From an uncultured Thermoleophilia bacterium (GTDB lineage Bacteria > Actinomycetota > Thermoleophilia > UBA2241), in NCBI GenBank assembly GCA_963791345.1, contig CAWBRS010000002.1, positions 112,037 through 176,036 of the forward strand: 64,000 nucleotides of DNA, written 5' to 3'. This document shows positions 1 to 64,000 of the stretch, one piece after another. How positions within the stretch are numbered: position 1 is the first letter of the stretch; every line of letters begins with the position of its first letter. A program made the translations under genes and the position numbers. Under the pieces are notes generated by a model, which was not told the DNA's origin, did no database searches, and saw only the letters and a list, made by a program, of their open reading frames with translations.

Positions 1-788
<788 letters not shown>

Positions 789-840
789 GACGACGGGTGA
801 CGAGGCGGCGGACGCAGCGGCCGGGCGCCGCGGCGCGTGA

Positions 841-1263
841 ATGCCGGCGACGCCTGAGCCAGGGATCCCAGCCGGCGCCGGGCGGCTCTTCGGGCTCGGC
901 ATCGACGTCATCGCCGCGGAGCGGATCGGCCGCCTGCTCGAGAGGCAGCCGGCCGCGTACGAGCGGCTCTTCAGCCCGCAGGAGCGCGCCTACTGCGACG
1001 GCTTCGCCGCCCCGCACCCGCACTACGCGGCGCGCTTCGCCGCCAAGGAGGCAGTCGGCAAGGCGCTCGGAATCGGTATCATCGGGTTCGTGTGGCGCGA
1101 CATCGAGGTGCTCTCGGGCGGCAAGCCGCTGGTCGCGCTCCACGGCGGCGTCGCCGACATCGCCCGGCGCCTCGGCGTCACGCGCGTCGAGCTGTCGCTG
1201 AGCCACACCGCCGGCATGGCCTACGCCGTGGCCGCCGCGCTGAAGGAGGACGCTGATGTATGA
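841..1263 (+). CDS. acpS: holo-[acyl-carrier-protein] synthase
   Basis: 140-aa ORF with the GIDVIAAERI motif and AcpS-like length; sits between glmS and nnr. Confidence 0.75.
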   Translation: MPATPEPGIPAGAGRLFGLGIDVIAAERIGRLLERQPAAYERLFSPQERAYCDGFAAPHPHYAARFAAKEAVGKALGIGIIGFVWRDIEVLSGGKPLVALHGGVADIARRLGVTRVELSLSHTAGMAYAVAAALKEDADV

Positions 1264-2849
1264 GTCCCTGCTGCTGCCCCTCTACACCGCCGACGCGATG
1301 CAGCAGATCGACCTCGCGGCGATCCAGGGCGTCGGCATCCCCGGCTCCCACCTGATGGAGCGCGCCGGGGCCGCGGTGGCCGCCGAGATCCTCGAGCGCT
1401 ACGAGCCCGAGGAGGCGGTCGTCTTCTGCGGCAAGGGCAACAACGGCGGCGACGGCTTCGTCGTCGCGCGCGAGCTCGTCGACGCCGGCGTCGAGGTGAC
1501 GGTGGTGACGCTGGCGACGCCCGACGAGTACAAGGGTGACGCCCGCCTGAACCTCGAGATCCTCCAGCGGCTGGGGATCGAGCCGCGCGTCGGGTTCACC
1601 GCCGCGGGCGAGGCCGAGCCGGGCGTCGTGACGGTCACGGAGATGGCCGACGTCGTCGTCGACGCCATCTTCGGGACCGGCTTCACCGGCGCGGCCAAGG
1701 GCGCCGCGGCGGCCGCGATCGAACTCATCAACGAGGCCTCGGCCGAGGTCGTCAGCATCGACATCGCGAGCGGCGTCGGCGCCGACGCCGGCGCCGTGCA
1801 CGGCCCGGCCGTGGTCGCCGACCTCACCGTCGCCCTGCACGCCGCCAAGGTCGGCCATTTCGTGACCCCCGGCGGCGCCTTCTCCGGCGAGGTCGTCGTC
1901 GTGCCCATCGGCATCCCGCCGCTCTGCGAGCGCGAGGCCGACGTGTGGCTGCTGACGGCGGTCGGGCTGCAGCCGCTGCTCGTCGAGAAGGGGTCGCTCG
2001 ACCACAAGCGCTCGGTGGGCACCGTGCTCGTCGTCGGCGGCGCGGCCGGGATGACCGGCGCCGCCCACATGGCGGCCATGGCCGCCCTTCGCGGCGGCGC
2101 CGGCCTCGTGCACTGCACGGCGCCCGACGGCGCCGAGCAGGTCAAGCCGTACCCCGAGGTCATCACGGTGCGGGTGCCCGGCGAGGCCGGCGCCTACACC
2201 ACGGCGAGCCGGGCGGCGCGTCGCCGACGAGGTGGCCGCCTTCGGCGCCGTCGCCCTCGGCCCCGGCCTGGGGCGCGGCGACGAGACCCAGCTCCTCGTG
2301 CGCGAGCTGCTCGCCGCCGACACGCCGCTGCTGATCGACGCCGACGGGCTCTACGCCCTCGGCGGCCGCCCCGAGCTGGTCGCCGGGCGCACGGCGCCGA
2401 CGGTGCTGACGCCGCACGAGGGCGAGCTCGGCCGCCTGCTCGAGCGGCCGGCGGCCGAGGTCGCCGCCCACCGGCTCGACAACGCCCGCGCCGCCGCGCA
2501 GAGGGCGAACGCGACGGTCGTCCTCAAGGGCGAGGCGACGATCGTCGCCGACCCGTCGGGAACCGCCTACATCGTCCCGACCGGCAACCCCGGCCTCGCC
2601 ACCCCGGGCACCGGGGACGTGCTCAGCGGCGTCATCGCCGCCCAGCTCGCCAAGGGCCTCGAGGCGACCGACGCGGCCTGCCTCGGCGCCTACCTCCACG
2701 GTCTGGCCGCCGACCTCGCGGCCGACCTCGAAGTGGGTACAGAAGGCATGGTGGCCGGCGACCTGCTGCGCTACCTGCCGGTGGCCATCGAACGCCTCAA
2801 GACCGACGACGAGGACGACGAGGACGAGGAGGACCAGCATCATGGCTAG
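1256..2849 (+). CDS. nnr: bifunctional NAD(P)H-hydrate epimerase / ADP-dependent NAD(P)HX dehydratase (YjeF N+C domains); frameshift near 2195-2231
   Basis: The N-terminal domain (GKGNNGGDG) is in ORF 1256.. and the C-terminal kinase-like domain (GPGLG, GTGDVLSG) is in ORF 2232..2849 in another frame; one indel is needed to join them. Confidence 0.8.
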
Positions 2850-3321
2850 GCGCGACCCAGAGCCGAGCGACGAGCCGCTCGTCCGCGACATCATGCAGAC
2901 CGAGGTCGTCACCATCTGCCCCGAGGCGACGGTCAAGGAGTTCGCCGAGCTGATGCGACGCAAGAAGGTCGGCGGCGCGCCGGTGGTCGACGCCGAGGGC
3001 ACACTCCTCGGCATCGCCACCGACGGCGACCTGATGGCGCTCGACGCCGAGCTCCACTTCCCGCACTACATCCAGTTCCTCGACAGCCTCATCTACATCC
3101 AGAGCCAGAAGAAGTTCGAGGAGCGGCTGCGCAAGGCGGCGGCGGCGACCGTCGAGGACGTGATGACGAAGGACGTCTTCACCGTCAAGCCCGACGACCC
3201 GGCGCGCAAGGCGGCGACGCTGATGTCCGACCACGGCATCGGGCGCATCCCGGTCGAAGTGGACGGCAAGGTGGTGGGCATCGTGACGCGGCACGACGTG
3301 CTGCGCCTCTTGGACCTCTGA
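2842..3321 (+). CDS. CBS domain pair protein
   Basis: 159-aa ORF with two CBS repeats (VRDIMQTEVVTI..., VEDVMTKDVFTV...GRIPVE); its ATG overlaps the nnr stop. Confidence 0.7.
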   Translation: MARRDPEPSDEPLVRDIMQTEVVTICPEATVKEFAELMRRKKVGGAPVVDAEGTLLGIATDGDLMALDAELHFPHYIQFLDSLIYIQSQKKFEERLRKAAAATVEDVMTKDVFTVKPDDPARKAATLMSDHGIGRIPVEVDGKVVGIVTRHDVLRLLDL

Positions 3322-4533
3322 TGCTCGAGGGCCGCGCGCGGGCGGTCGCCGAGGTCGACCTCGAGGCGATCCGCCACAACGTCCGCCGGCTGAGCCGCGA
3401 CCTGCCGGCCGGCGGCCGGCACTGCGCCGTGGTCAAGGCCTTCGGCTACGGTCACGGCGCCGTGCCGGCGGCCCGTGCGGCCCTCGCCGCCGGCTCGTCC
3501 TGGCTCGGCGTGGCGACCGCCACCGAGGCGGAGGAGCTGCGCGCAGCCGGCCTCGAGGCGCCGATCATGGCCTTCGGCCCGATGACGGGCGCCGAGCTCG
3601 GGCGCGCCGTGGCGGCCGGCGCCGACGTCGTCGTCTGGTCGGCGCCGTTCCTCGAGGAGGCGCGCCGCCTCGGCGCCCGCGTCCACGTCAAGTTCGACTC
3701 CGGCATGGGGCGCCTCGGCGTCACCGAGGCCGAGGCGCGCGACCTCTGCGCCACGGCGGCCGCCGGCCCGTCGCGGCTGGTCGGGCTGATGAGCCACTTC
3801 GCGACCGCCGACGAGGCCGACACGACGTTCTTCGAGTACCAGCTGGGGCGCTTCACGGCGCTCGCCGGCGAGCTGAAGCGCCTCTACCCGGACCTTCTCC
3901 GCCACACGGCCAACAGCGCCGCGACGCTGCGCCGCCCGGCCGCGCACTTCGACGTCGTGCGCACCGGCATCGCGCTCTACGGCCTCGCGCCCTCTAACGA
4001 CGACCCTTTCAAGGACGATCTGCGACCGGCGATGCGGCTGACCTCGTACATCGCCGGCGTGCGCCACGTCCAGCCGGGCGATTCGGTCGGCTACGGCCGG
4101 CGCTTCATCGCCGAGGCGCCGGCGCGTATCGGTATCGTGCCCATCGGCTACGCCGATGGCATCGCGCGTGCGCTCACCAACCGGGGTGACGTGCTCGTCG
4201 CCGGCCGGCGCTGTCGCATCACGGGCACCATCAGCATGGACCAGCTCACCGTGCGCCTGCCCGAGGACTGGGGCGTCGCCGGGCGACGAGGTCGTCTTCT
4301 TCGGCGCGGCCCGGACGGGGTCGGGCGACGGTGTGCCGACGGGAGCGCGCAGCGCGCAGCCGCAGTCGGACGGCGGTGCGCGCATCCTCTGCGAGGAGGT
4401 CGCCCAGCTCTTGGGCACGATCAACTACGAGATCGTCTGCGACGTCGGGGCGCGGGTGGAGCGCCGCTACCTGCACGAGTCGAACGCCGGCGACGACGAG
4501 GCCGGCGGGAGGACGGGGGCCGAGGCTGGCTGA
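3321..4533 (+). CDS. alr: alanine racemase; frameshift near 4270-4290
   Basis: ORF 3321.. has the PLP-site region AVVKAFGYGHG and the full Alr core. The conserved C-terminus (GDEVVFFG...RILCEEVAQLLGTINYEIVCDV) lies in ORF 4156..4533 in a different frame. Confidence 0.8.
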
Positions 4534-4585
4534 GTCGCGCGAGCGGGGCGGGTCTGCCGGGGCGCCGGGGCCGGCGCCCGCGGAG

Positions 4586-6088
4586 GTGTGCGCGGCGCTC
4601 GCCGCCTGCCTCGAGACCGGCGAGCGCGCGTGGATCGTCGGCGGCGCCGTGCGCGACCGCCTGCTCGGGCGCGAGGTGCGCGACGTCGACGTGGCCGTGG
4701 ACGGCGCCGCCGAGGCGGTCGGCCGCAGGCTCGCCGACCGCCTCGGCGGCGCCGTCTTCACCTACTCTGAGCGCTTCGCCGCCGTGCGCGTCGTGGCCGG
4801 GGGTGTGCACGTCGACCTGTCGCCGTTACGACCGGGGCCGGGACCGGTGGCGCAGGCTTCGGGCGCGCCGGCGCTCGGCGGTAGGCCGGCGCCCGACACG
4901 AAGCCGGTGATGGCGGAGGCCGCCGTGGACGCCCGCCTCGCCGCGGATCTGGCCGGGCGCGACTTCACCGTCGACGCGATGGCGGAGCCGGTCGGGGGCG
5001 GCGAGGTCGTCGACCCGCTCGGCGGCCGCGACGACCTCGCCGCCGGCCGCCTCCGTCTCTGCGCCCCGGGCGCCCTCGACGACGACGCGCTGCGCGTGCT
5101 GCGCCTCGCGCGCCTCGAGCTCGAGCTGGGCCTCGCGCCGGACGACGAGGCGTTCGCCGCCGCCCGCCGCGCCGTGCCGCGGCTGGCGGCGGTCAGCGGC
5201 GAGCGCCTGCGCGACGAGCTCACGGCGACGCTCGGCCTGCCGCGGCCCTCCGGCGCCCTCCGCCGTCTCGCCGACCTCGGTGCCCTCGCCGTCGTCCTGC
5301 CCGAGCTCGACGGCGTCCGCGGGGTGACGCAGAACCCCTACCACCACCACGACGTCTTCGACCACACGCTCGAGGGGCTCGACTACGTGCACGGCGTCGT
5401 CGCCCAGCTCGGCGGCGCGCGCTTCCTCGCCACGCCCGAGGAGGTCGGCCTCCCCGGCGCCGGGCCTCTGGCGCCGGTGGCCTGGGCCCTCCTGCTCCAC
5501 GACGTCGGCAAGCCGGTCGTGAAGCGCGAGGAGGACGGGCGCATCATGTTCTGGCACCACGACGAGGTCGGCCGCGGCATGACGCTCGTGGTCGCCGACC
5601 GCCTGCGCATGAGCCGCCGCTTCGCCCACTTCCTCGGACTCCTGGTGCGCCAGCACCTGCGCCTCGGGTTCCTCGTCCGCGAGCAGCCGCTGACGCGACG
5701 GGCGCTCGCCCGCTACCGCCGCGACGTGAGCCCGTACGTCTTCGAGTCGGTGGTCGTCTCGGTCTGCGACCGCCTTGCGACCCGCGGCGACAAGACCTCG
5801 CTCACGTCCATCGCCCGCCACTACCGTCTGGCGCGCGACGTGTGGTCGGGGGTCGCGAAGGCGCCGGTGCCGCGGCTGCTGAGCGGGGACGACGTGATCG
5901 AGCTGCTCGGCCTCGAGCCGGGACCCGCCGTGGGACAGGCCCTGGACGCCCTCGAGGAGGAGGTCGAGGCGGGTGAGGTCACCGACGTCGACGGGGCGCG
6001 TTCGTTCCTCAAGGCGTGGTGGTCGGCGCGGGACGCGGAGGCGGGCGAGGGAGACGGCGCGACGTCCGGCAGCCCCGAGGTGACCTAG
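4586..6088 (+). CDS. cca: CCA tRNA nucleotidyltransferase / poly(A) polymerase family protein with C-terminal HD domain
   Basis: Contains WIVGGAVRD, DVDVAVDG and RDFTVDAMA nucleotidyltransferase motifs plus an HD domain (LLHDVGKP, WHHDEVG). Start chosen at an in-frame GTG after the alr end; the exact start is uncertain. Confidence 0.7.
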   Translation: MCAALAACLETGERAWIVGGAVRDRLLGREVRDVDVAVDGAAEAVGRRLADRLGGAVFTYSERFAAVRVVAGGVHVDLSPLRPGPGPVAQASGAPALGGRPAPDTKPVMAEAAVDARLAADLAGRDFTVDAMAEPVGGGEVVDPLGGRDDLAAGRLRLCAPGALDDDALRVLRLARLELELGLAPDDEAFAAARRAVPRLAAVSGERLRDELTATLGLPRPSGALRRLADLGALAVVLPELDGVRGVTQNPYHHHDVFDHTLEGLDYVHGVVAQLGGARFLATPEEVGLPGAGPLAPVAWALLLHDVGKPVVKREEDGRIMFWHHDEVGRGMTLVVADRLRMSRRFAHFLGLLVRQHLRLGFLVREQPLTRRALARYRRDVSPYVFESVVVSVCDRLATRGDKTSLTSIARHYRLARDVWSGVAKAPVPRLLSGDDVIELLGLEPGPAVGQALDALEEEVEAGEVTDVDGARSFLKAWWSARDAEAGEGDGATSGSPEVT

Positions 6089-7020
6089 TGCCCGAGCTCC
6101 CCGAGGTCGAGACCGTCCGCCGCCGCCTGCTGACCTGCCTGCCCGGCCTCGTGGTGCGCGACGTGCGGGTCGCCGACCCGTCCGTCTGCGACCTCTCCGG
6201 AGGACGCGCTGCGGGCGACGATCGCCGGGCGGCGGGTCCTCGGCCTGCGCCGGCGCGGCAAGTACCTGCTCGTCGACCTGGGCGCCGTCGAGGCGTCCGG
6301 CGGCGGGGCGGATCGCCCGGCCGCCTCGTCGTCATCCACCTGCGCATGACCGGCCAGCTGCTCTTCAGGCCCGAGCCCGGGGCGCCGCGGTCGCGCTTCG
6401 TCATCACGCTCGAGCCCGCGACCGAGCTCCACTTCGCCGACGTGCGGCGCTTCGGCCGCCTCTGGTCGCTCGACCCGGCCGACGAGGCGGCGTTCTTCGC
6501 CGCCATGGGCCCGGAGCCGTTCTCGGAGGAGTTCAGCATCGCCTACCTGCGGGCGGCCCTCGCCGGGCGCCGGGCGCCGCTGAAGGCCTTCCTCCTCGAC
6601 CAGCGGCGCATCGCCGGCGTGGGCAACATCTACGCCGACGAAGCCCTCTTCCGCGCCCGTCTGCACCCGCTGCGCGCGGCGGGGAGCGTCGGGCCGCGTG
6701 AGGCGCGGCGCCTGCACGCGGCCCTGCTCGAGACGCTGCAGGCCGGCATCGACCACGAGGGCTCGTCGATCGAGAGCTTCATCGACCCGGCCGGCGAGCG
6801 CGGCAGCTTCCAGGAGATCCTCAACGTCTACCAGCGGACGGCGGAGCCCTGCCGGGTCTGCGGCACGCCGGTCGAGCGGCTGGTCGTCGGGGGCCGGGGG
6901 ACGCACTACTGCCCCCGCTGCCAGCCGCGCCGCGGCGGCATCGCGCCGACGGCGCGGCGGCTGAAGCCGACGGGCCCGGTCGGCAAGCGCGACGCACGCG
7001 GCGCGCCGTCGACGACGTGA
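6088..7020 (+). CDS. mutM: formamidopyrimidine-DNA glycosylase; two compensating frameshifts between about 6195 and 6320
   Basis: N-terminal PELPEVETVRRRL, HLRMTGQLL and a C-terminal zinc finger (CRVCGTPV...YCPRCQ). The conserved RRRGKYLLVDL motif is read only in an alternate frame across 6200-6310. Confidence 0.75.
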   Translation: MPELPEVETVRRRLLTCLPGLVVRDVRVADPSVCDLSGGRAAGDDRRAAGPRPAPARQVPARRPGRRRGVRRRGGSPGRLVVIHLRMTGQLLFRPEPGAPRSRFVITLEPATELHFADVRRFGRLWSLDPADEAAFFAAMGPEPFSEEFSIAYLRAALAGRRAPLKAFLLDQRRIAGVGNIYADEALFRARLHPLRAAGSVGPREARRLHAALLETLQAGIDHEGSSIESFIDPAGERGSFQEILNVYQRTAEPCRVCGTPVERLVVGGRGTHYCPRCQPRRGGIAPTARRLKPTGPVGKRDARGAPSTT

Positions 7021-7120
7021 GCGGTCAAAGACATCGCCGACCGGCGGCGTCGGTGAGCGGCGGCCTGAGCGATCGGCGGCGAGGACCGGGCGACGCCAGC
7101 CTTCGGGAACGTGAGCGCCC

Positions 7121-7982
7121 GTGAGCACCCTCAAGGTCGCGCTGCTGCAGATCGAGGCCGCCGGTCGCGATCAGGCCGAGAACCGGGCGCGCGGCGAGGC
7201 CGCCTGTCGCCGCGCCGCCGCCATGGACGCCGATATCGCCCTCTTCCCGGAGATGTGGAACATCGGCTACGCGCTCGAGGCCGGGCCGCCGGCGAACCCG
7301 CGCGCCGGCACGCGCGGACGCGGTCTCGCCGAGACGGCCCCTTCGTCACCCACTTCCGCCGCCTCGCCGCCGAGCTCGGCATGGCGATCGCCGTCACCTT
7401 CCTCGAGGAGTGGCCGGTGGCGCCGCGCAACAGCGTCACCCTGATCGACCGGCACGGCGAGATCGTCCTGACCTACGCCAAGGTGCACACCTGCTCCTTC
7501 GACGAGCCGCGAAGGCCCGCTCACGCCGGGTGACGACTTCCCTGTGGCGGCGCTCGACACGGCGGCCGGTCCCGTCCGCGTCGGCGCGATGATCTGCTTC
7601 GACCGCGAGTTCCCCGAGACGGCGCGGATCCTGGCGCTGAACGGCGCCGAGCTGATCCTCGTGCCGAACGCCTGTCCGATGGAGGAGAACCGCACCGGCC
7701 AGCTCCGTGCCCGCGCCTTCGAGAACATGGTGGCCGTCGCGCTGGCCAACTACCCCTCGACGCACGACGACTGTGACGGGCACTCGGTCGCCTTCCACCC
7801 CTGCGTCTGCGGAGAGGACGAGGTCGGCCGGGACACGCTCGTGGCGCGCGCCGGTGAGGGCGAGGAGATCGTCCTCGCCCGCTTCGACCTGGACGAGCTG
7901 CGCGACTGGCGCCGTCGCGAGGTGTGGGGCGGCAAGTACCGCCGGCCGTCGCTGCTACGGGCGACTGGTCGAGGACACATGA
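7121..7982 (+). CDS. carbon-nitrogen hydrolase (nitrilase superfamily) protein; about 3 frameshifts
   Basis: MSTLKVALLQIEAA...DIALFPEMWNIGY in frame 2, then frame 1 (LGMAIAVTFLEE...), then frame 2 (GAMICFDREFPE, LILVPNACP). Probable C-terminus RRPSLYGRLVEDT* in a third frame, ending in an ATGA overlap with the next gene. Confidence 0.65.
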
Positions 7983-8426
7983 CAGATCCCGAGAGCGAGC
8001 GGAACGCCCTGTACGTCGTCGCCACGTGGGTGCCGCGGCGGCTCGAGATCACCGTCGGGGCGCTTGGGCCCGGTGACCTTCGAGCGCGGCTGGTACGCGT
8101 ACGTGGGGAGCGCGCGACGCGGGCGCGACGCCCGCGTCGCGCGCCACTTCCGCCGCGAGAAGCCGCTGCGCTGGCACGCCGACTACCTGTTCACGGCGGT
8201 GCCCCCGCGGCTCGCCTGGCTCGTCGACGGTCCGCTGACCGAGTGCGAGCTCGCCGGCGCGCTGGCGGCGCAGCCCGGCGCTTCGCGCCCCGTGCGCCGC
8301 TTCGGCGCCGGCGACTGCCGCTGTCCCGGTCACCTCATCCGGCTCGCGGCGCGTCCCGGCGCCAGCGAGCTGCGGAAACTCGGTGCGAAGCGGTCCGAGA
8401 TTGAGGAATTCGTAGTATCGTCGTAG
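7979..8426 (+). CDS. DUF123 (GIY-YIG/Uri-superfamily-like) domain protein; one frameshift near 8062
   Basis: MTDPESERNALYVVATW... joins to ...VTFERGWYAYVGSA...RHFRREKPLRWHADYL, the DUF123 signature, across two frames. Confidence 0.6.
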
Positions 8427-8601
8427 ACGGCTCTTTGCTCGTATTTCGTGCGGTGCGACGGTCGCAATCGTCGTACTTCTCGGCCGATTCTCCACGAATT
8501 TCGTGTTAAAGCTCGAACCCCGTCGCGCCGATACCTTGTCGCCGAGAGAGATGCATCGCGTTCGTCAAGGGATCGTCATCGTCATCAGGAGGTCAGAGCA
8601 C
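8405..8601. promoter_or_regulatory. AT-rich promoter/operator region of the TasA-like operon with repeated ATCGTCGTA and TCGTCA motifs
   Basis: Local GC is far below the genome norm. ATCGTCGTA occurs at 8417-8425 and 8467-8475, related GAATTCGTAGTA / GAATTTCGTGTTA elements are present, and a CAGGAGG RBS sits 10 nt before the ATG at 8602. Confidence 0.35.
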
Positions 8602-9177
8602 ATGAGTTCGACTGCACACGTGTTGAAGAAGAACCGGGGCAAGATCCTCATCGCCATCGCGGCGCTGCTGATCGCCCTTGTCGCGGTCGTGGGGTCCGGC
8701 GCGTACTTCACGTCGGTCTCGAGCAACCCGGGCAACGTGTTCACGGCGGGCGTCCTGACGCACAGCAACAGCGCCGCGAACGCGGCGTTCATGACGCTCA
8801 CCGACATGTTCCCCGGCGAGACGCGCACCGGCAGCGTGACGCTCGAGAACACGGGCTCGGTCGACGGTCGGCTCTACTTGCGAGCAGGGCGTCCCCGCCG
8901 ACATCCCGGGCGCCAACGGCGGCAACCTCTCGGAGGCCCTCACCGTCGAGATCACCCGCGGGGCGACGGTCGTCTACAGCCGGCGACCTCGATCGCCTTC
9001 GTGGGTGCGGTCGACGCCGGCCTTCTCGCCGTCGCCGACGGCGCCCAGTCACGTACGACTGGGCCGTGACCTTCCCCGACACCGGCGACCCGGGCGGCTG
9101 CCACCAGCTGGCGACAACGCCTATCAGGGCAGCTCGGTCACCGTCGGACTACGCGTGGGAGCTCGTCAGCCGAGTAA
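8602..9177 (+). pseudogene. TasA/camelysin-like secreted protein with SipW-cognate signal peptide (paralog 1); at least 3 frameshifts
   Basis: N-terminus MSSTAHVLKKNRGKILIAIAALLIALVAVVGSGAYFTSVSSNPGNVFTAG, then SVTLENTGSVDGRLYL. Downstream family-like segments (NGGNLSEALTVEITRGATVVYS, YDWAVTFPDTGDPGG, GDNAYQGSSVTVGLRVGARQ) are scattered over three frames. The end is set at a rare TAA at about 9175-9177. Confidence 0.55.
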
Positions 9178-9353
9178 GCGCGACGACGCTGACCCCGACC
9201 GTGGCGCAGGTCCCACGATCGGCGGTGCAAGGCAGGACGTTCGGCTGGGCGGGTCGCGCGAAGCTCGACCCGCCCAGCCGCACCCTCCATCAGGTTCGGC
9301 GACACGTCTCCCCGCCCGTCGAGGCGGGGGAGGCACGCGGGCGAGGATCGGCA

Positions 9354-9923
9354 TGATGCAGCTCGGACTGCGGGTGAAGAAGCGGGTGACGCACGGCGGC
9401 GGACGCCGGCGCGCCTTCGTCCGGCTCGCTCTCTGGGTGACGGCGGTCGTGATACTCACGAACACGGTCGTCTTCTCCGGCGCCAGCTTCACCTCGAGCA
9501 GCACCAACCCCGGCAACGTCTTCAACGGCGGCACGCTCCTCCTGCTCAACTCGGGGGACGGGCAGCTGATCGTGAGTGCTCCGGCTCTCTGCCCCGGCCA
9601 GAGTCGAGCAGGCGACGCTGACGCTGACCAACGCCGGCACCGTCCCGGGCGACGTCGGTGTCGAGGGCGTCGGGCTCAGCGACATCCCGGCGACGCCGGC
9701 GCTGTCCGAGGCGCTCACCCTCACGTTCACCGACGTCGCCTCCGGGGTCGACCTCTGGTCGGGGACGATGGGCGCCCTCACCACGGCATCCCTCGACACC
9801 CTCGCTCCCGGCGACAGCCGCCAGTACCGCGTCACCGTCGCCTACCCGGCGGGCGCGACCGATCCCGCCCTGCAGGGCGCTCAGACCACGCTGACGCTGC
9901 GCTTCTCGGGGGTCTCGCTGTGA
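9354..9923 (+). CDS. TasA/camelysin-like secreted protein with SipW-cognate signal peptide (paralog 2); one frameshift near 9595
   Basis: MMQLGLRVKKRVTHGGGRRRAFVRLALWVTAVVILTNTVVFSGASFTSSSTNPGNVFNGG in one frame joins EQATLTLTNAGTVPGD...RQYRVTVAYPAGATDPALQGAQTTLTLRFSGVSL* in another. Confidence 0.6.
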
Positions 9924-10479
9924 GCCGGCTGGCGTCGTGGGCCTTCACCCTCCTCACGGTCTTCGCCATCGGCGTCGCCCTGCTGCTGATCGCGATCCCC
10001 GTGCTGTTCGGCTACGAGCGCTACGTCATCACCGGCGGGTCGATGGAGCCGACCATCCACAAGGGCGTCGGTCGCCTTCGACAAGGTGGTGCCGGTCGTC
10101 GATCTTCGGGTGGGGGACGTGATCACGTTCGTCCCGCCGGAGTCGTCGTCACCGGTCACCCACCGCATCATCGCCGTCACTGCCGACGAGCACGGGCGCC
10201 CGGTCTTCGAGACGCAGGGTGACGCCAACGAGTACGCCGACCCGTGGCAGGTGTCGTTGCCCGGCCCGGTCCAGGCCCGGTACTCCTTCCAGGTCCCGTA
10301 CCTGGGGTACCTCCTCGCCGCGCTGACGCTGCGCCCCGTGCGGCTGCTCGTCCTCGCCGTGCCCGCGTTCGTCATCGGACTCTCCCTGCTGCTCTCCGTG
10401 TGGCGCGAGGCCGTGGCCGAAGCGCGGCGCGAGCGCGACACGTGCGGCGGCCGTCGACGGACCGGAGGCGGAGTCGTGA
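9920..10479 (+). CDS. sipW: signal peptidase I, SipW (archaeal/ER-type) family; one frameshift near 10080; 3' end uncertain (10479 or 10583)
   Basis: One N-terminal TM segment, then YVITGGSMEPTIHKG; continues in another frame VGDVITFVPPESSSPVTHRIIAV...FETQGDANEYADP, then a C-terminal TM segment. Its GTG overlaps the stop of the preceding gene. Confidence 0.65.
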
Positions 10480-11159
10480 GGGGCCGTCTGCTCGGGCTGC
10501 TGGCGCTGGCGCTCGTGGCGGTGACGAGCGCGGCGTCGCCGGCTCGGGCGCCTGGTTCCACTCGCAGAGCGACTCGTACATGAGCGTGCAGGCGGCCCAC
10601 GTGCGCGACTGGCTGCACGTCTACGCTCAGGACACGGACCCGGGCGGCCTCACCGGCTACGCGATCCGCCGTCTCTCGAACCCGCCCACGCCCGCGGCGT
10701 CGGGTCAGGACGACGCCGTCGTGGTCGACCTCGGCGGGCTTCCCCGACGCGAACCACGACGTTCGACTTCCCGCGGACGATCACGATCATGACGCCGGCG
10801 ACGTTCCCCGAGGCCGGCGTCACCCAGGTGACGGTCGCCGCGACGCTGGCGCCCGATCCGGCGACCGGCGACCAGCCGCTGCGCCAAGGTGAGGCTCGCC
10901 GCCATCGGCGACACCCGGCGGCAGCGGCGACCGTGACCATGACCGCCGGCCAGCAGCTGCAGGTCAACGTGACGCGTGCGCGCGAGGAAGCAGTTCGTGC
11001 TCGGCCAGACCTATGTACCCGCGCGTCGTCCTGACGCTCTCCTACACCGGGGGCCCGACCGGCTACTACGTCTACGAGATCCCGATGGCCTGTCACCAAC
11101 GTCGGGCTGTGAGACAGCGCGTGGTCGGCGGTGTCGACGATGAGGGCGATGCGCGATGA
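10476..11159 (+). pseudogene. secreted hypothetical protein (signal peptide VRGRLLGLLALALVAVTSAASPA...); at least 3 frameshifts
   Basis: Protein-like segments (GAWFHSQSDSYMSVQAAHVRDWLHVYAQDTDPGGLTGYAIRRL; TFPEAGVTQVTVAATLAPDPATGDQPL; PRVVLTLSYTGGPTGYYVYEIP) are scattered over three frames between sipW and the third TasA-like gene. Confidence 0.35.
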
Positions 11160-11734
11160 GGACCGGGAGCGGTCGTGAGCGGGTCGACGTTGCGGCGGAC
11201 CCTGCGTGCCGCCTTCGCCGCCGCCACCTGGTCGCAGCTCTCGTCCTCACGAGCACGGCGCTCGCCGACTTGACCTCGCTGGAGCGGCTGGCAGAGCTCT
11301 TCGAGGGCCAGCCGATCATCGTGAACAGCAAGGCGGGCGAGTACATCGTCCGCGGCAAGAACCTCGTGCCCGGTCAGAAGGTCCGCGGCCAGGTGCGTAT
11401 CAAGAACAAGGGCAAGGGCGTCGGCGTGCTGTACGTGCGCCCCAAGCGCCCGGTCGACACCCCGGGGCCGTGGGGTGGCGAGCTCTCGCAGAAGCTCGTG
11501 TTGACGATCCGTCGCATCGACGCCAGCGGCAAGCTGCACACGGTATGGCAGGGCCACCTCGCGGCGATGGGGAAGGTACGCCTCGCAGTCCTCAAGCCTG
11601 GGGCAGTGCGACGCTACCGTTTCGTCGTCGGCTTCCAGATGCGGCCGCCGGCGCGCGGCTACGCCGTCGCCAACAGCTACCAGCTGAGCCGGTTCAAGAC
11701 GGCCTTCTTCTGGCAGCTCGTGCCGATCGAATAG
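11156..11734 (+). CDS. TasA/camelysin-like protein (paralog 3), intact ORF; N-terminal start uncertain
   Basis: 192-aa ORF; C-terminal ...GYAVANSYQLSRFKTAFFWQLVPIE matches the N-x-YQ...F-x-F-x-A-x-Q family terminus seen in paralog 2. A KN-G-x-G beta-rich core (QVRIKNKGKGVGVLYV) is present, and the N-terminal hydrophobic segment RRRHLVAALVLTSTALA is signal-like. Confidence 0.5.
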   Translation: MRTGSGRERVDVAADPACRLRRRHLVAALVLTSTALADLTSLERLAELFEGQPIIVNSKAGEYIVRGKNLVPGQKVRGQVRIKNKGKGVGVLYVRPKRPVDTPGPWGGELSQKLVLTIRRIDASGKLHTVWQGHLAAMGKVRLAVLKPGAVRRYRFVVGFQMRPPARGYAVANSYQLSRFKTAFFWQLVPIE

Positions 11735-11777
11735 GCGCCCAAGCGGCTGGAGCCGCCTCCGTTCCCCTGCGCGCCGG

Positions 11778-13109
11778 TCAGCGCTTCTCCCACTTCTGCA
11801 GGTAGGCGACCTCGCTCAGCGTCTTGCCGGCGTCGATCTCGCCGCGCAGGCGGTTCTCCTTCTCGAGCACGTCCATGGCGCGGTTGGCGAGCTCGACGGC
11901 CTGGGCCTTGGGCAGCACCATGACGCCGTCGTCGTCGCCGACGATCCAGTCGCCGGGGGCGACCGCGACGCCGGCGACGGTGATGGGCACCTGCATCTCG
12001 CCGAAGCCCTTGGGCTCGCCGGCGTTGGCGCAGACGTGGCTCGAGAAGGCGGGGAAGCCGAGGCGCGCGATCTCGGGGGTGTCGCGGATCGCGCCGAAGA
12101 CGACGAGCCCGGCGAGCTCCTTCACCATGGCGCTGTGCGTGGCCAGCTCGCCCCAGATCGCCGGCGGCACGCCGCCGGCGTCGACGACGAGCACGTCTCC
12201 CTCGCGGCAGAGGTCGATCGCCTCGACGGGCTTGGCCCAGTCTCCGGGGTAGGTGCGGACGGTGACCGCCGGGCCGCACATGTGGGCGCCCGGCAGCAGC
12301 GGCTTGATGCCCGGCACGGACGGGGTCCTGTGCCAGGCGTCGGAGACGTTGGCCGTCGAGACGCGCGCGAGCGCCTCGCGGATGGTCTCCTCGCCGGCGC
12401 GCCGGTAGAGGCTGGTCTCGATGACGGCCCCCTCGTCGACGGCGCGGCGGATCTCGGCCGCGGCCGCCGTGGCGTCGGTCGCCTTGATGATGGCTCCGCC
12501 GACGACGACGACGCTCGCGCCGGCGGCGGCCGCCGCGGCGGCGGTGCCGGAGTGGATGCCGCCGGCGACGCTCACCGGGATCGAGACCGCGTCGACGACG
12601 GCCTTCAGCACCTCGAAGGGCTGCTCGCCGCGCATCTGCTGGTCGATCGCCGTGTGGATGCCGATGAGGTCGGCGCCGAGCTCCTCGGCGCGCTTCGCGC
12701 GCGCGACCGGCTCGGCGACCTCGACCATGTCGACGATCAGCAGGCAGCCGTAGTTGTGGGCCGCGTCGGCCGACTCCTTGATGGTCGCGTCCGAGGCGGC
12801 GCCGAGCACGCCGACGACGCCGGCGCCGGCCTTGGCCGCGTACTCGACCTCGACGCGGCCCGCGTCCATGGTCTTCATGTCGGCGACGATCGTGTGATCG
12901 GGGAAGGCGGCCTTGAGCTCGCGCACGCTCTGCAGCCCCTCGGCCTTGATGAGCGGCGTGCCGGCCTCGACCCAGTCGACGCCGCCGGCGACGGCCTCGC
13001 GGGCGACGGCCAGGGCGCGGGGCAGGTCGACGAAGTCGAGCGCGACCTGCACGAGCACGCGGCGGTCGGCGCCGCCGGTCGTGCCCTGGGGCGCTGTCGG
13101 GGAGGTCAT
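11778..13109 (-). CDS. bifunctional 3-hexulose-6-phosphate synthase / RraA-family (ribonuclease regulator, MenG-like aldolase) fusion protein
   Basis: 443-aa ORF. The N-terminal half is HPS/OMPDC-fold (VLVQVALDFVDL...EAGTPLIKAEG...VADMKTMDAG...VAGGI). The C-terminal half is RraA-like (ANVSDAWHRTP...AVTVRTYPGDW...GDVLVVDAGG...AIWGELAT). Confidence 0.8.
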   Translation of the reverse strand: MTSPTAPQGTTGGADRRVLVQVALDFVDLPRALAVAREAVAGGVDWVEAGTPLIKAEGLQSVRELKAAFPDHTIVADMKTMDAGRVEVEYAAKAGAGVVGVLGAASDATIKESADAAHNYGCLLIVDMVEVAEPVARAKRAEELGADLIGIHTAIDQQMRGEQPFEVLKAVVDAVSIPVSVAGGIHSGTAAAAAAAGASVVVVGGAIIKATDATAAAAEIRRAVDEGAVIETSLYRRAGEETIREALARVSTANVSDAWHRTPSVPGIKPLLPGAHMCGPAVTVRTYPGDWAKPVEAIDLCREGDVLVVDAGGVPPAIWGELATHSAMVKELAGLVVFGAIRDTPEIARLGFPAFSSHVCANAGEPKGFGEMQVPITVAGVAVAPGDWIVGDDDGVMVLPKAQAVELANRAMDVLEKENRLRGEIDAGKTLSEVAYLQKWEKR

Positions 13110-13122
13110 CGCGGCCTCGCTC

Positions 13123-13596
13123 TCAGACGCCCATGGCCTGCACGACCAGCCGGCGGTCGCGCGGCCGCTCGTCGAGGTCGATGAAGACGACCTCCTGCCA
13201 GCGGCCGAGCGTGAGCCGACCGTCGACGAACGGGATCGTCAGCGAGGGCCCGAGGATCCCGGCGCGCACGTGCGAGTGCCCGTTGCCGTCGCCGTTGTTG
13301 ATGTTGTGCTGCCAGCGGCCCCGTGGCGGTGCGATCTCGTCGAGCACACGCTGCAGGTCCTGGACCACCCCGGGCTCGTACTCGATCGTGGTGACGGCGC
13401 CGGTCGCACCCGGGGCGAACACGGTCACCGTGCCGTCGCGCAGGCCGGTCTGCGCGAGCGCCTCACGCACCTCGTCGGTGAGGCGCACGACGTCGGCGTC
13501 ACCGCGGGTCGGGAACTCGATGGCGCCGGTGACCACGCAGGCGAGCCCCTCACGGACGTTGGCCTTCTTCTTGCCGTTGACGCTGACGGTGGCCAC
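13123..13596 (-). CDS. yjbQ: YjbQ/UPF0047 family protein (secondary thiamine-phosphate synthase enzyme-like)
   Basis: C-terminal 157 aa of ORF 13123..14610: ...DGTVTVFAPGATGAVTTIEYEPGVVQDL...HNINNGDGNGHSHVRAGILGPSLTIPFVDGRLTLGRWQEVVFIDLDERPR. Internal in-frame GTG at 13594-13596. Confidence 0.7.
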   Translation of the reverse strand: MATVSVNGKKKANVREGLACVVTGAIEFPTRGDADVVRLTDEVREALAQTGLRDGTVTVFAPGATGAVTTIEYEPGVVQDLQRVLDEIAPPRGRWQHNINNGDGNGHSHVRAGILGPSLTIPFVDGRLTLGRWQEVVFIDLDERPRDRRLVVQAMGV

Positions 13597-13699
13597 GGTG
13601 CTTACCTTCCTTTCGTGCCGGTCGCGTCCCCGACGGGGTACGCGCTGGGTGACTGAGATGCGCTGAGGTGATGTGGAATGGACGGGGGCACGGACGGGC

Positions 13700-14610
13700 G
13701 CCTGGGCGGGCGCGAGCTCCAGGTTGTCGATGAGGCGGGTGAGGCCGAGACGGGCAGCGGCGACGAGCAGGCTCCGCGGCCCCAACTCGCACTCCTGCGC
13801 AAAGGTGTCGGCGTCGACGACGGCGATGTAGTCGAGGTCGAAACGCGGCGGCTGCGGGCGCCGCTGTCCCTTCATCTCGGCGATCCGGTCGGCTTCGGTG
13901 ACGAGGTCGGGGTCAGGCATGACGAGGCTCACCGCCGTGGCGGCGATGACGTCTTTGGGCGTCGCCCCGGGCTTGCCCGCGGCCGCCCTGCCCGTGAGCA
14001 GGGCGCGGTACAGGTCGGGGGCGACGGCGCGCTGCTCGGGCGTCAGGTAGGCGTTGCGCGAGCTCATGGCGAGGCCGTCGGGCTCGCGGCTGGTCGGTAC
14101 GGCGGCGACCTCGACCGGCAGGTCGAGGTCGCGCACGAGGCGGCGGATCAGCGCCAGCTGCTGGGCGTCCTTCTGGCCGAAGAAGGCGACGTCGGGGGCG
14201 ACGATGGCCAGGAGCTTCGTCACCACCGTCGCGACCCCGTCGAAGTGGCCGGGGCGATCGGCCGCCTCGAAGCTCTCGCCGACGAGGCCGACGACGCGCA
14301 CCGTCGTCGACGCGTCGGCCGCGTACATCTCGGCCGGCGCGGGCGCGAAGACGACGTCGACGCCCGACTGCTCGAAGAGGGCGAAGTCGCGCGCCTCGTC
14401 GCGCGGGTAGCGGTCGAAGTCCTCGCCGGCGCCGAACTGGGTCGGGTTCACGAAGAGCGAGGCGGCGACAGAGGCGCAGCGCTCGCGCGCGGCGCGGACG
14501 AGGGCGAGGTGGCCCTCGTGGAGGGCTCCCATCGTGGGCACGAGGCCGAGAGGATGCGGCAGGGCGACGAGGGTGCCTCGCGCCTCGTCGACGGTGCGCA
14601 CGATCTTCAT
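13700..14610 (-). CDS. panC: pantoate--beta-alanine ligase; 3' end approximate, no in-frame stop before yjbQ
   Basis: N-terminal about 300 aa of the same ORF: ...LVPTMGALHEGHLALVRAA...VFAPAPAEMY...FFGQKDAQQLALIRRLVRDLDLPVEV...SSRNAYL (HIGH-type PanC motifs). Confidence 0.75.
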
Positions 14611-15503
14611 GGACGCTCGCCCTCCTCGAGCAGGGTCTTGAGCGTGCGCACCGTCTCGTCATCGAGCCGCGGCGCGGCCAGCGTCAGCGCCTCGAGCGAC
14701 AGCGCCCGGTAGACGTCGCCGACGCGCGCCGGCTGGCGCTCGAGCAGACGCAGGTGGGCGCGCACGGTCGCCGCGTCGCCGCGCGCCACCGGCCCCGTGA
14801 GGGCTGCGGCCGGGCCCTTGGCAAAGACGTTGGCGGTCGCGGTGGAGACCAGCGGTGCGAGCAGCTCGAGGCCGTCGTCGCGGCCCGTGGCCTCGTTCAT
14901 CAGCCGGACGGCCGCGGACTCGAGCGCGACCAGCAGGTTGGCGGCGACGGCCGCGGCAAGGTGGTAGAGGGGCTTGCGCTCGTCCGGGAGGCGGAAGGGC
15001 CGCATGCCGAGACGAGCCGCGAGGTCGTCGCCGAGGGCGGCGACCCGCTCTTCGTCGGCCGTGACGGCGCAGGCGACGCCCGCGAGTGCGTCGGCCCGGG
15101 CATCGCCCGAGAACGTCTGCAGCGGGTGGAGGCAGAGCGTGAGCACGCCGGCCTCTTGGAGCGGCCGCAGCAGGCGCAACGAGCCGGCGCCGCTCGAGTG
15201 GATGGCGAGCGGCGGGCAGGAGGAGCGGCGTCGCCCCGGGCAGGCCGCGGCGAGCTGGCCGGCGACGGCGAAGATGTCGTCGTCGGGGACGGTCAGCCAC
15301 CAGGCGTCGGCCTCGAGGGCGGCGTCGGCGACACGCACGTGCAGCGGTCCCCCGCCGTCGCCGTACGCGCCGAGACGGGCGTCGTTCTCGTGATGGGTGC
15401 CGATCGCCGAGACCTTGAGCCCGGCCCGGTCGAGGGCGGCGATGAGCGTCGACCCCAGGCGTCCGGGGCCGATCACGGCGAAGCGATACTGGTCGACGTG
15501 CAA
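14607..15503 (-). CDS. NAD(P)-binding Rossmann-fold protein (DUF2520/ketopantoate-reductase-like), translationally coupled to panC
   Basis: 298-aa ORF with an N-terminal FAVIGPGRLGSTL dinucleotide fold; its stop overlaps the panC start by 4 nt. A gene of this kind commonly sits beside panC in actinobacteria. Confidence 0.55.
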   Translation of the reverse strand: MHVDQYRFAVIGPGRLGSTLIAALDRAGLKVSAIGTHHENDARLGAYGDGGGPLHVRVADAALEADAWWLTVPDDDIFAVAGQLAAACPGRRRSSCPPLAIHSSGAGSLRLLRPLQEAGVLTLCLHPLQTFSGDARADALAGVACAVTADEERVAALGDDLAARLGMRPFRLPDERKPLYHLAAAVAANLLVALESAAVRLMNEATGRDDGLELLAPLVSTATANVFAKGPAAALTGPVARGDAATVRAHLRLLERQPARVGDVYRALSLEALTLAAPRLDDETVRTLKTLLEEGERP

Positions 15504-15864
15504 GCCTTGGCCTCCCTGGCTGCGGTCCGCCCGGTGGGGACGGTACCGCGCCGGCCGTCGGCCTGTGCAGCACAGGCGGCCTCTCCGTCTCCGGCGCGAG
15601 GGCTCGGAGCGGAGCCTCGCTGAGCGTAGCGGCTCACGGCGTGACGGTCAACGCAGCGGCCGTCGCGCCTTGCACGATACGCGTGCGCGAGAGGCGCCGC
15701 GTCGCCCGATCCGGCCGGCGGGTCGGCTCCGGCGTGCCGTCGGTCCGAGCCGCCGCGCCGCCGCCGCTCCATCTGGCGGCGGCGTCGATCCGGCTCCCTC
15801 GCGGCGTCCGGCGCGACCGGCGCGGCGCTCCTTCGTGCCTCGCCGCCGGTGGTACACTGTCGCC

Positions 15865-16083
15865 ATGCCGATCTACGAATTCTCCTGCACGCAGTGCGGC
15901 GCCGCGTTCGAGGAGCTGGTGCGCAACGGCACCAAGCCGGTGTGCCCCAAGTGCTCGTCGGGCGAGGTCCGCCGCCTGCTCTCGCGCTTCGCGGTCCACT
16001 CCTCCTCGCCGGGCCTCGGGGGCACGGGGGGCAGCAAGAGCTGCTCCACCTGCTCCTCCTCATCCTGTGCCACCTGTCACTGA
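15865..16083 (+). CDS. FmdB-family zinc-ribbon protein
   Basis: MPIYEFSCTQCGAAFEELV...KPVCPKCSS... matches the CxxC...CxxC FmdB signature; ATG at 15865 with Cys/Ser-rich tail. Confidence 0.7.
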   Translation: MPIYEFSCTQCGAAFEELVRNGTKPVCPKCSSGEVRRLLSRFAVHSSSPGLGGTGGSKSCSTCSSSSCATCH

Positions 16084-16843
16084 CGACCGCGGCCGCGCGC
16101 TCGACGACCTCCGCCGCGAGGTGGAGGGCTGTGCCCGCTGTGTGCTCGCTGAGACACGCACCCTGGCCGTGTTCGGGGAGGGTGACCCGGACGCCGAGCT
16201 GATGTTCGTCGGCGAGGCCCCGGGTTACCACGAGGATCAGCAGGGGCGGCCGTTCGTCGGCGCCGCCGGCAAGTTGCTCGACGAGCTCCTCGCCTCCATC
16301 GGCCTCCGCCGCGAGCAGGTCTTCATCGCCAACGTGCTCAAGTCGCGGCCGCCCAACAACCGCGACCCGCGCCCCGAGGAGATCGCCGCCTGCCAGCCCT
16401 ACCTGTGGCAACAGATCGAGCTCATCGAGCCGCTCGTGATCTGCACGCTGGGCAACTTCGCCACCAAGCTGCTCTCGGGCGACCAGGCCGGCATCACGCG
16501 GGTGCACGGCCGCCCGCGCGCCGCCGTCATCGCCGGACGCGAGCTCTACCTCTACCCGATCTTCCACCCCGCCGCCGCGCTGTACACGCCGGCCATGATG
16601 ACGACGCTCAAGGAGGACGTGGCGCGCCTGCCGGAGCTGCTCGCCCACGCCCGCGGGGAGGCTCCGGGGACGCCGCGGCCCGACACCGGGCCGTGGGGCG
16701 AGGAGCCCGACGCCGCCGCGACGCGGCCCCGCTCCGACTCCGCGCCGCCCGCTCGCTCCGACTCCGCGCCGCCCGCTCGCCCCGACGCCGCGCAGGCGCC
16801 CGCCGTCGGCCCCCCGCAGGCCGAGCAGCTGGGCCTCTTCTGA
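16076..16843 (+). CDS. udg: uracil-DNA glycosylase, family 4; start codon uncertain (overlaps fmdB stop)
   Basis: GCARCVLAETRT...VFGEGDPDAELMFVGEAPGYHEDQQGRPFVGAAGKLLDELL...VFIANVLKSRPPNNRDP (family-4 UDG motifs), followed by a low-complexity tail. Confidence 0.75.
   Translation, partial: VTDDRGRALDDLRREVEGCARCVLAETRTLAVFGEGDPDAELMFVGEAPGYHEDQQGRPFVGAAGKLLDELLASIGLRREQVFIANVLKSRPPNNRDPRPEEIAACQPYLWQQIELIEPLVICTLGNFATKLLSGDQAGITRVHGRPRAAVIAGRELYLYPIFHPAAALYTPAMMTTLKEDVARLPELLAHARGEAPGTPRPDTGPWGEEPDAAATRPRSDSAPPARSDSAPPARPDAAQAPAVGPPQAEQLGLF
16731..16778 (+). repeat. perfect 24-bp tandem duplication (2 copies) inside the udg 3' tail
   Basis: GCTCCGACTCCGCGCCGCCCGCTC x2, encoding RSDSAPPA twice, in frame. 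Confidence 0.8.
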
Positions 16844-16853
16844 CCCTCGCGAC

Positions 16854-17357
16854 ATGCTCTCCGTCACGCTGACGTCGCCGGCCCAAACGCGGCGCTTCGC
16901 CCGCGCGCTGGCGGCGCTGCTCGCGCCGCCCGCCTTGATCACCGTGGAGGGCGATCTGGGGACCGGCAAGACGACCCTGATCCGCGAGGTGCTGCGCGCG
17001 CGCGGCGTGCGCGGCGCCGTCGCGAGCCCCTCGTTCACCATCGCGCAGAGCTATCGCGGCCGCGGCGGCGGTCGGCTCCACCACCTCGACCTCTACCGTC
17101 TCACCGCCGGCGCCGAGACCGAGCTCTTCGCCTGGGACGACTACCTCGGCGGCGACGCGCTGACCTTCGTCGAGTGGCCGGCGGCCGGCCGCGAGGCCCT
17201 GCCGCCGGCCGACGTGCGCCTCGTGCTCGCGCACCGCACGAGGACGAGCCGCGACGCCCGCCTGTGGGCGCCGCCGGCCCTCGAGGAGCGGCTCGCGGCC
17301 GGCGCGGCGGCGGCGGGCGTCGCCGTCGAGCGCCACGGCGTCGAGGAGCCTACGTGA
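16854..17357 (+). CDS. tsaE: tRNA threonylcarbamoyladenosine biosynthesis ATPase TsaE
   Basis: Walker A GDLGTGKTTL, YjeE-like, 167 aa, first gene of the tsaE-tsaB-rimI-tsaD operon. Confidence 0.85.
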   Translation: MLSVTLTSPAQTRRFARALAALLAPPALITVEGDLGTGKTTLIREVLRARGVRGAVASPSFTIAQSYRGRGGGRLHHLDLYRLTAGAETELFAWDDYLGGDALTFVEWPAAGREALPPADVRLVLAHRTRTSRDARLWAPPALEERLAAGAAAAGVAVERHGVEEPT

Positions 17358-18049
17358 TCCTTGCCCTCGAGACGGCGACGGCCGCCTGCTCGGTGGCGCT
17401 GGCCTCCGAGGCCGGCCAGATGCTGGCCGAGCGGGTCGAGCTCGAAGGCCCGGCGCACACCCGCGTTCTGCTGCGCCAGGTCCACGAGGCGCTGGAGGAA
17501 GCGGGAGCCGCGGCCGCCGACGTCGACACCGTGCTGGTGGGGCTCGGTCCGGGGGCGTTCACGGGGCTGCGTATCGGCGTGGCCACGGCGCGCGGGCTGG
17601 CCGTCGCGGGCGGCGCCCGCCTCGGTGGCGTTCCATCGCTGACGGCCCTGGCACTCGCCCTGTCGGTCGCGCCGCAGGGCGAGACGGGCGAGTGCTTCGT
17701 GCCGCTGATCGACGCCCGCCGGCGCGAGGTCTTCGCCGCCTGCTACGAGCGCGGCGCCGGCGGCGTGCGCGCCCGAACCCCACTCGCCGTCGTCCCGTCC
17801 GCCGACCTCGAGGCGTACCTCGAGCAGTTCCCCGGGGCCGTGGTCGGCGGAGACGGCGCCGTCCTGTACGCCGAGCGCGTGCCGCGCTCGGCGGTCCTCG
17901 CCGGCGCCGTCGTCGCGCCGACCGCCGCCATGGTCGTGCGTGCCTGGCTCGCCGGCGCGGAAGACCGCTGCGAGGGACCGGGCGCCGTCCTGCCCGTGTA
18001 CGGACGCGAGCCCGACGCGGTGCGCTGGCACGGACGGAGGCCGGCGTGA
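17354..18049 (+). CDS. tsaB: tRNA threonylcarbamoyladenosine biosynthesis protein TsaB
   Basis: VILALETATAACSVAL... inactive Kae1/YeaZ homolog; GTGA overlap with tsaE. Confidence 0.85.
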   Translation: MILALETATAACSVALASEAGQMLAERVELEGPAHTRVLLRQVHEALEEAGAAAADVDTVLVGLGPGAFTGLRIGVATARGLAVAGGARLGGVPSLTALALALSVAPQGETGECFVPLIDARRREVFAACYERGAGGVRARTPLAVVPSADLEAYLEQFPGAVVGGDGAVLYAERVPRSAVLAGAVVAPTAAMVVRAWLAGAEDRCEGPGAVLPVYGREPDAVRWHGRRPA

Positions 18050-18534
18050 CGCTCAGGTCCTGCACCGGTGACGGGTTCGAGCGCCGCCTCGTGCGCCCCA
18101 TGCAGTTCACCGATCTCGAGGCCGTCGTCGCCATCGAGGGGCGGACCTTCACCCTGCCGTGGTCCTTGGCCGTCTTCAGCGGCCAGCTCGGCCGCCCCGG
18201 CGGCATCGCCCTGGTCTGCGAGTTCGACGGCGAGACCGTCGCCTACCTCATCGCCGACATGTTCGTCGACGTGTGGCACCTGATGAACCTCGCCGTCCGC
18301 GAGGACTGCAGGCGGCGCCACATCGCCTCCGAGCTGCTCGAGAGCTACTTCTCCATCACCGAGCTGCGTTCGCATCGCGGCCACACTCTCGAGGTGCGCG
18401 CCTCCAACGCCGGCGCGATCGAGCTGTACCGCAGCTTCGGCTTCGTGACCACCGGGGTGCGCCCCGGCTACTACAGCGACGACCACGAGGACGCCGTGAT
18501 CATGTGGAAGGACTGGGAGGGCGAGACCGCGTGA
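18046..18534 (+). CDS. rimI: ribosomal-protein-alanine N-acetyltransferase
   Basis: GNAT fold with FTLPWSLAVFSGQL...LMNLAVREDCRRRHIASELL; GTGA overlaps on both sides. Confidence 0.85.
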   Translation: MTLRSCTGDGFERRLVRPMQFTDLEAVVAIEGRTFTLPWSLAVFSGQLGRPGGIALVCEFDGETVAYLIADMFVDVWHLMNLAVREDCRRRHIASELLESYFSITELRSHRGHTLEVRASNAGAIELYRSFGFVTTGVRPGYYSDDHEDAVIMWKDWEGETA

Positions 18535-19565
18535 CCCTCGTCCTCGCCCTCGAGACCTCCTGCGACGACACGAGCGCCGCCGTGGTGCGCGGCGGCGAGG
18601 TGCTCGCGTCGCTCGTTTCCTCGCAGCACGAGTTGCACGCGCCCTACGGCGGCATCGTGCCCGAGGTCGCCTCGCGCCGCCACGCCGAGCTGCTCGACGG
18701 CATGGTCGTTGAGGCGCTCGCCGAGGCGGCGACCGACTGGGACGACCTCGACGCCGTCGCCGTGACACAGGGGCCCGGTCTGATCGGCTCGCTGCTCGTC
18801 GGGCTGGCCGCGGCCAAGGCGATCGCCTGGCGGCTGCGCCTGCCGCTGGTGGCCGTGAATCACCTCCAGGGCCACGTCGCCGCCAACTACGCCCTCGGCG
18901 TGGAGGCGCCCTTCGTGTGCCTCGTCGCCAGCGGCGGCCACACGCTCCTCGCCGTGGTGGAGGAGGGTGTGCGCTACAGGGTGGCGGCGCGCACCATGGA
19001 CGACGCCGCCGGCGAGGCCTTCGACAAGGGCGCCCGGCTGCTCGGTCTGGGCTACCCGGGCGGGCGCGAGCTGGACGCGCTGGCGGCCCACGGCGACCCG
19101 CGTTTCGCGCCCTTCCCGCGCGCCGCCCGCCGCCGCCGCGACTTCAGCTTCAGCGGGCTCAAGACGGCGCTGCTCTACGACCTGCGCGATCGCGACGCCG
19201 CGGAGATCGAGGCGCATCGCGCCGACATCGCCGCGAGCTACCAGGCGGCGATCGTCGCCCAGCTCGTCGAGAAGACGGTCGCCACCGCCGCCGGCGAGGG
19301 CCTGCGCCGCGTCGCCCTTGCCGGCGGCGTCGCCGCCAACGCCGGCCTGCGCACGGCGATGACCGAGCGGTGCGCCGCCGAGGGCCTCGAGCTGACGCTG
19401 CCGCCGGTGGAGCTCTGCACCGACAACGCCGCCATGGTCGGGCTCGCCGCGCAGCACCTGCCGGCGACTCCGTGGCCGGAGTACCTCGAGCTCGACGCCT
19501 ACGCGGGGGACGCGGAGGCCGGGGCGGGCCGGCGGCGGCGCGCCGCCGGCCCGCCCCGGCCCTGA
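18531..19565 (+). CDS. tsaD: tRNA N6-adenosine threonylcarbamoyltransferase
   Basis: VLALETSCDDTSAAVV...YGGIVPEVASRRH...GLGYPGG (Kae1/Gcp motifs), 345 aa. Confidence 0.9.
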   Translation: MTLVLALETSCDDTSAAVVRGGEVLASLVSSQHELHAPYGGIVPEVASRRHAELLDGMVVEALAEAATDWDDLDAVAVTQGPGLIGSLLVGLAAAKAIAWRLRLPLVAVNHLQGHVAANYALGVEAPFVCLVASGGHTLLAVVEEGVRYRVAARTMDDAAGEAFDKGARLLGLGYPGGRELDALAAHGDPRFAPFPRAARRRRDFSFSGLKTALLYDLRDRDAAEIEAHRADIAASYQAAIVAQLVEKTVATAAGEGLRRVALAGGVAANAGLRTAMTERCAAEGLELTLPPVELCTDNAAMVGLAAQHLPATPWPEYLELDAYAGDAEAGAGRRRRAAGPPRP

Positions 19566-19892
19566 CGCGCCGCCCCTTCGAAGGCCGCGCGACCGTGCCC
19601 GCAGTCATGCGCTGCATACTGCGCTATTCGTGAGACGACGGACCTGAGGTGCTGGTCTCGTCGCCACGAGCTTGCCCGAGTGCCGGATTCGTGACGAACA
19701 TCGTGAGCCTCAGGCCATCCTGTCGACGCCGTCCGCCCCCCGTTTGTGCATCCGGGAGCGCGCCGGACCCGGCACGACGCCGGTGACGGCTGTACGCTGA
19801 CCCGCACAAGGTCAAGCTTGTGATTGACCACCTCCGATTCGCACCCTGAACGCTGGGCTCGAGGGTGCTCAAACCTGCACGGGAGGCAGCGC

Positions 19893-21350
19893 ATGGGCGA
19901 GTTGGCAAGGAACGAAGGTCTGAGGCGGGTGAGGATGCGCCTGTTCACGGCGGTGGTCGTCGTGTTCACGCTCACCTGCTCGGGGTCCTTCGGCATGGAG
20001 GACGTCGTCTCCGAGTCGGGCCCGGGCTTCACGCTCCTGATGATCGTGCTGCTGCCGCTCATCTGGAGCGTGCCGATGGCGCTCGTCTCGTCGGAGGTCG
20101 GCTCGATGGTGCCCGAGGCCGGCGGTCTGTACCGCTGGATCCGCCGCGGCCTCGGCGAATACTGGAGTTTCCAGGGTGGCTGGTGGTGGACCCTCTCCCT
20201 CTGGGTGGACTCCGCCGTCTACGTGGCGCTGGCGCTGGGCTACGTGCAGACCAAGCTCGACTTGACCGACGTCCAGCGCTGGCTGGTCGGCGCGGCCATC
20301 GTCGCCGTTTTCACCTTCATCAACATCCGCGGCCTCGATCTCACCGGCAAGGCGCTGACCGTGATCCAGGTCATCGTGCTGGTGCCGTTCCTCGCCCTCG
20401 TCGTGCTCGGCGTGCTGCGCGGCGAGGGCTCTCCGGCGAGCCCCTTCCTGCCGACGGGGCTGAACGTGTGGGAGAGCCTCGGCCTCGGCCTCGCGATCAT
20501 GATGTGGATGTACTCGGGCTACGAGTCGATGTCGACGCTCGCCGGAGAGGTCGAGAACCCGCAGCGGCTCATCCCCCGGGCGGTGCTGATCGCCGTGCCG
20601 CTCGTGATCCTCACCTACTTCGTCACCGTTCTCGCCGGCATCATGGCGTCGGGTGCGGGGGGATGGGAGGTCATGGTGTCCGACGCCTCCGAGGGCGGCA
20701 TCGACTTCGTCGTCGCCGCCGAGAACGTCGGCGGGGCGCTGCTCGCCTGGGCGCTGTTCGCTTCGGCGATCGCCTCGAACGTGGGACTGTACGCCGGTTA
20801 CCTCGCGACCGGCTCGCGACCCTCGTTCCAGATGTCGCGCGACCGCCTCTTCCCGCGTTTCTTCGGGAGGACCCACCGCTCCTGGGGTACGCCCTGGGTG
20901 GCGATCCTCGTGATGGGCGTCATCAACATGGGCCTCATCGCCTTCGGGTTCGACACGCTCATCGTGATCGACGTCTTCCTGCTGATGTTCTCGTACATGC
21001 TGATCTTCATCACCTCGATCGTGCTGCGCGTGAAAGAGCCCGACGCGCCGCGGGCCTTTCGCGTGCCGCTGCCGACGTGGGCCCTGGCGGCGTGGCTCGT
21101 GCTGCCCTTCGGCATCGCCGTGCTGGCCCTGTTCACCAACGGCGCCGACTACCTCGTCGGCGGCCTGGTCGGCATCCTGAGCGGGCCGATCGCCTACCTG
21201 GTCTTCAAGTCCATCTACAAGGGCACCAAGGACGAGGCGCTCGAGGGCGTCGAGCTCGAGCTCGACGGCTCCGGGGCGCTCGCCGGCGGAGCCACCATCG
21301 ACGCCGGCCCGGCGCCGGCCGGCGCCGGGCGCCGAGAAGGGGGGACGTGA
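19893..21350 (+). CDS. APC-superfamily amino acid permease
   Basis: About 485 aa, 12 predicted TM segments; APC-like EAGGLYRWIRRGLGEYWSFQGGWWWTL; preceded by a 327-bp untranslated leader. Confidence 0.75.
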   Translation: MGELARNEGLRRVRMRLFTAVVVVFTLTCSGSFGMEDVVSESGPGFTLLMIVLLPLIWSVPMALVSSEVGSMVPEAGGLYRWIRRGLGEYWSFQGGWWWTLSLWVDSAVYVALALGYVQTKLDLTDVQRWLVGAAIVAVFTFINIRGLDLTGKALTVIQVIVLVPFLALVVLGVLRGEGSPASPFLPTGLNVWESLGLGLAIMMWMYSGYESMSTLAGEVENPQRLIPRAVLIAVPLVILTYFVTVLAGIMASGAGGWEVMVSDASEGGIDFVVAAENVGGALLAWALFASAIASNVGLYAGYLATGSRPSFQMSRDRLFPRFFGRTHRSWGTPWVAILVMGVINMGLIAFGFDTLIVIDVFLLMFSYMLIFITSIVLRVKEPDAPRAFRVPLPTWALAAWLVLPFGIAVLALFTNGADYLVGGLVGILSGPIAYLVFKSIYKGTKDEALEGVELELDGSGALAGGATIDAGPAPAGAGRREGGT

Positions 21351-21751
21351 TGCGCAAGTACGCCGCCGCCGCCGGCGCCCTCTCCGGGGTCGTCGCCGTG
21401 GTCATCGCGCTCGTGATGCGCGCGCAGGACCCGATCCTGGGCCTGCCGTGGGGTCACTCGTGGGGATTCATCAGTGAATCCGACTTCCTGCTGACGGCGC
21501 TCTCTCCCGTCGGCCTCCTCTTCGGGATGGGGCTGGTCATGATCGCCGGCGGGCTGATCACCCTGAAGTCGCCGGCGATCGGCGGCATCGTCACCGTGAG
21601 CGCCGCCGTCGTCGGGCTCGTCTTCACCTACACGCACCAGTGGTACCGCGTCGAGCTCCTCACGTGGTGGGCCGCGCCGGTGCTGCTCTGCTGGCTCGCC
21701 GGGATCCTCGCCGGGTACGCCCTGCACGGGGAGACCGAGGCCTACGGCTGA
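21350..21751 (+). CDS. small integral membrane protein, translationally coupled to the permease (ATGA-type overlap)
   Basis: 134 aa, 4 hydrophobic segments (AAAGALSGVVAVVIALV, LLFGMGLVMIAGGLI...); no family recognised. Confidence 0.45.
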   Translation: MRKYAAAAGALSGVVAVVIALVMRAQDPILGLPWGHSWGFISESDFLLTALSPVGLLFGMGLVMIAGGLITLKSPAIGGIVTVSAAVVGLVFTYTHQWYRVELLTWWAAPVLLCWLAGILAGYALHGETEAYG

Positions 21752-21860
21752 GCCCGGATGGCGGCGGGGGCCGGGAGCGTACGCTCCCGGCCCCCGCCGC
21801 GCTCGGCACGCGTCATCTCGGGGGCGGGGCCTGCACGGCGGGCCCCGCCCCCTGTATCCT

Positions 21861-22613
21861 GTGCGGGCTTCCGCTGTCGGGAGGACCGTGCCGCCGATTC
21901 CGCCGCCGTTCGTCGAGCTCGAACTGACGCGAGACGAGCGCGCCCAGATCGAGGGACAGCTCGCCGCATGCTTCGACCTGGCGCCTGAGGCTGCGCGGAC
22001 GTGGGTCGAGACCACGGCGCGGCGCGGTGCGTGCTTCGCCCGTGTCACGAGCGGCGGCGCGATCGCCGCGAGCTACGCCGCGGAGACGCTGCCGCTGGTG
22101 CACGGGGAGGAGTGCCGGACGGCGGTGATGCTGCAGAGCTGCTACGTGCACCCTGCCTACCGGGGTCGGGGCTACGGTCTTGCACAGACGGATATCGAGG
22201 ACCTGTGCCGCCGCTTCGCGGCCGACGCCGTCGTCCTGACGCTGTTCGACGACGGCCTCATGCGGTACTGGCGCCGCCGCGGCTTCGAGGTCGTGCAGCG
22301 GGCGGAGGTGGTCGACCTCTCCTCGTACCTGAGCCGGGCGGCGACCGCGTTCAGCCCGGCGCTCGGAGACGAGGCGATCGCCGCCAAGCTCGCCGAGACC
22401 ATCGCCGACGGAGCGACCGTCACCGAGCTCTCCGCGGGCGACAGCGCCCTGCTCATGGTGCGGTACCCGGGCGACGACGTGGTAGAGGAGTTGATCGTGC
22501 GGGACCCTCGAGTGCCGGTGCGATGCCGGGCGGCCCCGGTCGTCGCCGTCCGCCTCAAGACCGTCATGGCGAGCCCCGGCGATCTCGATCTCATCTGCGC
22601 GATCGACCTCTAG
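21861..22613 (+). CDS. GNAT-family acetyltransferase-like protein
   Basis: Core VMLQSCYVHPAYRGRGYGLAQT (acetyl-CoA binding R/Q-x-x-G-x-G/A); start could be GTG 21861 or 21888. Confidence 0.5.
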   Translation: MRASAVGRTVPPIPPPFVELELTRDERAQIEGQLAACFDLAPEAARTWVETTARRGACFARVTSGGAIAASYAAETLPLVHGEECRTAVMLQSCYVHPAYRGRGYGLAQTDIEDLCRRFAADAVVLTLFDDGLMRYWRRRGFEVVQRAEVVDLSSYLSRAATAFSPALGDEAIAAKLAETIADGATVTELSAGDSALLMVRYPGDDVVEELIVRDPRVPVRCRAAPVVAVRLKTVMASPGDLDLICAIDL

Positions 22614-22723
22614 CCCGTCGTGTCGGCAGGGCCGGTCGCTCTCACGTCCTCGCCCGATCTCCGAACCGCCGGCACGCTCCCGCCTGCGCGCCTACGGCGC
22701 ATCCAGGTGGCCCCGGCCCGCGC

Positions 22724-23170
22724 CTACGCCGCACTCGCCTCGAGCATGATCGTCACGGGCCCGTCGTTCACGAGCTCGACCTCCATGTGGGCGGCGAAGA
22801 CGCCCGTGGCGACCGGCACCCCCGCGGCGCGCAGCGCCGCCACGTAGGCCTCGTAGACGGCCTCGGCTTGCCCGGGCGCCGCCGCGTCGGTGAAGCTGGG
22901 GCGGTTGCCCTTGCGCGTGTCGGCGTAGAGCGTGAACTGGGAGACCGCGAGGACGGCGCCGCCGACCTCGCCGAGGGCGAGGTTCATGAGCCCGGCGCCG
23001 TCCTCGAACACGCGCAGCTTCGCGGTCTTCGCGGCGAGGCGGCCGGCCGCCGCCGGCGTGTCGCCGTGGCCGACACCGACCAGGGCCACGAACCCCGCGC
23101 CGATCTCGGCCACCCGTGAGCCGTCGACACTCACGGCGGCCCGCGACACCCTCTGCAGCAGAACTCTCAT
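22724..23170 (-). CDS. dtd: D-aminoacyl-tRNA deacylase
   Basis: [17 protein letters not shown]...[18 protein letters not shown]...[21 protein letters not shown] (Dtd signature SQFTLY...GxF). Confidence 0.85.
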
Positions 23171-23399
23171 GGCGCGCATTCTACGGGCCGCGGGGCGGTC
23201 GCGCAGCGGTGCGCGGTCGACTGCGCGGGGGCGGCACACGGCAGCGATGACTGCCGAGGTCGCGAGCCACGCATGGACCCATCGCGCAACAACGTCGTTT
23301 TACAGGCTGTTTCTCGTCTCCTCGCATGAGCGCGGCGATCACGGCCGCCGTGTTTGACACGCCACGGTGAAGGCCATAACATCTCTGGCCCGGAGCACG

Positions 23400-23424
23400 T
23401 AGCACTCTCGTCCTGAGAGTGCCA
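23400..23424 (+). promoter_or_regulatory. CIRCE (HrcA operator) inverted repeat upstream of groES
   Basis: TAGCACTC-tcgtcctga-GAGTGCCA, 24 nt upstream of the groES ATG; consensus TTAGCACTC-N9-GAGTGCTAA. Confidence 0.7.
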
Positions 23425-23447
23425 GAATTCAGACGAAGGAGGGTTGC

Positions 23448-23744
23448 ATGAAGCTCAAGCCGCTTGAAGACCGCGTGATCATCAAGGCCGTCAAGGAAGA
23501 GGAGAAGACGGCGAGCGGCATCGTCCTGCCCGACACGGCCAAAGAGAAGCCGATGATGGGCGAGGTCGTCGCGGTGGGCGACGGCAAGTGGGACGACGAA
23601 GGCGAGAAGCGTATCCCCGTCGACGTCAAGAAGGGCGACAAGGTCGTCTACGGCAAGTACTCGGGAACCGAGTACAAGACCAAGGACGGCGACGAACTGT
23701 TGATCCTGCGCGCCAGCGAGATCCTGGCCGTAGTCGTGAAGTAG
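23448..23744 (+). CDS. groES: co-chaperonin GroES
   Basis: 98 aa, [13 protein letters not shown]...[12 protein letters not shown]...GEVVAVG; intact. Confidence 0.95.
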
Positions 23745-23756
23745 AGAGGAGGCTGA

Positions 23757-25394
<1,638 letters not shown>

Positions 25395-25493
25395 TCCCCT
25401 TCGCCTTCGGCGAGGGTCTTTCAACCTCACCTGCGGCGGGTTGTGATCTCGCGGCAGGGAGCAGTAAGAGAGAGCCAGCCTCTCTCGCGTCAG

Positions 25494-25529
25494 GACGGGC
25501 CGGCGGTGCGGACGCACCGCCGGCCCGTC
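25494..25529 (+). terminator. 16-bp perfect stem-loop downstream of groEL (intrinsic-terminator-like; weak U tract, as is common at high GC)
   Basis: GACGGGCCGGCGGTGC-ggac-GCACCGCCGGCCCGTC, preceded by a second small hairpin GAGAGAG-ccagc-CTCTCTC. Confidence 0.55.
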
Positions 25530-25756
25530 CGCCGTTCCGGGCGGGGCGCGCGAGCGCCCCGCCCGCTCTCTGGGTCGTGGGCAGCGGACCGGCGCGGCGA
25601 ACGCCGTCTCGAGCCGGGGAGCGGTGGCGTGGCGGTACCCGACCGCGCCGTCGAGGTGCAGGCGGATGGCGGGCGTTGGTCCGCGGACGCCCTCGGCCCG
25701 CCGTGGCCCTACGGGCGATCCCCCCGGTGTCCGCCGCAAGTGGATAGACTGGCCGC

Positions 25757-26624
25757 ATGACCGGGACCGCCGCATCGATCCCCGCTCCCCAGGAGCGAAG
25801 CGGAGGGCTCCGGGCAGGCTCCGACCCTGCCCGGCGACTACCACGTCCACACGACCCACTCCGACGGCACCGGCACTGTCGCCGAGTGCATCGCGCACGC
25901 CGTCGCCGCCGGACTGCCCGAGGTAGGCATCGCCGACCATTTCTCCGCCGTGCAGCCCACGCCCTGGGAGAGCGGGAGCATCCCCTTCGCGCGCCTCGAC
26001 GACTACGTGCGCGAGGTCCGCGAGGTCGCGCGGCGTCACGACGACATCACCGTGCTGCTGGGCCTCGAGGCGGACTACGTCCCCGAGCACGAGGCCCAGC
26101 TTCGCGCCTTCCTCGCCGAGCGCCGCTTCGACTACGTCATCGGCGGCGTGCACGTCGTCGACGGCTTCGAGTTCGACGACGCAGCGCGGCTGGACGACCT
26201 GCGCTGGAAGGAGCCCGACGCGCTGCTTCGCCGGTACTACGAGACGATCGCCGGGGCGGCCGCGACTGGCTGCTTCGACGTGATCGCCCACCTCGACTGG
26301 ATCGGCCTCTGGGGTCACACGCCGGGGCCGGCAGCGTGCGACGCGATCGAAGCGGCCCTCGACGCCGTCGCCGCGGTCGGGTGTGCCCTGGAGCTCAACA
26401 CCGACCGCACCAGCGACCCCGCCAAGGTCATGTATCCGTCCGGCGAGCTACTCGTTGCGGCGCGGGCGCGCGGGATCCCGCTCGTCATCAGCTCCGACGC
26501 CCACGAGGCCGCCCACGTCGGGCGGTTCTGGGACGAGGCGATCGCCAAGGCCCGCCGCGCGGGGTATCGAGAGACGCTCCGGCTCTCCGACCGGACGCTG
26601 ATACCCTTGCGGGCACGCCCGTAG
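25757..26624 (+). CDS. PHP-domain phosphoesterase (histidinol-phosphatase HisK family); one frameshift near 25820-25830
   Basis: ATG 25757 (MTGTAASIPAPQ...) in frame 2 joins frame 0 LPGDYHVHTTHSDGTG...GIADHF...LGLEADY...DVIAHLDW...LELNT...ISSDAHEA (PHP motifs). Confidence 0.7.
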
Positions 26625-26877
26625 AGGCCGGTCGACCGACATGTGTCGCGCGGTCCGGCCGGCCCCGCGTCGGCACGACGCACCTTGCCCGTGTGCTCTG
26701 CCGCCTGCGCGCGTCTGTCGGAGGCCGGCGCGCACTACGTGGTGCGCTCGATGGCCGAACTGCCCGAGGTCGTCGCCGACTGCGAGCGCCGTCTCGCGTG
26801 CGGAGACGCCCCGAGGGAGCGTGATCCCGGGCAGGACGGACCTCGTGCGAGGGTGGCGCCGGGGGTAGACTGAAGGC

Positions 26878-27114
26878 ATGAGGCAGACCGCCACCCAGAC
26901 CGAGTCGCGCACGCTGGTCGTCACGGGCCCCGCCCGCGACCTGCTGTACGAGCACTTCAGCCGGCTGTTCTGGGGCCGCGGGGTGGTCGTCGTCAAGGAT
27001 CGCCGCGACGGCGAGCGTCGCGCCGCGCGGGCCGCCGTCTCCGACGAGCGGCGCGAGGCCGACCGCCGCCGCCGGCCCCCCGACTGGATCGTGCCCCCGC
27101 CCGACGCCGCTTGA
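26878..27114 (+). CDS. hypothetical small protein (78 aa), first ORF of the co-directional catabolic island
   Basis: ORF with an N-terminal structured-looking segment (TLVVTGPARDLLYEHFSRLFWGRGVVVVKDRRDGERR) and an Arg-rich tail; no family recognised. Confidence 0.3.
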   Translation: MRQTATQTESRTLVVTGPARDLLYEHFSRLFWGRGVVVVKDRRDGERRAARAAVSDERREADRRRRPPDWIVPPPDAA

Positions 27115-27307
27115 CGCCGGGCGCCTTCCCGCCCCGCCTAGGACCTGCCTCTGCGTCATCCGAGCCCCGTCACATCAGGACGGCGGACGCCGCGTCACGA
27201 CGCCTGACCCGAGCCGCCCCGCTGCCCCGCCTGCAGACCCCTGTCTGCCGCAGGTATACTTCACTCTCGTTCGGCCCGGATACGCGATGTGTGGAGGTAG
27301 TTGTCCT

Positions 27308-28111
27308 ATGTTCCTGATGGGCGAATCGATCAACGGCACCCGCAAGGCCGTCGGCGAGGCGATCCAGGCCCGCGATGCGGAGTTCATCAAGGCGCTTGCG
27401 CTCGAGCAGGTGGAGGCCGGCGCCGACCTCGTCGACCTCAACGGCGGCGTCGCCGGCACCGACGAGGTCGACAACCTGCTCTGGCTCGTCGACACCGTCA
27501 TGGGCGTCACCGACGCGCAGCTGATGGTCGACTCGGCAAGCCCCGAGGCGCTCGAGAAGGGCGTCCAGGCGATCATCGACAAGGGCGGCAAGGTGCCGTT
27601 CATCAACTCGATCAGCGGCGAGCAGCCGCGCATCGACGCCGTGCTGCCGCTCATCGAGAAGCACAAGTGCCCGGTGGTCGGCCTGTGCCTGAGTGACGAG
27701 GGCATCCCGGCGACGGCCGAGGACCGCTTCGCCGTCGCGCAGCGCATGTACGACCTGTGCACCGGCGCCGGTCTGCCGCCGCAGGACCTGTGGATCGACC
27801 CGCTGGTGCTGGCCGTGTCGGCCGACGCCTGCGCGGGCCAGGTCACGCTCGACACGCTCAAGCTCGTCAAGACCCGTCTCGACTGCCGCACGACCGGCGG
27901 CCTCAGCAACGTCAGCTTCGGGCTGCCGAACCGCGCCCTGCTCAACCGCGTGTTCGTGGCGATGTGCGCCGGCATCGGGCTCGACGGCACGATCGTCGAC
28001 GTGCGCAACGCGCAGATGATGGCGACGATCAAGTCGATCCGCGCGCTCAACGGCGCCGACGGCTTCTGCGGCAACTACCTCAAGGCGCACCGCGCCGGGC
28101 AGCTCGCCTAG
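27308..28111 (+). CDS. pterin-binding (MetH/MtrH/MtgA-like) methyltetrahydrofolate:corrinoid methyltransferase-family protein
   Basis: MFLMGESINGTRKAVGEAIQARDAEFIKALALEQVEAGADLVDLNGG resembles the MetH pterin-binding domain (GERxNVTGSxxF...QVExGAxxIDVN). TIM-barrel length about 267 aa. RBS GGAGG lies 9 nt upstream of ATG 27308. Confidence 0.7.
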   Translation: MFLMGESINGTRKAVGEAIQARDAEFIKALALEQVEAGADLVDLNGGVAGTDEVDNLLWLVDTVMGVTDAQLMVDSASPEALEKGVQAIIDKGGKVPFINSISGEQPRIDAVLPLIEKHKCPVVGLCLSDEGIPATAEDRFAVAQRMYDLCTGAGLPPQDLWIDPLVLAVSADACAGQVTLDTLKLVKTRLDCRTTGGLSNVSFGLPNRALLNRVFVAMCAGIGLDGTIVDVRNAQMMATIKSIRALNGADGFCGNYLKAHRAGQLA

Positions 28112-28113
28112 TC

Positions 28114-29220
28114 GTGAGTGACGGCCGCCGCGCGCGGGCGCGCGAGCTCGGCATCGAGATCGGCGTCCTGCCCACCGGGGCGCTGAACGCCGTCACCGAC
28201 GTGCCCGGCGTGCTCGTCGGTCACAGCACCGTCTCGTGGGGCGGGCCCGAGCTGCCGACCGGCAGCGGGCCCGCCCGCACGGGCGTCACCGCCGTGTTCC
28301 CGCACGGCGACGGCCTGTGGGACCGGCGGGTCGTCGCCGGCGTCTTCGCCGCCAACGGCGCCGGCGAGGTCGTCGGCAGCAGCGCGATCCGCGAGTGGGG
28401 GCTCATCGAGACCCCGGTCATGCTGACCAACTCGCAGGCGGTCGGGGCCGTCTACGACGCGACCGTGCGCTGGACGATGGAGCGCGAGCCGCGGACCGGC
28501 CTCGACGACGCCGTCATGCCCGTGGTCGGTGAGTGCGACGACGGGCTCCTCAACGACCAGCGCGGCATGCACGTGCGCGAGGAGCACGTGCGCGAGGCGC
28601 TCGACGGCGCGCGGGGCGGCGCCGTCGCCGAAGGCTGCGTCGGCGCCGGCACCGGCATGATGTGCTTCGAGTTCAAGGGCGGCATCGGCACGTCCTCGCG
28701 CCTCATCACCGTCTACGGGAGGCAGTACGCGGTCGGCGCCCTCGTGCTGACCAACTTCGGCGACCGCCGCCGTCTGGCGATCGACGGGGTGCCGGTCGGG
28801 CGCGAGATCGCCGACCTGATGCCGGTCGAGAAGCGCGAGGGTTCGTGCGTCGTCGTGCTCGCCACCGACGCGCCTTTGACCTCCCGCCAGTGCGAGCGGC
28901 TCGCCAAGCGCGCCGCTCTCGGCCTCGCCGTCTGTGGCTCCTACGCCGCCGACGGGAGCGGTGAGATCATGGTCGCCTTCTCCACCGCCCAGCACGTGCC
29001 GCGGCGGACCGCCGCTCCGCTCCGCCTCGAGACCCTCGCCAACGACGCGACGGCGGAGCTCTTCGAGGCCGCCGTCGACGCCACCGCCGAGGCCGTCGTC
29101 AACTCGCTCTGCGCCGCCGAGACCACCGTCGGGCGCGAGGGCAACACGGTGCACGCGCTGCCCCTCGACCGCATGGTCGAGGTCATGGGGCGCTACGGCC
29201 GCCCGGCCCGCCTGCCGTAG
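28114..29220 (+). CDS. dmpA: DmpA/S58-family (P1) aminopeptidase / D-aminopeptidase-esterase
   Basis: 369 aa, GIEIGVLPTGALNAVTDVPGVLVGHST...GVTAV... with the Ntn autoprocessing region ...GAGTGMMCFEFKGGIGTSSR typical of DmpA/OAT-like S58 peptidases. Confidence 0.8.
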   Translation: MSDGRRARARELGIEIGVLPTGALNAVTDVPGVLVGHSTVSWGGPELPTGSGPARTGVTAVFPHGDGLWDRRVVAGVFAANGAGEVVGSSAIREWGLIETPVMLTNSQAVGAVYDATVRWTMEREPRTGLDDAVMPVVGECDDGLLNDQRGMHVREEHVREALDGARGGAVAEGCVGAGTGMMCFEFKGGIGTSSRLITVYGRQYAVGALVLTNFGDRRRLAIDGVPVGREIADLMPVEKREGSCVVVLATDAPLTSRQCERLAKRAALGLAVCGSYAADGSGEIMVAFSTAQHVPRRTAAPLRLETLANDATAELFEAAVDATAEAVVNSLCAAETTVGREGNTVHALPLDRMVEVMGRYGRPARLP

Positions 29221-29925
29221 CGGCTGACCGCGGCGGCCCGTCGGCCGTCCACGGCCGGGCGCCCCGGGCGATGTCGCGACAGCGGGCAGCAGGTCGTTCA
29301 CCTGCCGTCGCCGCAGAGCGTGCGCCGTCTTCTTCGTGCCAGCGGCGGCTCCGGTCATGGGGAGGTGACCCGGGGCCGAACGCCGTGCGGCAGGACCGCG
29401 GGTCGCTTGCCGCTTCGGAACCGGCACGGTATAAACAGGGCGGTTCTCACACCGGCCGACGTCCGGCCCCGGTAGTGTCGGGCGTGTCGCGCAGGAGCGG
29501 GTCGCGCGGGAAGGACAGCGGTCGTCGCGTCCTCCCACGGGTCGGGTCGCGGCGGGTTCGCCGCCGCCGACCGGCGCGCCGCAGGGCGTCGCAGTGTGAG
29601 GGCCGCACGGAGGCCCGGCTCGGGCCCGCCGGGGATGGAGGGCCCCGTCGGGCGCGGTCCGGTCCGGCCTCCCGTCGTCGAGGGGAAGGAGCAGGGCACA
29701 CGTGAGGTGCGCGTCACCGCAGCACCGCGACACCCGCCCCGGGTCGTCGCCCCACGACTTCGCCGCCGTCTCACGCTCTTCGCGCACCCCGGGCGCCGGG
29801 CGAGCCGCGCCGTACGACGCCGCGGCCACCCTCCGCACCGACCGACTCTGCCAACCGCGAGCCAGTGAAGGAGGTCGGGGCCCCGGTCCGTCGCGCCGTT
29901 AGGCGGTCTGTGAGCCCGAGGAGCT

Positions 29926-30894
29926 GTGGACAAGCGACGCTACTTTGCCAAGAAGATCGCGAATGCGCTGCTGACCATCATCCTGGTCGCCTCGTTCAAC
30001 TTCGCGCTCTTCCGCATCCTCCCCGGCGACCCGGCGCGCCTGCTCCTGCCCAAGGGCAAGCAGCCGCCCGAGGCCGTCGAGAAGCAGCGCAAGACGTTCA
30101 ACCTGGACAAGCCCATGTGGCAGCAGTTCGTCTACTACTGGGGCGACACGATCCAGGGCCGCTTCGGCATGTCCTTCTCCGAGAAGCGCCCCGTCTCCGA
30201 GGTGGTGAGTGAGCGCATCTGGCCGACGGTGGTCCTGGTGGGGACGGGCACGATCATCGCCACCGGCATCGGCATCTTCACCGGCGTCTTCGCCGGCTGG
30301 CGCAGAAACAGCAAGTACGACGTGATATCGACCAACACCGGCATGGTCTTCTACGCCATGCCCACGTTCTGGTTCGGCCTCCTCACGATCATGCTCTTCT
30401 CGACCTATCTGGGGTGGTTCCCTACCGGGAGGATGTCGGAGCCGGGCGCCGACCTCACGGGGATGGAGGCCTTCGTCGACCTCATCTGGCACATGACCCT
30501 CCCCGTCCTCACCTTCGCCATCGCCTGGGTCGGTGAGTACCACCTCATCATGCGCAGCTCGATCACCGGCGTGATGAACGACGACTTCGCCCTCACCGCG
30601 CGGGCGAAGGGCCTCTCCGAGAACACGGTCCTCTGGCGGCATGTCGTGCCCAACGCGATGCTCCCGACGGTGACCATCGTGATGATGAACATCGGCTTCG
30701 TCATGTCGGGCGCGATCCTCACCGAGACGGTCTTCAACTGGCCGGGCCTCGGGCTGCTCGCCTACGAGGCGATGAACAAGCGCGACTACCCGGTCATGCA
30801 GATGGTCTTCCTCATCGCCAGCGTGGCGGTCATCGTCGCCAACCTCATCGCCGACATCACCTACTACTACCTCGACCCGCGGGTGCAGGCATGA
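29926..30894 (+). CDS. ABC transporter permease (DppB/OppB-type)
   Basis: 322 aa, 6 TM segments, binding-protein-dependent permease motif (RAKGLSENTVLWRHVVPNAMLP); intact. Confidence 0.9.
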   Translation: MDKRRYFAKKIANALLTIILVASFNFALFRILPGDPARLLLPKGKQPPEAVEKQRKTFNLDKPMWQQFVYYWGDTIQGRFGMSFSEKRPVSEVVSERIWPTVVLVGTGTIIATGIGIFTGVFAGWRRNSKYDVISTNTGMVFYAMPTFWFGLLTIMLFSTYLGWFPTGRMSEPGADLTGMEAFVDLIWHMTLPVLTFAIAWVGEYHLIMRSSITGVMNDDFALTARAKGLSENTVLWRHVVPNAMLPTVTIVMMNIGFVMSGAILTETVFNWPGLGLLAYEAMNKRDYPVMQMVFLIASVAVIVANLIADITYYYLDPRVQA

Positions 30895-32447
30895 TCCCCC
30901 GGCGCCTGAGGATGTGGATCCTCATCTGGACCCCGGCGACGGCCCTCGCCCTCAACCTCGCGACGTACCCCAAAGAGGTGCCGCTCTCGGCCGGGCTCGA
31001 GGCCGTGGTCAAGGGCTTCTTCAGCGACGAGATCGCCCTCTACCCGGCCTGGATCATGCTGGCGCTCGGGTTGGCCGTCCTCGCGCTGGGCGTGCTCGGC
31101 CTCGTCCGCCGCTCAAAGGCCCGCAGCTTCAACATCGTGCTCGTCATCGTGGCGCTCGTGCTCTTCGTCTGGGCCTACCGCGCCGGCCTCAGCGACGAGG
31201 GCTGGTCGCTCACCGGGCGCACCCCGGGCCCCGGCTGGTTCTTCCAGGCCCTGGTCGTGGCGCTGGGCGGGGTCGCGGCCTGGTTCTGGGCCGTGAGCAA
31301 CCCCGAGCGCGCCGAGCTCTTCGCCTGGAACGGGCACCAGATCTGGAAGCTCTACCGCGCCAACTGGCAGGGCATGGTCGGTCTCGGCATCCTCATCGTG
31401 TTCGGCCTCATGGCGCTGCTCGCGCCGTTCCTCGCCGACCACGCCTACCTCGACCCCAACGCCCAGGTCCGTGAGGACGGCTCGCTGACCAGCGAGGCGC
31501 CGCTCCTCGGGCCGTACCACCCGCCGACCATCGTCTACTACAACTGGTTCGGCACCGACCAGGTGGGGCAATCGGTGCTGGCCGAATTCATCTGGAGCTC
31601 GCGTATCTCACTCATGGTCGGCCTGCTCGCGACGCTGATCTCGACCTTGCTCGGCGCGGCCATCGGCATCGGCTCCGGGTACTACGGGAGCTGGCAGGGA
31701 GAGGTCGGGATGCGATTGACCGACGTGTTCCTGGTCATTCCCTGGCTGCCGCTCGCCATGGTGCTGGCGTCGGCCTGGGGTCAGAACTACTGGATGATCA
31801 TCGTCATCATCGGGATCACGAGCTGGCCGGGCACGGCGCGCGTGGTACGCGCCGACACGCTGCGCGTGCGCGAGCTGCAGTTCATCGAGCGCGCCCGGGC
31901 CATCGGCTCGGGCGACGGCCACATCATGGGCAAGCACGTGCTGCCCAACGTCTTCCCCCTGATCTTCGCCAACACCGTGCTCGTGGTGGCCATCGCCATC
32001 CTCTCCGAGACCACGCTCTCGTTCCTCGGTCTCGGCGACCCGCTCAACTTCAGCTGGGGCACGATGCTGCACTACGCCTGGGCCAACGGGGCCGCCGGCC
32101 TGCCCGCCTGGTGGTACCTGCTGCCGCCGGGCATCGCCATCATCCTCGTCGTGCTCGCCTTCACCTTCATGGGCACGGCGTTCGACGAGGTCCTCGATCC
32201 GAAGTTGCGCAAGCGCGAGGAGAGCGACACGAGCGGCCGCCGTCAGGCCGGCGAGCCGAGCGCCGTCATGGTCGCCGGTGGGGCCGGCAGCGGCGGCTCC
32301 GCGATGATCTACGAGCCGGGCCGCCAGACCGACGACGCGATGCCCGACTACGGCCGGCCGGCGCCCGGCTCCATCCGGCCGCCCGACGCCGGCGGGGGCT
32401 GGGTCGGACCGGGCATCGGGGACGACGACGAGGGAGGCGACCGATGA
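30891..32447 (+). CDS. ABC transporter permease (DppC/OppC-type) with about 150-aa extra N-terminal membrane region and acidic C-terminal tail
   Basis: 518 aa; permease signature [26 protein letters not shown]; translationally coupled on both sides. Confidence 0.9.
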
Positions 32448-33456
32448 GCGCGACCGCGACGACTCCCTCCAAGACGCCCGAACGCTTGGAGCACAAGGGC
32501 CTCCTCGAGGTCCGCGACCTGACCACGCGCTTCAAGCTCTCACAGGGCTGGGTGCGCGCGGTCGAGAAGGTCAGCTTCTGGGTCGAGCCCGGCGAGAGCC
32601 TCGGCCTCGCCGGCGAGTCGGGCTGCGGCAAGACGACCGCCGCGCTCTCGATCCTCAAGCTCCTGCCCGCGAACGGCAAGATCGTCTCGGGCGAGATCCT
32701 CTTCGACGGCAAGAACCTGGCCAAGCGCACCGAGTACGGCATGCAGAAGGTGCGCTGGAAGGAGATCTCGATGATCTTCCAGGGCGCGATGAACGCTCTG
32801 AACCCGGTGACCGAGACCGGCAAGCAGATCGCCGAGCCGATCATGCTCCACGAGGGCCTCTCCGAGAAGCAGGCCATGGTGCGCACCCGCGAGCTCTTCG
32901 ACCTCGTCGGCATCAGTACCAAGCGCGTCATGGACTTCCCCCACCAGCTCTCCGGCGGCATGCGCCAGCGGGCGATGATCGCCATGGCCCTGGCCTGCAA
33001 CCCCAAGCTCGTGATCGGCGACGAGCCGACCACCGCCTTGGACGTCATGGTGCAGGCCCAGATCCTCGAGCTCATCGAGCGCCTCAGGCGCGAGCTCGAC
33101 CTCTCCTTCATCCTGATCAGCCACGACCTCTCGGTGATGGCCGAGACCTGCGACAAGGGCGTCATCATGTACGCCGGCGAGGTCGTCGAGTCGGGCACCG
33201 TGGCCCACCTCTTCAACGACCCGCAGCACCCCTACACGCGCCAGCTCATCAAGGCCTTCCCCAACATCCACGAGCGCCGCGAGATGGTCTCCTCGATCCC
33301 GGGCGACCCGCCCAACCTCCTGGACCCGCCGCCGGGCTGCGGCTTCTCGCCGCGCTGCAACGCAAAGACCGGCGCCTGCGTGGACGATCCCGACACGGTC
33401 GAGGTGGCGCCCGGCCACTTCGTGCGCTGTCACCTGATGAAGCGGGGGGTCGCTGA
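32444..33456 (+). CDS. ABC transporter ATP-binding protein (DppD/OppD-type); frame lost at a G6 homopolymer just before the stop
   Basis: Walker [10 protein letters not shown], signature LSGGMRQR, Walker [14 protein letters not shown]-terminal oligopeptide-type domain ending ...[11 protein letters not shown]. The TGATG stop/start overlap with the next gene is only in frame if one G is added in the run at 33444-33449. Confidence 0.85.
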
Positions 33457-34565
33457 TGGCCACCGAGACCACCCCCACCGAGACCCGGGGCGGGCGCGAC
33501 GTGAGCCGCGACGGCGCCCGCGACAAGAGCCTCGCCGGGCGCATCGGCCCCGAGGACCTGGCCCGCGCCGAGGTCAGAGACGGCGTCCTCTTCGACGTCC
33601 GCGACCTGCAGGTCTTCTTCCCCATCCGCGAGGGCTTCTTCAAGAGCATGGTGCAGAAGGAGAAGCGCTACGTGAAGGCGGTCGACCACGTCTCCTTCCA
33701 GGTCAAGCAGGGCGAGATCCTCGCCCTGGTCGGCGAGTCGGGCTGCGGCAAGACGACCACCGGGCGCACCATGCTGAGGCTCGAGGAGGCGACCGGCGGC
33801 GACATCCTCTACAAGGGCCTGCCGATGCGCGCCTTCTCGGGCAAGGCGCTCAGGGAGTACCGCAAGAAGGCGCAGATCATCTTCCAGGACCCCTACAACT
33901 CGATCAATCCCAAGCAGACCATCTTCGACATCGTCGCCGAGCCCTTGGAGGTCAACGGTGTGACCTCCTCCGAGCGCGAGAAGGAGGAGCGCGTCGTCAA
34001 GGCCATCTCCGAGGCCGGCCTGCGGCCGGCGAGCGAGTACCTCTACCGCTACCCGCACGAGCTCTCCGGCGGCCAGCGGCAGCGCGTCTGCATCGCCGGC
34101 GCCACCGTGCTCGAGCCCGACATGATCGTCGCCGACGAGCCCGTCGCCTCCCTGGACGTCTCGATCCGCAACGACATCCTCAAACTCATGGTCGAGCAGA
34201 AGGACACCCTCGGCGTCACCTACCTGTTCATCACCCACGACCTCTCGCTGGCCTGGGTGATCTCCGACCGCATCGCCGTCATGTACCTGGGGCGTATCGT
34301 CGAGATCGGCGACACCGAGGAGGTCGTCGCCAACCCCAAGCACCCCTACACCAAGGCCCTGATCAGCGTGATCCCGGTGCCCGACCCGCTGGCCAAGCGC
34401 GAGCACGTGATCCTCGCCGGTGAGACCCCGAACCCGGTCGACATCCCCCCGGGCTGCCGCTTCCAGCCGCGCTGCCCCGAGGCGATCGACGCCTGCCGCG
34501 AGATCGACCCGCCCGACGTCAACGTAGGGGGCGACCACTACGCGGCCTGCATCAGGCTGAAGTGA
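33456..34565 (+). CDS. ABC transporter ATP-binding protein (DppF/OppF-type)
   Basis: 369 aa, [30 protein letters not shown]-terminal Cys motif; intact. Confidence 0.9.
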
Positions 34566-36040
34566 GGCCGCTCCTCGACCTGTGGCCCGACGAGGCCATC
34601 GAGGCCATGCACGGGGCCTCGCTGGTCCTCCTCGAACAAGCCGGGGTGCGGGTCGAGTCGCCGACCGCCCGGGACGCGCTGGTCGCAGCCGGCTGCACTG
34701 CCGAGGGCGAGCGCGTGCGCGTGCCGGCGACGATGGTCGACGAGGCCGTCGCCGCCTGCCCGCGCGCCTTCGTCCTTGCCGCGCGCGACCCCGAGCGCTC
34801 GCTGGCCGTCGACGGCGAGCCGGGCGTCACCTACGTGCACAACATGGGCGGGGCGCGCGACGTCGCCGACGCGCGCAGCGGCGCCGGGCGCCGGGCGACG
34901 CTGCGCGACCAGGTCGAGCTGACGCGGGTCATGCACCACCTGCCGCGCCAGCACATGATCACCTCGCTGGTGCAGCCCGGCGACGTGCCCGACGAGCTCG
35001 AGCCGCTCTACTCGTATCTGGTGCTCGCCAACGAGACCGACAAGTCGGTCGGCGGGCCCGGCGTGTCGCACCCGTTCCAGGCCCGGTACCTGCAGGAGAT
35101 GGCCGTCGCCCTGACCGGGGCCGACGGCGGGGGCGGGGTGTACCCCGTCGACCTCGCCTTCTCGCCGGTCAGCCCGCTCACCCTGGGCGGCGAGGTCACC
35201 GACGCCCTCGTCGCGCAGGTGCGGCGCGGCGGCTTCGTGGTCGAGATCCTGCCCTGCCCGGCGATCGCCACGACGGCGCCGGGCTCGCTCGCGGGGGCCG
35301 TCGCCCAGCAGAACGCCGAGGTGCTGGCCGGCGTCGTCCTCACGCAGGTCGTCGCGCCCGGGACGCCGGTGTACTACGGCCCCCGGCTGAGCGCGGTCGA
35401 CCCGCGCACCGGCGTCGTGGTCTCGGGCACCCCCGAGACCGGCATCGCCTCCATGGCGGCGACGCTGCTGGCGCGGCGCTACGGCCTCGCCTGCGACTGC
35501 TACGGACCGACGAGCGACAGCAAGGTGGTCGACGCCCAGTTCGGTCTCGAGACGGCGCTCAACGCACTGCTGGGCATCGCCGCCGCGCCGCGCTTCCTCT
35601 CCGGCGTGGGCGACATCCAGGCCGGCGTCGCGAGCTGCGCCGAGGCACTGGTCGTGGACGACGAGGTCCTCAACTACGTCTTTTACGCGCGCACGCCGCG
35701 GCCCTGGGATGCCGACGCCCTCGACGTCGAGGCAATGGTCGACGGTGTCCTCTCCGGCCGCGGCTTCCTCGGCACGAAGCACACGCGGCGTTACATCCGC
35801 AGCGAGTTCTGCACCCCCGAGATCGGCTACCGCGGCGGTCTCAACGACTGGCTGGCCGGTGGCCGCGCCGGCCTCGTCGACCTGGCGCGCGAGCGCGCCA
35901 CCGAGCTCGTCGCGCGCGAGCCGGTCGGCCTGCCCGGCGACATCGCCGCCGCCCTCTGCGGGCTCATCGACGCCGCCGCGCGCGAGGTCGGGCTCACCGA
36001 GTGGCCGGACCCGCGCCGCATCGTGGAGCCGCCGGGGTGA
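34562..36040 (+). CDS. trimethylamine methyltransferase (MttB) superfamily, non-pyrrolysine member (quaternary-amine:corrinoid methyltransferase-like)
   Basis: 492 aa; N-terminal LLDLWPDEAIEAMHGASLVLLEQAGVRVES, then the family signature ATTAPGSLAGAVAQQNAEVLAGVVLTQVVAPGTPVYYG; no in-frame amber codon. Confidence 0.8.
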   Translation: MRPLLDLWPDEAIEAMHGASLVLLEQAGVRVESPTARDALVAAGCTAEGERVRVPATMVDEAVAACPRAFVLAARDPERSLAVDGEPGVTYVHNMGGARDVADARSGAGRRATLRDQVELTRVMHHLPRQHMITSLVQPGDVPDELEPLYSYLVLANETDKSVGGPGVSHPFQARYLQEMAVALTGADGGGGVYPVDLAFSPVSPLTLGGEVTDALVAQVRRGGFVVEILPCPAIATTAPGSLAGAVAQQNAEVLAGVVLTQVVAPGTPVYYGPRLSAVDPRTGVVVSGTPETGIASMAATLLARRYGLACDCYGPTSDSKVVDAQFGLETALNALLGIAAAPRFLSGVGDIQAGVASCAEALVVDDEVLNYVFYARTPRPWDADALDVEAMVDGVLSGRGFLGTKHTRRYIRSEFCTPEIGYRGGLNDWLAGGRAGLVDLARERATELVAREPVGLPGDIAAALCGLIDAAAREVGLTEWPDPRRIVEPPG

Positions 36041-37121
36041 GCATCCCCTTCCCGCACATCGTGGCGCAGGGGAGCCACCGCGAGCTGGGCCGCGCCGTCG
36101 GCGAGGGTGCCCGCGAGCAGATCGCCGCCGCCATCGCCTTCTACGAGGAGCACTTCACGGCGATGGCCGGCATCCCGTTCGCCGAGGCCGAGTGCCAGAG
36201 CCTCGAGTACCTGCCGTATGTGAAGCGCTACCTGCCGCAGTACGTCGAGGAGCTCGAGGGGATGGCCGAGGCCGCCGGCCTGCCCTTCGTCAAGCTGCTC
36301 GTGCCGAACTGCGCCGAGGAGTTCACGCCTGCCCGACCGACGCCGACACGCAGCGTTCGCCGCACGGTGGGGCGCACGCCTGCACAGGCGTCGCGGTCAG
36401 CCACGCAGGTCGGCACGTCGTCGGCCACAACATGGACTGGTACGTGGTCGACGTCGACAAGAACGTGCTCTTCGACCTCACCACCCCCGACGGCACCCGC
36501 ATCGTCACCATCGCCGGGGTGCCGTACCTGCCCATCCTCGGGCTGAACTCGCACGGCGTGGCCTGCGTCGGCAACTCGGTGTACTCCAACGACAATCGCC
36601 ACGGCGTGCCCAACGTCTTCGTCCGCCGCTGGGTGCTCGAGGCGCCCTCCCTCGAAGAGGCGGTCGCGCGCGCCTGCTTCCCGGTGCGCGCGCGCGGCAC
36701 GAACTACACGTTCGCCGACGTCGAGGGCCGCCTCTGGGACCTCGAGACCTCGGCGTACGCCGCCGCCCTCATCGAGGGCGACGCGACGCTCGCCCACACG
36801 AACCACTACGTGCACCCGGCGATGACCGCCTTCGAGGGCTACCACAACGAGGAGTCGCGTCACCGCCTGCGGGTCGCCGAGGACGAGCTGGCCGCCGGGG
36901 TGGCGCGCGGCGAGGACGCGCGCGACCTCGTCGCGCGCGTCCTCCTCAACCACGACGGCGGCCACGACGCGATCTGCGGCCACCCCGACGAGGCCCTCCC
37001 GGTGGCCGACCAGGTCATGACCGTGGCGAGCCTGATCTGCGACCTGGATTCCCTGCGCGTCGAGGCCTGCGCGGGGCTGCCCTGCGAGAACGAGTACCGC
37101 ACGTTCGAGGCCGGCGCCTGA
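36037..37121 (+). CDS. C45-family (acyl-CoA:6-aminopenicillanic-acid acyltransferase-like) Ntn hydrolase/acyltransferase; one frameshift near 36330
   Basis: VSIPFPHIVAQGSHRELGRAVGE...LLVPNCAEEF in frame 1 joins frame 0 ...HACTGVAVSHAGRHVVGHNMDW...LGLNSHGVACVGNSV... (C45 precursor with Cys nucleophile before GHNxDW). Confidence 0.7.
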
Positions 37122-38764
37122 TGGCCGTCCACGACCTCGTCCTCGCCGGCGGCCGCGTGGTGGACGGCTGCGGCAACCCCTGGTACCACGGCGACGTCGC
37201 CGTCCGCGGCCGCCGGATCGCGGCCATCGGCGCGCCGGGCACGCTGCGCGGCCGACGCACGATCGACGCCGGCGGCCGCTACGTGACGCCCGGCTTCGTC
37301 GACCCGCACACGCACTCCGACGTCTCCATCCTCGCCTACCCGCGCGCCGACTCGGCCGTCCGCCAGGGCGTCACCACCCACGTCACCGGCAACTGCGGCA
37401 TGGGGGCGGCGCCCATCGTGGCGCGCTTCAGGGACGAGCTGCGGCGCGAGTGGGACTACTACTGGGGGGCGCAGGTGTCGTGGGGGTGGCGCAGCTTCGC
37501 CGGCTACCTGCGGGCGATCGAGGCGCAAGGCACGGCGATCAACATCGCGCCGCTGGTCGGGCACGGCGCTCTGCGCATCGGCGCGATGGGCCTCGCCGAG
37601 CGCGCCGTGACTCCGAAGGAGCTCGATGCGATGCGCCGGCTGCTCGACGCCAGCTTGCGCGCCGGCGCCCACGGCCTCTCGACCGGCCTGGTCTACCCGC
37701 CGGGGTGCTTCGCCGACACGGCTGAGATCGTCGCCCTGTGCGAGGTGGTCGCGCGCTACCACGGCATCTACGCCTCGCATATCCGCGGCGAGCGCGAGAC
37801 CGTCATGGAGGCGGTCGCCGAGGCGATCGCCATCGGGCGCGCCGCCGGCGTGCCGGTCGAGGTCTCCCACAACGCGCCCAAGTGGGGGGCGCCTGAGGAG
37901 TCGCGGGGCAACCTCGACCTCGCCGACGCCGCGCGTCGCGAGGGCCACGACGTGACCGTCGACAACGACATGCACACCGAGCTCGCGCCGCGCATGTCGC
38001 GCGCCCTTCCGCAGCCGCTGCTCGACCTGCCGCACGAGCGCCTGATGACGCTCCTCGCCGACCGCCGCGAGCGCGCGAACGTGCGCCGCGCCTGTGAGAC
38101 CGACGAGCTCCCCGGTCCCGGCTACGCCGGTCTCGTGAAGCACGGCCGCTTCGAGCGGATCTGGGTCCTGCACGCCCCGCGTCACCCGGAGCTGCGCGGG
38201 CAGACCGTCGCCGCCATCGCCGAGGCACGCGGCGCCGACCCCTTCGACACCTTCCTCGACCTCATCGTCGAGGAGGACGACCGTATCGTCGGCATCTTCG
38301 AGTACATCGCCGGGTCCGAGATCCGCCGCCTGCTCGCCCACCCGCTGGTCATGGCCTGTTCGGACGGTCTCGTGATGCCGCCGGCGGAGGAGCTCGAGGG
38401 CACCGAGATGTACTGGCCCTGCAGCTACGGCGAGTACCCGGGCATCCTCGAGCGCTACGTGCGCGACGAGCCGCTGCTGCGCCTCGAGGAGGCGATCCGC
38501 AAGATGACCTCCTTCCCGGCGCAGCGTTTCGGGCTGCACGACCGCGGGGTGCTGCGGCCCGGGCTGGCCGCCGACGTCGTGGTCTTCGACCTCGAGCGCC
38601 TGCGCGACCGGGCCACGAACCCCTGGCCGCACCGATTCCCCTTCGAGAACGTCCCCCACGGCTACCCCGAGGGCATCGACGTCGTCCTCGTCAACGGGGC
38701 GGTCGTCGTCGACGGGGGCGAGCACACGGGGGCGCTCCCCGGGCGCGTCCTGCGCCGGCGCTGA
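37121..38764 (+). CDS. N-acyl-D-amino-acid deacylase (D-aminoacylase) family amidohydrolase
   Basis: 547 aa, DLVLAGGRVVDG...TPGFVDPHTHSD metal-binding HxH, ...HNAPKWG..., C-terminal beta-sandwich; intact. Confidence 0.85.
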   Translation: MAVHDLVLAGGRVVDGCGNPWYHGDVAVRGRRIAAIGAPGTLRGRRTIDAGGRYVTPGFVDPHTHSDVSILAYPRADSAVRQGVTTHVTGNCGMGAAPIVARFRDELRREWDYYWGAQVSWGWRSFAGYLRAIEAQGTAINIAPLVGHGALRIGAMGLAERAVTPKELDAMRRLLDASLRAGAHGLSTGLVYPPGCFADTAEIVALCEVVARYHGIYASHIRGERETVMEAVAEAIAIGRAAGVPVEVSHNAPKWGAPEESRGNLDLADAARREGHDVTVDNDMHTELAPRMSRALPQPLLDLPHERLMTLLADRRERANVRRACETDELPGPGYAGLVKHGRFERIWVLHAPRHPELRGQTVAAIAEARGADPFDTFLDLIVEEDDRIVGIFEYIAGSEIRRLLAHPLVMACSDGLVMPPAEELEGTEMYWPCSYGEYPGILERYVRDEPLLRLEEAIRKMTSFPAQRFGLHDRGVLRPGLAADVVVFDLERLRDRATNPWPHRFPFENVPHGYPEGIDVVLVNGAVVVDGGEHTGALPGRVLRRR

Positions 38765-39065
38765 CCCGCAGCGCCGCTCGCGGGCCCTCGATCCGAGCCG
38801 CCGCTCGCCACCGCCGGCCCACTCTGCCTGCTGCCGCCCGCGGCCGCCGATCGTCGTCGCCCGCCCCGCCGATCGCCTCCCACGCGGCTACCGTCGTCGC
38901 CCGCCCACTGCCACGTGACATCGCGTCCAACCGTGGGCCATCGTGGCCAGACGTCGACCGCCGCGGTGCTCCAATTGCACTTGGACATCGTGTAGAGTGG
39001 CGGAGCCTGCGGCAGGAGTCGCGGGCCTCGCTCACCACGATTCGAGAAAGGCAGGGAGAAGGCCC

Positions 39066-40238
39066 ATGGCAGCAGACCCCACGACCTACGACATCGAGCT
39101 CGAGCACGTCACCAAGCGTTTCGGCGACTTCACCGCCGTGAAGGAGATGGACCTCAAGATCCGCAAGGGCGAGTTCTTCTCCCTGCTCGGCCCGTCGGGG
39201 TGCGGCAAGACCACGACGCTGCGCATGGTGGCCGGCTTCGAGCAGCCTACGGAGGGCGAGATCTACCTCGGCAACGCCCCGGTCGCCGGCGTGCCGCCCT
39301 ACAAGCGCAACGTCAACACCGTGTTCCAGAACTACGCCCTCTTCCCGCACCTCTCTGTCTGGGAGAACGTCGCCTTCGGCCTCAAGCGCAAGAAGGTCGA
39401 GAAGGACGAGATGACGCAGCGCGTCGGCGAGGCCCTCGAGATGGTCGAGATGGACCAGATGCAGGACCGCAAGCCGCATCAGCTCTCCGGCGGCCAGCAG
39501 CAGCGCGTCGCGCTCGCGCGGGCCCTCGTCAACCGCCCCATGGTCCTGCTCCTCGACGAGCCGCTCGGGGCCCTCGACGCCAAGCTGCGCAAGGCGATGC
39601 AGCTCGAGCTCAAGAAGCTGCAGAGCGAGGTCGGCATCACCTTCATCTACGTCACGCACGACCAGGAGGAGGCGCTCACCATGAGCGACCGCCTCGCCGT
39701 GATGAGCCAGGGGCTCGTCGAGCAGGTCGGCTCGCCCGCCGACATCTACGAGAACCCGCAGTCGGCCTTCGTGGCCAACTTCATCGGCGTCTCCAACATC
39801 TACCTCTCCGACGTCGTCAGGGTCGACGGCGAGATCGCCGAGTGCCGCACCGACAAGGGCCTCGGGGTGAGGGTGCTGGTCCGCGGTCACGACACGCGCG
39901 CCGGGCAGAAGGTCGGCGTCGTGATCAGGCCCGAGAAGATCTCGATCACCCCCGCCGACGAGGCCGACGAGGTCGCCGACCGCGAGAACATCTACGACGG
40001 CGTCATCAAGGCGGTCGTCTACATCGGCTCGGTGACGCAGTTCATCGTCGACGTCGAGGAGGGCAAGCACCTCGCCCAGGTGCTCTACCAGAACCTCTAC
40101 CACACCGACCGCAAGGAGTGGCACGCCGGCCAGCAGGTCAAGATCGCCTTCTGGAAGGACAGCTGCTCCGTCATCACCGACGTCGACAAGGGCATGGCCG
40201 AGAAGGACCTCATGGGCGAGGTCGTCAGGCGTATGTGA
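39066..40238 (+). CDS. PotA-type (spermidine/putrescine-like) ABC transporter ATP-binding protein with C-terminal TOBE domain; no adjacent permease or binding protein
   Basis: 390 aa, [12 protein letters not shown]-loop, LSGGQQQRVALARAL, LLLDEPLGALD, TOBE-like C-terminal domain; intact. Confidence 0.85.
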   Translation: MAADPTTYDIELEHVTKRFGDFTAVKEMDLKIRKGEFFSLLGPSGCGKTTTLRMVAGFEQPTEGEIYLGNAPVAGVPPYKRNVNTVFQNYALFPHLSVWENVAFGLKRKKVEKDEMTQRVGEALEMVEMDQMQDRKPHQLSGGQQQRVALARALVNRPMVLLLDEPLGALDAKLRKAMQLELKKLQSEVGITFIYVTHDQEEALTMSDRLAVMSQGLVEQVGSPADIYENPQSAFVANFIGVSNIYLSDVVRVDGEIAECRTDKGLGVRVLVRGHDTRAGQKVGVVIRPEKISITPADEADEVADRENIYDGVIKAVVYIGSVTQFIVDVEEGKHLAQVLYQNLYHTDRKEWHAGQQVKIAFWKDSCSVITDVDKGMAEKDLMGEVVRRM

Positions 40239-40327
40239 CGGGTGGTGGCCGGGCGCCGCTCCGCGGCGCCCGGCCACCAGACGCGGACGAACGTGACCGG
40301 CCGGGCCGGTCGCCGAGGCAGGGCGCG

Positions 40328-41980
40328 ATGATCACGGTGCAGGACATCCTCGAGATCCCCGACCTGAACCTGCGGCTGCTCGCCGGCGGCAAGTCGACGA
40401 GCAACCCGGTGCGCTGGGTCCACATCACCGAGGTGCCCGACCCGACGCGCTGGCTCCGCGGCGGCGAGCTGCTGCTGACCACGGGCTACGGCTTCGTCGG
40501 CCCCGAGGACCGGCAGCTCGCCCAGCTCAAGCAGCTGATCGACCACAACATCTCGGGGCTCGGCTTCGGCACCGGCTTCAGCTTCGAGAAGGTCCCGGAG
40601 TGCCTCGTGCGGCTGGCCGACGAGTACGGCTTCCCGCTCTTCGAGGTGCCCTACCACGTGCCGTTCATCGCCATCACCGAGGCGGTGGCCTCGAAGATCG
40701 TCAACGAGCAGTACGCACTCCTCCAGCGCAGCCTCGCGGTGCACGAGAAGCTCACCAAGATCGTGCTCGAGGAGAAGGGCCTCGAGGCGATCCTCTCGAC
40801 GCTCTCGGCCCTCGTCGGCTGCTGTGCCGTGCTCTTCGACTTCCACGGTGTGGTGCTCGGCGAGGCCGCCTACCGGCGGCACCTCGGCGCCGAGGTGGTC
40901 ACCGACCTCTGGCGGCACATCTCCGACCACCGCGCCGACCGCCAGGACTTCCGGCTCGCCGTCGACGGCGTCGGCGCGGGGGTGCAGGTCTACCCCGTCG
41001 TCGCCTCGCATCGCATCGGCGCCTTCCTCGCCGTGGTCAAGGACTCGGGCGACTTCTCGGACTACGACCGCATCATCCTGCACCATGTGGTCACCGTGAC
41101 CGCCCTCGAGCTGGTCAAGAAGAAAGCGGTCGCCGAGACCGAGAAGCGGCTCGCCGGCGACTTCTTCGACGAGCTCATCGCCAGCGACCTCTACGAAGAG
41201 GAGATCGCTCGCCGGCTCGTCTTCTTCGGCCTGGACCCTGAGGCCGAGCACCTGATCCTCCTGGTCGACATCGACGGGCTCCCGGCCGCGGGCGACGGCG
41301 AGCGCGAGCGGGGGGCGCTGCAGGACGTCAAGGAGCGCCTGCACTGGGCGGTCGACGAGTTCATGGCCAGGCGCGAGCTGCTCTTCATCTCGGCCTCGCG
41401 CAGCGACTCGGTCGTCGTCCTCGTGCAGCCCGCCCGCGCCGAGGGCGGCGAGATCCTGGCGATGGCCGGGGAGCTGCAGGCGACGATCGACCGCATGCTG
41501 CCCGACATCACCGTGTCCATCGGCATCGGGCGCCCGCACCGCCCCCTGGTCGACCTGCGGCAGAGCTTCTACGAAGCGCACTACGCGATCAAGATCCGCC
41601 GCCTCAAGGAGACCGGGAGGGTCATCGCCAGCTTCGACGACCTGGGCTCGTACGGTCTGCTGCTCGGCCTGCAGGACACGCTGTCGCTCGAGGTCTTCTA
41701 CGACAGCGTCCTCGGCCGGCTCCAGGAATACGATCGGCAGAACTCGAGCGACCTCGTCAAGAGCGTCGCCTGCTTCCTCGAGGCGAACGGCCATTGGGGT
41801 GACGCCGCCGAGAAGCTGTATGTGCACCGCCACACCCTTCGCTACCGGATGAAGCGCGTGGAGGAGATCACCGGCCGCAGCCTCGACGACTCTCAGGACC
41901 GCATGGAGTTCTGGCTCGCGCTGAAGGCCAGGGACCTCATCGAGCAGTCGCGCAAGGGCACGGTCCCGCCGCAGTCCTGA
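40328..41980 (+). CDS. PucR/CdaR-family transcriptional regulator
   Basis: 550 aa; N-terminal PucR-type ligand domain (MITVQDILEIPDLNLRLLAGG...), GGDEF-like middle region, C-terminal HTH (LYVHRHTLRYRMKRVEEITG). Confidence 0.8.
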   Translation: MITVQDILEIPDLNLRLLAGGKSTSNPVRWVHITEVPDPTRWLRGGELLLTTGYGFVGPEDRQLAQLKQLIDHNISGLGFGTGFSFEKVPECLVRLADEYGFPLFEVPYHVPFIAITEAVASKIVNEQYALLQRSLAVHEKLTKIVLEEKGLEAILSTLSALVGCCAVLFDFHGVVLGEAAYRRHLGAEVVTDLWRHISDHRADRQDFRLAVDGVGAGVQVYPVVASHRIGAFLAVVKDSGDFSDYDRIILHHVVTVTALELVKKKAVAETEKRLAGDFFDELIASDLYEEEIARRLVFFGLDPEAEHLILLVDIDGLPAAGDGERERGALQDVKERLHWAVDEFMARRELLFISASRSDSVVVLVQPARAEGGEILAMAGELQATIDRMLPDITVSIGIGRPHRPLVDLRQSFYEAHYAIKIRRLKETGRVIASFDDLGSYGLLLGLQDTLSLEVFYDSVLGRLQEYDRQNSSDLVKSVACFLEANGHWGDAAEKLYVHRHTLRYRMKRVEEITGRSLDDSQDRMEFWLALKARDLIEQSRKGTVPPQS

Positions 41981-42019
41981 CGCGCCGCCGGGGGATCGGC
42001 CGCGGCGCGGCGCGGTCGC

Positions 42020-42775
42020 CTACGACGTGACGAGCGCCCCCCCGTCGACGATCACGTTGACGCCCGTCACGGCGTCGTTCTCCAGGCAGAAGCGCACGCC
42101 GGCCGCGACCTGGGCGGGGGTGACGAGGCGCCCGCCGGCGCCGCGCGCCGCCGTCCGCAGGGCTGCGTCGCGGCGCTCGTCGTCGGGCAGGTCGACGGGC
42201 CCGGGGGCGACGCCGCAGACACGCACGCCGTCGGGCGCCCAGGCTCGCGCCAGCATCTTCACGAGGTGGATCTGGGCGGCCTTCGCCGCCCCGTGCGCGG
42301 CGAAGGCCGCCCACGCCTGGATGCCGAGGAGGTCGGTCACGGCGACGATCACGCCGCGCGTCGCCGCCGCGGTCTCGCCCGCCTCGCGCACCATCACGTC
42401 GCGCGCCGCGCAGGCGGTGAAGAAGAAGCCCCGGGCGACGACGTCGAACGAGGCGTCCCAGGCCGCGCCGTCGATCTCCTGCGGCGGCGTGGGCACGAAC
42501 GCGCCGCTGGCCGTGTAGAGGACGGCGTCGAGGCCGCCGAGCGCCGCGGCCGCCGCGGCGACGGCCGCGCGCGCGCCGTCGGCGGTCGACGTGTCGGCCG
42601 CCAGCGCGACGACCTGCGGCGGCCGCCCCAGAGCGGCAGCCGCGCGCTCGGCGTCGTCGGCATCTCGTGAGGTCAGGGCCACGCGGGCCCCGGCGACGAC
42701 CAGGTCGGCGGCGAGCGGTCGCCCGAGGCGCCGGGCGCCGCCGACCACGAGACAGCGGGCGCCGGGCAGTCTCAT
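42020..42775 (-). CDS. SDR-family short-chain dehydrogenase/reductase
   Basis: 251 aa from ATG (rev) 42773-42775: CLVVGGARRLGRPLA (TGxxxGxG-like), catalytic-region NAAK-like AHGAAKAA, C-terminal VNVIVDGG. Confidence 0.8.
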   Translation of the reverse strand: MRLPGARCLVVGGARRLGRPLAADLVVAGARVALTSRDADDAERAAAALGRPPQVVALAADTSTADGARAAVAAAAAALGGLDAVLYTASGAFVPTPPQEIDGAAWDASFDVVARGFFFTACAARDVMVREAGETAAATRGVIVAVTDLLGIQAWAAFAAHGAAKAAQIHLVKMLARAWAPDGVRVCGVAPGPVDLPDDERRDAALRTAARGAGGRLVTPAQVAAGVRFCLENDAVTGVNVIVDGGALVTS

Positions 42776-43866
42776 GCCGGCACCCCGTCGCCGGGCGCCG
42801 CGAACGGTCCCCCGGCGCGGCTCACGTTCTCGTCGGGCACGACGCCCTCGCCGGCGTCGCCGCCGGCGAGATGCTCGTAGAGGCAGGCGGCGATGCGCGC
42901 GATGACCTGCGGGGCGCGCGCCTGCGCCGCGTACGACAGCCCCTTGCAGAAGACCACCATGACGAGCGGCACGTTCTCGCGCGTGTACACGAGGGCGGCG
43001 TCGTTGCTCGTGCCGCTCACGCCGCCCGTCTTGTTCGCGATCAAGAGGTCCGGAGGAAGGCCGGCGGGGATCTTCTCGCGCGACTCCTGCCGGCTCATGA
43101 CCTCGAGCATGAGCCGGCAGGAGGGCGCCGACGCGCAGCGCCCCTCGGCGATCATGGCGAGCAGCTCCGCGACGGCGCGCGGCGTACCCTGGTTGTCGAG
43201 CGCCTGGTCGATCGTGAACCCGTCGTCGTAGTCGCGCTCGCCGTTGTAGCCCCAGCGCTGGTCGTACAGCCGCCGGAAGGCGGCGCCGTCGAGACCGGCG
43301 TTCTCCTCGAGCACGCGCCGCAGCGCGGCGGCGGTGGTGCCCGCCGCCTCGAGCTCGCGCCAGCGCGCGACCACGCCCACACCGTCGAGACCCTCCCAGT
43401 CGCTGCCCGCCCCACACCCCATGAGGAAGTACTCGCGGTCGGGCAGGGAGCAGTCGATGTCCCTCAGTCCGAGCGCCCTCAGGGCGGCGTTCACGCTCTC
43501 CAGGCCGAGCCTGCGCCAGAGCATGTCGGTGGCCGTGTTGTCGCTCAGGGTGATCATCAGGTAGAGCAGGTCGCGGACCGTCGGCGCGAGCCCGGGGTGA
43601 CAGTGGATGAGCGTGCTCCCCGGGCTCTTGTCGGTCTCGGCCAGCGTGAGGCGCTCGTCGAGACGGAGAGCCCCGCAGTCGACCTGTCGCATGACCTCGA
43701 CCATCACCGCGACCTTGAACACGCTCGCCAGAGGGAAGAGCTCGTCGGCGCCGTGCGCGACCGTGACGCCGGTGGCCAGGTTGCGGGCGCAGACGCCGAC
43801 GGTACCGGCGAGCCCGGCGCCGAGCTCATCGAGGCGGGCGGCGGTGCACTCTCGCGTTGGGTCCAT
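42772..43866 (-). CDS. class A beta-lactamase-like serine hydrolase
   Basis: SVFKV (SxxK), SDN loop (LSDNTATD), KTG triad (ANKTGGVSG); start MDPTRE... chosen; overlaps the SDR start by 4 nt. Confidence 0.75.
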   Translation of the reverse strand: MDPTRECTAARLDELGAGLAGTVGVCARNLATGVTVAHGADELFPLASVFKVAVMVEVMRQVDCGALRLDERLTLAETDKSPGSTLIHCHPGLAPTVRDLLYLMITLSDNTATDMLWRRLGLESVNAALRALGLRDIDCSLPDREYFLMGCGAGSDWEGLDGVGVVARWRELEAAGTTAAALRRVLEENAGLDGAAFRRLYDQRWGYNGERDYDDGFTIDQALDNQGTPRAVAELLAMIAEGRCASAPSCRLMLEVMSRQESREKIPAGLPPDLLIANKTGGVSGTSNDAALVYTRENVPLVMVVFCKGLSYAAQARAPQVIARIAACLYEHLAGGDAGEGVVPDENVSRAGGPFAAPGDGVPA

Positions 43867-43970
43867 CCCGGCGACTCCCTCGTTCGGCTGTGGTAAATAT
43901 AGAGCAGCCGCCCCGGCGGCAGCCATACGGCGCCGTGGGGCGTACCTCGAGCCGAGTCCGGAGGTGGGTC

Positions 43971-44468
43971 GTGGCACGCGACGTCGACGCGCTCGACAAG
44001 GGTCTCATCGCCGGCCTGATCGCGGACGGGAGGATGACGCTGTCCGGGCTCGCCCGGCGGACGGGGGTCTCACGCCCGACGACGACGGCGCGCCTGAGCG
44101 CGCTCACGCGCGACGGCGTCGTGCGCGTCGCCGGCGTCATCGACGCCTTCCGGGTGCCGGGCCTCACCGTCGCGCTCGTCGGGCTCACGGTGGACAAGCA
44201 CCGGCTGGACGAGAAGGTCGAGCAGATCGCCGACCTCCCCGAGGTCACGTGGGCCGCCGTCGTGACGGGCCGCTACGACATCCTGACCGAGGTCGTGACG
44301 GAGGACGGCGTCAACGGCCTCTACGACTTCCTCAACGTCTCACTGCGCGCGGTCGGAGGCATCAACGCCAGCGAGATGTTCGTGGTCATGAAGTCCCGGC
44401 GCCGCTGGATCGTCCCGCCCGCGTCACTGCGACGGACGTGGTCCGCGGGCGGGCCGGGGAGCGGATGA
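43971..44468 (+). CDS. lrp: Lrp/AsnC-family transcriptional regulator
   Basis: LDKGLIAGLIADGRMTLSGLARRTGVSRPTTTARL (HTH), then an RAM domain; sits immediately upstream of ald. Confidence 0.75.
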   Translation: MARDVDALDKGLIAGLIADGRMTLSGLARRTGVSRPTTTARLSALTRDGVVRVAGVIDAFRVPGLTVALVGLTVDKHRLDEKVEQIADLPEVTWAAVVTGRYDILTEVVTEDGVNGLYDFLNVSLRAVGGINASEMFVVMKSRRRWIVPPASLRRTWSAGGPGSG

Positions 44469-44649
44469 GGGCCGGTCAGCGGATGAGGGCCTGTGAGCGA
44501 GTCGGCTTTCCACTTCGTGCATTTGACACCCATCACGCTTGTCAAGTGAGGATGCCTTTGCCGGATTCCGTCGTTAGAATGGTAACCCGCACCGTGAGTG
44601 CCACCGTGCCCAAGCAGCCGTCATTCGGGAAGTGGAACGAGGAGGAACG

Positions 44650-45768
<1,119 letters not shown>

Positions 45769-45867
45769 GGCCTGCCGGCGCCGCCCGGTTGGACAAAGCG
45801 CTGGCCGCGAGGGCCAATCGGGTACGTCGGGGACAGTAGAGCGCCCGGGCGCAATCTGCCACAATGA

Positions 45868-45897
45868 GGCCGCGACCGGCCCAAGCCGGTCGCGGCC
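45868..45897 (+). terminator. 12-bp perfect stem-loop downstream of ald
   Basis: GGCCGCGACCGG-cccaag-CCGGTCGCGGCC followed by TTC. Confidence 0.5.
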
Positions 45898-46007
45898 TTC
45901 GACTGAAGGCTCCGGCGTGCGTGGGGGTGCGCCGCGTGCGCGTCGCGACGCGGCGTGGCGGCGACGCCCGACGCCGCGCACGAGTGTGCACGCCAAAGGA
46001 GCTGTGA

Positions 46008-47750
46008 ATGGGCGACCTCCTCCGCATCGACCTCACCACGGGAGCCACGCGCGAAGAGACCGTGCCTCCCGAAGTGATCCGCGAGCTCATCGGCGGCAAG
46101 GGCATCGGCACCCACTACCTCGGCCAGGAGGTCGCGCCCGACGTCGACCCCCTGAGCCCGCAGGCGAAGCTCATCTTCGTCGCAGGGCCCATGGCGGGCA
46201 CCTCGATGCTGGGCAGCAATCGCTACGCGGTCTACTTCGCCTCGCCGCTCACGAACGCCTACTGCGAGGCCTACTCCGGCGGCAACCTCGCCCCGCAGTT
46301 CGCGCGCACGGGGTACAAGGTCGTCATCGTCGAGGGCAAGGCCGACGCGCCCGTGTATCTCGAGATCAGCGAGGCCGGGGCCCAGGTCCACAGCGCCGCC
46401 GACCTCTGGGGGCTCGACGCGTTCGAGGCCGAGGACAAGCTCCTCGAGCGCACGGCGCACAAGAAGGCCCAGGCCTGCGTCATCGGCCAGGCGGGTGAGA
46501 ACCTCGTGCGCTTCGCCTGCGTCAACAACAACAAGTGGCACCAGCTCGGTCGCGGCGGCCCGGGCGCCGTCTTCGGCAGCAAGAACCTCAAGGGCATCGT
46601 CTGGCACGGCGACGAGAAGGTCGAGGTCGCACGGCCCGACGAGTTCAAGGCCGTGATCCGCGACATCGTCGAGCGCACCAAGGGCGACCCGGGCGTCGCC
46701 GCCTACCAGCGCGGCGGCACCATGAACATGGTCCGCATCATGAACGGCGCCAACGCCTTCCCGACGCGCTACTGGCGCAAGGGCACGGTCGACGGTTTCG
46801 AGAAGATCACCGTCGAGGCCATGCTCGAGAACCACGGCACCAAGAACGAGGTCTGCCCGCCGTGCGTCATGAAGTGCGTCAAGCACAACTTCGTCTTCGA
46901 GGGCCGGCACAAGGGCCTCGAGTGCGAGGGCCCCGAGTACGAGACGGCGTACGTGTTCGGCGGGCTCTGCGAGATCGTCGACCTCGCCGAGATCATGTGG
47001 CTCAACGACCTCTGCGACCGCTGGGGCGTCGACTCGATGAGCGCCGGCAACCTCTGCGCCCTGGCGATCGAGGCGTCGCAGCGCGGCCTCATCGACGAGA
47101 AGATGGACTTCGGCGACCCCGACTGCGTCGCCGAGTTCCTGCGCAAGATGTGTTTCCGCGAGGGCATCGGCGACATCTGGGCCGATGGCGTCCTGCGGGT
47201 CGAGAAGGAGCACGGGCTCGAGGGCATCGCCGTGCACGTCAAGGGCATGGAGCCGGCCGGCTACGACCCGCGCGTCATGAAGGGCATGGGGCTCGGCTTC
47301 GCCACGACGGCGCGCGGCGCCTGCCACCTGCGGGCGACGATGTACAAGCCCGAGCTCATGGGCCTCGTCGACAAGCGCGCCTGGGAGGACAAGGCGGCGG
47401 TCTACTGCGACTGGGAGGACCGCCTCACGATCATGGACTGCCTGATCTACTGCCGCTTCTACCGCGACCTCGTCCAGTGGCCGTACATCACGCAGGTGGT
47501 CAACGCGGCCGTCGGCACCGACTACGGTGAAGCTGACCTCAAGCGCGTGGCCAACCGCATCCTCACCATGACCCACGAGTTCAACGCCGCACGCGGCATC
47601 GGTCGCGAGTCGGAGCGTCTGCCGGACTGGGTCACCGAGAAGCCGATGGAGGACGAGGGCGCCTTCGTGTTCCCGCAGAGCGAGATGGTCGGCATGCTCA
47701 CCGACTACTACCGCATCCGCGGTTGGGGCGAGCTGCCCGCGCTGGCGTAG
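46008..47750 (+). CDS. aor: aldehyde:ferredoxin oxidoreductase (tungstopterin AOR family)
   Basis: 580 aa; N-terminal AOR_N (LRIDLTTG...GGKGIG), 4Fe-4S Cys ligands (CPPCVMKC...), pterin-binding ...ARGACHLRATMY, CxxC later; intact. Confidence 0.9.
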   Translation: MGDLLRIDLTTGATREETVPPEVIRELIGGKGIGTHYLGQEVAPDVDPLSPQAKLIFVAGPMAGTSMLGSNRYAVYFASPLTNAYCEAYSGGNLAPQFARTGYKVVIVEGKADAPVYLEISEAGAQVHSAADLWGLDAFEAEDKLLERTAHKKAQACVIGQAGENLVRFACVNNNKWHQLGRGGPGAVFGSKNLKGIVWHGDEKVEVARPDEFKAVIRDIVERTKGDPGVAAYQRGGTMNMVRIMNGANAFPTRYWRKGTVDGFEKITVEAMLENHGTKNEVCPPCVMKCVKHNFVFEGRHKGLECEGPEYETAYVFGGLCEIVDLAEIMWLNDLCDRWGVDSMSAGNLCALAIEASQRGLIDEKMDFGDPDCVAEFLRKMCFREGIGDIWADGVLRVEKEHGLEGIAVHVKGMEPAGYDPRVMKGMGLGFATTARGACHLRATMYKPELMGLVDKRAWEDKAAVYCDWEDRLTIMDCLIYCRFYRDLVQWPYITQVVNAAVGTDYGEADLKRVANRILTMTHEFNAARGIGRESERLPDWVTEKPMEDEGAFVFPQSEMVGMLTDYYRIRGWGELPALA

Positions 47751-47780
47751 TCGGCGGGCAGAGCGCGCAGGCGGGAGAGA

Positions 47781-47826
47781 CGACGGCGGGGCGCGGCCGC
47801 TCGAGAGCGGCCGCGCCCCGCCGTCG
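47781..47826. terminator. 19-bp perfect inverted repeat between convergent aor and the downstream minus-strand gene (bidirectional-terminator-like)
   Basis: CGACGGCGGGGCGCGGCCG-ctcgaga-CGGCCGCGCCCCGCCGTCG. Confidence 0.5.
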
Positions 47827-47896
47827 TCGCGCGTGCCGGGGACCTCGCCGTGCGTCCGGGGCCGCCGCCTCACGGCCGGGTCGCGCCGCCGCGCGC

Positions 47897-48229
47897 CTAA
47901 CTCCGCCGGCCGCTCAGGTAGTCGCGCACGCGCCGGTAGGGCGCGAAGCCGCCGTTCAGGGCCTGCGTGAGGATCTGGAGCCGGGCCACGCTCTCCTGCA
48001 GGCGGGCGGTGCTGGCGGTGAGTGTCGCGGCATCGGCCTCGAGCTGGGCCGTGCGCTGCTCGATGCTGCGCCCGGCGGCGTCGAGCCGCGCGACGTGCGG
48101 GGCCATCGACCGCGAGAGGGCGAGCCCCCGGCGGAAGAGGCGGTAGCCGCGCACGCAGAGGTAGGCGAAAGCGCCGACGACGACGGCGAGGCTCGCCAAG
48201 CCGAAGATGAGAAGCGTCCAGCCGTCCAT
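47897..48229 (-). CDS. small membrane-anchored coiled-coil protein (DUF948-like)
   Basis: 110 aa; N-terminal TM segment (WTLLIFGLASLAVVVGAFAYL), then a heptad-like coiled coil (AQLEADAATLTASTARLQESVARLQILTQAL). Confidence 0.45.
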   Translation of the reverse strand: MDGWTLLIFGLASLAVVVGAFAYLCVRGYRLFRRGLALSRSMAPHVARLDAAGRSIEQRTAQLEADAATLTASTARLQESVARLQILTQALNGGFAPYRRVRDYLSGRRS

Positions 48230-48388
48230 GCGGCTAGTCTACCGCGTGCGGCCGGTCCGTCGACAGGGCCCGTCTCCGCCGCTTCGGCCGGGATGCTGGA
48301 CGGGCCGTGGTCGGCGCCGGCCGGGATCTTGCCGGCGCCGGGCCCGTGACGGGTCGGCGCCGCCCGCCGCCGGGGACCGGCGCGACGT

Positions 48389-49522
48389 CTACGGCAGGCG
48401 CGGCGAGTAGCGGCAGGCGAGGCTGCAGCCGCGCCCCTCGAGGACGCTGACGACCACTCCGTAATCGCGGCCGCGTGCTTCGACGAAGAGGCCGCGGCCG
48501 ATGTACATGCCGACGTGGTGGTAGAAGGCCGGCGTGCCGAAGAAGACGAGGTCGCCCGGCTGCAGACCGGAGAGCGGCACGGGGTGCCCCATGCGCGCCT
48601 GCAGCGTCGCGCCGTGGGGCATCTCGACCCCGTGCTTGGCGTAGACGTACATCGCGAGCCCGGAGCAGTCGAAGCCGACGTCGGGGTCGGCGCCGCCCCA
48701 GACGTACGGCTTGCCCACCCAGCGCAGCGCCTCGCGTACCAGGGAGAGCTGAACGGGGGTGCCCTTGAGCGAGTCGAGATCGACGCCGGCCTGGGCGGCG
48801 AGACGGCGGGCCTCGGCCGCGGCGCGGCGTGCCTCACGCTCGAGGATCTTCTTGATGCGGCCGTCGAGGTCACGCAGGACGGCCTCGCGCCGGGCGAGCT
48901 CGTCCTCGACCATGGCGCGCTCCTCCTCGAGGCGCCCCTCGGTCGCCTGCGCCGCCTGGCGGCGGGACTCGAAGCGGACCTCGAGCTCCTCCGCCTCCCT
49001 GGCGAGCCCTTCGATCGTCGTGACGACGTCGCCGTCGGCGGCGGTGATCAGGCGGTAGAACTCGAGCTGGCGCTGCATCTCGGTGAGGTCGGCGGCGCCG
49101 AAGACGATGTCGAGCAGTCCGAGCTCGCCGCCCTTGTACATGGCGCGGGTACGCGAGGCGAGGAGGTCGCGGGCCAGGTCGAGCCTGGTCTCGACGAGCG
49201 CGAGCTGGCTGCGGATGTCCATGAGCTCGATGGTGAGCTCGTCGAGAGCGGCCGCCGCCTGGTCGTAGCGCTCCACGGCCACCGCGACGCGATGGTCGAG
49301 GCGCGCGATCTCGGCACGCACGCGGCGCGCCTCGGCGCGCAGCTCGGGGACGGTCTCGGGGGCGGAGCCGAACGAGAGCGACGGCGGGGCGGCGGCGGCG
49401 GGGCCGGCGGTGAACGCCGCGAGCGCCGGCCCGCCGAGGACGACGGCGAGCGCGGCGAGGCACGCCGCGGCCCACGCCGCGGCGCGCCTCGCCGTCCTCG
49501 CTGCTGAGCACCGAAGGGACAT
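48389..49522 (-). CDS. NlpC/P60 (C40) peptidoglycan endopeptidase with N-terminal signal peptide and long coiled-coil region (RipA-like)
   Basis: C-terminal GKPYVWGGADPDVGFDCSGLAMYVY...HVGMYIG (Cys-His catalytic motif); N-terminal AAWAAACLAALAVVLGGPALA signal. Confidence 0.8.
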   Translation of the reverse strand: MSLRCSAARTARRAAAWAAACLAALAVVLGGPALAAFTAGPAAAAPPSLSFGSAPETVPELRAEARRVRAEIARLDHRVAVAVERYDQAAAALDELTIELMDIRSQLALVETRLDLARDLLASRTRAMYKGGELGLLDIVFGAADLTEMQRQLEFYRLITAADGDVVTTIEGLAREAEELEVRFESRRQAAQATEGRLEEERAMVEDELARREAVLRDLDGRIKKILEREARRAAAEARRLAAQAGVDLDSLKGTPVQLSLVREALRWVGKPYVWGGADPDVGFDCSGLAMYVYAKHGVEMPHGATLQARMGHPVPLSGLQPGDLVFFGTPAFYHHVGMYIGRGLFVEARGRDYGVVVSVLEGRGCSLACRYSPRLP

Positions 49523-49621
49523 CGTCGCTGACTCTATCGGCGGGCTCGGCGAAACGATGAGGCTCGCCCGGGAGCGGCCTTTACAATCGCGCGGTCCCGG
49601 GTGTACAATTCCTGACCGCGT

Positions 49622-49698
<77 letters not shown>

Positions 49699-49705
49699 AG
49701 CCTTC

Positions 49706-49736
49706 CGGGGCGCCCGTTCGGGCGCCCTTCCTTTTG
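49706..49736 (+). terminator. intrinsic terminator after the tRNA gene
   Basis: GGGCGCCCG-tt-CGGGCGCCC followed by TTCCTTTTG. Confidence 0.6.
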
Positions 49737-49964
49737 CCGGTCGGCCGGCCGGTGCGCGCCGGCGCCGGGCCTTCGCCGCGGACGGCCCTCTGCTATGCTC
49801 GCCGGGTGGAGGTGGACGTGAGCCCGCGAGGCACGGCTCGGGAGGTGGCATGTCGACACTGCTGGTGGTGAACGGGGCGCCGTACGGGAGCGAGGCTCCC
49901 TACAACGCCTTCCGCCTGGCCGAAGCCGTCGCGCGCTGCAGGGCCCACCTCTCGTTCTGAGACC

Positions 49965-51462
49965 GTGAGCGACGATCGCGGCCAGGCACGAGCGTTGGGG
50001 CCAGGCCAGGCGCGGGCCTTCGAGCGGCGCGTCGGCGAGTTCGTCGCCGCGCGCGGCGTGCTGCTCCCGGGCGAGCGGCCGCTCCTTCTGCTCTCGGGCG
50101 GGCCCGACTCGATGTGCCTCCTCCATCTGCTGCCGGTCATCGACCGGCGGCTCAGTCTCGGGTTGCGGGCCGCCGCGCTGCACGTGGACTACGGCCTGCG
50201 CGGCGCCGCCTCCGACCGCGACCGCGAGCTGGTCGAGGAGGCCTGCGCGGCGGCCGGACTGGCGCTGCACGTCGAGCGGCTCGAAGGCTCGTTGCGGGGT
50301 CCCGACTTCCAGGCGCGGGCGCGGGCCCAGCGCTACGGTCTGGCGCGCGAGCTGGCGCGGCGGTTCGGCTACGCCCCGCTGGTGACGGCCCACAACCGCG
50401 ACGACCAGGCCGAGACGGTCCTCTACCGGCTGGCCAAGTACGCTTCGCCGCTCGGCCTCGCCGGGATGCGGGCGCGAGAGGACGACGTCGCGCGCCCGCT
50501 GCTCGGCGCCGGCGCCGCCGAGATCAGGGCCTACTGCGCGGCGCAAGGCGTCGCCTACGGTCTCGACGCGTCGAATCTCGAGCCCGTCTACGCACGCAAC
50601 GCGATCCGCCTCGAGGTGCTGCCGGCGCTCGCGCGCCTGAACCCGCGGGTCGGCGAGACCCTGGCCGACGCCGCGAGCATCGCCGCCGCCGAAGGCGAGG
50701 TCGTCGCGGCCGCGCTCGACGCGGCGTGGGAGCGCGTGGCGGCGACCCCGGGGCGAGACGAGCTCGCCGCCCTCGACGTCGCCGCCCTCGCCGCCGAGCC
50801 GCCGGCGCTTCGTGCCCTCTGCCTGCGCCGCTTGGCGGCGGCCGGCCTCCCGGCCGACGCCCTCGTCACGCGCCGCCAGGTGGCGGCGCTCGAGGGGCTC
50901 GCCGGCCGCGAAGCCGGCGCCGGCCGCGCGGCGCTGAGGGGCGGGCGCGAAGCCGTCCGCGAGAGAGGCCGCCTGGCGGTGCGACACCGTGTGGAGGCCC
51001 ACACGTGCGCGCCGCTCGAGGTCGTGACGCTCGGGCGCGGAGCCGCCGCCTGCCGCGGCGGCGTTCTGCCGCTGGCAGGTCCGCGCGACCCTGTCGCCGG
51101 GGGCGCACCCGCCGGAGCCGCACCCGGCGGGCGCGCCCACCGCCGGCGCCGGGCGCGACGAGCGGCGCGTGAGCCTGGGCTTCGCCGCGCCGCCCGGCGC
51201 GGTCGTCCTGCGGCACCCGCGGCGCGGCGAGCGCTTCACGCCTTTCGGCCGCACCGCGTCGACCACGGTGGCGCGCTTCCTGGCCGCCGCCGGCTGTGCG
51301 CGGGACGAGCGCCGCCTGGCGCTCGTCGTCGAGGTCGACGACGTCGCGGCCGCCGTGGTCTTCGTCGACCGCGGCGGCGCCGTGCGCAGCAGGGTTGCGC
51401 AGGAGCGAAGGGTGACACAGAGTACGGAGTGGACATTGAGCGTCGCACTGGAGGAGCAGTGA
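49965..51462 (+). CDS. tilS: tRNA(Ile)-lysidine synthetase; one frameshift near 51130-51170
   Basis: PP-loop LLLLSGGPDSMCLL, ...RDDQAETVLYRL; the C-terminal TilS domain (...VLRHPRRGERFTPFGRTASTTVARFL...) is in ORF 51169..51462 in another frame. Confidence 0.8.
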
Positions 51463-52025
51463 GCGGACCCATCGCCGAGGTCCTCGTCGGGCGTGAGGAG
51501 CTCGCCGCGCGCGTCGACGAGCTGGCCGAGCAGATCTCGCGGGACTACGAGGGCGAGGAGCTGCTCCTGGTCGGCGTGCTCAAGGGCGCCGTCTTCTTCA
51601 TGGCCGACCTGGCCCGTCGGCTGACCGTGCCGTGCACGCTCGACTTCATGGCGGTCTCCAGCTACGGGTCGTCGACCGACTCCTCCGGCGTGGTGCGCAT
51701 CCTCAAGGACCTCGACACCGAGATCGAGGGCCGGCACGTGCTCATCGTGGAGGACATCATCGACTCCGGGCTCACGCTCAGCTACCTGCTCAAGAACCTG
51801 CGCACGCGCAAGCCGGCCTCGCTCGAGGTCTGCGCCCTGCTCACCAAGCCGGCCCGGAGGCGCACTCACATCACCTGCAAGTACACGGGCTTCGAGATGC
51901 CGAACAAGTTCGTCGTCGGCTACGGTCTCGACTTCGCCGAGCGCTATCGCACGCTCGACTACATCGCCGTACTGACCCCCGACGCCGCCGCGGGCATCCC
52001 CGGCGAGCAGAGTTCTTTGCTGTAG
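51459..52025 (+). CDS. hpt: hypoxanthine phosphoribosyltransferase
   Basis: VLVGVLKGAVFFMADL...HVLIVEDIIDSGLTLSYL...VVGYGLDFAERYR; GTGA overlap with tilS. Confidence 0.9.
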   Translation: MSGPIAEVLVGREELAARVDELAEQISRDYEGEELLLVGVLKGAVFFMADLARRLTVPCTLDFMAVSSYGSSTDSSGVVRILKDLDTEIEGRHVLIVEDIIDSGLTLSYLLKNLRTRKPASLEVCALLTKPARRRTHITCKYTGFEMPNKFVVGYGLDFAERYRTLDYIAVLTPDAAAGIPGEQSSLL

Positions 52026-52108
52026 GAGGGGGGGTATGCTACCGTCGAGGGGTCCCCACCCGACCTCGACCGTGCATCCGCACGCAACGTCCCACTCAGA
52101 GGTAGACC

Positions 52109-54292
<2,184 letters not shown>

Positions 54293-54312
54293 GCCCGGTC
54301 CCGGCCTCCGCA

Positions 54313-54883
54313 GTGGACCGCGACAAGATCCAGGAAGGCGTGCGGCTCATCCTCGAGGGGATCGGCGAAGATTCCTCGCGGCCGGGGCTCCTCGAGACGC
54401 CGCGGCGCGTCGCCGACATGTACGAGGACATCTTCGTCGGCATCGGCGCCGCCGACTCCGCCGAGCTCCTGGCGGCGGTGCCCGGCGACAGTCACCACGA
54501 GATGGTCCTCATCAGGGACATCGACTTCTACTCGATCTGCGAGCACCACCTGCTGCCCTTCGCCGGCACGGCGCACGTGGCCTACATCCCCGGCGACGAC
54601 GGGCGCATCTGCTGGCCTGTCCAAGCTGGCGAGAGTGGTGCGTCGCGTGGCCGCCCGTCCCCAACTGCAGGAGCGCATCACTTCGGAGGTCGCCGACGCC
54701 CTGGTGCGCGCCCTCGACCCTGCGGGCGCCGCTGTGCTCATCGAGGCAGAGCACCTCTGCATGTCGATGCGCGGCGTGCGCACCCCGGGCGCGCGCACCG
54801 TCACCAGCGCCGTCCGCGGCCTGTTCCAGAGCAATGCGGCGACGCGCGCCGAGGTCTTCGCCCTCATCAACGCCGGCCGCTAG
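54313..54883 (+). CDS. folE: GTP cyclohydrolase I; one frameshift near 54620
   Basis: ...[17 protein letters not shown]...[25 protein letters not shown] in frame 1; C-terminal ...[12 protein letters not shown]...[14 protein letters not shown]... in ORF 54635..54883. Confidence 0.8.
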
Positions 54884-54885
54884 CC

Positions 54886-55741
54886 GTGGACGCCCGCGCC
54901 GTGCGCCTCGAGGTCCAGCTGCCCTGCGTGATGGGCATCCTCAACGTGACTCCCGACTCGTTCTCCGACGGCGGGCGTTTCACGCGGCTCGAGGCCGCCG
55001 TCGCCCAAGGGGTCGCCATGGCGCGCGACGGCGCCGCGATCATCGACGTCGGCGGCGAGTCGACGCGGCCGGGCTCCGACCGGGTGCCCCTCGACGAGGA
55101 GCTGGCCCGCGTGCTCCCGGTCATCGAGCGCCTGCGGGCCGAGACCTCGGCCGTTCTCTCGATCGACACGTACAAGGCCGAGGTCGCGCGCCGGGCGCTC
55201 GCCGCCGGCGCCACCCTGCTCAACGACGTGAGCGCCCTGCGCATGGACCCGGCGATGGTCGAGGTCGCCGCCGAGGCCGGCTGCCCGGTGATCCTGATGC
55301 ACATGCTCGGCGAGCCCAAGACCATGCAGCAGGACCCGCACTACGACGACGTCGTCGACGACGTGCGCGCCTTTCTCGAGGAGCGTATGGCGTTCGCCGT
55401 TGCCCGCGGGGTCGACGAGGAGCGGATCCTGGCTCGACCCCGGGATCGGCTTCGGCAAGACCGTCGCCGACAACCTCGTCCTGCTGCGCGAGCTCTCCCG
55501 GCTGAAGGAGCTGGGGCGCCCGCTGGTGCTCGGCGCCTCGCGCAAACGTTTCCTGGGCGCGATCCTCGGCGCCGAGCCGGGCGGGCGCCTCGTCGGCACC
55601 GTCGCCTCCACGGTGATCGGCCTGATGAACGGCGCCGACGTCGTGCGCGTGCACGACGTGCGCGAGAACTTCGAGGCCCTGCGCGTGGTCCTCGCCCTGC
55701 GCGAGGCCGGCGACGAGGCCGGCCCCGGGGCCGGCCGCTGA
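54886..55741 (+). CDS. folP: dihydropteroate synthase; one frameshift near 55430
   Basis: [14 protein letters not shown]...[12 protein letters not shown]...LSIDT...LNDVS in one frame; C-terminal [11 protein letters not shown]...GASRKRF...VRVHDV in ORF 55400..55741. Confidence 0.8.
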
Positions 55742-55748
55742 GACGGCG

Positions 55749-56111
55749 ATGCCCGATCGCCTGACCATCGCCGTCGAGGGCCTGCGCCTGCGCGGCCGCT
55801 GCGGGGTGACGGCAGAGGAGCGCGCTCTCGGGCAGACGCTCGTCTTCGACCTTCGCCTCGTGCCGGCGGAGTGCCCGGGCGCCGTGACCGACGCGCTCGA
55901 GGACACCGTCAACTACGGCGACGTGGTCAGGGCGGTGACGGCGACGGTGGCCGAGGGCGAGTTCCACCTCCTCGAGCGCCTCGCGACCGTCGTCGCCGAC
56001 CGTCTGTGGAGCACCGCCCTCGACGAGCTCGTCGTGCGGGTGCGCAAGATCGACCCCCCGGTCCCGGCCCCCACCGAGGCCGCCGCCGTGGAGCTCGTCA
56101 GGCGGCGGTGA
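55749..56111 (+). CDS. folB: dihydroneopterin aldolase
   Basis: 120 aa, [27 protein letters not shown]..., intact. Confidence 0.85.
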
Positions 56112-56620
56112 GCGGCGCGGCGCGCCGGGCGTTCGTCGCGCTCGGCTCGAATCTCGGCGACCGCGGGGCCTATCTCGCGCAGGCGTGTGACGCCCTCGCG
56201 GCGTTGCCCGGCACCAGCCTCCTCGGGGCCTCGTCCGTCTACGAGACGGCGCCCCAGGAACGCGCCGACCAGCCGGCGTTCCTGAACCAGGTCGTGGCCC
56301 TGGAGACCGCGCTCGAGCCACGCGACCTGCTCGCCGCCTGCCAGCGCATCGAGACCGACCACGGCCGCCGCCGTGAGGTCCGCTTTGGCCCGCGCACGCT
56401 CGACATCGATATACTCCTGCTCGAGGGCATGGAGTCCGACGACCCGCTGCTCACCTTGCCGCACCCGCGCATGTGGCAGCGCGCCTTCGTGCTCGTCCCC
56501 TTGGCCGAGGTCTGGTCCTTCGCCAGGGGCATGCCCGCGGTCGATGTGCCGGCCCTCGGCAGGGAGCTGGCGCGCCGGCAGCCCGTCCAACGTTACGTCG
56601 CGCCGGAGGCCCGCGGATGA
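56108..56620 (+). CDS. folK: 2-amino-4-hydroxy-6-hydroxymethyldihydropteridine diphosphokinase
   Basis: AFVALGSNLGDR...GPRTLDIDILL...PHPRMWQRAFVLVPLAEV; GTGA overlap with folB. Confidence 0.85.
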   Translation: MSGAARRAFVALGSNLGDRGAYLAQACDALAALPGTSLLGASSVYETAPQERADQPAFLNQVVALETALEPRDLLAACQRIETDHGRRREVRFGPRTLDIDILLLEGMESDDPLLTLPHPRMWQRAFVLVPLAEVWSFARGMPAVDVPALGRELARRQPVQRYVAPEARG

Positions 56621-56678
56621 CGCTGACCCTCGCTCCATCGACCGCCCGGTGCGCCTCGCGGCGCCGGAGGACCACCGC

Positions 56679-58307
56679 GTGACGCGCCCGTACATCGCCG
56701 CCGTCGACGCCGCGGGGCTGCACCGCCGCACGTTCGACGTGCTCGTCCTCGGCGGCGGCATCGCCGGGCTCACGGCGGCCATCGGCGCGGCGCGCCGCTG
56801 GCGCGTCGGCCTGCTCACCAAGTCGACCTTCGAGGAGACGACGACCTTCCTCGCCCAGGGCGGCATCGCCGCGGCGCTCGGCAAGTCCGACTCTCCCGAC
56901 CTGCACTTCGAGGACACGATGCGCGCCGGCGCCGGGCTCTGCGACGCCGAGGCGGCCCGCGTCCTGGTCGACGAAGGCCCGGCGCGCGTCCGCGAGCTCA
57001 TGGAGATCTGCCCACGCTTCGACCGCGTCGAGGGCGAGATCGTGCTCAGCCGCGAAGGCGCGCACTCGGTGCCCCGGGTGGTGCACGCCGGCGGCGACGC
57101 GACCGGCAGCGAGGTCTCGAGCGCCATGGCCGAGGCGCTGCGGCTCGGCAGCCGCGTCCAGCTCTACGAGGACGAGTTCGTCATCGACCTGCTCACCGTC
57201 GACGGGCGCTGCGTCGGCGCGCTCTCGCGCAGCATGGTCGACGGCGAGACGACCCTCAACCTGGCGATGGTGACGGTCCTCGCGACCGGCGGCGCCGGGC
57301 AGGTCTACGCGCGCACGACCAACCCGAGGGTGGCCACCGGGGACGGGGTGGCGATGGCCTACCGCGCCGGGGCGGCGATCAGGGACCTCGAGTTCGTCCA
57401 GTTCCACCCGACCGGCCTGGCCCTCGACGGGCAGGACACCGTCCTGCTCATCACCGAGGCGCTGCGCGGCGAGGGCGCCTACCTGCGCAACACTGCGGGC
57501 GAGCGCTTCATGGTCGCCGCCGACGCGCGCGCCGAGCTCGCCGCGCGCGACGTCGTCGTCCGCGCCATGATGGCCGAGATGCGCCGCGAGGGCGTCGACC
57601 GGGTCTATCTCGACGCCACCCACCTCGACGCCGACATGCTGCACCGCCGCTTCCCGACCGTGACCGCCGGCCTCGCCAGGCACGACCTCGACCTCGCCCG
57701 CGACCTGATCCCCGTGGCGCCGGTAAGCCACTATCTGATCGGCGGCGTGCAGACCGACGTGTGGGGGCGCACCACGGTGCCGGGGCTCTACGCCAGCGGC
57801 GAGGTGGCCAGCACCGGCGTGCACGGCGCCAACCGACTGGCCTCCAACTCGCTCCTCGAGGGTCTTGTGTTCTCGGACCGCGTGGTGCGCGACCTGGACC
57901 GCTACGTGAGCCGGCTCGGCGAGGACGTGCGCCGCCTGCAGTTCGACCTGCCGGCGGCGGCGGGGGGTGGCGGCGGGCACGACGCGACCGCCGCCGCGCG
58001 CGCCCGTCTCACCGCCGTCATGTCGGCGAAGGTCGGCGTGCTGCGCCGGGCCGACGAGTTGCAGGCGGCGATCGCCGAGCTGCGCGAGCTCCACGCAGCG
58101 GTCGACGCCGCCGGCGCCGACGTCCCCGAGTACGAGTTCTACAACCTGCTCACCCTGGCGACGCAGATCGCCAAGTCGGCCCTGCTGCGCGAGGAGTCGC
58201 GCGGCGTCCACCTGCGCGAGGACTACCCCGCCAGCGCCGACGACTGGGTGCGCCACATCACCCTGCGTCTGCCCGACCTGCAGGTCGAGCCCGCGGAGGA
58301 CGAGTGA
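56679..58307 (+). CDS. nadB: L-aspartate oxidase
   Basis: FAD fold FDVLVLGGGIAGL, ...HYLIGGVQTD..., about 542 aa from in-frame GTG 56679. Confidence 0.85.
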   Translation: MTRPYIAAVDAAGLHRRTFDVLVLGGGIAGLTAAIGAARRWRVGLLTKSTFEETTTFLAQGGIAAALGKSDSPDLHFEDTMRAGAGLCDAEAARVLVDEGPARVRELMEICPRFDRVEGEIVLSREGAHSVPRVVHAGGDATGSEVSSAMAEALRLGSRVQLYEDEFVIDLLTVDGRCVGALSRSMVDGETTLNLAMVTVLATGGAGQVYARTTNPRVATGDGVAMAYRAGAAIRDLEFVQFHPTGLALDGQDTVLLITEALRGEGAYLRNTAGERFMVAADARAELAARDVVVRAMMAEMRREGVDRVYLDATHLDADMLHRRFPTVTAGLARHDLDLARDLIPVAPVSHYLIGGVQTDVWGRTTVPGLYASGEVASTGVHGANRLASNSLLEGLVFSDRVVRDLDRYVSRLGEDVRRLQFDLPAAAGGGGGHDATAAARARLTAVMSAKVGVLRRADELQAAIAELRELHAAVDAAGADVPEYEFYNLLTLATQIAKSALLREESRGVHLREDYPASADDWVRHITLRLPDLQVEPAEDE

Positions 58308-59143
58308 ACGCGGCGGCGCTGCGCACCGCGGCGCGCGCGGCCGCGCGGCGCGCCCTCGACGAGGACCTCGCCGGCTACGGCGACCTCACCGGCGCGGCCT
58401 TCGAGGGCGACGGGGTCGGGCGCGTCGTCGCCCGCGAGGCCGGGGTGCTCTCCGGCCGCCTTGCCTTCGAGGAGGCGGCCGCGCTCGTCGACCCCGCCCT
58501 CACGGTCACTTTCGCGCGCGACGACGGCGACCGTCTCGCCGCCGGCGAGACGGTCGCCGTCGTCGCCGGCCGCCTGGCGAGCATCCTCGCTCTCGAGCGC
58601 ACCGGGCTCAACTTCCTCGGCCGGCTCTCCGGCGTCGCCACGCTGACGGCGCGCTTCGTCGCCGAGACCGAGGGCACCGGGGCGCGCATCGCCGCGACGC
58701 GCAAGACCACGCCCGGCCTGCGCGCCCTCGAGAAGGCCGCCGTCGTGCACGGCGGCGGCCTGGCTCACCGCTTCGGCCTCTTCGACGCGGCGCTGATCAA
58801 GGACAACCACGCGGCCGCCGCCGGCGGCGTCACCGCCGCCGTGGAGCGCGTGCGCCGCAGTCTCGGGCACGTGCACGGTCTCGAGGTCGAGGTCGACGAC
58901 CTCGGTCAGCTCGAGGAGGCTCTCACCGCCGGCGCCGGCGTCGTGCTGCTCGACAACATGGACGCGGCCACGGTCCGTGCCGCCGTCGAGCTCGTCGCCG
59001 GCCGCGCCGTCGTCGAGGTCTCGGGCGGCGTGACCCTCGAGCGGGTGCGCGAGCTCGCCGCGACCGGCGCCGACGTGCTCTCGGCGGGCGCGCTCACCAC
59101 GCGCGCCCCGTGGCTGGACGTGGCTCTCGACCTGGAGGCCTGA
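58304..59143 (+). CDS. nadC: nicotinate-nucleotide diphosphorylase (carboxylating)
   Basis: ...TRKTTPGLRALEKAAVVHGGGLAHRFGLFDAALIKDNH... QAPRTase type II; GTGA overlap with nadB. Confidence 0.85.
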   Translation: MNAAALRTAARAAARRALDEDLAGYGDLTGAAFEGDGVGRVVAREAGVLSGRLAFEEAAALVDPALTVTFARDDGDRLAAGETVAVVAGRLASILALERTGLNFLGRLSGVATLTARFVAETEGTGARIAATRKTTPGLRALEKAAVVHGGGLAHRFGLFDAALIKDNHAAAAGGVTAAVERVRRSLGHVHGLEVEVDDLGQLEEALTAGAGVVLLDNMDAATVRAAVELVAGRAVVEVSGGVTLERVRELAATGADVLSAGALTTRAPWLDVALDLEA

Positions 59144-59145
59144 CC

Positions 59146-59919
59146 ATGCTGCTCGTCGTCGACGTCGGCAACACGCAGACCGTGATCGGCCTCGTCGAGG
59201 GCGGCGAGGTCCCGCACCACTGGCGCATCGCCACCGTCCGGCACCGCACCGGCGACGAGATCGCCGGCCTCCTGCAGGGCTTCTTCTCGCTGGCGGGGAT
59301 GCGCCTCACCGAGGACGTCGACGAGGTCGGCATCGCCTCGGTCGTCCCGCGTCTCACGGCGCAGTGGGCGGAGATGTGCGAGAAGCACCTCGGCCTGACG
59401 CCCTTCATCGTCGGCCCCGGGGCGCGCAGCGGCATCCGCATCGCGATGAAGAACCCGACCGAGGTGGGCGCCGACCGCATCGTCAACGCCGTGGCGGCGT
59501 TCGAGTCGTACGGCGGGCCGTGCATCGTCTGCGACTTCGGCACGGCCACCACCTTCGACGTGATCTCCGCCGCCGGCGACTACCTCGGCGGTGCGATCGC
59601 GCCCGGCGTCGAGGTCTCGATGGAGGCGCTCACCACGCGCGCCGCGAAGCTCACCAAGGTCGAGCTCGTCGAGCCGGCGCACGCGATCGGGAAGGCCACG
59701 GCCGAGAGCCTGCAGTCGGGCATGGTCTACGGTTTCGCCGGCCAGGTCGAGGGCGTCGTGCGCGCGATCTGGGAGGAGCTCGGCGAGCAGGCCCGGGTCG
59801 TCGCCACCGGCGGGCTCGCCGAGCTGATCGCCCGGCATACCAAGGTCATCGCGGTAGTGGATCCCTTCCTCACGCTGCGCGGCATCGAGCTGGTCATGCG
59901 CCGCCAGCACCCGGCCTGA
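59146..59919 (+). CDS. coaX: type III pantothenate kinase
   Basis: MLLVVDVGNTQTVIGL..., ...GADRIVNAVAA..., ...CIVCDFGTATTFD...; starts 3 nt after the nadC stop. Confidence 0.85.
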   Translation: MLLVVDVGNTQTVIGLVEGGEVPHHWRIATVRHRTGDEIAGLLQGFFSLAGMRLTEDVDEVGIASVVPRLTAQWAEMCEKHLGLTPFIVGPGARSGIRIAMKNPTEVGADRIVNAVAAFESYGGPCIVCDFGTATTFDVISAAGDYLGGAIAPGVEVSMEALTTRAAKLTKVELVEPAHAIGKATAESLQSGMVYGFAGQVEGVVRAIWEELGEQARVVATGGLAELIARHTKVIAVVDPFLTLRGIELVMRRQHPA

Positions 59920-60022
59920 GCCCGGGGCGGCGGGGCGGGAGTGTGCCGGTGAGCCGGGACGGCGCCAGACACGGGTACCCGGCGCCGGAGGTCACGGGGT
60001 ACGAGCCGACGTCGAGGCGGCC

Positions 60023-61010
60023 GTGACCGTGAACCCGGAGGTCGAACGGCGCGAGCCGGCGGCGTCGCCGTTCTTGCGGCCTCTCGAGATCGGTCGCCTG
60101 CGGCTCGAGCGGCGCCTGTTCATGTCGCCGATGGCGGGGGTCACGACGCCGGCCTTCCGGCGCGGCGTGCGCCGCTGGGGCGCCGGCCTCGTCTTCACCG
60201 AGATGATCTCGGCCTACGGACTCTGCTACGGCGGCCGGCGCACCTTCGAGTACCTCGAGTGCGAGGAGGACGAGCACCCGATCGGCTTCCAGCTCTTCGG
60301 CGCCGACGCCGACTACCTCGCCCGCGCCGCCGAGCTCTGCGTGGGCGCCGGCGCCGACCTCGTCGACCTCAACATGGCCTGCCCCGTGCGCAAGGTCGTG
60401 AAGACCGGCGCCGGCGCCGCCCTGCTCGGCGACCACGAGCGCGCCGAGGACGATCGTGCGGGAGGTGGTCGCCGCCGTCGGGCCCGAGGTACCGGTGACG
60501 GTGAAGCTGCGCGCCGGGCTGCGCGAGGGCGACGAGGCGGGGCGCCGGCTGGCGCCCCGCCTCGTCGCCGCCGGCGCCGCCGCCGTGTTCCTGCACCCGC
60601 GCACCGTGACCCAGCTCTACCGCGGGCGCGCCGACCACGGCCTCACCGAGGCGCTCGCCGCCGAGCTGCCGGTGCCCGTCGTGCCGTCGGGCGACGTGGA
60701 CGGCCGCGGCGCCGCGCTCGAGCTCCTCGAGCGCGGCGCCGCGGCCGTCGCCCTCGCCCGCTACGCCGTCGGCGCCCCCTGGCTCTTCCACGAGGTGCTC
60801 GGCGGCGACCCGCCGCCGCCCGACGAACGGCTCAAGGAGGCGCGCCGCTTCGCCGATGACGTCCTCCGTCGGATGGGGCCGCACGGGGTGCGCCACCTGC
60901 GCCAGTTCTGGCCGAAGCTGCGGCGCGGCGGCGCCCTCGACCGCGAGACGGCCGAGGCGCTGATGCGGGCCGGCGACGAGGCCGCGGTGCGCACGCTCCT
61001 CGGAGCGTGA
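60023..61010 (+). CDS. dus: tRNA-dihydrouridine synthase; one frameshift near 60440-60460
   Basis: ...SPMAGVTTPAFRR...FQLFGAD...DLVDLNMACPVRKV... in frame 2 joins ...VPVTVKLRAG...FLHPRT... in ORF 60456..61010. Confidence 0.75.
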
Positions 61011-61139
61011 CCCGGCCCGGCGGGGGTGGCGTGCTCACCGGCCGCCGCGTGATCCGGCTCGGCGAACAGGCCGAGGGGCGCGGGCGCCGGGGCACGAGAC
61101 CCCGCTCCGGCCGGGAGCGGTGACGTTCCCCGCGTACGG

Positions 61140-61168
61140 TTGCGTGACCCGGAGGCGCGGCCTATACT
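61140..61168 (+). promoter_or_regulatory. sigma-70-like promoter for greA (TTGCGT-17 bp-TATACT), followed by a GC-rich 5'-UTR hairpin (61182-61212)
   Basis: -35 TTGCGT at 61140-61145, 17-nt spacer, -10 TATACT at 61163-61168. Then CGGCGCGCGGCC-tcatcaagg-GGCCGCGCCG, and the GAGGAGG RBS before GTG 61234. Confidence 0.5.
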
Positions 61169-61233
61169 GTCGTGCCGTTTACGGCGCGCGGCCTCATCAA
61201 GGGGCCGCGCCGTCGTGTTCAAGAGGAGGCACA

Positions 61234-63806
<2,573 letters not shown>

Positions 63807-64000
63807 CATCAGCCCGACGCGCAGACACGCTGCAGTTGTATCCTGGGGCCGCAGCGCGCGCAGGTTATGCACACCACGTTAGCGCTACAGGAGCTTGAGA
63901 CGGAGTCGATGGCTGGGTTTCCTGAGCTCTGGCACGGTCAAAGGGCGGGTCGCAGTTCGGCCGAGTACCGCGCGGCCCGCGACGAGGTTCGCGCCCGCGT

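Follow-up and report, generated by a model that had tools for sequence, protein, structure and literature searches.

The 64-kb window, that is, the whole stretch of DNA analysed here, belongs to an uncultured Thermoleophilia bacterium of soil and sediment. It harbours 11 genes, named in an initial annotation, that all lie on the + strand and together span positions 27308-41980. Searches of Pfam, NCBIfam and PDB bore out the identity and coordinates of every one of them. The genes are given below with a short upstream ORF and a non-coding gap.

26878..27114, + strand: conserved Arg-rich ORF of 78 aa with high GC3, upstream of the pterin-binding gene
27308..28111, + strand: MT2-type methyl-THF:corrinoid methyltransferase (Pterin_bind, MeTr/AcsE/MtgA-like; PF00809, E 1.2e-21)
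28114..29220, + strand: S58 Ntn aminopeptidase (DmpA/BapA/D-aminopeptidase-like; PF03576, E 1.7e-114)
29221..29925, no strand: non-coding gap of 705 bp without coding signal
29926..30894, + strand: OppB-like permease of the Opp/Dpp family (PF00528, PF19300)
30891..32447, + strand: OppC-like permease of the Opp/Dpp family with a long N-terminal extension (PF00528, PF12911)
32444..33457 (end approximate), + strand: OppD-like ATPase, stop codon missing (PF00005, PF08352)
33456..34565, + strand: OppF-like ATPase (PF00005, PF08352)
34562..36040, + strand: non-pyrrolysine MttB-superfamily methyltransferase (MT1; PF06253)
36037..37121, + strand: C45 autoproteolytic Ntn acyltransferase/hydrolase (PF03417 by joined translation)
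37121..38764, + strand: N-acyl-D-amino-acid deacylase-type amidohydrolase (PF07969)
39066..40238, + strand: PotA-type ABC ATPase with a TOBE domain (PF00005, PF08402)
40328..41980, + strand: PucR-family transcriptional regulator (PF07905, PF17853, PF13556)

The Pterin_bind protein scored 285 bits (cut-off 259) against NF005719, the NCBIfam model for methyl-THF:corrinoid/Fe-S protein methyltransferases, and its best PDB matches were 4O0Q, 2YCI and 2E7F. MttB matched PF06253 over its full length (E 1.6e-75) without an in-frame stop, the joined translation of the C45 gene reached 195 bits against NF040521 (cut-off 85), and PotA reached 395 bits against TIGR01187 (cut-off 356). The OppB-like permease stayed under the cut-offs of all NCBIfam Opp/Nik/Dpp B models.

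The one-strand, translationally coupled layout described in the initial annotation was also recovered, with six stop/start overlaps at the locus. Overlaps of 4 nt join OppB to OppC, OppC to OppD, OppF to MttB and MttB to C45, and an overlap of 1 nt joins C45 to the D-aminoacylase gene; the resulting chain runs from OppB to the D-aminoacylase with MttB in its middle, while the Pterin_bind and S58 genes are separated by a 2-nt spacer. The locus is best read as a pair of neighbouring transcription units accompanied by a regulator gene. The gap at 29221-29925 has no Rfam match and no excess RNA structure; at this place, a 92% identical relative (L001) holds a 4.1-kb TetR(BetI-type)-SBP_bac_5-M55 segment, and the gap is probably a deletion scar combined with an operon leader.

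Gene content was counted in 39 species-level Actinomycetota genomes that span the locus. Pterin_bind, MttB and PucR are present in all 39, the last of these by construction of the set, and OppBCDF and C45 are each found in 38; S58 (34), the D-aminoacylase (29) and a family-5 binding protein (SBP_bac_5; 27) are more variable. The neighbourhood is kept in every Actinomycetota relative examined, so the first refutation set out in the initial annotation, lack of conservation in any relative, does not hold; S58 and the D-aminoacylase come and go. PotA, counted earlier as part of the island, occurs in only 5 of the 39 loci and is a variable accessory gene rather than a core one. PucR always terminates the locus and is also present in L001-L005. 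Synteny extends to the flanking genes (GroEL, SDR, AlaDH and AFOR) in all Actinomycetota loci, so part of the locus conservation in this phylum is plain vertical inheritance.

Two genes of the locus show reading-frame defects. A 1-nt indel in a G-run near 33446 has removed the stop codon of OppD, as judged by frame analysis and alignment with L001, in which the stop is present, and the frame of C45 switches near 36325-36345. Assembly indels are the most likely cause of both defects, given that FtsH, FolP, LysS and Alr in the same window are frameshifted too. If they were instead real, the island would be decaying and the locus nonfunctional in the organism; such decay would also accommodate the deletion relative to L001 at 29221-29403 and the absence of a substrate-binding protein for the importer from the entire 64-kb window. 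We consider decay highly unlikely, since FtsH, FolP, LysS and Alr are essential genes broken in the same way, the Pfam match of FolP divides exactly where the frame changes, GC3 is at least 0.9 throughout both defective genes, and the genes are intact in L002, L004 and L005, C45 among them, the relatives being long-read MAG assemblies. Loss of the binding protein is, moreover, shared by L006 and 11 other spanning loci.

The MttB homologue was compared with MtgB, the MT1 of the glycine betaine:THF system MtgB/MtgC/MtgA of Desulfitobacterium hafniense (PDB 2QNE, 9YCE). The two systems have in common a non-pyrrolysine MttB-fold MT1, a MeTr-type pterin-binding MT2 and a presumed methyl flow from methylammonium to methyl-THF. 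However, the locus MttB is only 28% identical to MtgB (168 bits over the full length), Tyr97 of MtgB is not kept, and the changes Arg312 to Asp, His348 to Ser and Phe356 to Gly (MtgB numbering) are invariant in 76 orthologues. With its glycine-betaine-binding residues replaced, the protein falls outside the characterised clades, and its identification as MtgB was rejected. About half of the nearest MttB-superfamily representatives have Asp or Asn at position 312, and His93, Asp/Asn312, Tyr314 and Ser347-Gly348 are widely kept in this wider Asp/Asn-312 subgroup, an uncharacterised one to which the locus MttB is assigned by its sequence. In MtgB, Arg312 binds the acid group of the substrate, and it is reported to be conserved in all characterised non-pyrrolysine members (PMC13080624); its replacement by Asp makes an acidic betaine an unlikely substrate.

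The protein also contains Cys232 and Cys311-x-Cys313, which might bind Zn in the manner of the Zn sites of MetE, MtaA and MetH, so that the enzyme would use a non-amine methyl donor or acceptor such as a thioether or thiol. These cysteines are invariant or nearly so in the 76 orthologues (one Chloroflexota sequence has Ser311) and invariant in the three paralogues examined. The two flanking cysteines are, however, not conserved in the wider Asp/Asn-312 subgroup (among the 119 nearest representatives, just 3 have the pair), and we regard Zn-dependent chemistry as extremely improbable.

Absence of a B12-binding protein from the window, pointed out in the initial annotation, was borne out by a motif scan and by a phmmer search of all six-frame ORFs of the window in which the MetH B12 domain served as query. 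Nor was a B12-binding domain found in the 10-kb flanks on either side, as far as the contigs allow, of 77 orthologous loci, although the MetH B12-domain query recovers corrinoid proteins both in PDB and in locus L086. A route independent of a corrinoid protein, in which a cobamide, either free or bound directly, carries the methyl group between MttB and the MeTr-like protein, or THF receives it directly, would explain why none of the 77 genomes encodes a B12-binding protein within 10 kb despite the adjacent MT2. An MT2 next to an MT1 without a corrinoid protein is an unusual arrangement, and free cob(I)alamin serves as methyl acceptor for MtgB in an in vitro assay (PMC13080624). Nevertheless, all MttB members characterised to date work with a corrinoid protein (PMC13080624, PMC12155760), and the MT2 at the locus scores above the cut-off of a model for methyltransferases acting on corrinoid/Fe-S proteins. 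In L086, two B12-binding corrinoid proteins are encoded directly upstream of an Asp-312 MttB, which suggests that the subgroup is corrinoid-dependent; we infer the same for the locus MttB and consider the corrinoid-independent route very improbable.

The best reading of these analyses is that the corrinoid protein for the locus would be encoded elsewhere in the genome. Its absence from the window, regarded earlier as an oddity, is then not anomalous, given the corrinoid neighbours in L086 and the precedent of Eubacterium limosum, in which several MttB-family enzymes use one shared corrinoid protein (MtqC) and one MT2 (MtqA) (PMC12155760). MtpB, MtcB and MtyB of this bacterium are likewise products of dispersed MT1 genes with the corrinoid protein encoded elsewhere (PMC12155760). 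These quaternary-amine systems of E. limosum, its Mth choline cluster included, differ in that their substrates are all acidic and Arg312 is retained (PMC13080624), that MT2 travels with the corrinoid protein, whereas at our locus it adjoins the MT1 operon, and that they show no link to peptidase or Opp transporter genes. Likewise, relative to MtgB/MtgC/MtgA, the locus has no adjacent corrinoid protein gene, and its MttB lies inside an Opp importer/hydrolase operon.

This association with peptide genes recurs. Distant MttB paralogues of the Asp/Asn-312 subgroup (31-54% identity) adjoin Opp/SBP_bac_5 transporters and peptidases of the C45, S58, M14, M19 and DUF2817 families: S58-OppFDCB-SBP-PF00144 is divergent from MttB-C45-DUF2817 in L088, which is in the same MAG as L001; C45-DUF2817 is divergent from MttB in L089; SBP-OppBCDF is divergent from M14-MttB in L087; L083 carries SBP-OppB-OppC-MttB; L086 carries MttB-MttB-M19 dipeptidase-alanine racemase-MttB; and L084 carries MttB-amidohydrolase-SSF. 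These recurrences lend support to the earlier proposal that the methyltransferase and peptide genes form one functional unit, whereas Chloroflexota orthologues of MttB (64-69% identity) speak against it: 11 of their 12 loci have no partner gene at all and show variable, unrelated neighbours, and an Opp system next to MttB, in convergent orientation, occurs in L038 alone.

The locus may accordingly be composite, with a methyl-transfer module (Pterin_bind and MttB) acting on one compound and a module for scavenging D-/beta-peptides (Opp, S58, C45 and D-aminoacylase) acting on another; old synteny and common regulation, rather than one pathway, would then keep the two side by side. In favour of this are the syntenic Actinomycetota flanks, the mostly solitary Chloroflexota orthologues, the varying presence of S58, D-aminoacylase and PotA, and the Thermoleophilia locus L053, which retains only Pterin_bind-SBP-MttB-PucR and has neither permeases nor hydrolases. 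Furthermore, the peptide genes alone recall the dpp operon of Bacillus subtilis, and an M55 gene for a D-aminopeptidase of the DppA type is present in L001 (148 bits, below the cut-off of 430). On the other hand, MttB lies mid-operon with 4-nt overlaps to both OppF and C45, the same combination of families has come together independently, with distant paralogues, on at least two further occasions (L088 and L089), and in L083, L086 and L087 the neighbours of MttB relatives include Opp/SBP5 or other peptidase genes. We regard the composite reading as possible but less likely than a single pathway.

We therefore favour, at roughly even confidence, a pathway in which a non-acidic methylammonium compound of peptide-like nature is imported and its methyl groups are harvested by way of a corrinoid protein whose gene would lie elsewhere in the genome. 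The Opp/Dpp-family ABC importer, served by a binding protein that is likewise encoded outside the window, would bring in a nitrogen compound that is small and either peptide-like or amide-linked, which the DmpA/BapA-type S58 and C45 Ntn hydrolases and the D-aminoacylase-type amidohydrolase would cleave. The MttB MT1 would then demethylate a methylammonium group, either of the compound itself or of a fragment, with Co(I) of the distally encoded corrinoid protein as acceptor, and the adjacent MeTr-like MT2 would hand the methyl group to tetrahydrofolate, with expression under PucR control. The direction of methyl flow, the action of all parts on one compound and the nature of that compound are all predictions. 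Besides the solitary Chloroflexota orthologues, the reduced gene set of L053, the absence of a binding protein from the window and the broken OppD and C45 frames of the assembly count against this reading. The host is probably anaerobic; expression of mtxB genes by Actinobacteriota of this kind has been reported from anoxic peat (PMC10805028). A precedent for processing enzymes encoded in the cluster is the choline cluster MthB/MthC/MthA/MthK of E. limosum, in which an accessory kinase produces the true MT1 substrate (PMC12155760). None of the papers in the library searched unites these methyltransferase and peptide-operon terms, and the recurrence of the pairing points to an undescribed route for harvesting methyl groups from peptide-like compounds.

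The dpp operon (DppA M55 D-aminopeptidase with the DppBCDE dipeptide importer) likewise has an Opp/Dpp-family importer co-transcribed with D-stereospecific hydrolases; it differs in having no methyltransferases, whereas the hydrolases at our locus are S58, C45 and D-aminoacylase-type and the window has no binding protein. The S58 protein matches the beta-peptidyl aminopeptidases DmpA of Ochrobactrum anthropi (1B65, 260 bits) and BapA (3N2W, 242 bits) over its full length, although its best match is an uncharacterised Pyrococcus 'D-aminopeptidase' (2DRH, 324 bits); its pairing with an MT2 gene across a 2-nt spacer is an arrangement not known to have been described. The D-aminoacylase-like protein matches N-acyl-D-amino-acid deacylases of Alcaligenes (1M7J, 244 bits) and Bordetella (N-acyl-D-Glu; 3GIP, 227 bits) and shows the HxH and GNCG metal-site motifs, but it reaches no NCBIfam equivalog cut-off and is missing in 10 of the 39 related loci.

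The start of the region in the initial annotation, 26878, coincides with that of the 78-aa ORF, which was left undescribed there. A Pfam search with this ORF matched no family. Related loci carry homologous ORFs at the corresponding place (47 six-frame matches), and tblastn detected it in 17 of the 39 spanning loci.

Searches of Pfam, NCBIfam and PDB sequences bore out every gene that the initial annotation had named in the island. In the window, where G+C content is about 72% and genes were called by third-position GC, the island genes all lie on the plus strand, as follows.

Genes of the island (window coordinates, strand, assignment)
27308–28111, +, MeTr-type pterin-binding methyltransferase (MT2; NF005719, 285 bits against a cut-off of 259)
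28114–29220, +, S58 DmpA/BapA-like hydrolase (PF03576 over the full length, E 1.7e-114; PDB matches)
29926–30894, +, OppB
30891–32447, +, OppC
32444 to about 33457, +, OppD, without a stop codon
33456–34565, +, OppF
34562–36040, +, non-Pyl MttB homologue (MT1; PF06253, E 1.6e-75)
36037–37121, +, C45 Ntn enzyme, frameshifted (the frame-joined translation scores 195 bits with NF040521, cut-off 85)
37121–38764, +, D-aminoacylase-type amidohydrolase (1M7J, 244 bits)
39066–40238, +, PotA-type ATPase
40328–41980, +, PucR regulator

Adjacent genes overlap by 4 nt at four junctions and by 1 nt at one, and a 2-nt spacer separates them at another; the remaining gaps measure 705, 301 and 89 bp. These gap sizes suggest that the pterin-binding and S58 genes, possibly headed by a small ORF, form one transcription unit and OppBCDF–MttB–C45–D-aminoacylase another, with PotA and PucR each on their own. 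Scans for sigma-70 promoters (0 found, shuffle mean 0.4) and intrinsic terminators (1 found, shuffle mean 3.0) were uninformative. Two permeases of the BPD_transp_1 type, along with a pair of ATPases that have an oligo_HPY C-terminal region, mark the transporter as an Opp/Dpp (peptide/nickel/opine) ABC importer. The C45 translation has the nucleophilic cysteine after the pro-segment (HA|CTG), and that of the D-aminoacylase-type enzyme, a candidate for D-stereospecific activity, contains the HxH motif and the bridging-Cys motif GNCG. At the coordinate from which the initial annotation started the island lies an Arg-rich conserved ORF of 78 aa (26878–27114) that the annotation itself passed over. 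In many related loci this ORF lies directly upstream of the pterin-binding gene; it matches no Pfam family, and its consensus is roughly LVVTGPxRDxLYExFxxLFxGRxDVxVxKDRRxGERR...ERRxxERR...PxWIVP.

Two frame defects in the island had also been missed. In OppD, a 1-nt indel at a G-run has removed the stop codon, which is present in the 92%-identical relative L001, and the C45 gene switches frame near 36325–36345, being whole in three related loci (L002, L004 and L005). Single-base frame breaks are likewise numerous in housekeeping genes of the window: FtsH (52646–53752), FolP (DHPS; 54886–55717), LysS (61722–63121) and alanine racemase (3318–4524) are split between frames, and the Pfam match of FolP breaks exactly at profile position 168/169, where the frame changes. 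The window assembly is thus indel-prone, probably of the long-read type, and frame defects alone should not be counted as biology. Since these housekeeping genes are frameshifted too, we judged it unlikely that OppD and C45 are real pseudogenes.

The MttB homologue matches PF06253 over its full length (residues 3–471 on profile positions 29–494 of 500). It is not of the pyrrolysine type: the ORF is uninterrupted, the TIGR02369 score of 260 bits stays below the cut-off (525), and Thr317 aligns with the pyrrolysine position (Pyl334) of 7XCL. It is 28% identical to MtgB of D. hafniense (168 bits), with weaker scores for Pyl-MttB and 4YYC. A 2026 study of MtgB (PMC13080624) places the betaine site at Arg312, His348 and the aromatic pair Tyr97 and Phe356. 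It states that Arg312, which salt-bridges the acid group of the substrate, is retained by every member whose function is known, and that the substrates of these members are all acidic quaternary amines. Unlike MtgB, MtpB, MtcB, MtyB and MthB, the window protein, 76 orthologues and three paralogues have Asp at the Arg312 position, which is Tyr in Pyl-MttB. His348 and Phe356 of MtgB are replaced by Ser347 and Gly355, respectively, and both swaps are invariant in the same 76 orthologues and three paralogues; HMMER and MAFFT agree on all three positions. Tyr97 is not conserved and aligns with Met95 or Gly97 of the window protein depending on the aligner. When 1.84 billion cluster representatives were searched exhaustively, the clade of the window MttB proved narrow, the next clusters being 55, 50, 48, 46 and 44% identical and the others at most 38%. 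Among the 119 nearest full-length representatives, 58 carry Asp or Asn at the 312 position and only 10 carry Arg; the Asp/Asn group mostly also has His93, Tyr314 and Ser347-Gly348. The window MttB thus belongs to a large Asp/Asn-312 subgroup, in which no characterised member was found, and its pocket residues predict a substrate without an acid group. Cys232, Cys311 and Cys313 are invariant or nearly so within the clade and are not conserved in the wider subgroup; a Zn site made of Cys232 and Cys311-x-Cys313 was therefore downgraded to a low rating.

The initial annotation had reported that the window encodes no B12-binding protein, and this absence was upheld and found to extend to 10 kb on either side in 77 related genomes. 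A scan of the window for DxHxxG...SxL...GG gave no match in a coding frame. The B12-binding domain of E. coli MetH, a probe that matched 1BMT (258 bits) and also MtaC, MttC, MtmC and other corrinoid proteins in PDB, found nothing at E ≤ 10 by phmmer among all six-frame ORFs of the window and 82 loci. As a positive control, the same probe recovered from seven added loci exactly the two Pfam-annotated corrinoid proteins of L086, a locus of distant MttB paralogues (E 1e-15 to 1e-17), and nothing else. PF02310 was absent from the Pfam tables of the related loci L001–L005, and no RamA-type activase was present there or among the Pfam-annotated genes at 21.8–47.8 kb, the outer window being read by eye. 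Of a three-component corrinoid system, the island thus encodes MT1 (the MttB homologue) and MT2 (the MeTr-like protein, above the NF005719 cut-off), and the co-encoded corrinoid protein is missing from the 64-kb window and from within 10 kb of the 77 loci. L086 shows that the Asp/Asn-312 subgroup works with corrinoid proteins. Precedent for a distally encoded one comes from E. limosum, in which the corrinoid protein MtqC and MtqA are common to several systems (PMC12155760). Corrinoid machinery is also plausible in genomes of this kind, since Actinobacteriota of the same peat system have been reported to express mtxB genes, Pyl-type included (PMC10805028).

A scan of one genome per species yielded 77 related loci, annotated by tblastn with the island proteins. 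Soils, peat, lakes and sediments are the sources of nearly all of them, as MAGs of Thermoleophilia, Actinomycetota and Chloroflexota that are uncultured. They include L006, a Thermoleophilia MAG of the Microflora Danica set whose MttB is 95% identical to that of the window, and MAG UBA2241 itself, the name of which denotes a GTDB order of Thermoleophilia from anoxic habitats (PMC7438021). Gene counts were taken over the 39 loci from Actinomycetota in which one contig covers everything from Pterin_bind to PucR.

Genes in the 39 spanning loci
OppB, OppC, OppD and OppF, 38 of 39
C45, 38 of 39
S58, 34 of 39
D-aminoacylase, 29 of 39
Family-5 substrate-binding protein (SBP), 27 of 39
PotA, 5 of 39

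The flanks of the island are syntenic as well (GroEL, aldehyde dehydrogenase, SDR, class-A beta-lactamase-like, AsnC, AlaDH and AFOR), so conservation within the lineage is not independent evidence of function. The main rival explanation is that the methyltransferase and peptide genes are two modules that merely share an old neighbourhood. In its favour, the Chloroflexota orthologues (12 loci, 64–69% identity) are mostly solitary, 11 of the 12 having variable, unrelated neighbours (histidine kinase, MFS, Na/H exchanger, sulfate permease, VIT1, HAD); likewise, one genome (L053) has kept only Pterin_bind–SBP–MttB–PucR. Against it stands the position of MttB in the middle of the operon. The twelfth Chloroflexota locus, L038, has an AsnC regulator and a convergent SBP_bac_5–OppBCDF operon. 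As for the downstream flank (window 42020–47750), nearly all Actinomycetota relatives share its minus-strand SDR and class-A beta-lactamase-like genes, AsnC-type regulator, alanine dehydrogenase and tungsten-type aldehyde:ferredoxin oxidoreductase, the last of which suggests an anaerobic lifestyle. In L036, L037 and L080, the interval from the D-aminoacylase/Opp genes to PucR holds a second MttB paralogue (54–55% identity), which in L036 and L037 comes with a family-5 SBP of its own and occupies the site of PotA in the window.

The initial annotation also overlooked that no family-5 SBP is encoded in the window (tblastn with two SBPs from related loci, best E 0.44). Where related loci carry one, it takes one of three alternative positions: before OppB in L001, where genes for a TetR of the BetI type and an M55 D-aminopeptidase accompany it; in most loci, after OppF and ahead of MttB; or between D-aminoacylase and PotA. 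In L016, L021, L052 and L072 the family-5 SBP precedes the PotA-type ATPase, between D-aminoacylase and PucR, an odd pairing; PotA normally partners PotBCD. Comparison with solved structures and NCBIfam gave only a generic family-5 likeness (AppA, NikA, Opp4A) as to SBP specificity. The position before OppB is occupied in the window by the non-coding 705-bp gap (29221–29925) and in L001 by a 4.1-kb insert (L001 594–4723) encoding the TetR (PF13977; top NCBIfam match BetI, below its cut-off), the SBP and the DppA-like M55 enzyme. We rejected the gap as a relic of any of these genes: tblastn gave no match, and its last 520 nt (3') are conserved like an intergenic leader, matching at about 85–87% the sequence upstream of OppB in L001 and two further relatives (L006 and L007). 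A riboswitch or other structured RNA was rejected as well, Rfam (gathering, E ≤ 1) giving chance-level matches only, both in the gap and upstream of the pterin gene; the gap has no excess of RNA structure (fold z-score +1.45).

The strongest evidence that the methyltransferase and peptide genes belong together comes from seven distant subgroup members, 29–37% identical to the window MttB, whose loci are listed below.

Gene neighbourhoods of seven distant members of the Asp/Asn-312 subgroup
L083, SBP_bac_5–OppB–OppC–MttB
L084 (Ca. Formimonas warabiya), MttB–amidohydrolase–SSF
L085, nitrilase-family gene, and FolC-like gene overlapping MttB
L086, PocR/AraC regulator, two corrinoid proteins, MttB, MttB, M19 dipeptidase, alanine racemase, MttB, SSF transporter
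L087, SBP_bac_5–OppBCDF divergent from an M14 peptidase–MttB pair
L088, S58–OppFDCB–SBP_bac_5–PF00144 hydrolase divergent from MttB–C45–DUF2817
L089, DUF2817–C45 divergent from MttB

The proteins of L088 are only 31–54% identical to those of the island, and this locus is a second, paralogous one in the MAG that also carries L001; judged by these sequences, the combination of MttB, C45, S58 and Opp thus arose, or was retained, on at least two independent occasions. Such recurrences count against two modules with only an old neighbourhood in common and indicate that the partnership is no accident of one lineage. In L088 (ERZ25039603 contig_288), the binding protein gene is in three pieces in that assembly. 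In L085 (6607–9398, Anaerolineae), the subgroup MttB gene overlaps the stop of the FolC-like (folylpolyglutamate synthase family) gene, a further folate link with no corrinoid protein nearby.

In the most likely mechanism, a substrate would be taken up by the Opp-family importer with a binding protein encoded outside the window, and would then be hydrolysed by the S58, C45 and D-aminoacylase-type enzymes, whose families are clear and whose order and target bonds are conjectural. The MttB homologue would pass a methyl group from a non-acidic methylammonium group to the Co(I) form of a corrinoid protein encoded elsewhere, as family membership, L086 and the shared MtqC/MtqA of E. limosum (PMC12155760) suggest. 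The adjacent MT2, of established family, would hand it on to THF, and PucR would control the process. A bolder proposal, which we regard as rather improbable, is that the enzymes of the Asp/Asn-312 subgroup are corrinoid-dependent demethylases acting on methylammonium groups that are peptide-bound or amide-linked, such as those of N-terminally methylated or betainylated peptides, betaine amides and esters. Asp or Asn in place of the acid-binding Arg would face an amide rather than a carboxylate, a pocket widened by the His-to-Ser and Phe-to-Gly swaps would make room for the remainder of the molecule, and Opp importers and unusual peptidases (S58, C45, M14/DUF2817, M19, D-aminoacylase) would deliver and dismantle the substrate. 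Were this so, both the class of substrate and the route by which peptide-like matter yields methyl-THF in anoxic soils and sediments would be new.

The part families are all known, as is the overall logic of MT1, MT2 and a shared corrinoid protein. New are a subgroup in which Asp/Asn takes the place of Arg, the recurrent association of this subgroup with Opp importers and unusual peptidases, and the pairing of MT2 with MT1 where the corrinoid protein is absent. In the library searched, no paper tied homologues of trimethylamine methyltransferase to D-aminopeptidase, D-aminoacylase, DmpA or oligopeptide transport, and a single one named Thermoleophilia alongside this enzyme family. Thousands of proteins belong to the MttB superfamily, but the substrates known from the literature consulted number only about six, each of them trimethylamine or an acidic quaternary amine, and specialists call the need for further functions open (PMC12155760, PMC10805028). 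The locus offers a handle on a large uncharacterised subgroup, for which the Arg312 swap is diagnostic and the conserved operon points to candidate partner enzymes and to a family of transporters. Should the substrate be a methylamine that is peptide-linked or in some other way non-acidic, it would widen corrinoid methyltransferase chemistry and give the abundant uncultured Thermoleophilia of wet soils, peat and sediments an added route to C1 units from necromass or osmolytes, in competition with methylotrophic methanogens.

Elsewhere in the window, a run of short plus-strand ORFs (8617–11728), several seemingly frameshifted, resembles by eye TasA/camelysin-type secreted proteins with a signal-peptidase-like gene. 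Between a tRNA (49622–49695) and HPRT (51471–52010), the stretch 49700–51460 holds no convincing gene, only a weak minus-strand ORF of 537 codons, and may be another frameshifted gene. On the minus strand at 11784–13088, a hexulose-phosphate-synthase/OMP-decarboxylase-family domain is fused with an RraA-like aldolase domain, which may bear on C1 or pentose metabolism.

Follow-up and report, generated by a model that had tools for sequence, protein, structure and literature searches.

Gene content and organization of the locus

We analyzed a stretch of 64,000 nucleotides from an uncultured bacterium of the class Thermoleophilia, in the following called the window. It contains a gene for a non-pyrrolysine member of the MttB superfamily, which lies within a row of genes for an ABC importer and several hydrolases (Table 1). 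The original prediction had described an operon of three genes, in which the MttB homolog is translationally coupled to a C45 acyltransferase-like gene and a D-aminoacylase-like gene. Both overlaps are present: GTGA at 36037-36040 is shared by the stop of the MttB gene and the start of the C45 gene, and TGATG at 37119-37123 by the C45 stop and the amidohydrolase start. The families of the two downstream genes had also been named correctly, as shown by PF03417 and C45_proenzyme for the first and by Amidohydro_3 and PDB entry 1m7j (E 2e-71) for the second. A third overlap had been missed: the stop of the DppF gene and the start of the MttB gene share GTGA at 34562-34565. Since the MttB gene is therefore coupled to DppF on its upstream side, the triplet constitutes the tail of a chain of seven overlapping genes that extends from DppB to the amidohydrolase (29926-38764), with overlaps of 1-4 nt.

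Table 1. Genes of the MttB locus and its surroundings, with positions in the window.
Position	Strand	Product	Evidence and remarks
27287-28111	+	Pterin-binding methyltransferase, candidate MT2 (methyl-corrinoid:tetrahydrofolate)	PDB 4o0q, 2yck, 1f6y
28114-29220	+	S58 (DmpA/BapA-type) aminopeptidase	Pfam Peptidase_S58, E 4e-114
29926-30894	+	DppB/OppB-type ABC permease	Pfam BPD_transp_1, BPD_transp_1_N; ATGA overlap with next gene
30891-32447	+	DppC/OppC-type ABC permease, long N-terminal extension	Pfam OppC_N, BPD_transp_1
32444-33457	+	DppD-type ABC ATPase	Pfam ABC_tran, oligo_HPY
33456-34565	+	DppF-type ABC ATPase, stop overlapping MttB start	Pfam ABC_tran, oligo_HPY
34562-36040	+	Non-pyrrolysine MttB-superfamily protein, candidate MT1	PF06253, E 1.6e-75; Asp312/Ser347/Gly355 pocket
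36037-37121	+	C45 (isopenicillin-N acyltransferase-like) Ntn-hydrolase proenzyme, frame-broken	Pfam AAT (PF03417), C45_proenzyme
37121-38764	+	D-aminoacylase-like amidohydrolase (Amidohydro_3)	PDB 1m7j, E 2e-71
39066-40238	+	Orphan PotA-like ABC ATPase	Pfam ABC_tran and TOBE_2; only in some related loci
40328-41980	+	PucR-family transcriptional regulator	Pfam PucR, GGDEF_2, HTH_30 on L001/L002 orthologs
42020-42790	-	Short-chain dehydrogenase, convergent with the cluster, conserved	Pfam adh_short; synteny
42772-43977	-	Class-A beta-lactamase-like serine hydrolase	Pfam Beta-lactamase2, E 2.8e-58; synteny

Upstream of the chain the S58 aminopeptidase gene begins 2 nt past the stop of the pterin-binding gene. 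The product of the latter aligns over its full length with the methyltransferases 4o0q, from an O-demethylase system of Desulfitobacterium hafniense (E 2.5e-45), and MeTr/AcsE (1f6y, 2yck; E 1e-37 to 1e-42). Judged by these matches it is a MeTr-type enzyme and probably an MT2 that would pass methyl groups on to tetrahydrofolate. Unlike the matched enzymes it is found outside a Wood-Ljungdahl or O-demethylase context and is paired with the S58 peptidase. This gene and the Dpp importer, both overlooked in the original prediction, are the more telling partners of the MttB homolog.

A substrate-binding protein gene for the Dpp importer was not found in the 64-kb window. Near position 33453 a 1-nt deletion, located by alignment with the related loci L001, L003 and L004, removes the stop codon of the DppD gene, and the ORF reads on to 34423. 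The PucR-family regulator, whose gene lies downstream of the operon in nearly all loci including the reduced locus L044, shows partial NCBIfam matches to PmfR and AdeR and is likely to regulate the cluster. The translated beta-lactamase-like gene shows SxxK, SDN and KTG motifs. Scanning for promoter and terminator consensus sequences was uninformative (no promoters, and two terminator-like sites where 3.0 are expected). An Rfam search of the window and six related loci, with permissive settings for 26500-40500, detected a tRNA and no cobalamin or tetrahydrofolate riboswitch.

The MttB homolog and its predicted binding pocket

The MttB homolog comprises 492 aa and its ORF has a GC3 of 0.96. The Pfam profile MTTB (PF06253) matches residues 3-471 with 254.5 bits against a cut-off of 25, which places the protein in the superfamily, and the motif TTAPGSLAGAVAQQNAEVLAGVV begins at residue 237. 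The ORF contains no in-frame TAG; where M. barkeri MttB (7xcl) has pyrrolysine, the aligned residue is Thr317. A family member with the signature motif and without an amber codon, as originally proposed, is thus indeed encoded here. An exact-sequence look-up of the protein matched no record.

The best matches among proteins of known structure are MtgB (E 3e-48) and MttB (E 4.6e-40), and homologs carry the label "trimethylamine--corrinoid protein Co-methyltransferase" in the source annotations. Going by these matches and labels, the protein would be either MtgB, which acts on glycine betaine, or MttB proper, which acts on trimethylamine. For MttB proper we demanded at least 525 bits against the equivalog TIGR02369 together with an in-frame UAG (pyrrolysine) codon. 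The homolog scores 260 bits, far under this cut-off, and has Thr in place of pyrrolysine; this identity was rejected. For MtgB we compared the betaine-binding residues Tyr97, Arg312, His348 and Phe356 (PMC13080624), of which the Tyr97 region is not reliably alignable. At the positions of the carboxylate-binding Arg312 and His348 and of the cation-pi residue Phe356, the window protein carries Asp312, Ser347 and Gly355, which are invariant among 52 orthologs. Identity to MtgB is approximately 30%, and in a distance tree the homolog falls into a cluster of its own, separate from MtgB; on these grounds MtgB was rejected as well. Tight grouping with MtgB had been named beforehand as an outcome that would speak against the original prediction, and it is not seen. 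Either identity is highly improbable and, to judge from the aligned pocket residues, already contradicted; the annotation label is very likely wrong for the Asp312 clade.

Compared with the MtgB/MtgC/MtgA system of D. hafniense (2qne, 9yce), the window shares the Pfam family and TIM-barrel fold of the methyltransferase over its full length, the lack of pyrrolysine and a pterin-binding MT2 in the same cluster. It differs in that no corrinoid protein adjoins and in that the MttB homolog is part of a peptide-importer/hydrolase operon. Arg312 is common to all characterized members of the MttB family, whose substrates are acidic (PMC13080624). MtcB (carnitine), MtpB (proline betaine), MtyB (gamma-butyrobetaine) and MthB (phosphocholine) are likewise non-pyrrolysine proteins, each for one methylated amine; according to the literature rather than our own alignment they combine Arg312 with acidic quaternary amines, whereas the window clade has Asp and its sister clade Asn. 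With an invariant Asp in place of this Arg, which binds the carboxylate, acidic quaternary amines (glycine betaine, carnitine, proline betaine and the like) are not expected as substrates. The pocket residues make it more likely that the substrate is a methylated amine with a cationic or polar group, e.g. an amino or guanidino group freed by deacylation.

The two downstream hydrolases

The NCBIfam profile C45_proenzyme (NF040521) matches the C45 gene in two pieces, one for positions 1-83 of the profile and one for 89-312. The Cys of ...HAC/TGVAV is the nucleophile, and the Cys-Thr pair at this site is present in 117 of 117 orthologs; profile match and conserved nucleophile together place the product in the C45/AAT family of autoproteolytic Ntn-hydrolases. 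Isopenicillin-N acyltransferase of Penicillium chrysogenum (2x1d) shares the family, the proenzyme layout and the aligned nucleophile, but the match is weak (E 5e-5) and the bacterial orthologs seem to be a group specific to the operon.

The proposed C45 gene is confirmed in its family and in both overlaps, but its reading frame is not intact in the window. From the GTG at 36037 to the TGA at 37121 it spans 1085 nt, which is no multiple of three, and GC3 calculated by frame shows that the coding frame switches near 36320-36380. The break is due to a 2-nt insertion at 36326-36327 that is missing in the alignment of four close relatives. As assembled, translation from the GTGA start ends at 36546 and the part with the catalytic Cys is out of frame; without the two inserted bases a 360-aa protein results. 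Four further loci from long-read MAGs have a broken C45 frame too. Since housekeeping genes in various parts of the window (FtsH, FolE/FolP, LysS, Dus, Alr and Nnr) are likewise split across frames, the insertion is probably an assembly error.

The operon might instead be decaying in the source genome, with the C45 gene a true pseudogene, the DppD stop lost and the binding-protein gene deleted. The 2-nt insertion, which is unlike a classic homopolymer error, and the 1-nt deletion at the DppD stop would fit such decay, as would the lack of SBP_bac_5 in the 64-kb window, given that L004 (94% identity) carries such a gene between DppF and MttB. On the other hand, the broken frames of FtsH, LysS, FolP and other essential genes in other parts of the window point to assembly noise, the neighboring MttB and amidohydrolase ORFs are whole with a GC3 of 0.96, and the close relatives L001, L003 and L006 have no SBP gene at that position while their C45 gene is intact. 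We regard decay as quite unlikely; most likely the assembly is at fault both for the C45 frameshift and for the missing DppD stop.

The amidohydrolase resembles D-aminoacylase of Alcaligenes faecalis DA1 (1m7j). The alignment shows identical residues at all six positions of HxH, Cys, His, His and Asp; in 1m7j these are the metal (zinc) ligands His67, His69, Cys96, His220 and His250 and the catalytic Asp366. Unlike 1m7j, the window protein has an insertion of roughly 70 aa (residues 282-351) and scores under the NCBIfam subfamily cut-offs: its best match, PRK09061, reaches 164 bits against a cut-off of 340, which leaves it outside this curated family. The D-aminoacylase family also includes N-acyl-D-glutamate deacylase and carbohydrate de-N-acetylase.

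Conservation of the cluster and its recurrence in a sister subclade

A neighborhood search across genomes, as the original prediction had suggested, found the triplet well beyond the window. In 46 of 47 related Actinomycetota loci the C45 gene directly follows the MttB gene, and the D-aminoacylase-like gene is absent only from L041, L044 and L048; in about 22 loci the C45 gene shares 1 or 4 nt with the amidohydrolase gene. The arrangement is repeated in 10 of 11 additional metagenome contigs. The contexts of P0241 and P0242 are too short to inform. The association is thus no accident of one genome, and these counts support MttB, C45 and amidohydrolase as a genuine conserved unit. It forms part of a larger conserved cluster of MeTr-type pterin-binding methyltransferase, S58 peptidase, DppBCDF, MttB, C45, amidohydrolase and PucR-family regulator, which the pterin-binding gene heads in about 40 loci. 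In L048 and L083 the amidohydrolase is replaced by a hydrolase of the creatininase family. In the Thermoleophilia locus L044 only the pterin-binding MT2, a substrate-binding protein, MttB and PucR are kept, with the MT2 gene beside those for the binding protein and MttB.

The whole region of about 25 kb, including the unrelated genes for GroEL, AlaDH and AFOR, is syntenic across these MAGs, so part of the adjacency inside the class reflects inheritance, not selection. Chloroflexota orthologs of the MttB homolog (64-69% identity, same pocket) stand alone or beside an MFS transporter and lack C45, amidohydrolase and Dpp genes; the hydrolases are therefore not obligatory partners and are dispensable for MttB function. 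Both observations would also suit a different explanation, in which hydrolases and importer form an ordinary island for scavenging peptides and D-amino acids (cell-wall peptides, beta-lactam-like compounds) and MttB is an unrelated neighbor owing to vertical inheritance and operon compaction. S58 peptidase, the M55 peptidase of L001, D-aminoacylase, class-A beta-lactamase-like protein and alanine dehydrogenase fit the breakdown of D-amino-acid peptides without any methyl chemistry, and Dpp-type transporters occur near Arg-type MttB genes too (4 of 21 loci). The position of the MttB gene argues against such an island, since the gene is an inner link of the overlapping chain, with DppF on one side and C45 on the other. 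The C45 protein does so as well: its best 120 database matches are all 54-94% identical and all belong to the operon's own ortholog group, with no contexts outside this group among them, and by this measure the group appears to be restricted to the MttB-C45 operon.

Further evidence comes from a sister subclade of MttB homologs with an Asn-Ser-Gly pocket, which are 35-41% identical and belong to other organisms (contig GC 53-68%). C45 genes are found in only 4 of its 16 loci (L093, L097, L099, L102), Amidohydro_3 in L097, creatininase genes directly beside the MttB gene in L089 and L102, M20 together with Pterin_bind in L096 and L106, and Dpp sets in five loci; the gene orders differ. Near Arg-type MttB genes none of the 21 loci contains C45, amidohydrolase or creatininase. 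The renewed occurrence of C45 and amide hydrolases beside so distant a subclade, in other orders, argues for a functional link between MttB and the hydrolases, in support of what had originally been proposed. An independent scavenging island is the less probable account, and nevertheless one to be taken seriously.

Corrinoid dependence

A motif scan combined with tblastn, which picked up the positive controls L065 and L142, revealed no corrinoid-protein gene in the 64-kb window. The same holds for the sequence up to 10 kb from the MttB gene in all Thermoleophilia, Chloroflexota and Asn-type loci. In the window and all loci, the B12-binding motif scan hit off-frame junk and, in L065 and L142, the true corrinoid proteins.

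The MttB homolog could accordingly be a TIM-barrel protein with some other activity, or it could do without a dedicated corrinoid protein and hand methyl groups either to the pterin-binding protein or to cobalamin in free form. In about 45 Thermoleophilia loci, as well as in L096 and L106, a pterin-binding gene is present and a corrinoid-protein gene is not, which is compatible with this, and the Arg kept by all characterized members is replaced. However, the characterized family members all methylate a corrinoid (PMC13080624, PMC8604678), and corrinoid and pterin components unlinked to the MttB-family gene have precedent (PMC12478193). In Ruegeria pomeroyi, MtgBCD performs aerobic demethylation of glycine betaine with parts shared with a split methionine synthase, and the corrinoid protein MtgC and the pterin-binding MtgD are encoded at loci separate from the MttB-family MT1 (PMC12478193); this is a precedent for the missing neighboring corrinoid gene, although the substrate there is glycine betaine. 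In addition, the distant Asp-type member P0258 belongs to an array in which three MttB genes come after one for a corrinoid protein, and a URO-D-family gene lies beside it. By analogy with these systems corrinoid dependence of the window protein is plausible, and an enzyme of the other kind seems unlikely.

A proposed pathway

With a probability of roughly 0.55, we read the locus as a conserved catabolic cluster of uncultured Thermoleophilia, built around a corrinoid- and folate-dependent demethylase for a non-acidic methylated amine connected with peptide- or amide-type compounds that are taken up by the cell. The Dpp/Opp-type importer would take up a peptide-like or N-acylated compound, whose amide bonds would be cleaved by the C45 Ntn-hydrolase and the D-aminoacylase-like metallo-amidohydrolase, aided by the S58 aminopeptidase. 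The MttB-superfamily protein, as substrate-specific MT1, would strip an N-methyl group from the compound or a fragment of it. This group would travel via a corrinoid carrier encoded elsewhere in the genome, and the MeTr-type MT2 at the head of the cluster would move it to tetrahydrofolate. The proposal builds on the gene identities, the operon structure and its conservation, the pocket residues and the recurrence in a distant subclade; from these we infer that the protein is a methyltransferase and depends on a corrinoid, in which order the steps follow and what kind of substrate is used. Less in keeping with this reading are the lack of a nearby corrinoid-protein gene, the negative riboswitch search and the lack of a substrate-binding protein gene in the window. 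As to the direction of the pathway, the hydrolases may make the substrate of the methyltransferase, as originally suggested; the Chloroflexota orthologs, the reduced locus L044 and the broken C45 frame weaken this proposal.

More tentatively, the Asp/Asn-312 branch as a whole may serve a new substrate class, non-acidic N-methylated amines in or released from imported peptides or amides, with C45 and interchangeable deacylases as dedicated partners, folate as methyl acceptor and a carrier that is shared or absent. N-methyl or D-amino-acid peptides and methyl-guanidino compounds of the creatine/creatinine type are examples of such substrates. It is speculation to consider creatine or creatinine itself, as the creatininase genes in the amidohydrolase's place (L048, L083) or beside MttB (L089, L102) might suggest. 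Catabolism of beta-lactams or of peptidoglycan peptides was also considered as the role of the hydrolase set, and the data neither support nor exclude it.

Our literature searches for MttB in connection with Thermoleophilia, with aminoacylase, C45 or DmpA, or with sarcosine or creatinine found nothing relevant, and no paper on the association came up, which agrees with the novelty originally claimed for it. To our knowledge there are thousands of non-pyrrolysine MttB homologs without known substrate. The roles of bacterial C45 "isopenicillin-N acyltransferase-like" proteins are largely unknown, and the cluster would give them a first physiological context. The charge-reversed pocket and the repeated linkage to C45, deacylases and importer offer a lead, concrete enough to be tested, towards substrates of another class and towards a B12/folate-dependent route by which methyl groups of peptide-like compounds may be used in soil and sediment. 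As far as can be judged from sequence, the locus points to a previously undescribed way in which a soil actinobacterium of the class Thermoleophilia may demethylate peptide-like compounds.

Gene organization and reading frames

The G+C content of the window is 72%, and true genes are recognizable by third codon positions that are about 0.96 G+C. The MttB homolog, our candidate substrate methyltransferase (MT1), comprises 492 aa and matches the Pfam family MTTB (PF06253) over residues 3-471 (E 1.6e-75). As originally predicted it carries the family motif, beginning at residue 237, and no amber codon (zero in-frame TAG). The two predicted overlaps were also found: GTGA (36037-36040) joins MttB to C45, an isopenicillin-N acyltransferase-like Ntn-hydrolase gene, and TGATG (37119-37123) joins C45 to the D-aminoacylase-like amidohydrolase. 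The proposed three-enzyme operon holds insofar as the three genes are coupled, but MttB does not head it: DppB, DppC, DppD and DppF precede it in a seven-gene chain (DppB-DppC-DppD-DppF-MttB-C45-amidohydrolase, 29926-38764) with overlaps of 1-4 nt. Alignment with 1m7j shows that the amidohydrolase retains the bridging Cys, the catalytic Asp and four His, two of which form the two-His motif. The pterin-binding protein matches the methyl-corrinoid:THF methyltransferase (MT2) of the D. hafniense O-demethylase (4o0q, E 2.5e-45) and MeTr/AcsE.

Features of the window and of related loci (L numbers, from other genomes or metagenomes)
Locus	Feature	Position	Strand	Remarks
Window	Small secreted proteins, signal-peptidase-like ORF	8608-11731
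Window	Pterin-binding protein	27287-28111		Best solved relatives are methyl-corrinoid:THF methyltransferases
Window	S58 (DmpA-type) peptidase			Tightly spaced pair with pterin-binding gene, 5' of chain; Pfam
Window	MttB homolog	34562-36040	+
Window	C45/AAT-family protein	GTG 36037 to TGA 37121		Profile matches
Window	Amidohydrolase, D-aminoacylase-like			Third gene of triplet; PDB 1m7j, E 2e-71
Window	PotA-like ABC ATPase, orphan (ABC_tran + TOBE_2)	39066-40238		Between amidohydrolase and PucR regulator
Window	PucR-family regulator			3' of PotA-like ATPase
Window	Short-chain dehydrogenase, class-A beta-lactamase-like protein	42020-43977	-
Window	tRNA gene	49622-49695
Window	Frame-split housekeeping regions	1244-2846; 3309-4530; 7115-8080; 52106-55738; 60002-61007; 62029-63142
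L004	SBP_bac_5 gene	8113-9957		Comparison locus
L048	Creatininase family (PF02633)	12680-13531		In the amidohydrolase's usual slot
L083	Creatininase family (PF02633)	2337-3134		In the amidohydrolase's usual slot
L089	Creatininase (PF02633)	3204-4142		Adjoins MttB
L102	Creatininase (PF02633)	6429-7391		Adjoins MttB
L038	AAA_5-type ATPase and VWA-domain protein after MttB ortholog	12217-16048		Chloroflexota; large genes
L055	Large gene pair after MttB ortholog	6490-10803		Chloroflexota; VWA gene alone checked against Pfam
L064	Tandem MttB paralogs	446-3388
L065	Tandem MttB paralogs	6901-11437
L096	Tandem MttB paralogs	54-5944

No permease or binding-protein gene lies beside the PotA-like ATPase, which is found in some relatives only. 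The short-chain dehydrogenase and the beta-lactamase-like protein, which retains SxxK (SVFK), SDN and KTG motifs, form a conserved, convergent pair and may belong to the same pathway as the cluster. The small secreted proteins lie in series and share similar N-terminal signal regions; several of these ORFs are frame-broken, and by eye the set looks like the SipW/TasA type. The tRNA gene is the sole Rfam match in the window.

The family of C45 and both of its overlaps are as originally described; its reading frame, however, is broken. The span of 1085 nt is no multiple of three, and the coding frame changes somewhere in the stretch from about 36320 to 36380. The CG at 36326-36327 is extra when aligned with four close relatives, and deleting it restores a 360-aa protein. 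In DppD, a 1-nt deletion near 33453 (DppD/DppF junction; compared with L001, L003 and L004) abolishes the stop codon, and the ORF consequently extends to 34423, across the DppF gene. C45 may, with low probability, be a true pseudogene. FtsH, FolE/FolP, Nnr, alanine racemase, a nitrilase-like gene, tRNA-dihydrouridine synthase (Dus) and LysS, named by eye from translations and in part essential (FtsH, LysS, FolE/FolP), are also spread over at least two frames, and C45 is broken in four other long-read MAG loci; we therefore read both indels as assembly noise. The window has the look of a long-read assembly rich in indels, and any single frameshift in it deserves distrust.

Placement and substrate pocket

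The window protein is an MttB-superfamily member that is neither MttB proper nor MtgB. The solved structures that match it best are MtgB (E 3e-48, ~30% identity), M. barkeri MttB (E 4.6e-40) and 4yyc. The TMA-methyltransferase equivalog model yields 260 bits, below the 525-bit cut-off, and identity as MttB proper was rejected on this score. MtgB binds glycine betaine by Tyr97, Arg312, His348 and Phe356, and Arg312 is conserved in every member with known function, the substrates of which are all acidic quaternary amines (PMC13080624). Asp312, Ser347 and Gly355 stand at the positions of Arg312, His348 and Phe356 and are invariant in 52/52 orthologs from both phyla; alignment of the Tyr97 region is unreliable. 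Among 1.84 billion cluster representatives only five or six full-length clusters reached 44-55% identity, and lower matches represent general family background (30-38%). In a rough neighbour-joining tree the clade lies well apart from the Arg-His-aromatic cluster holding MtgB. The low identity, the three replaced betaine-binding residues and this separate place exclude identity as MtgB. The tight grouping with MtgB that the original prediction had named as evidence against itself was thus not seen.

Conservation of the cluster

Using one genome per species we obtained 57 loci, which were mapped by tblastn with the window's proteins. The nearest MttB homologs come from Thermoleophilia MAGs. C45 lies immediately 3' of MttB in 46/47 Actinomycetota loci, and the amidohydrolase is present in all of these loci except L041, L044 and L048, so the triplet is not confined to one genome. 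L044, also the exception for C45, is reduced to pterin-MT2, substrate-binding protein (SBP), MttB and PucR. The seven closest relatives have MttB and C45 overlapping by 3-4 nt; elsewhere the two genes lie about 9 nt or 60-76 nt apart. About 22 loci show an overlap of C45 with the amidohydrolase, of 1 or 4 nt. Most loci (~30 related loci, including L004 with 94% MttB identity) contain an SBP_bac_5 gene between DppF and MttB; tblastn detected none in the 64 kb of the window. No other part of the cluster varies as much as the placement of this gene, which in other loci follows the amidohydrolase (L012 type) or precedes DppB (L001).

In Chloroflexota, MttB orthologs (64-69% identity) occur with C45, amidohydrolase and Dpp all absent and have an MFS transporter, histidine kinases or an AAA/VWA pair as neighbours; the pairs in L038 and L055 look MoxR/VWA-like or chelatase-like. 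Within Thermoleophilia the entire ~25-kb region is syntenic, including GroEL, AlaDH and AFOR, so that the mere proximity of genes says little about their function.

Recurrence in distant relatives

We further sorted 80 loci from a metagenome scan by pocket signature and neighbours, with Pfam checks. Types are named after the residue aligned to MtgB Arg312. Among distant Asp-type homologs, P0252 (38% identity) shows the order SBP_bac_5, DppB, DppC, MttB, and P0243 (48%) combines MttB with SBP_bac_5, Amidohydro_2 and an aminotransferase. For P0258 (33%) a corrinoid protein is followed by three MttB genes; on another contig MttB adjoins a URO-D-family gene. A sister Asn-Ser-Gly subclade shares 35-41% identity with the window protein and occurs on contigs of 53-68% G+C. 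C45 was found in 4/16 of its loci with enough flank (L093, L097, L099, L102), L097 having two C45 genes and an Amidohydro_3 gene whose product is 59% identical to the window's amidohydrolase. Further neighbours in this subclade are creatininase (L089, L102), an M20 peptidase and, after it, a pterin-binding gene (L096, L106), a DUF2817/AstE-like deacylase (L093), a beta-lactamase-family hydrolase (L099), an S9 peptidase (L102) and, in five loci, Dpp sets. The creatininase genes at L048, L083, L089 and L102 hint at a cyclic-amide or N-methyl-guanidino substrate. C45, amidohydrolase and creatininase were found in 0/21 Arg-type loci, one of which (L142) has the classical order MttB, corrinoid-protein, pterin-binding gene. 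Recurrence in shuffled orders and with non-homologous hydrolases thus argues that this MttB branch and amide hydrolases are functionally linked, and is the strongest evidence for such a link.

Distant relatives frequently occur as two or three MttB paralogs in tandem, with differing pocket signatures (e.g. His-Ser-Glu, Ile-Ala-Cys and Asp-Ser-Gly in L065), which suggests multi-substrate demethylation loci.

Proposed pathway and comparison with known systems

Gene identities, coupling, conservation, the altered pocket and the MT2 gene in the cluster are observed; on these a pathway can be proposed. The importer would take in a peptide-like or N-acylated compound, the amide bonds of which would be cut by C45, amidohydrolase and S58 peptidase. 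MttB would move an N-methyl group onto a corrinoid carrier encoded elsewhere, and the pterin-binding enzyme would hand it on to tetrahydrofolate. The binding partner of Asp312, or of the corresponding Asn in the sister clade, would be cationic or polar and not a carboxylate; an amine released by deacylation might fill this role. Three observations count against the model: a corrinoid-protein gene is absent from the window and from the examined flanks of Asp-/Asn-type loci, although the search did detect its positive controls (L065, L142); Rfam scans of the window and six related loci revealed no riboswitch; and Chloroflexota orthologs manage without the hydrolases. Unlinked corrinoid and pterin components have a precedent in Ruegeria pomeroyi (PMC12478193).

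The general logic resembles that of the MtgB/C/A and MtgBCD systems. In contrast to these, the window cluster has a different pocket and no linked corrinoid protein, and lies inside a peptide-importer and hydrolase operon. Our literature search found no publication on this MttB clade or its C45/hydrolase association, in agreement with the original remark, whose author had not seen such an operon described. Judged by comparative genomics, this MttB branch is a well-supported lead toward what may be a new substrate class.
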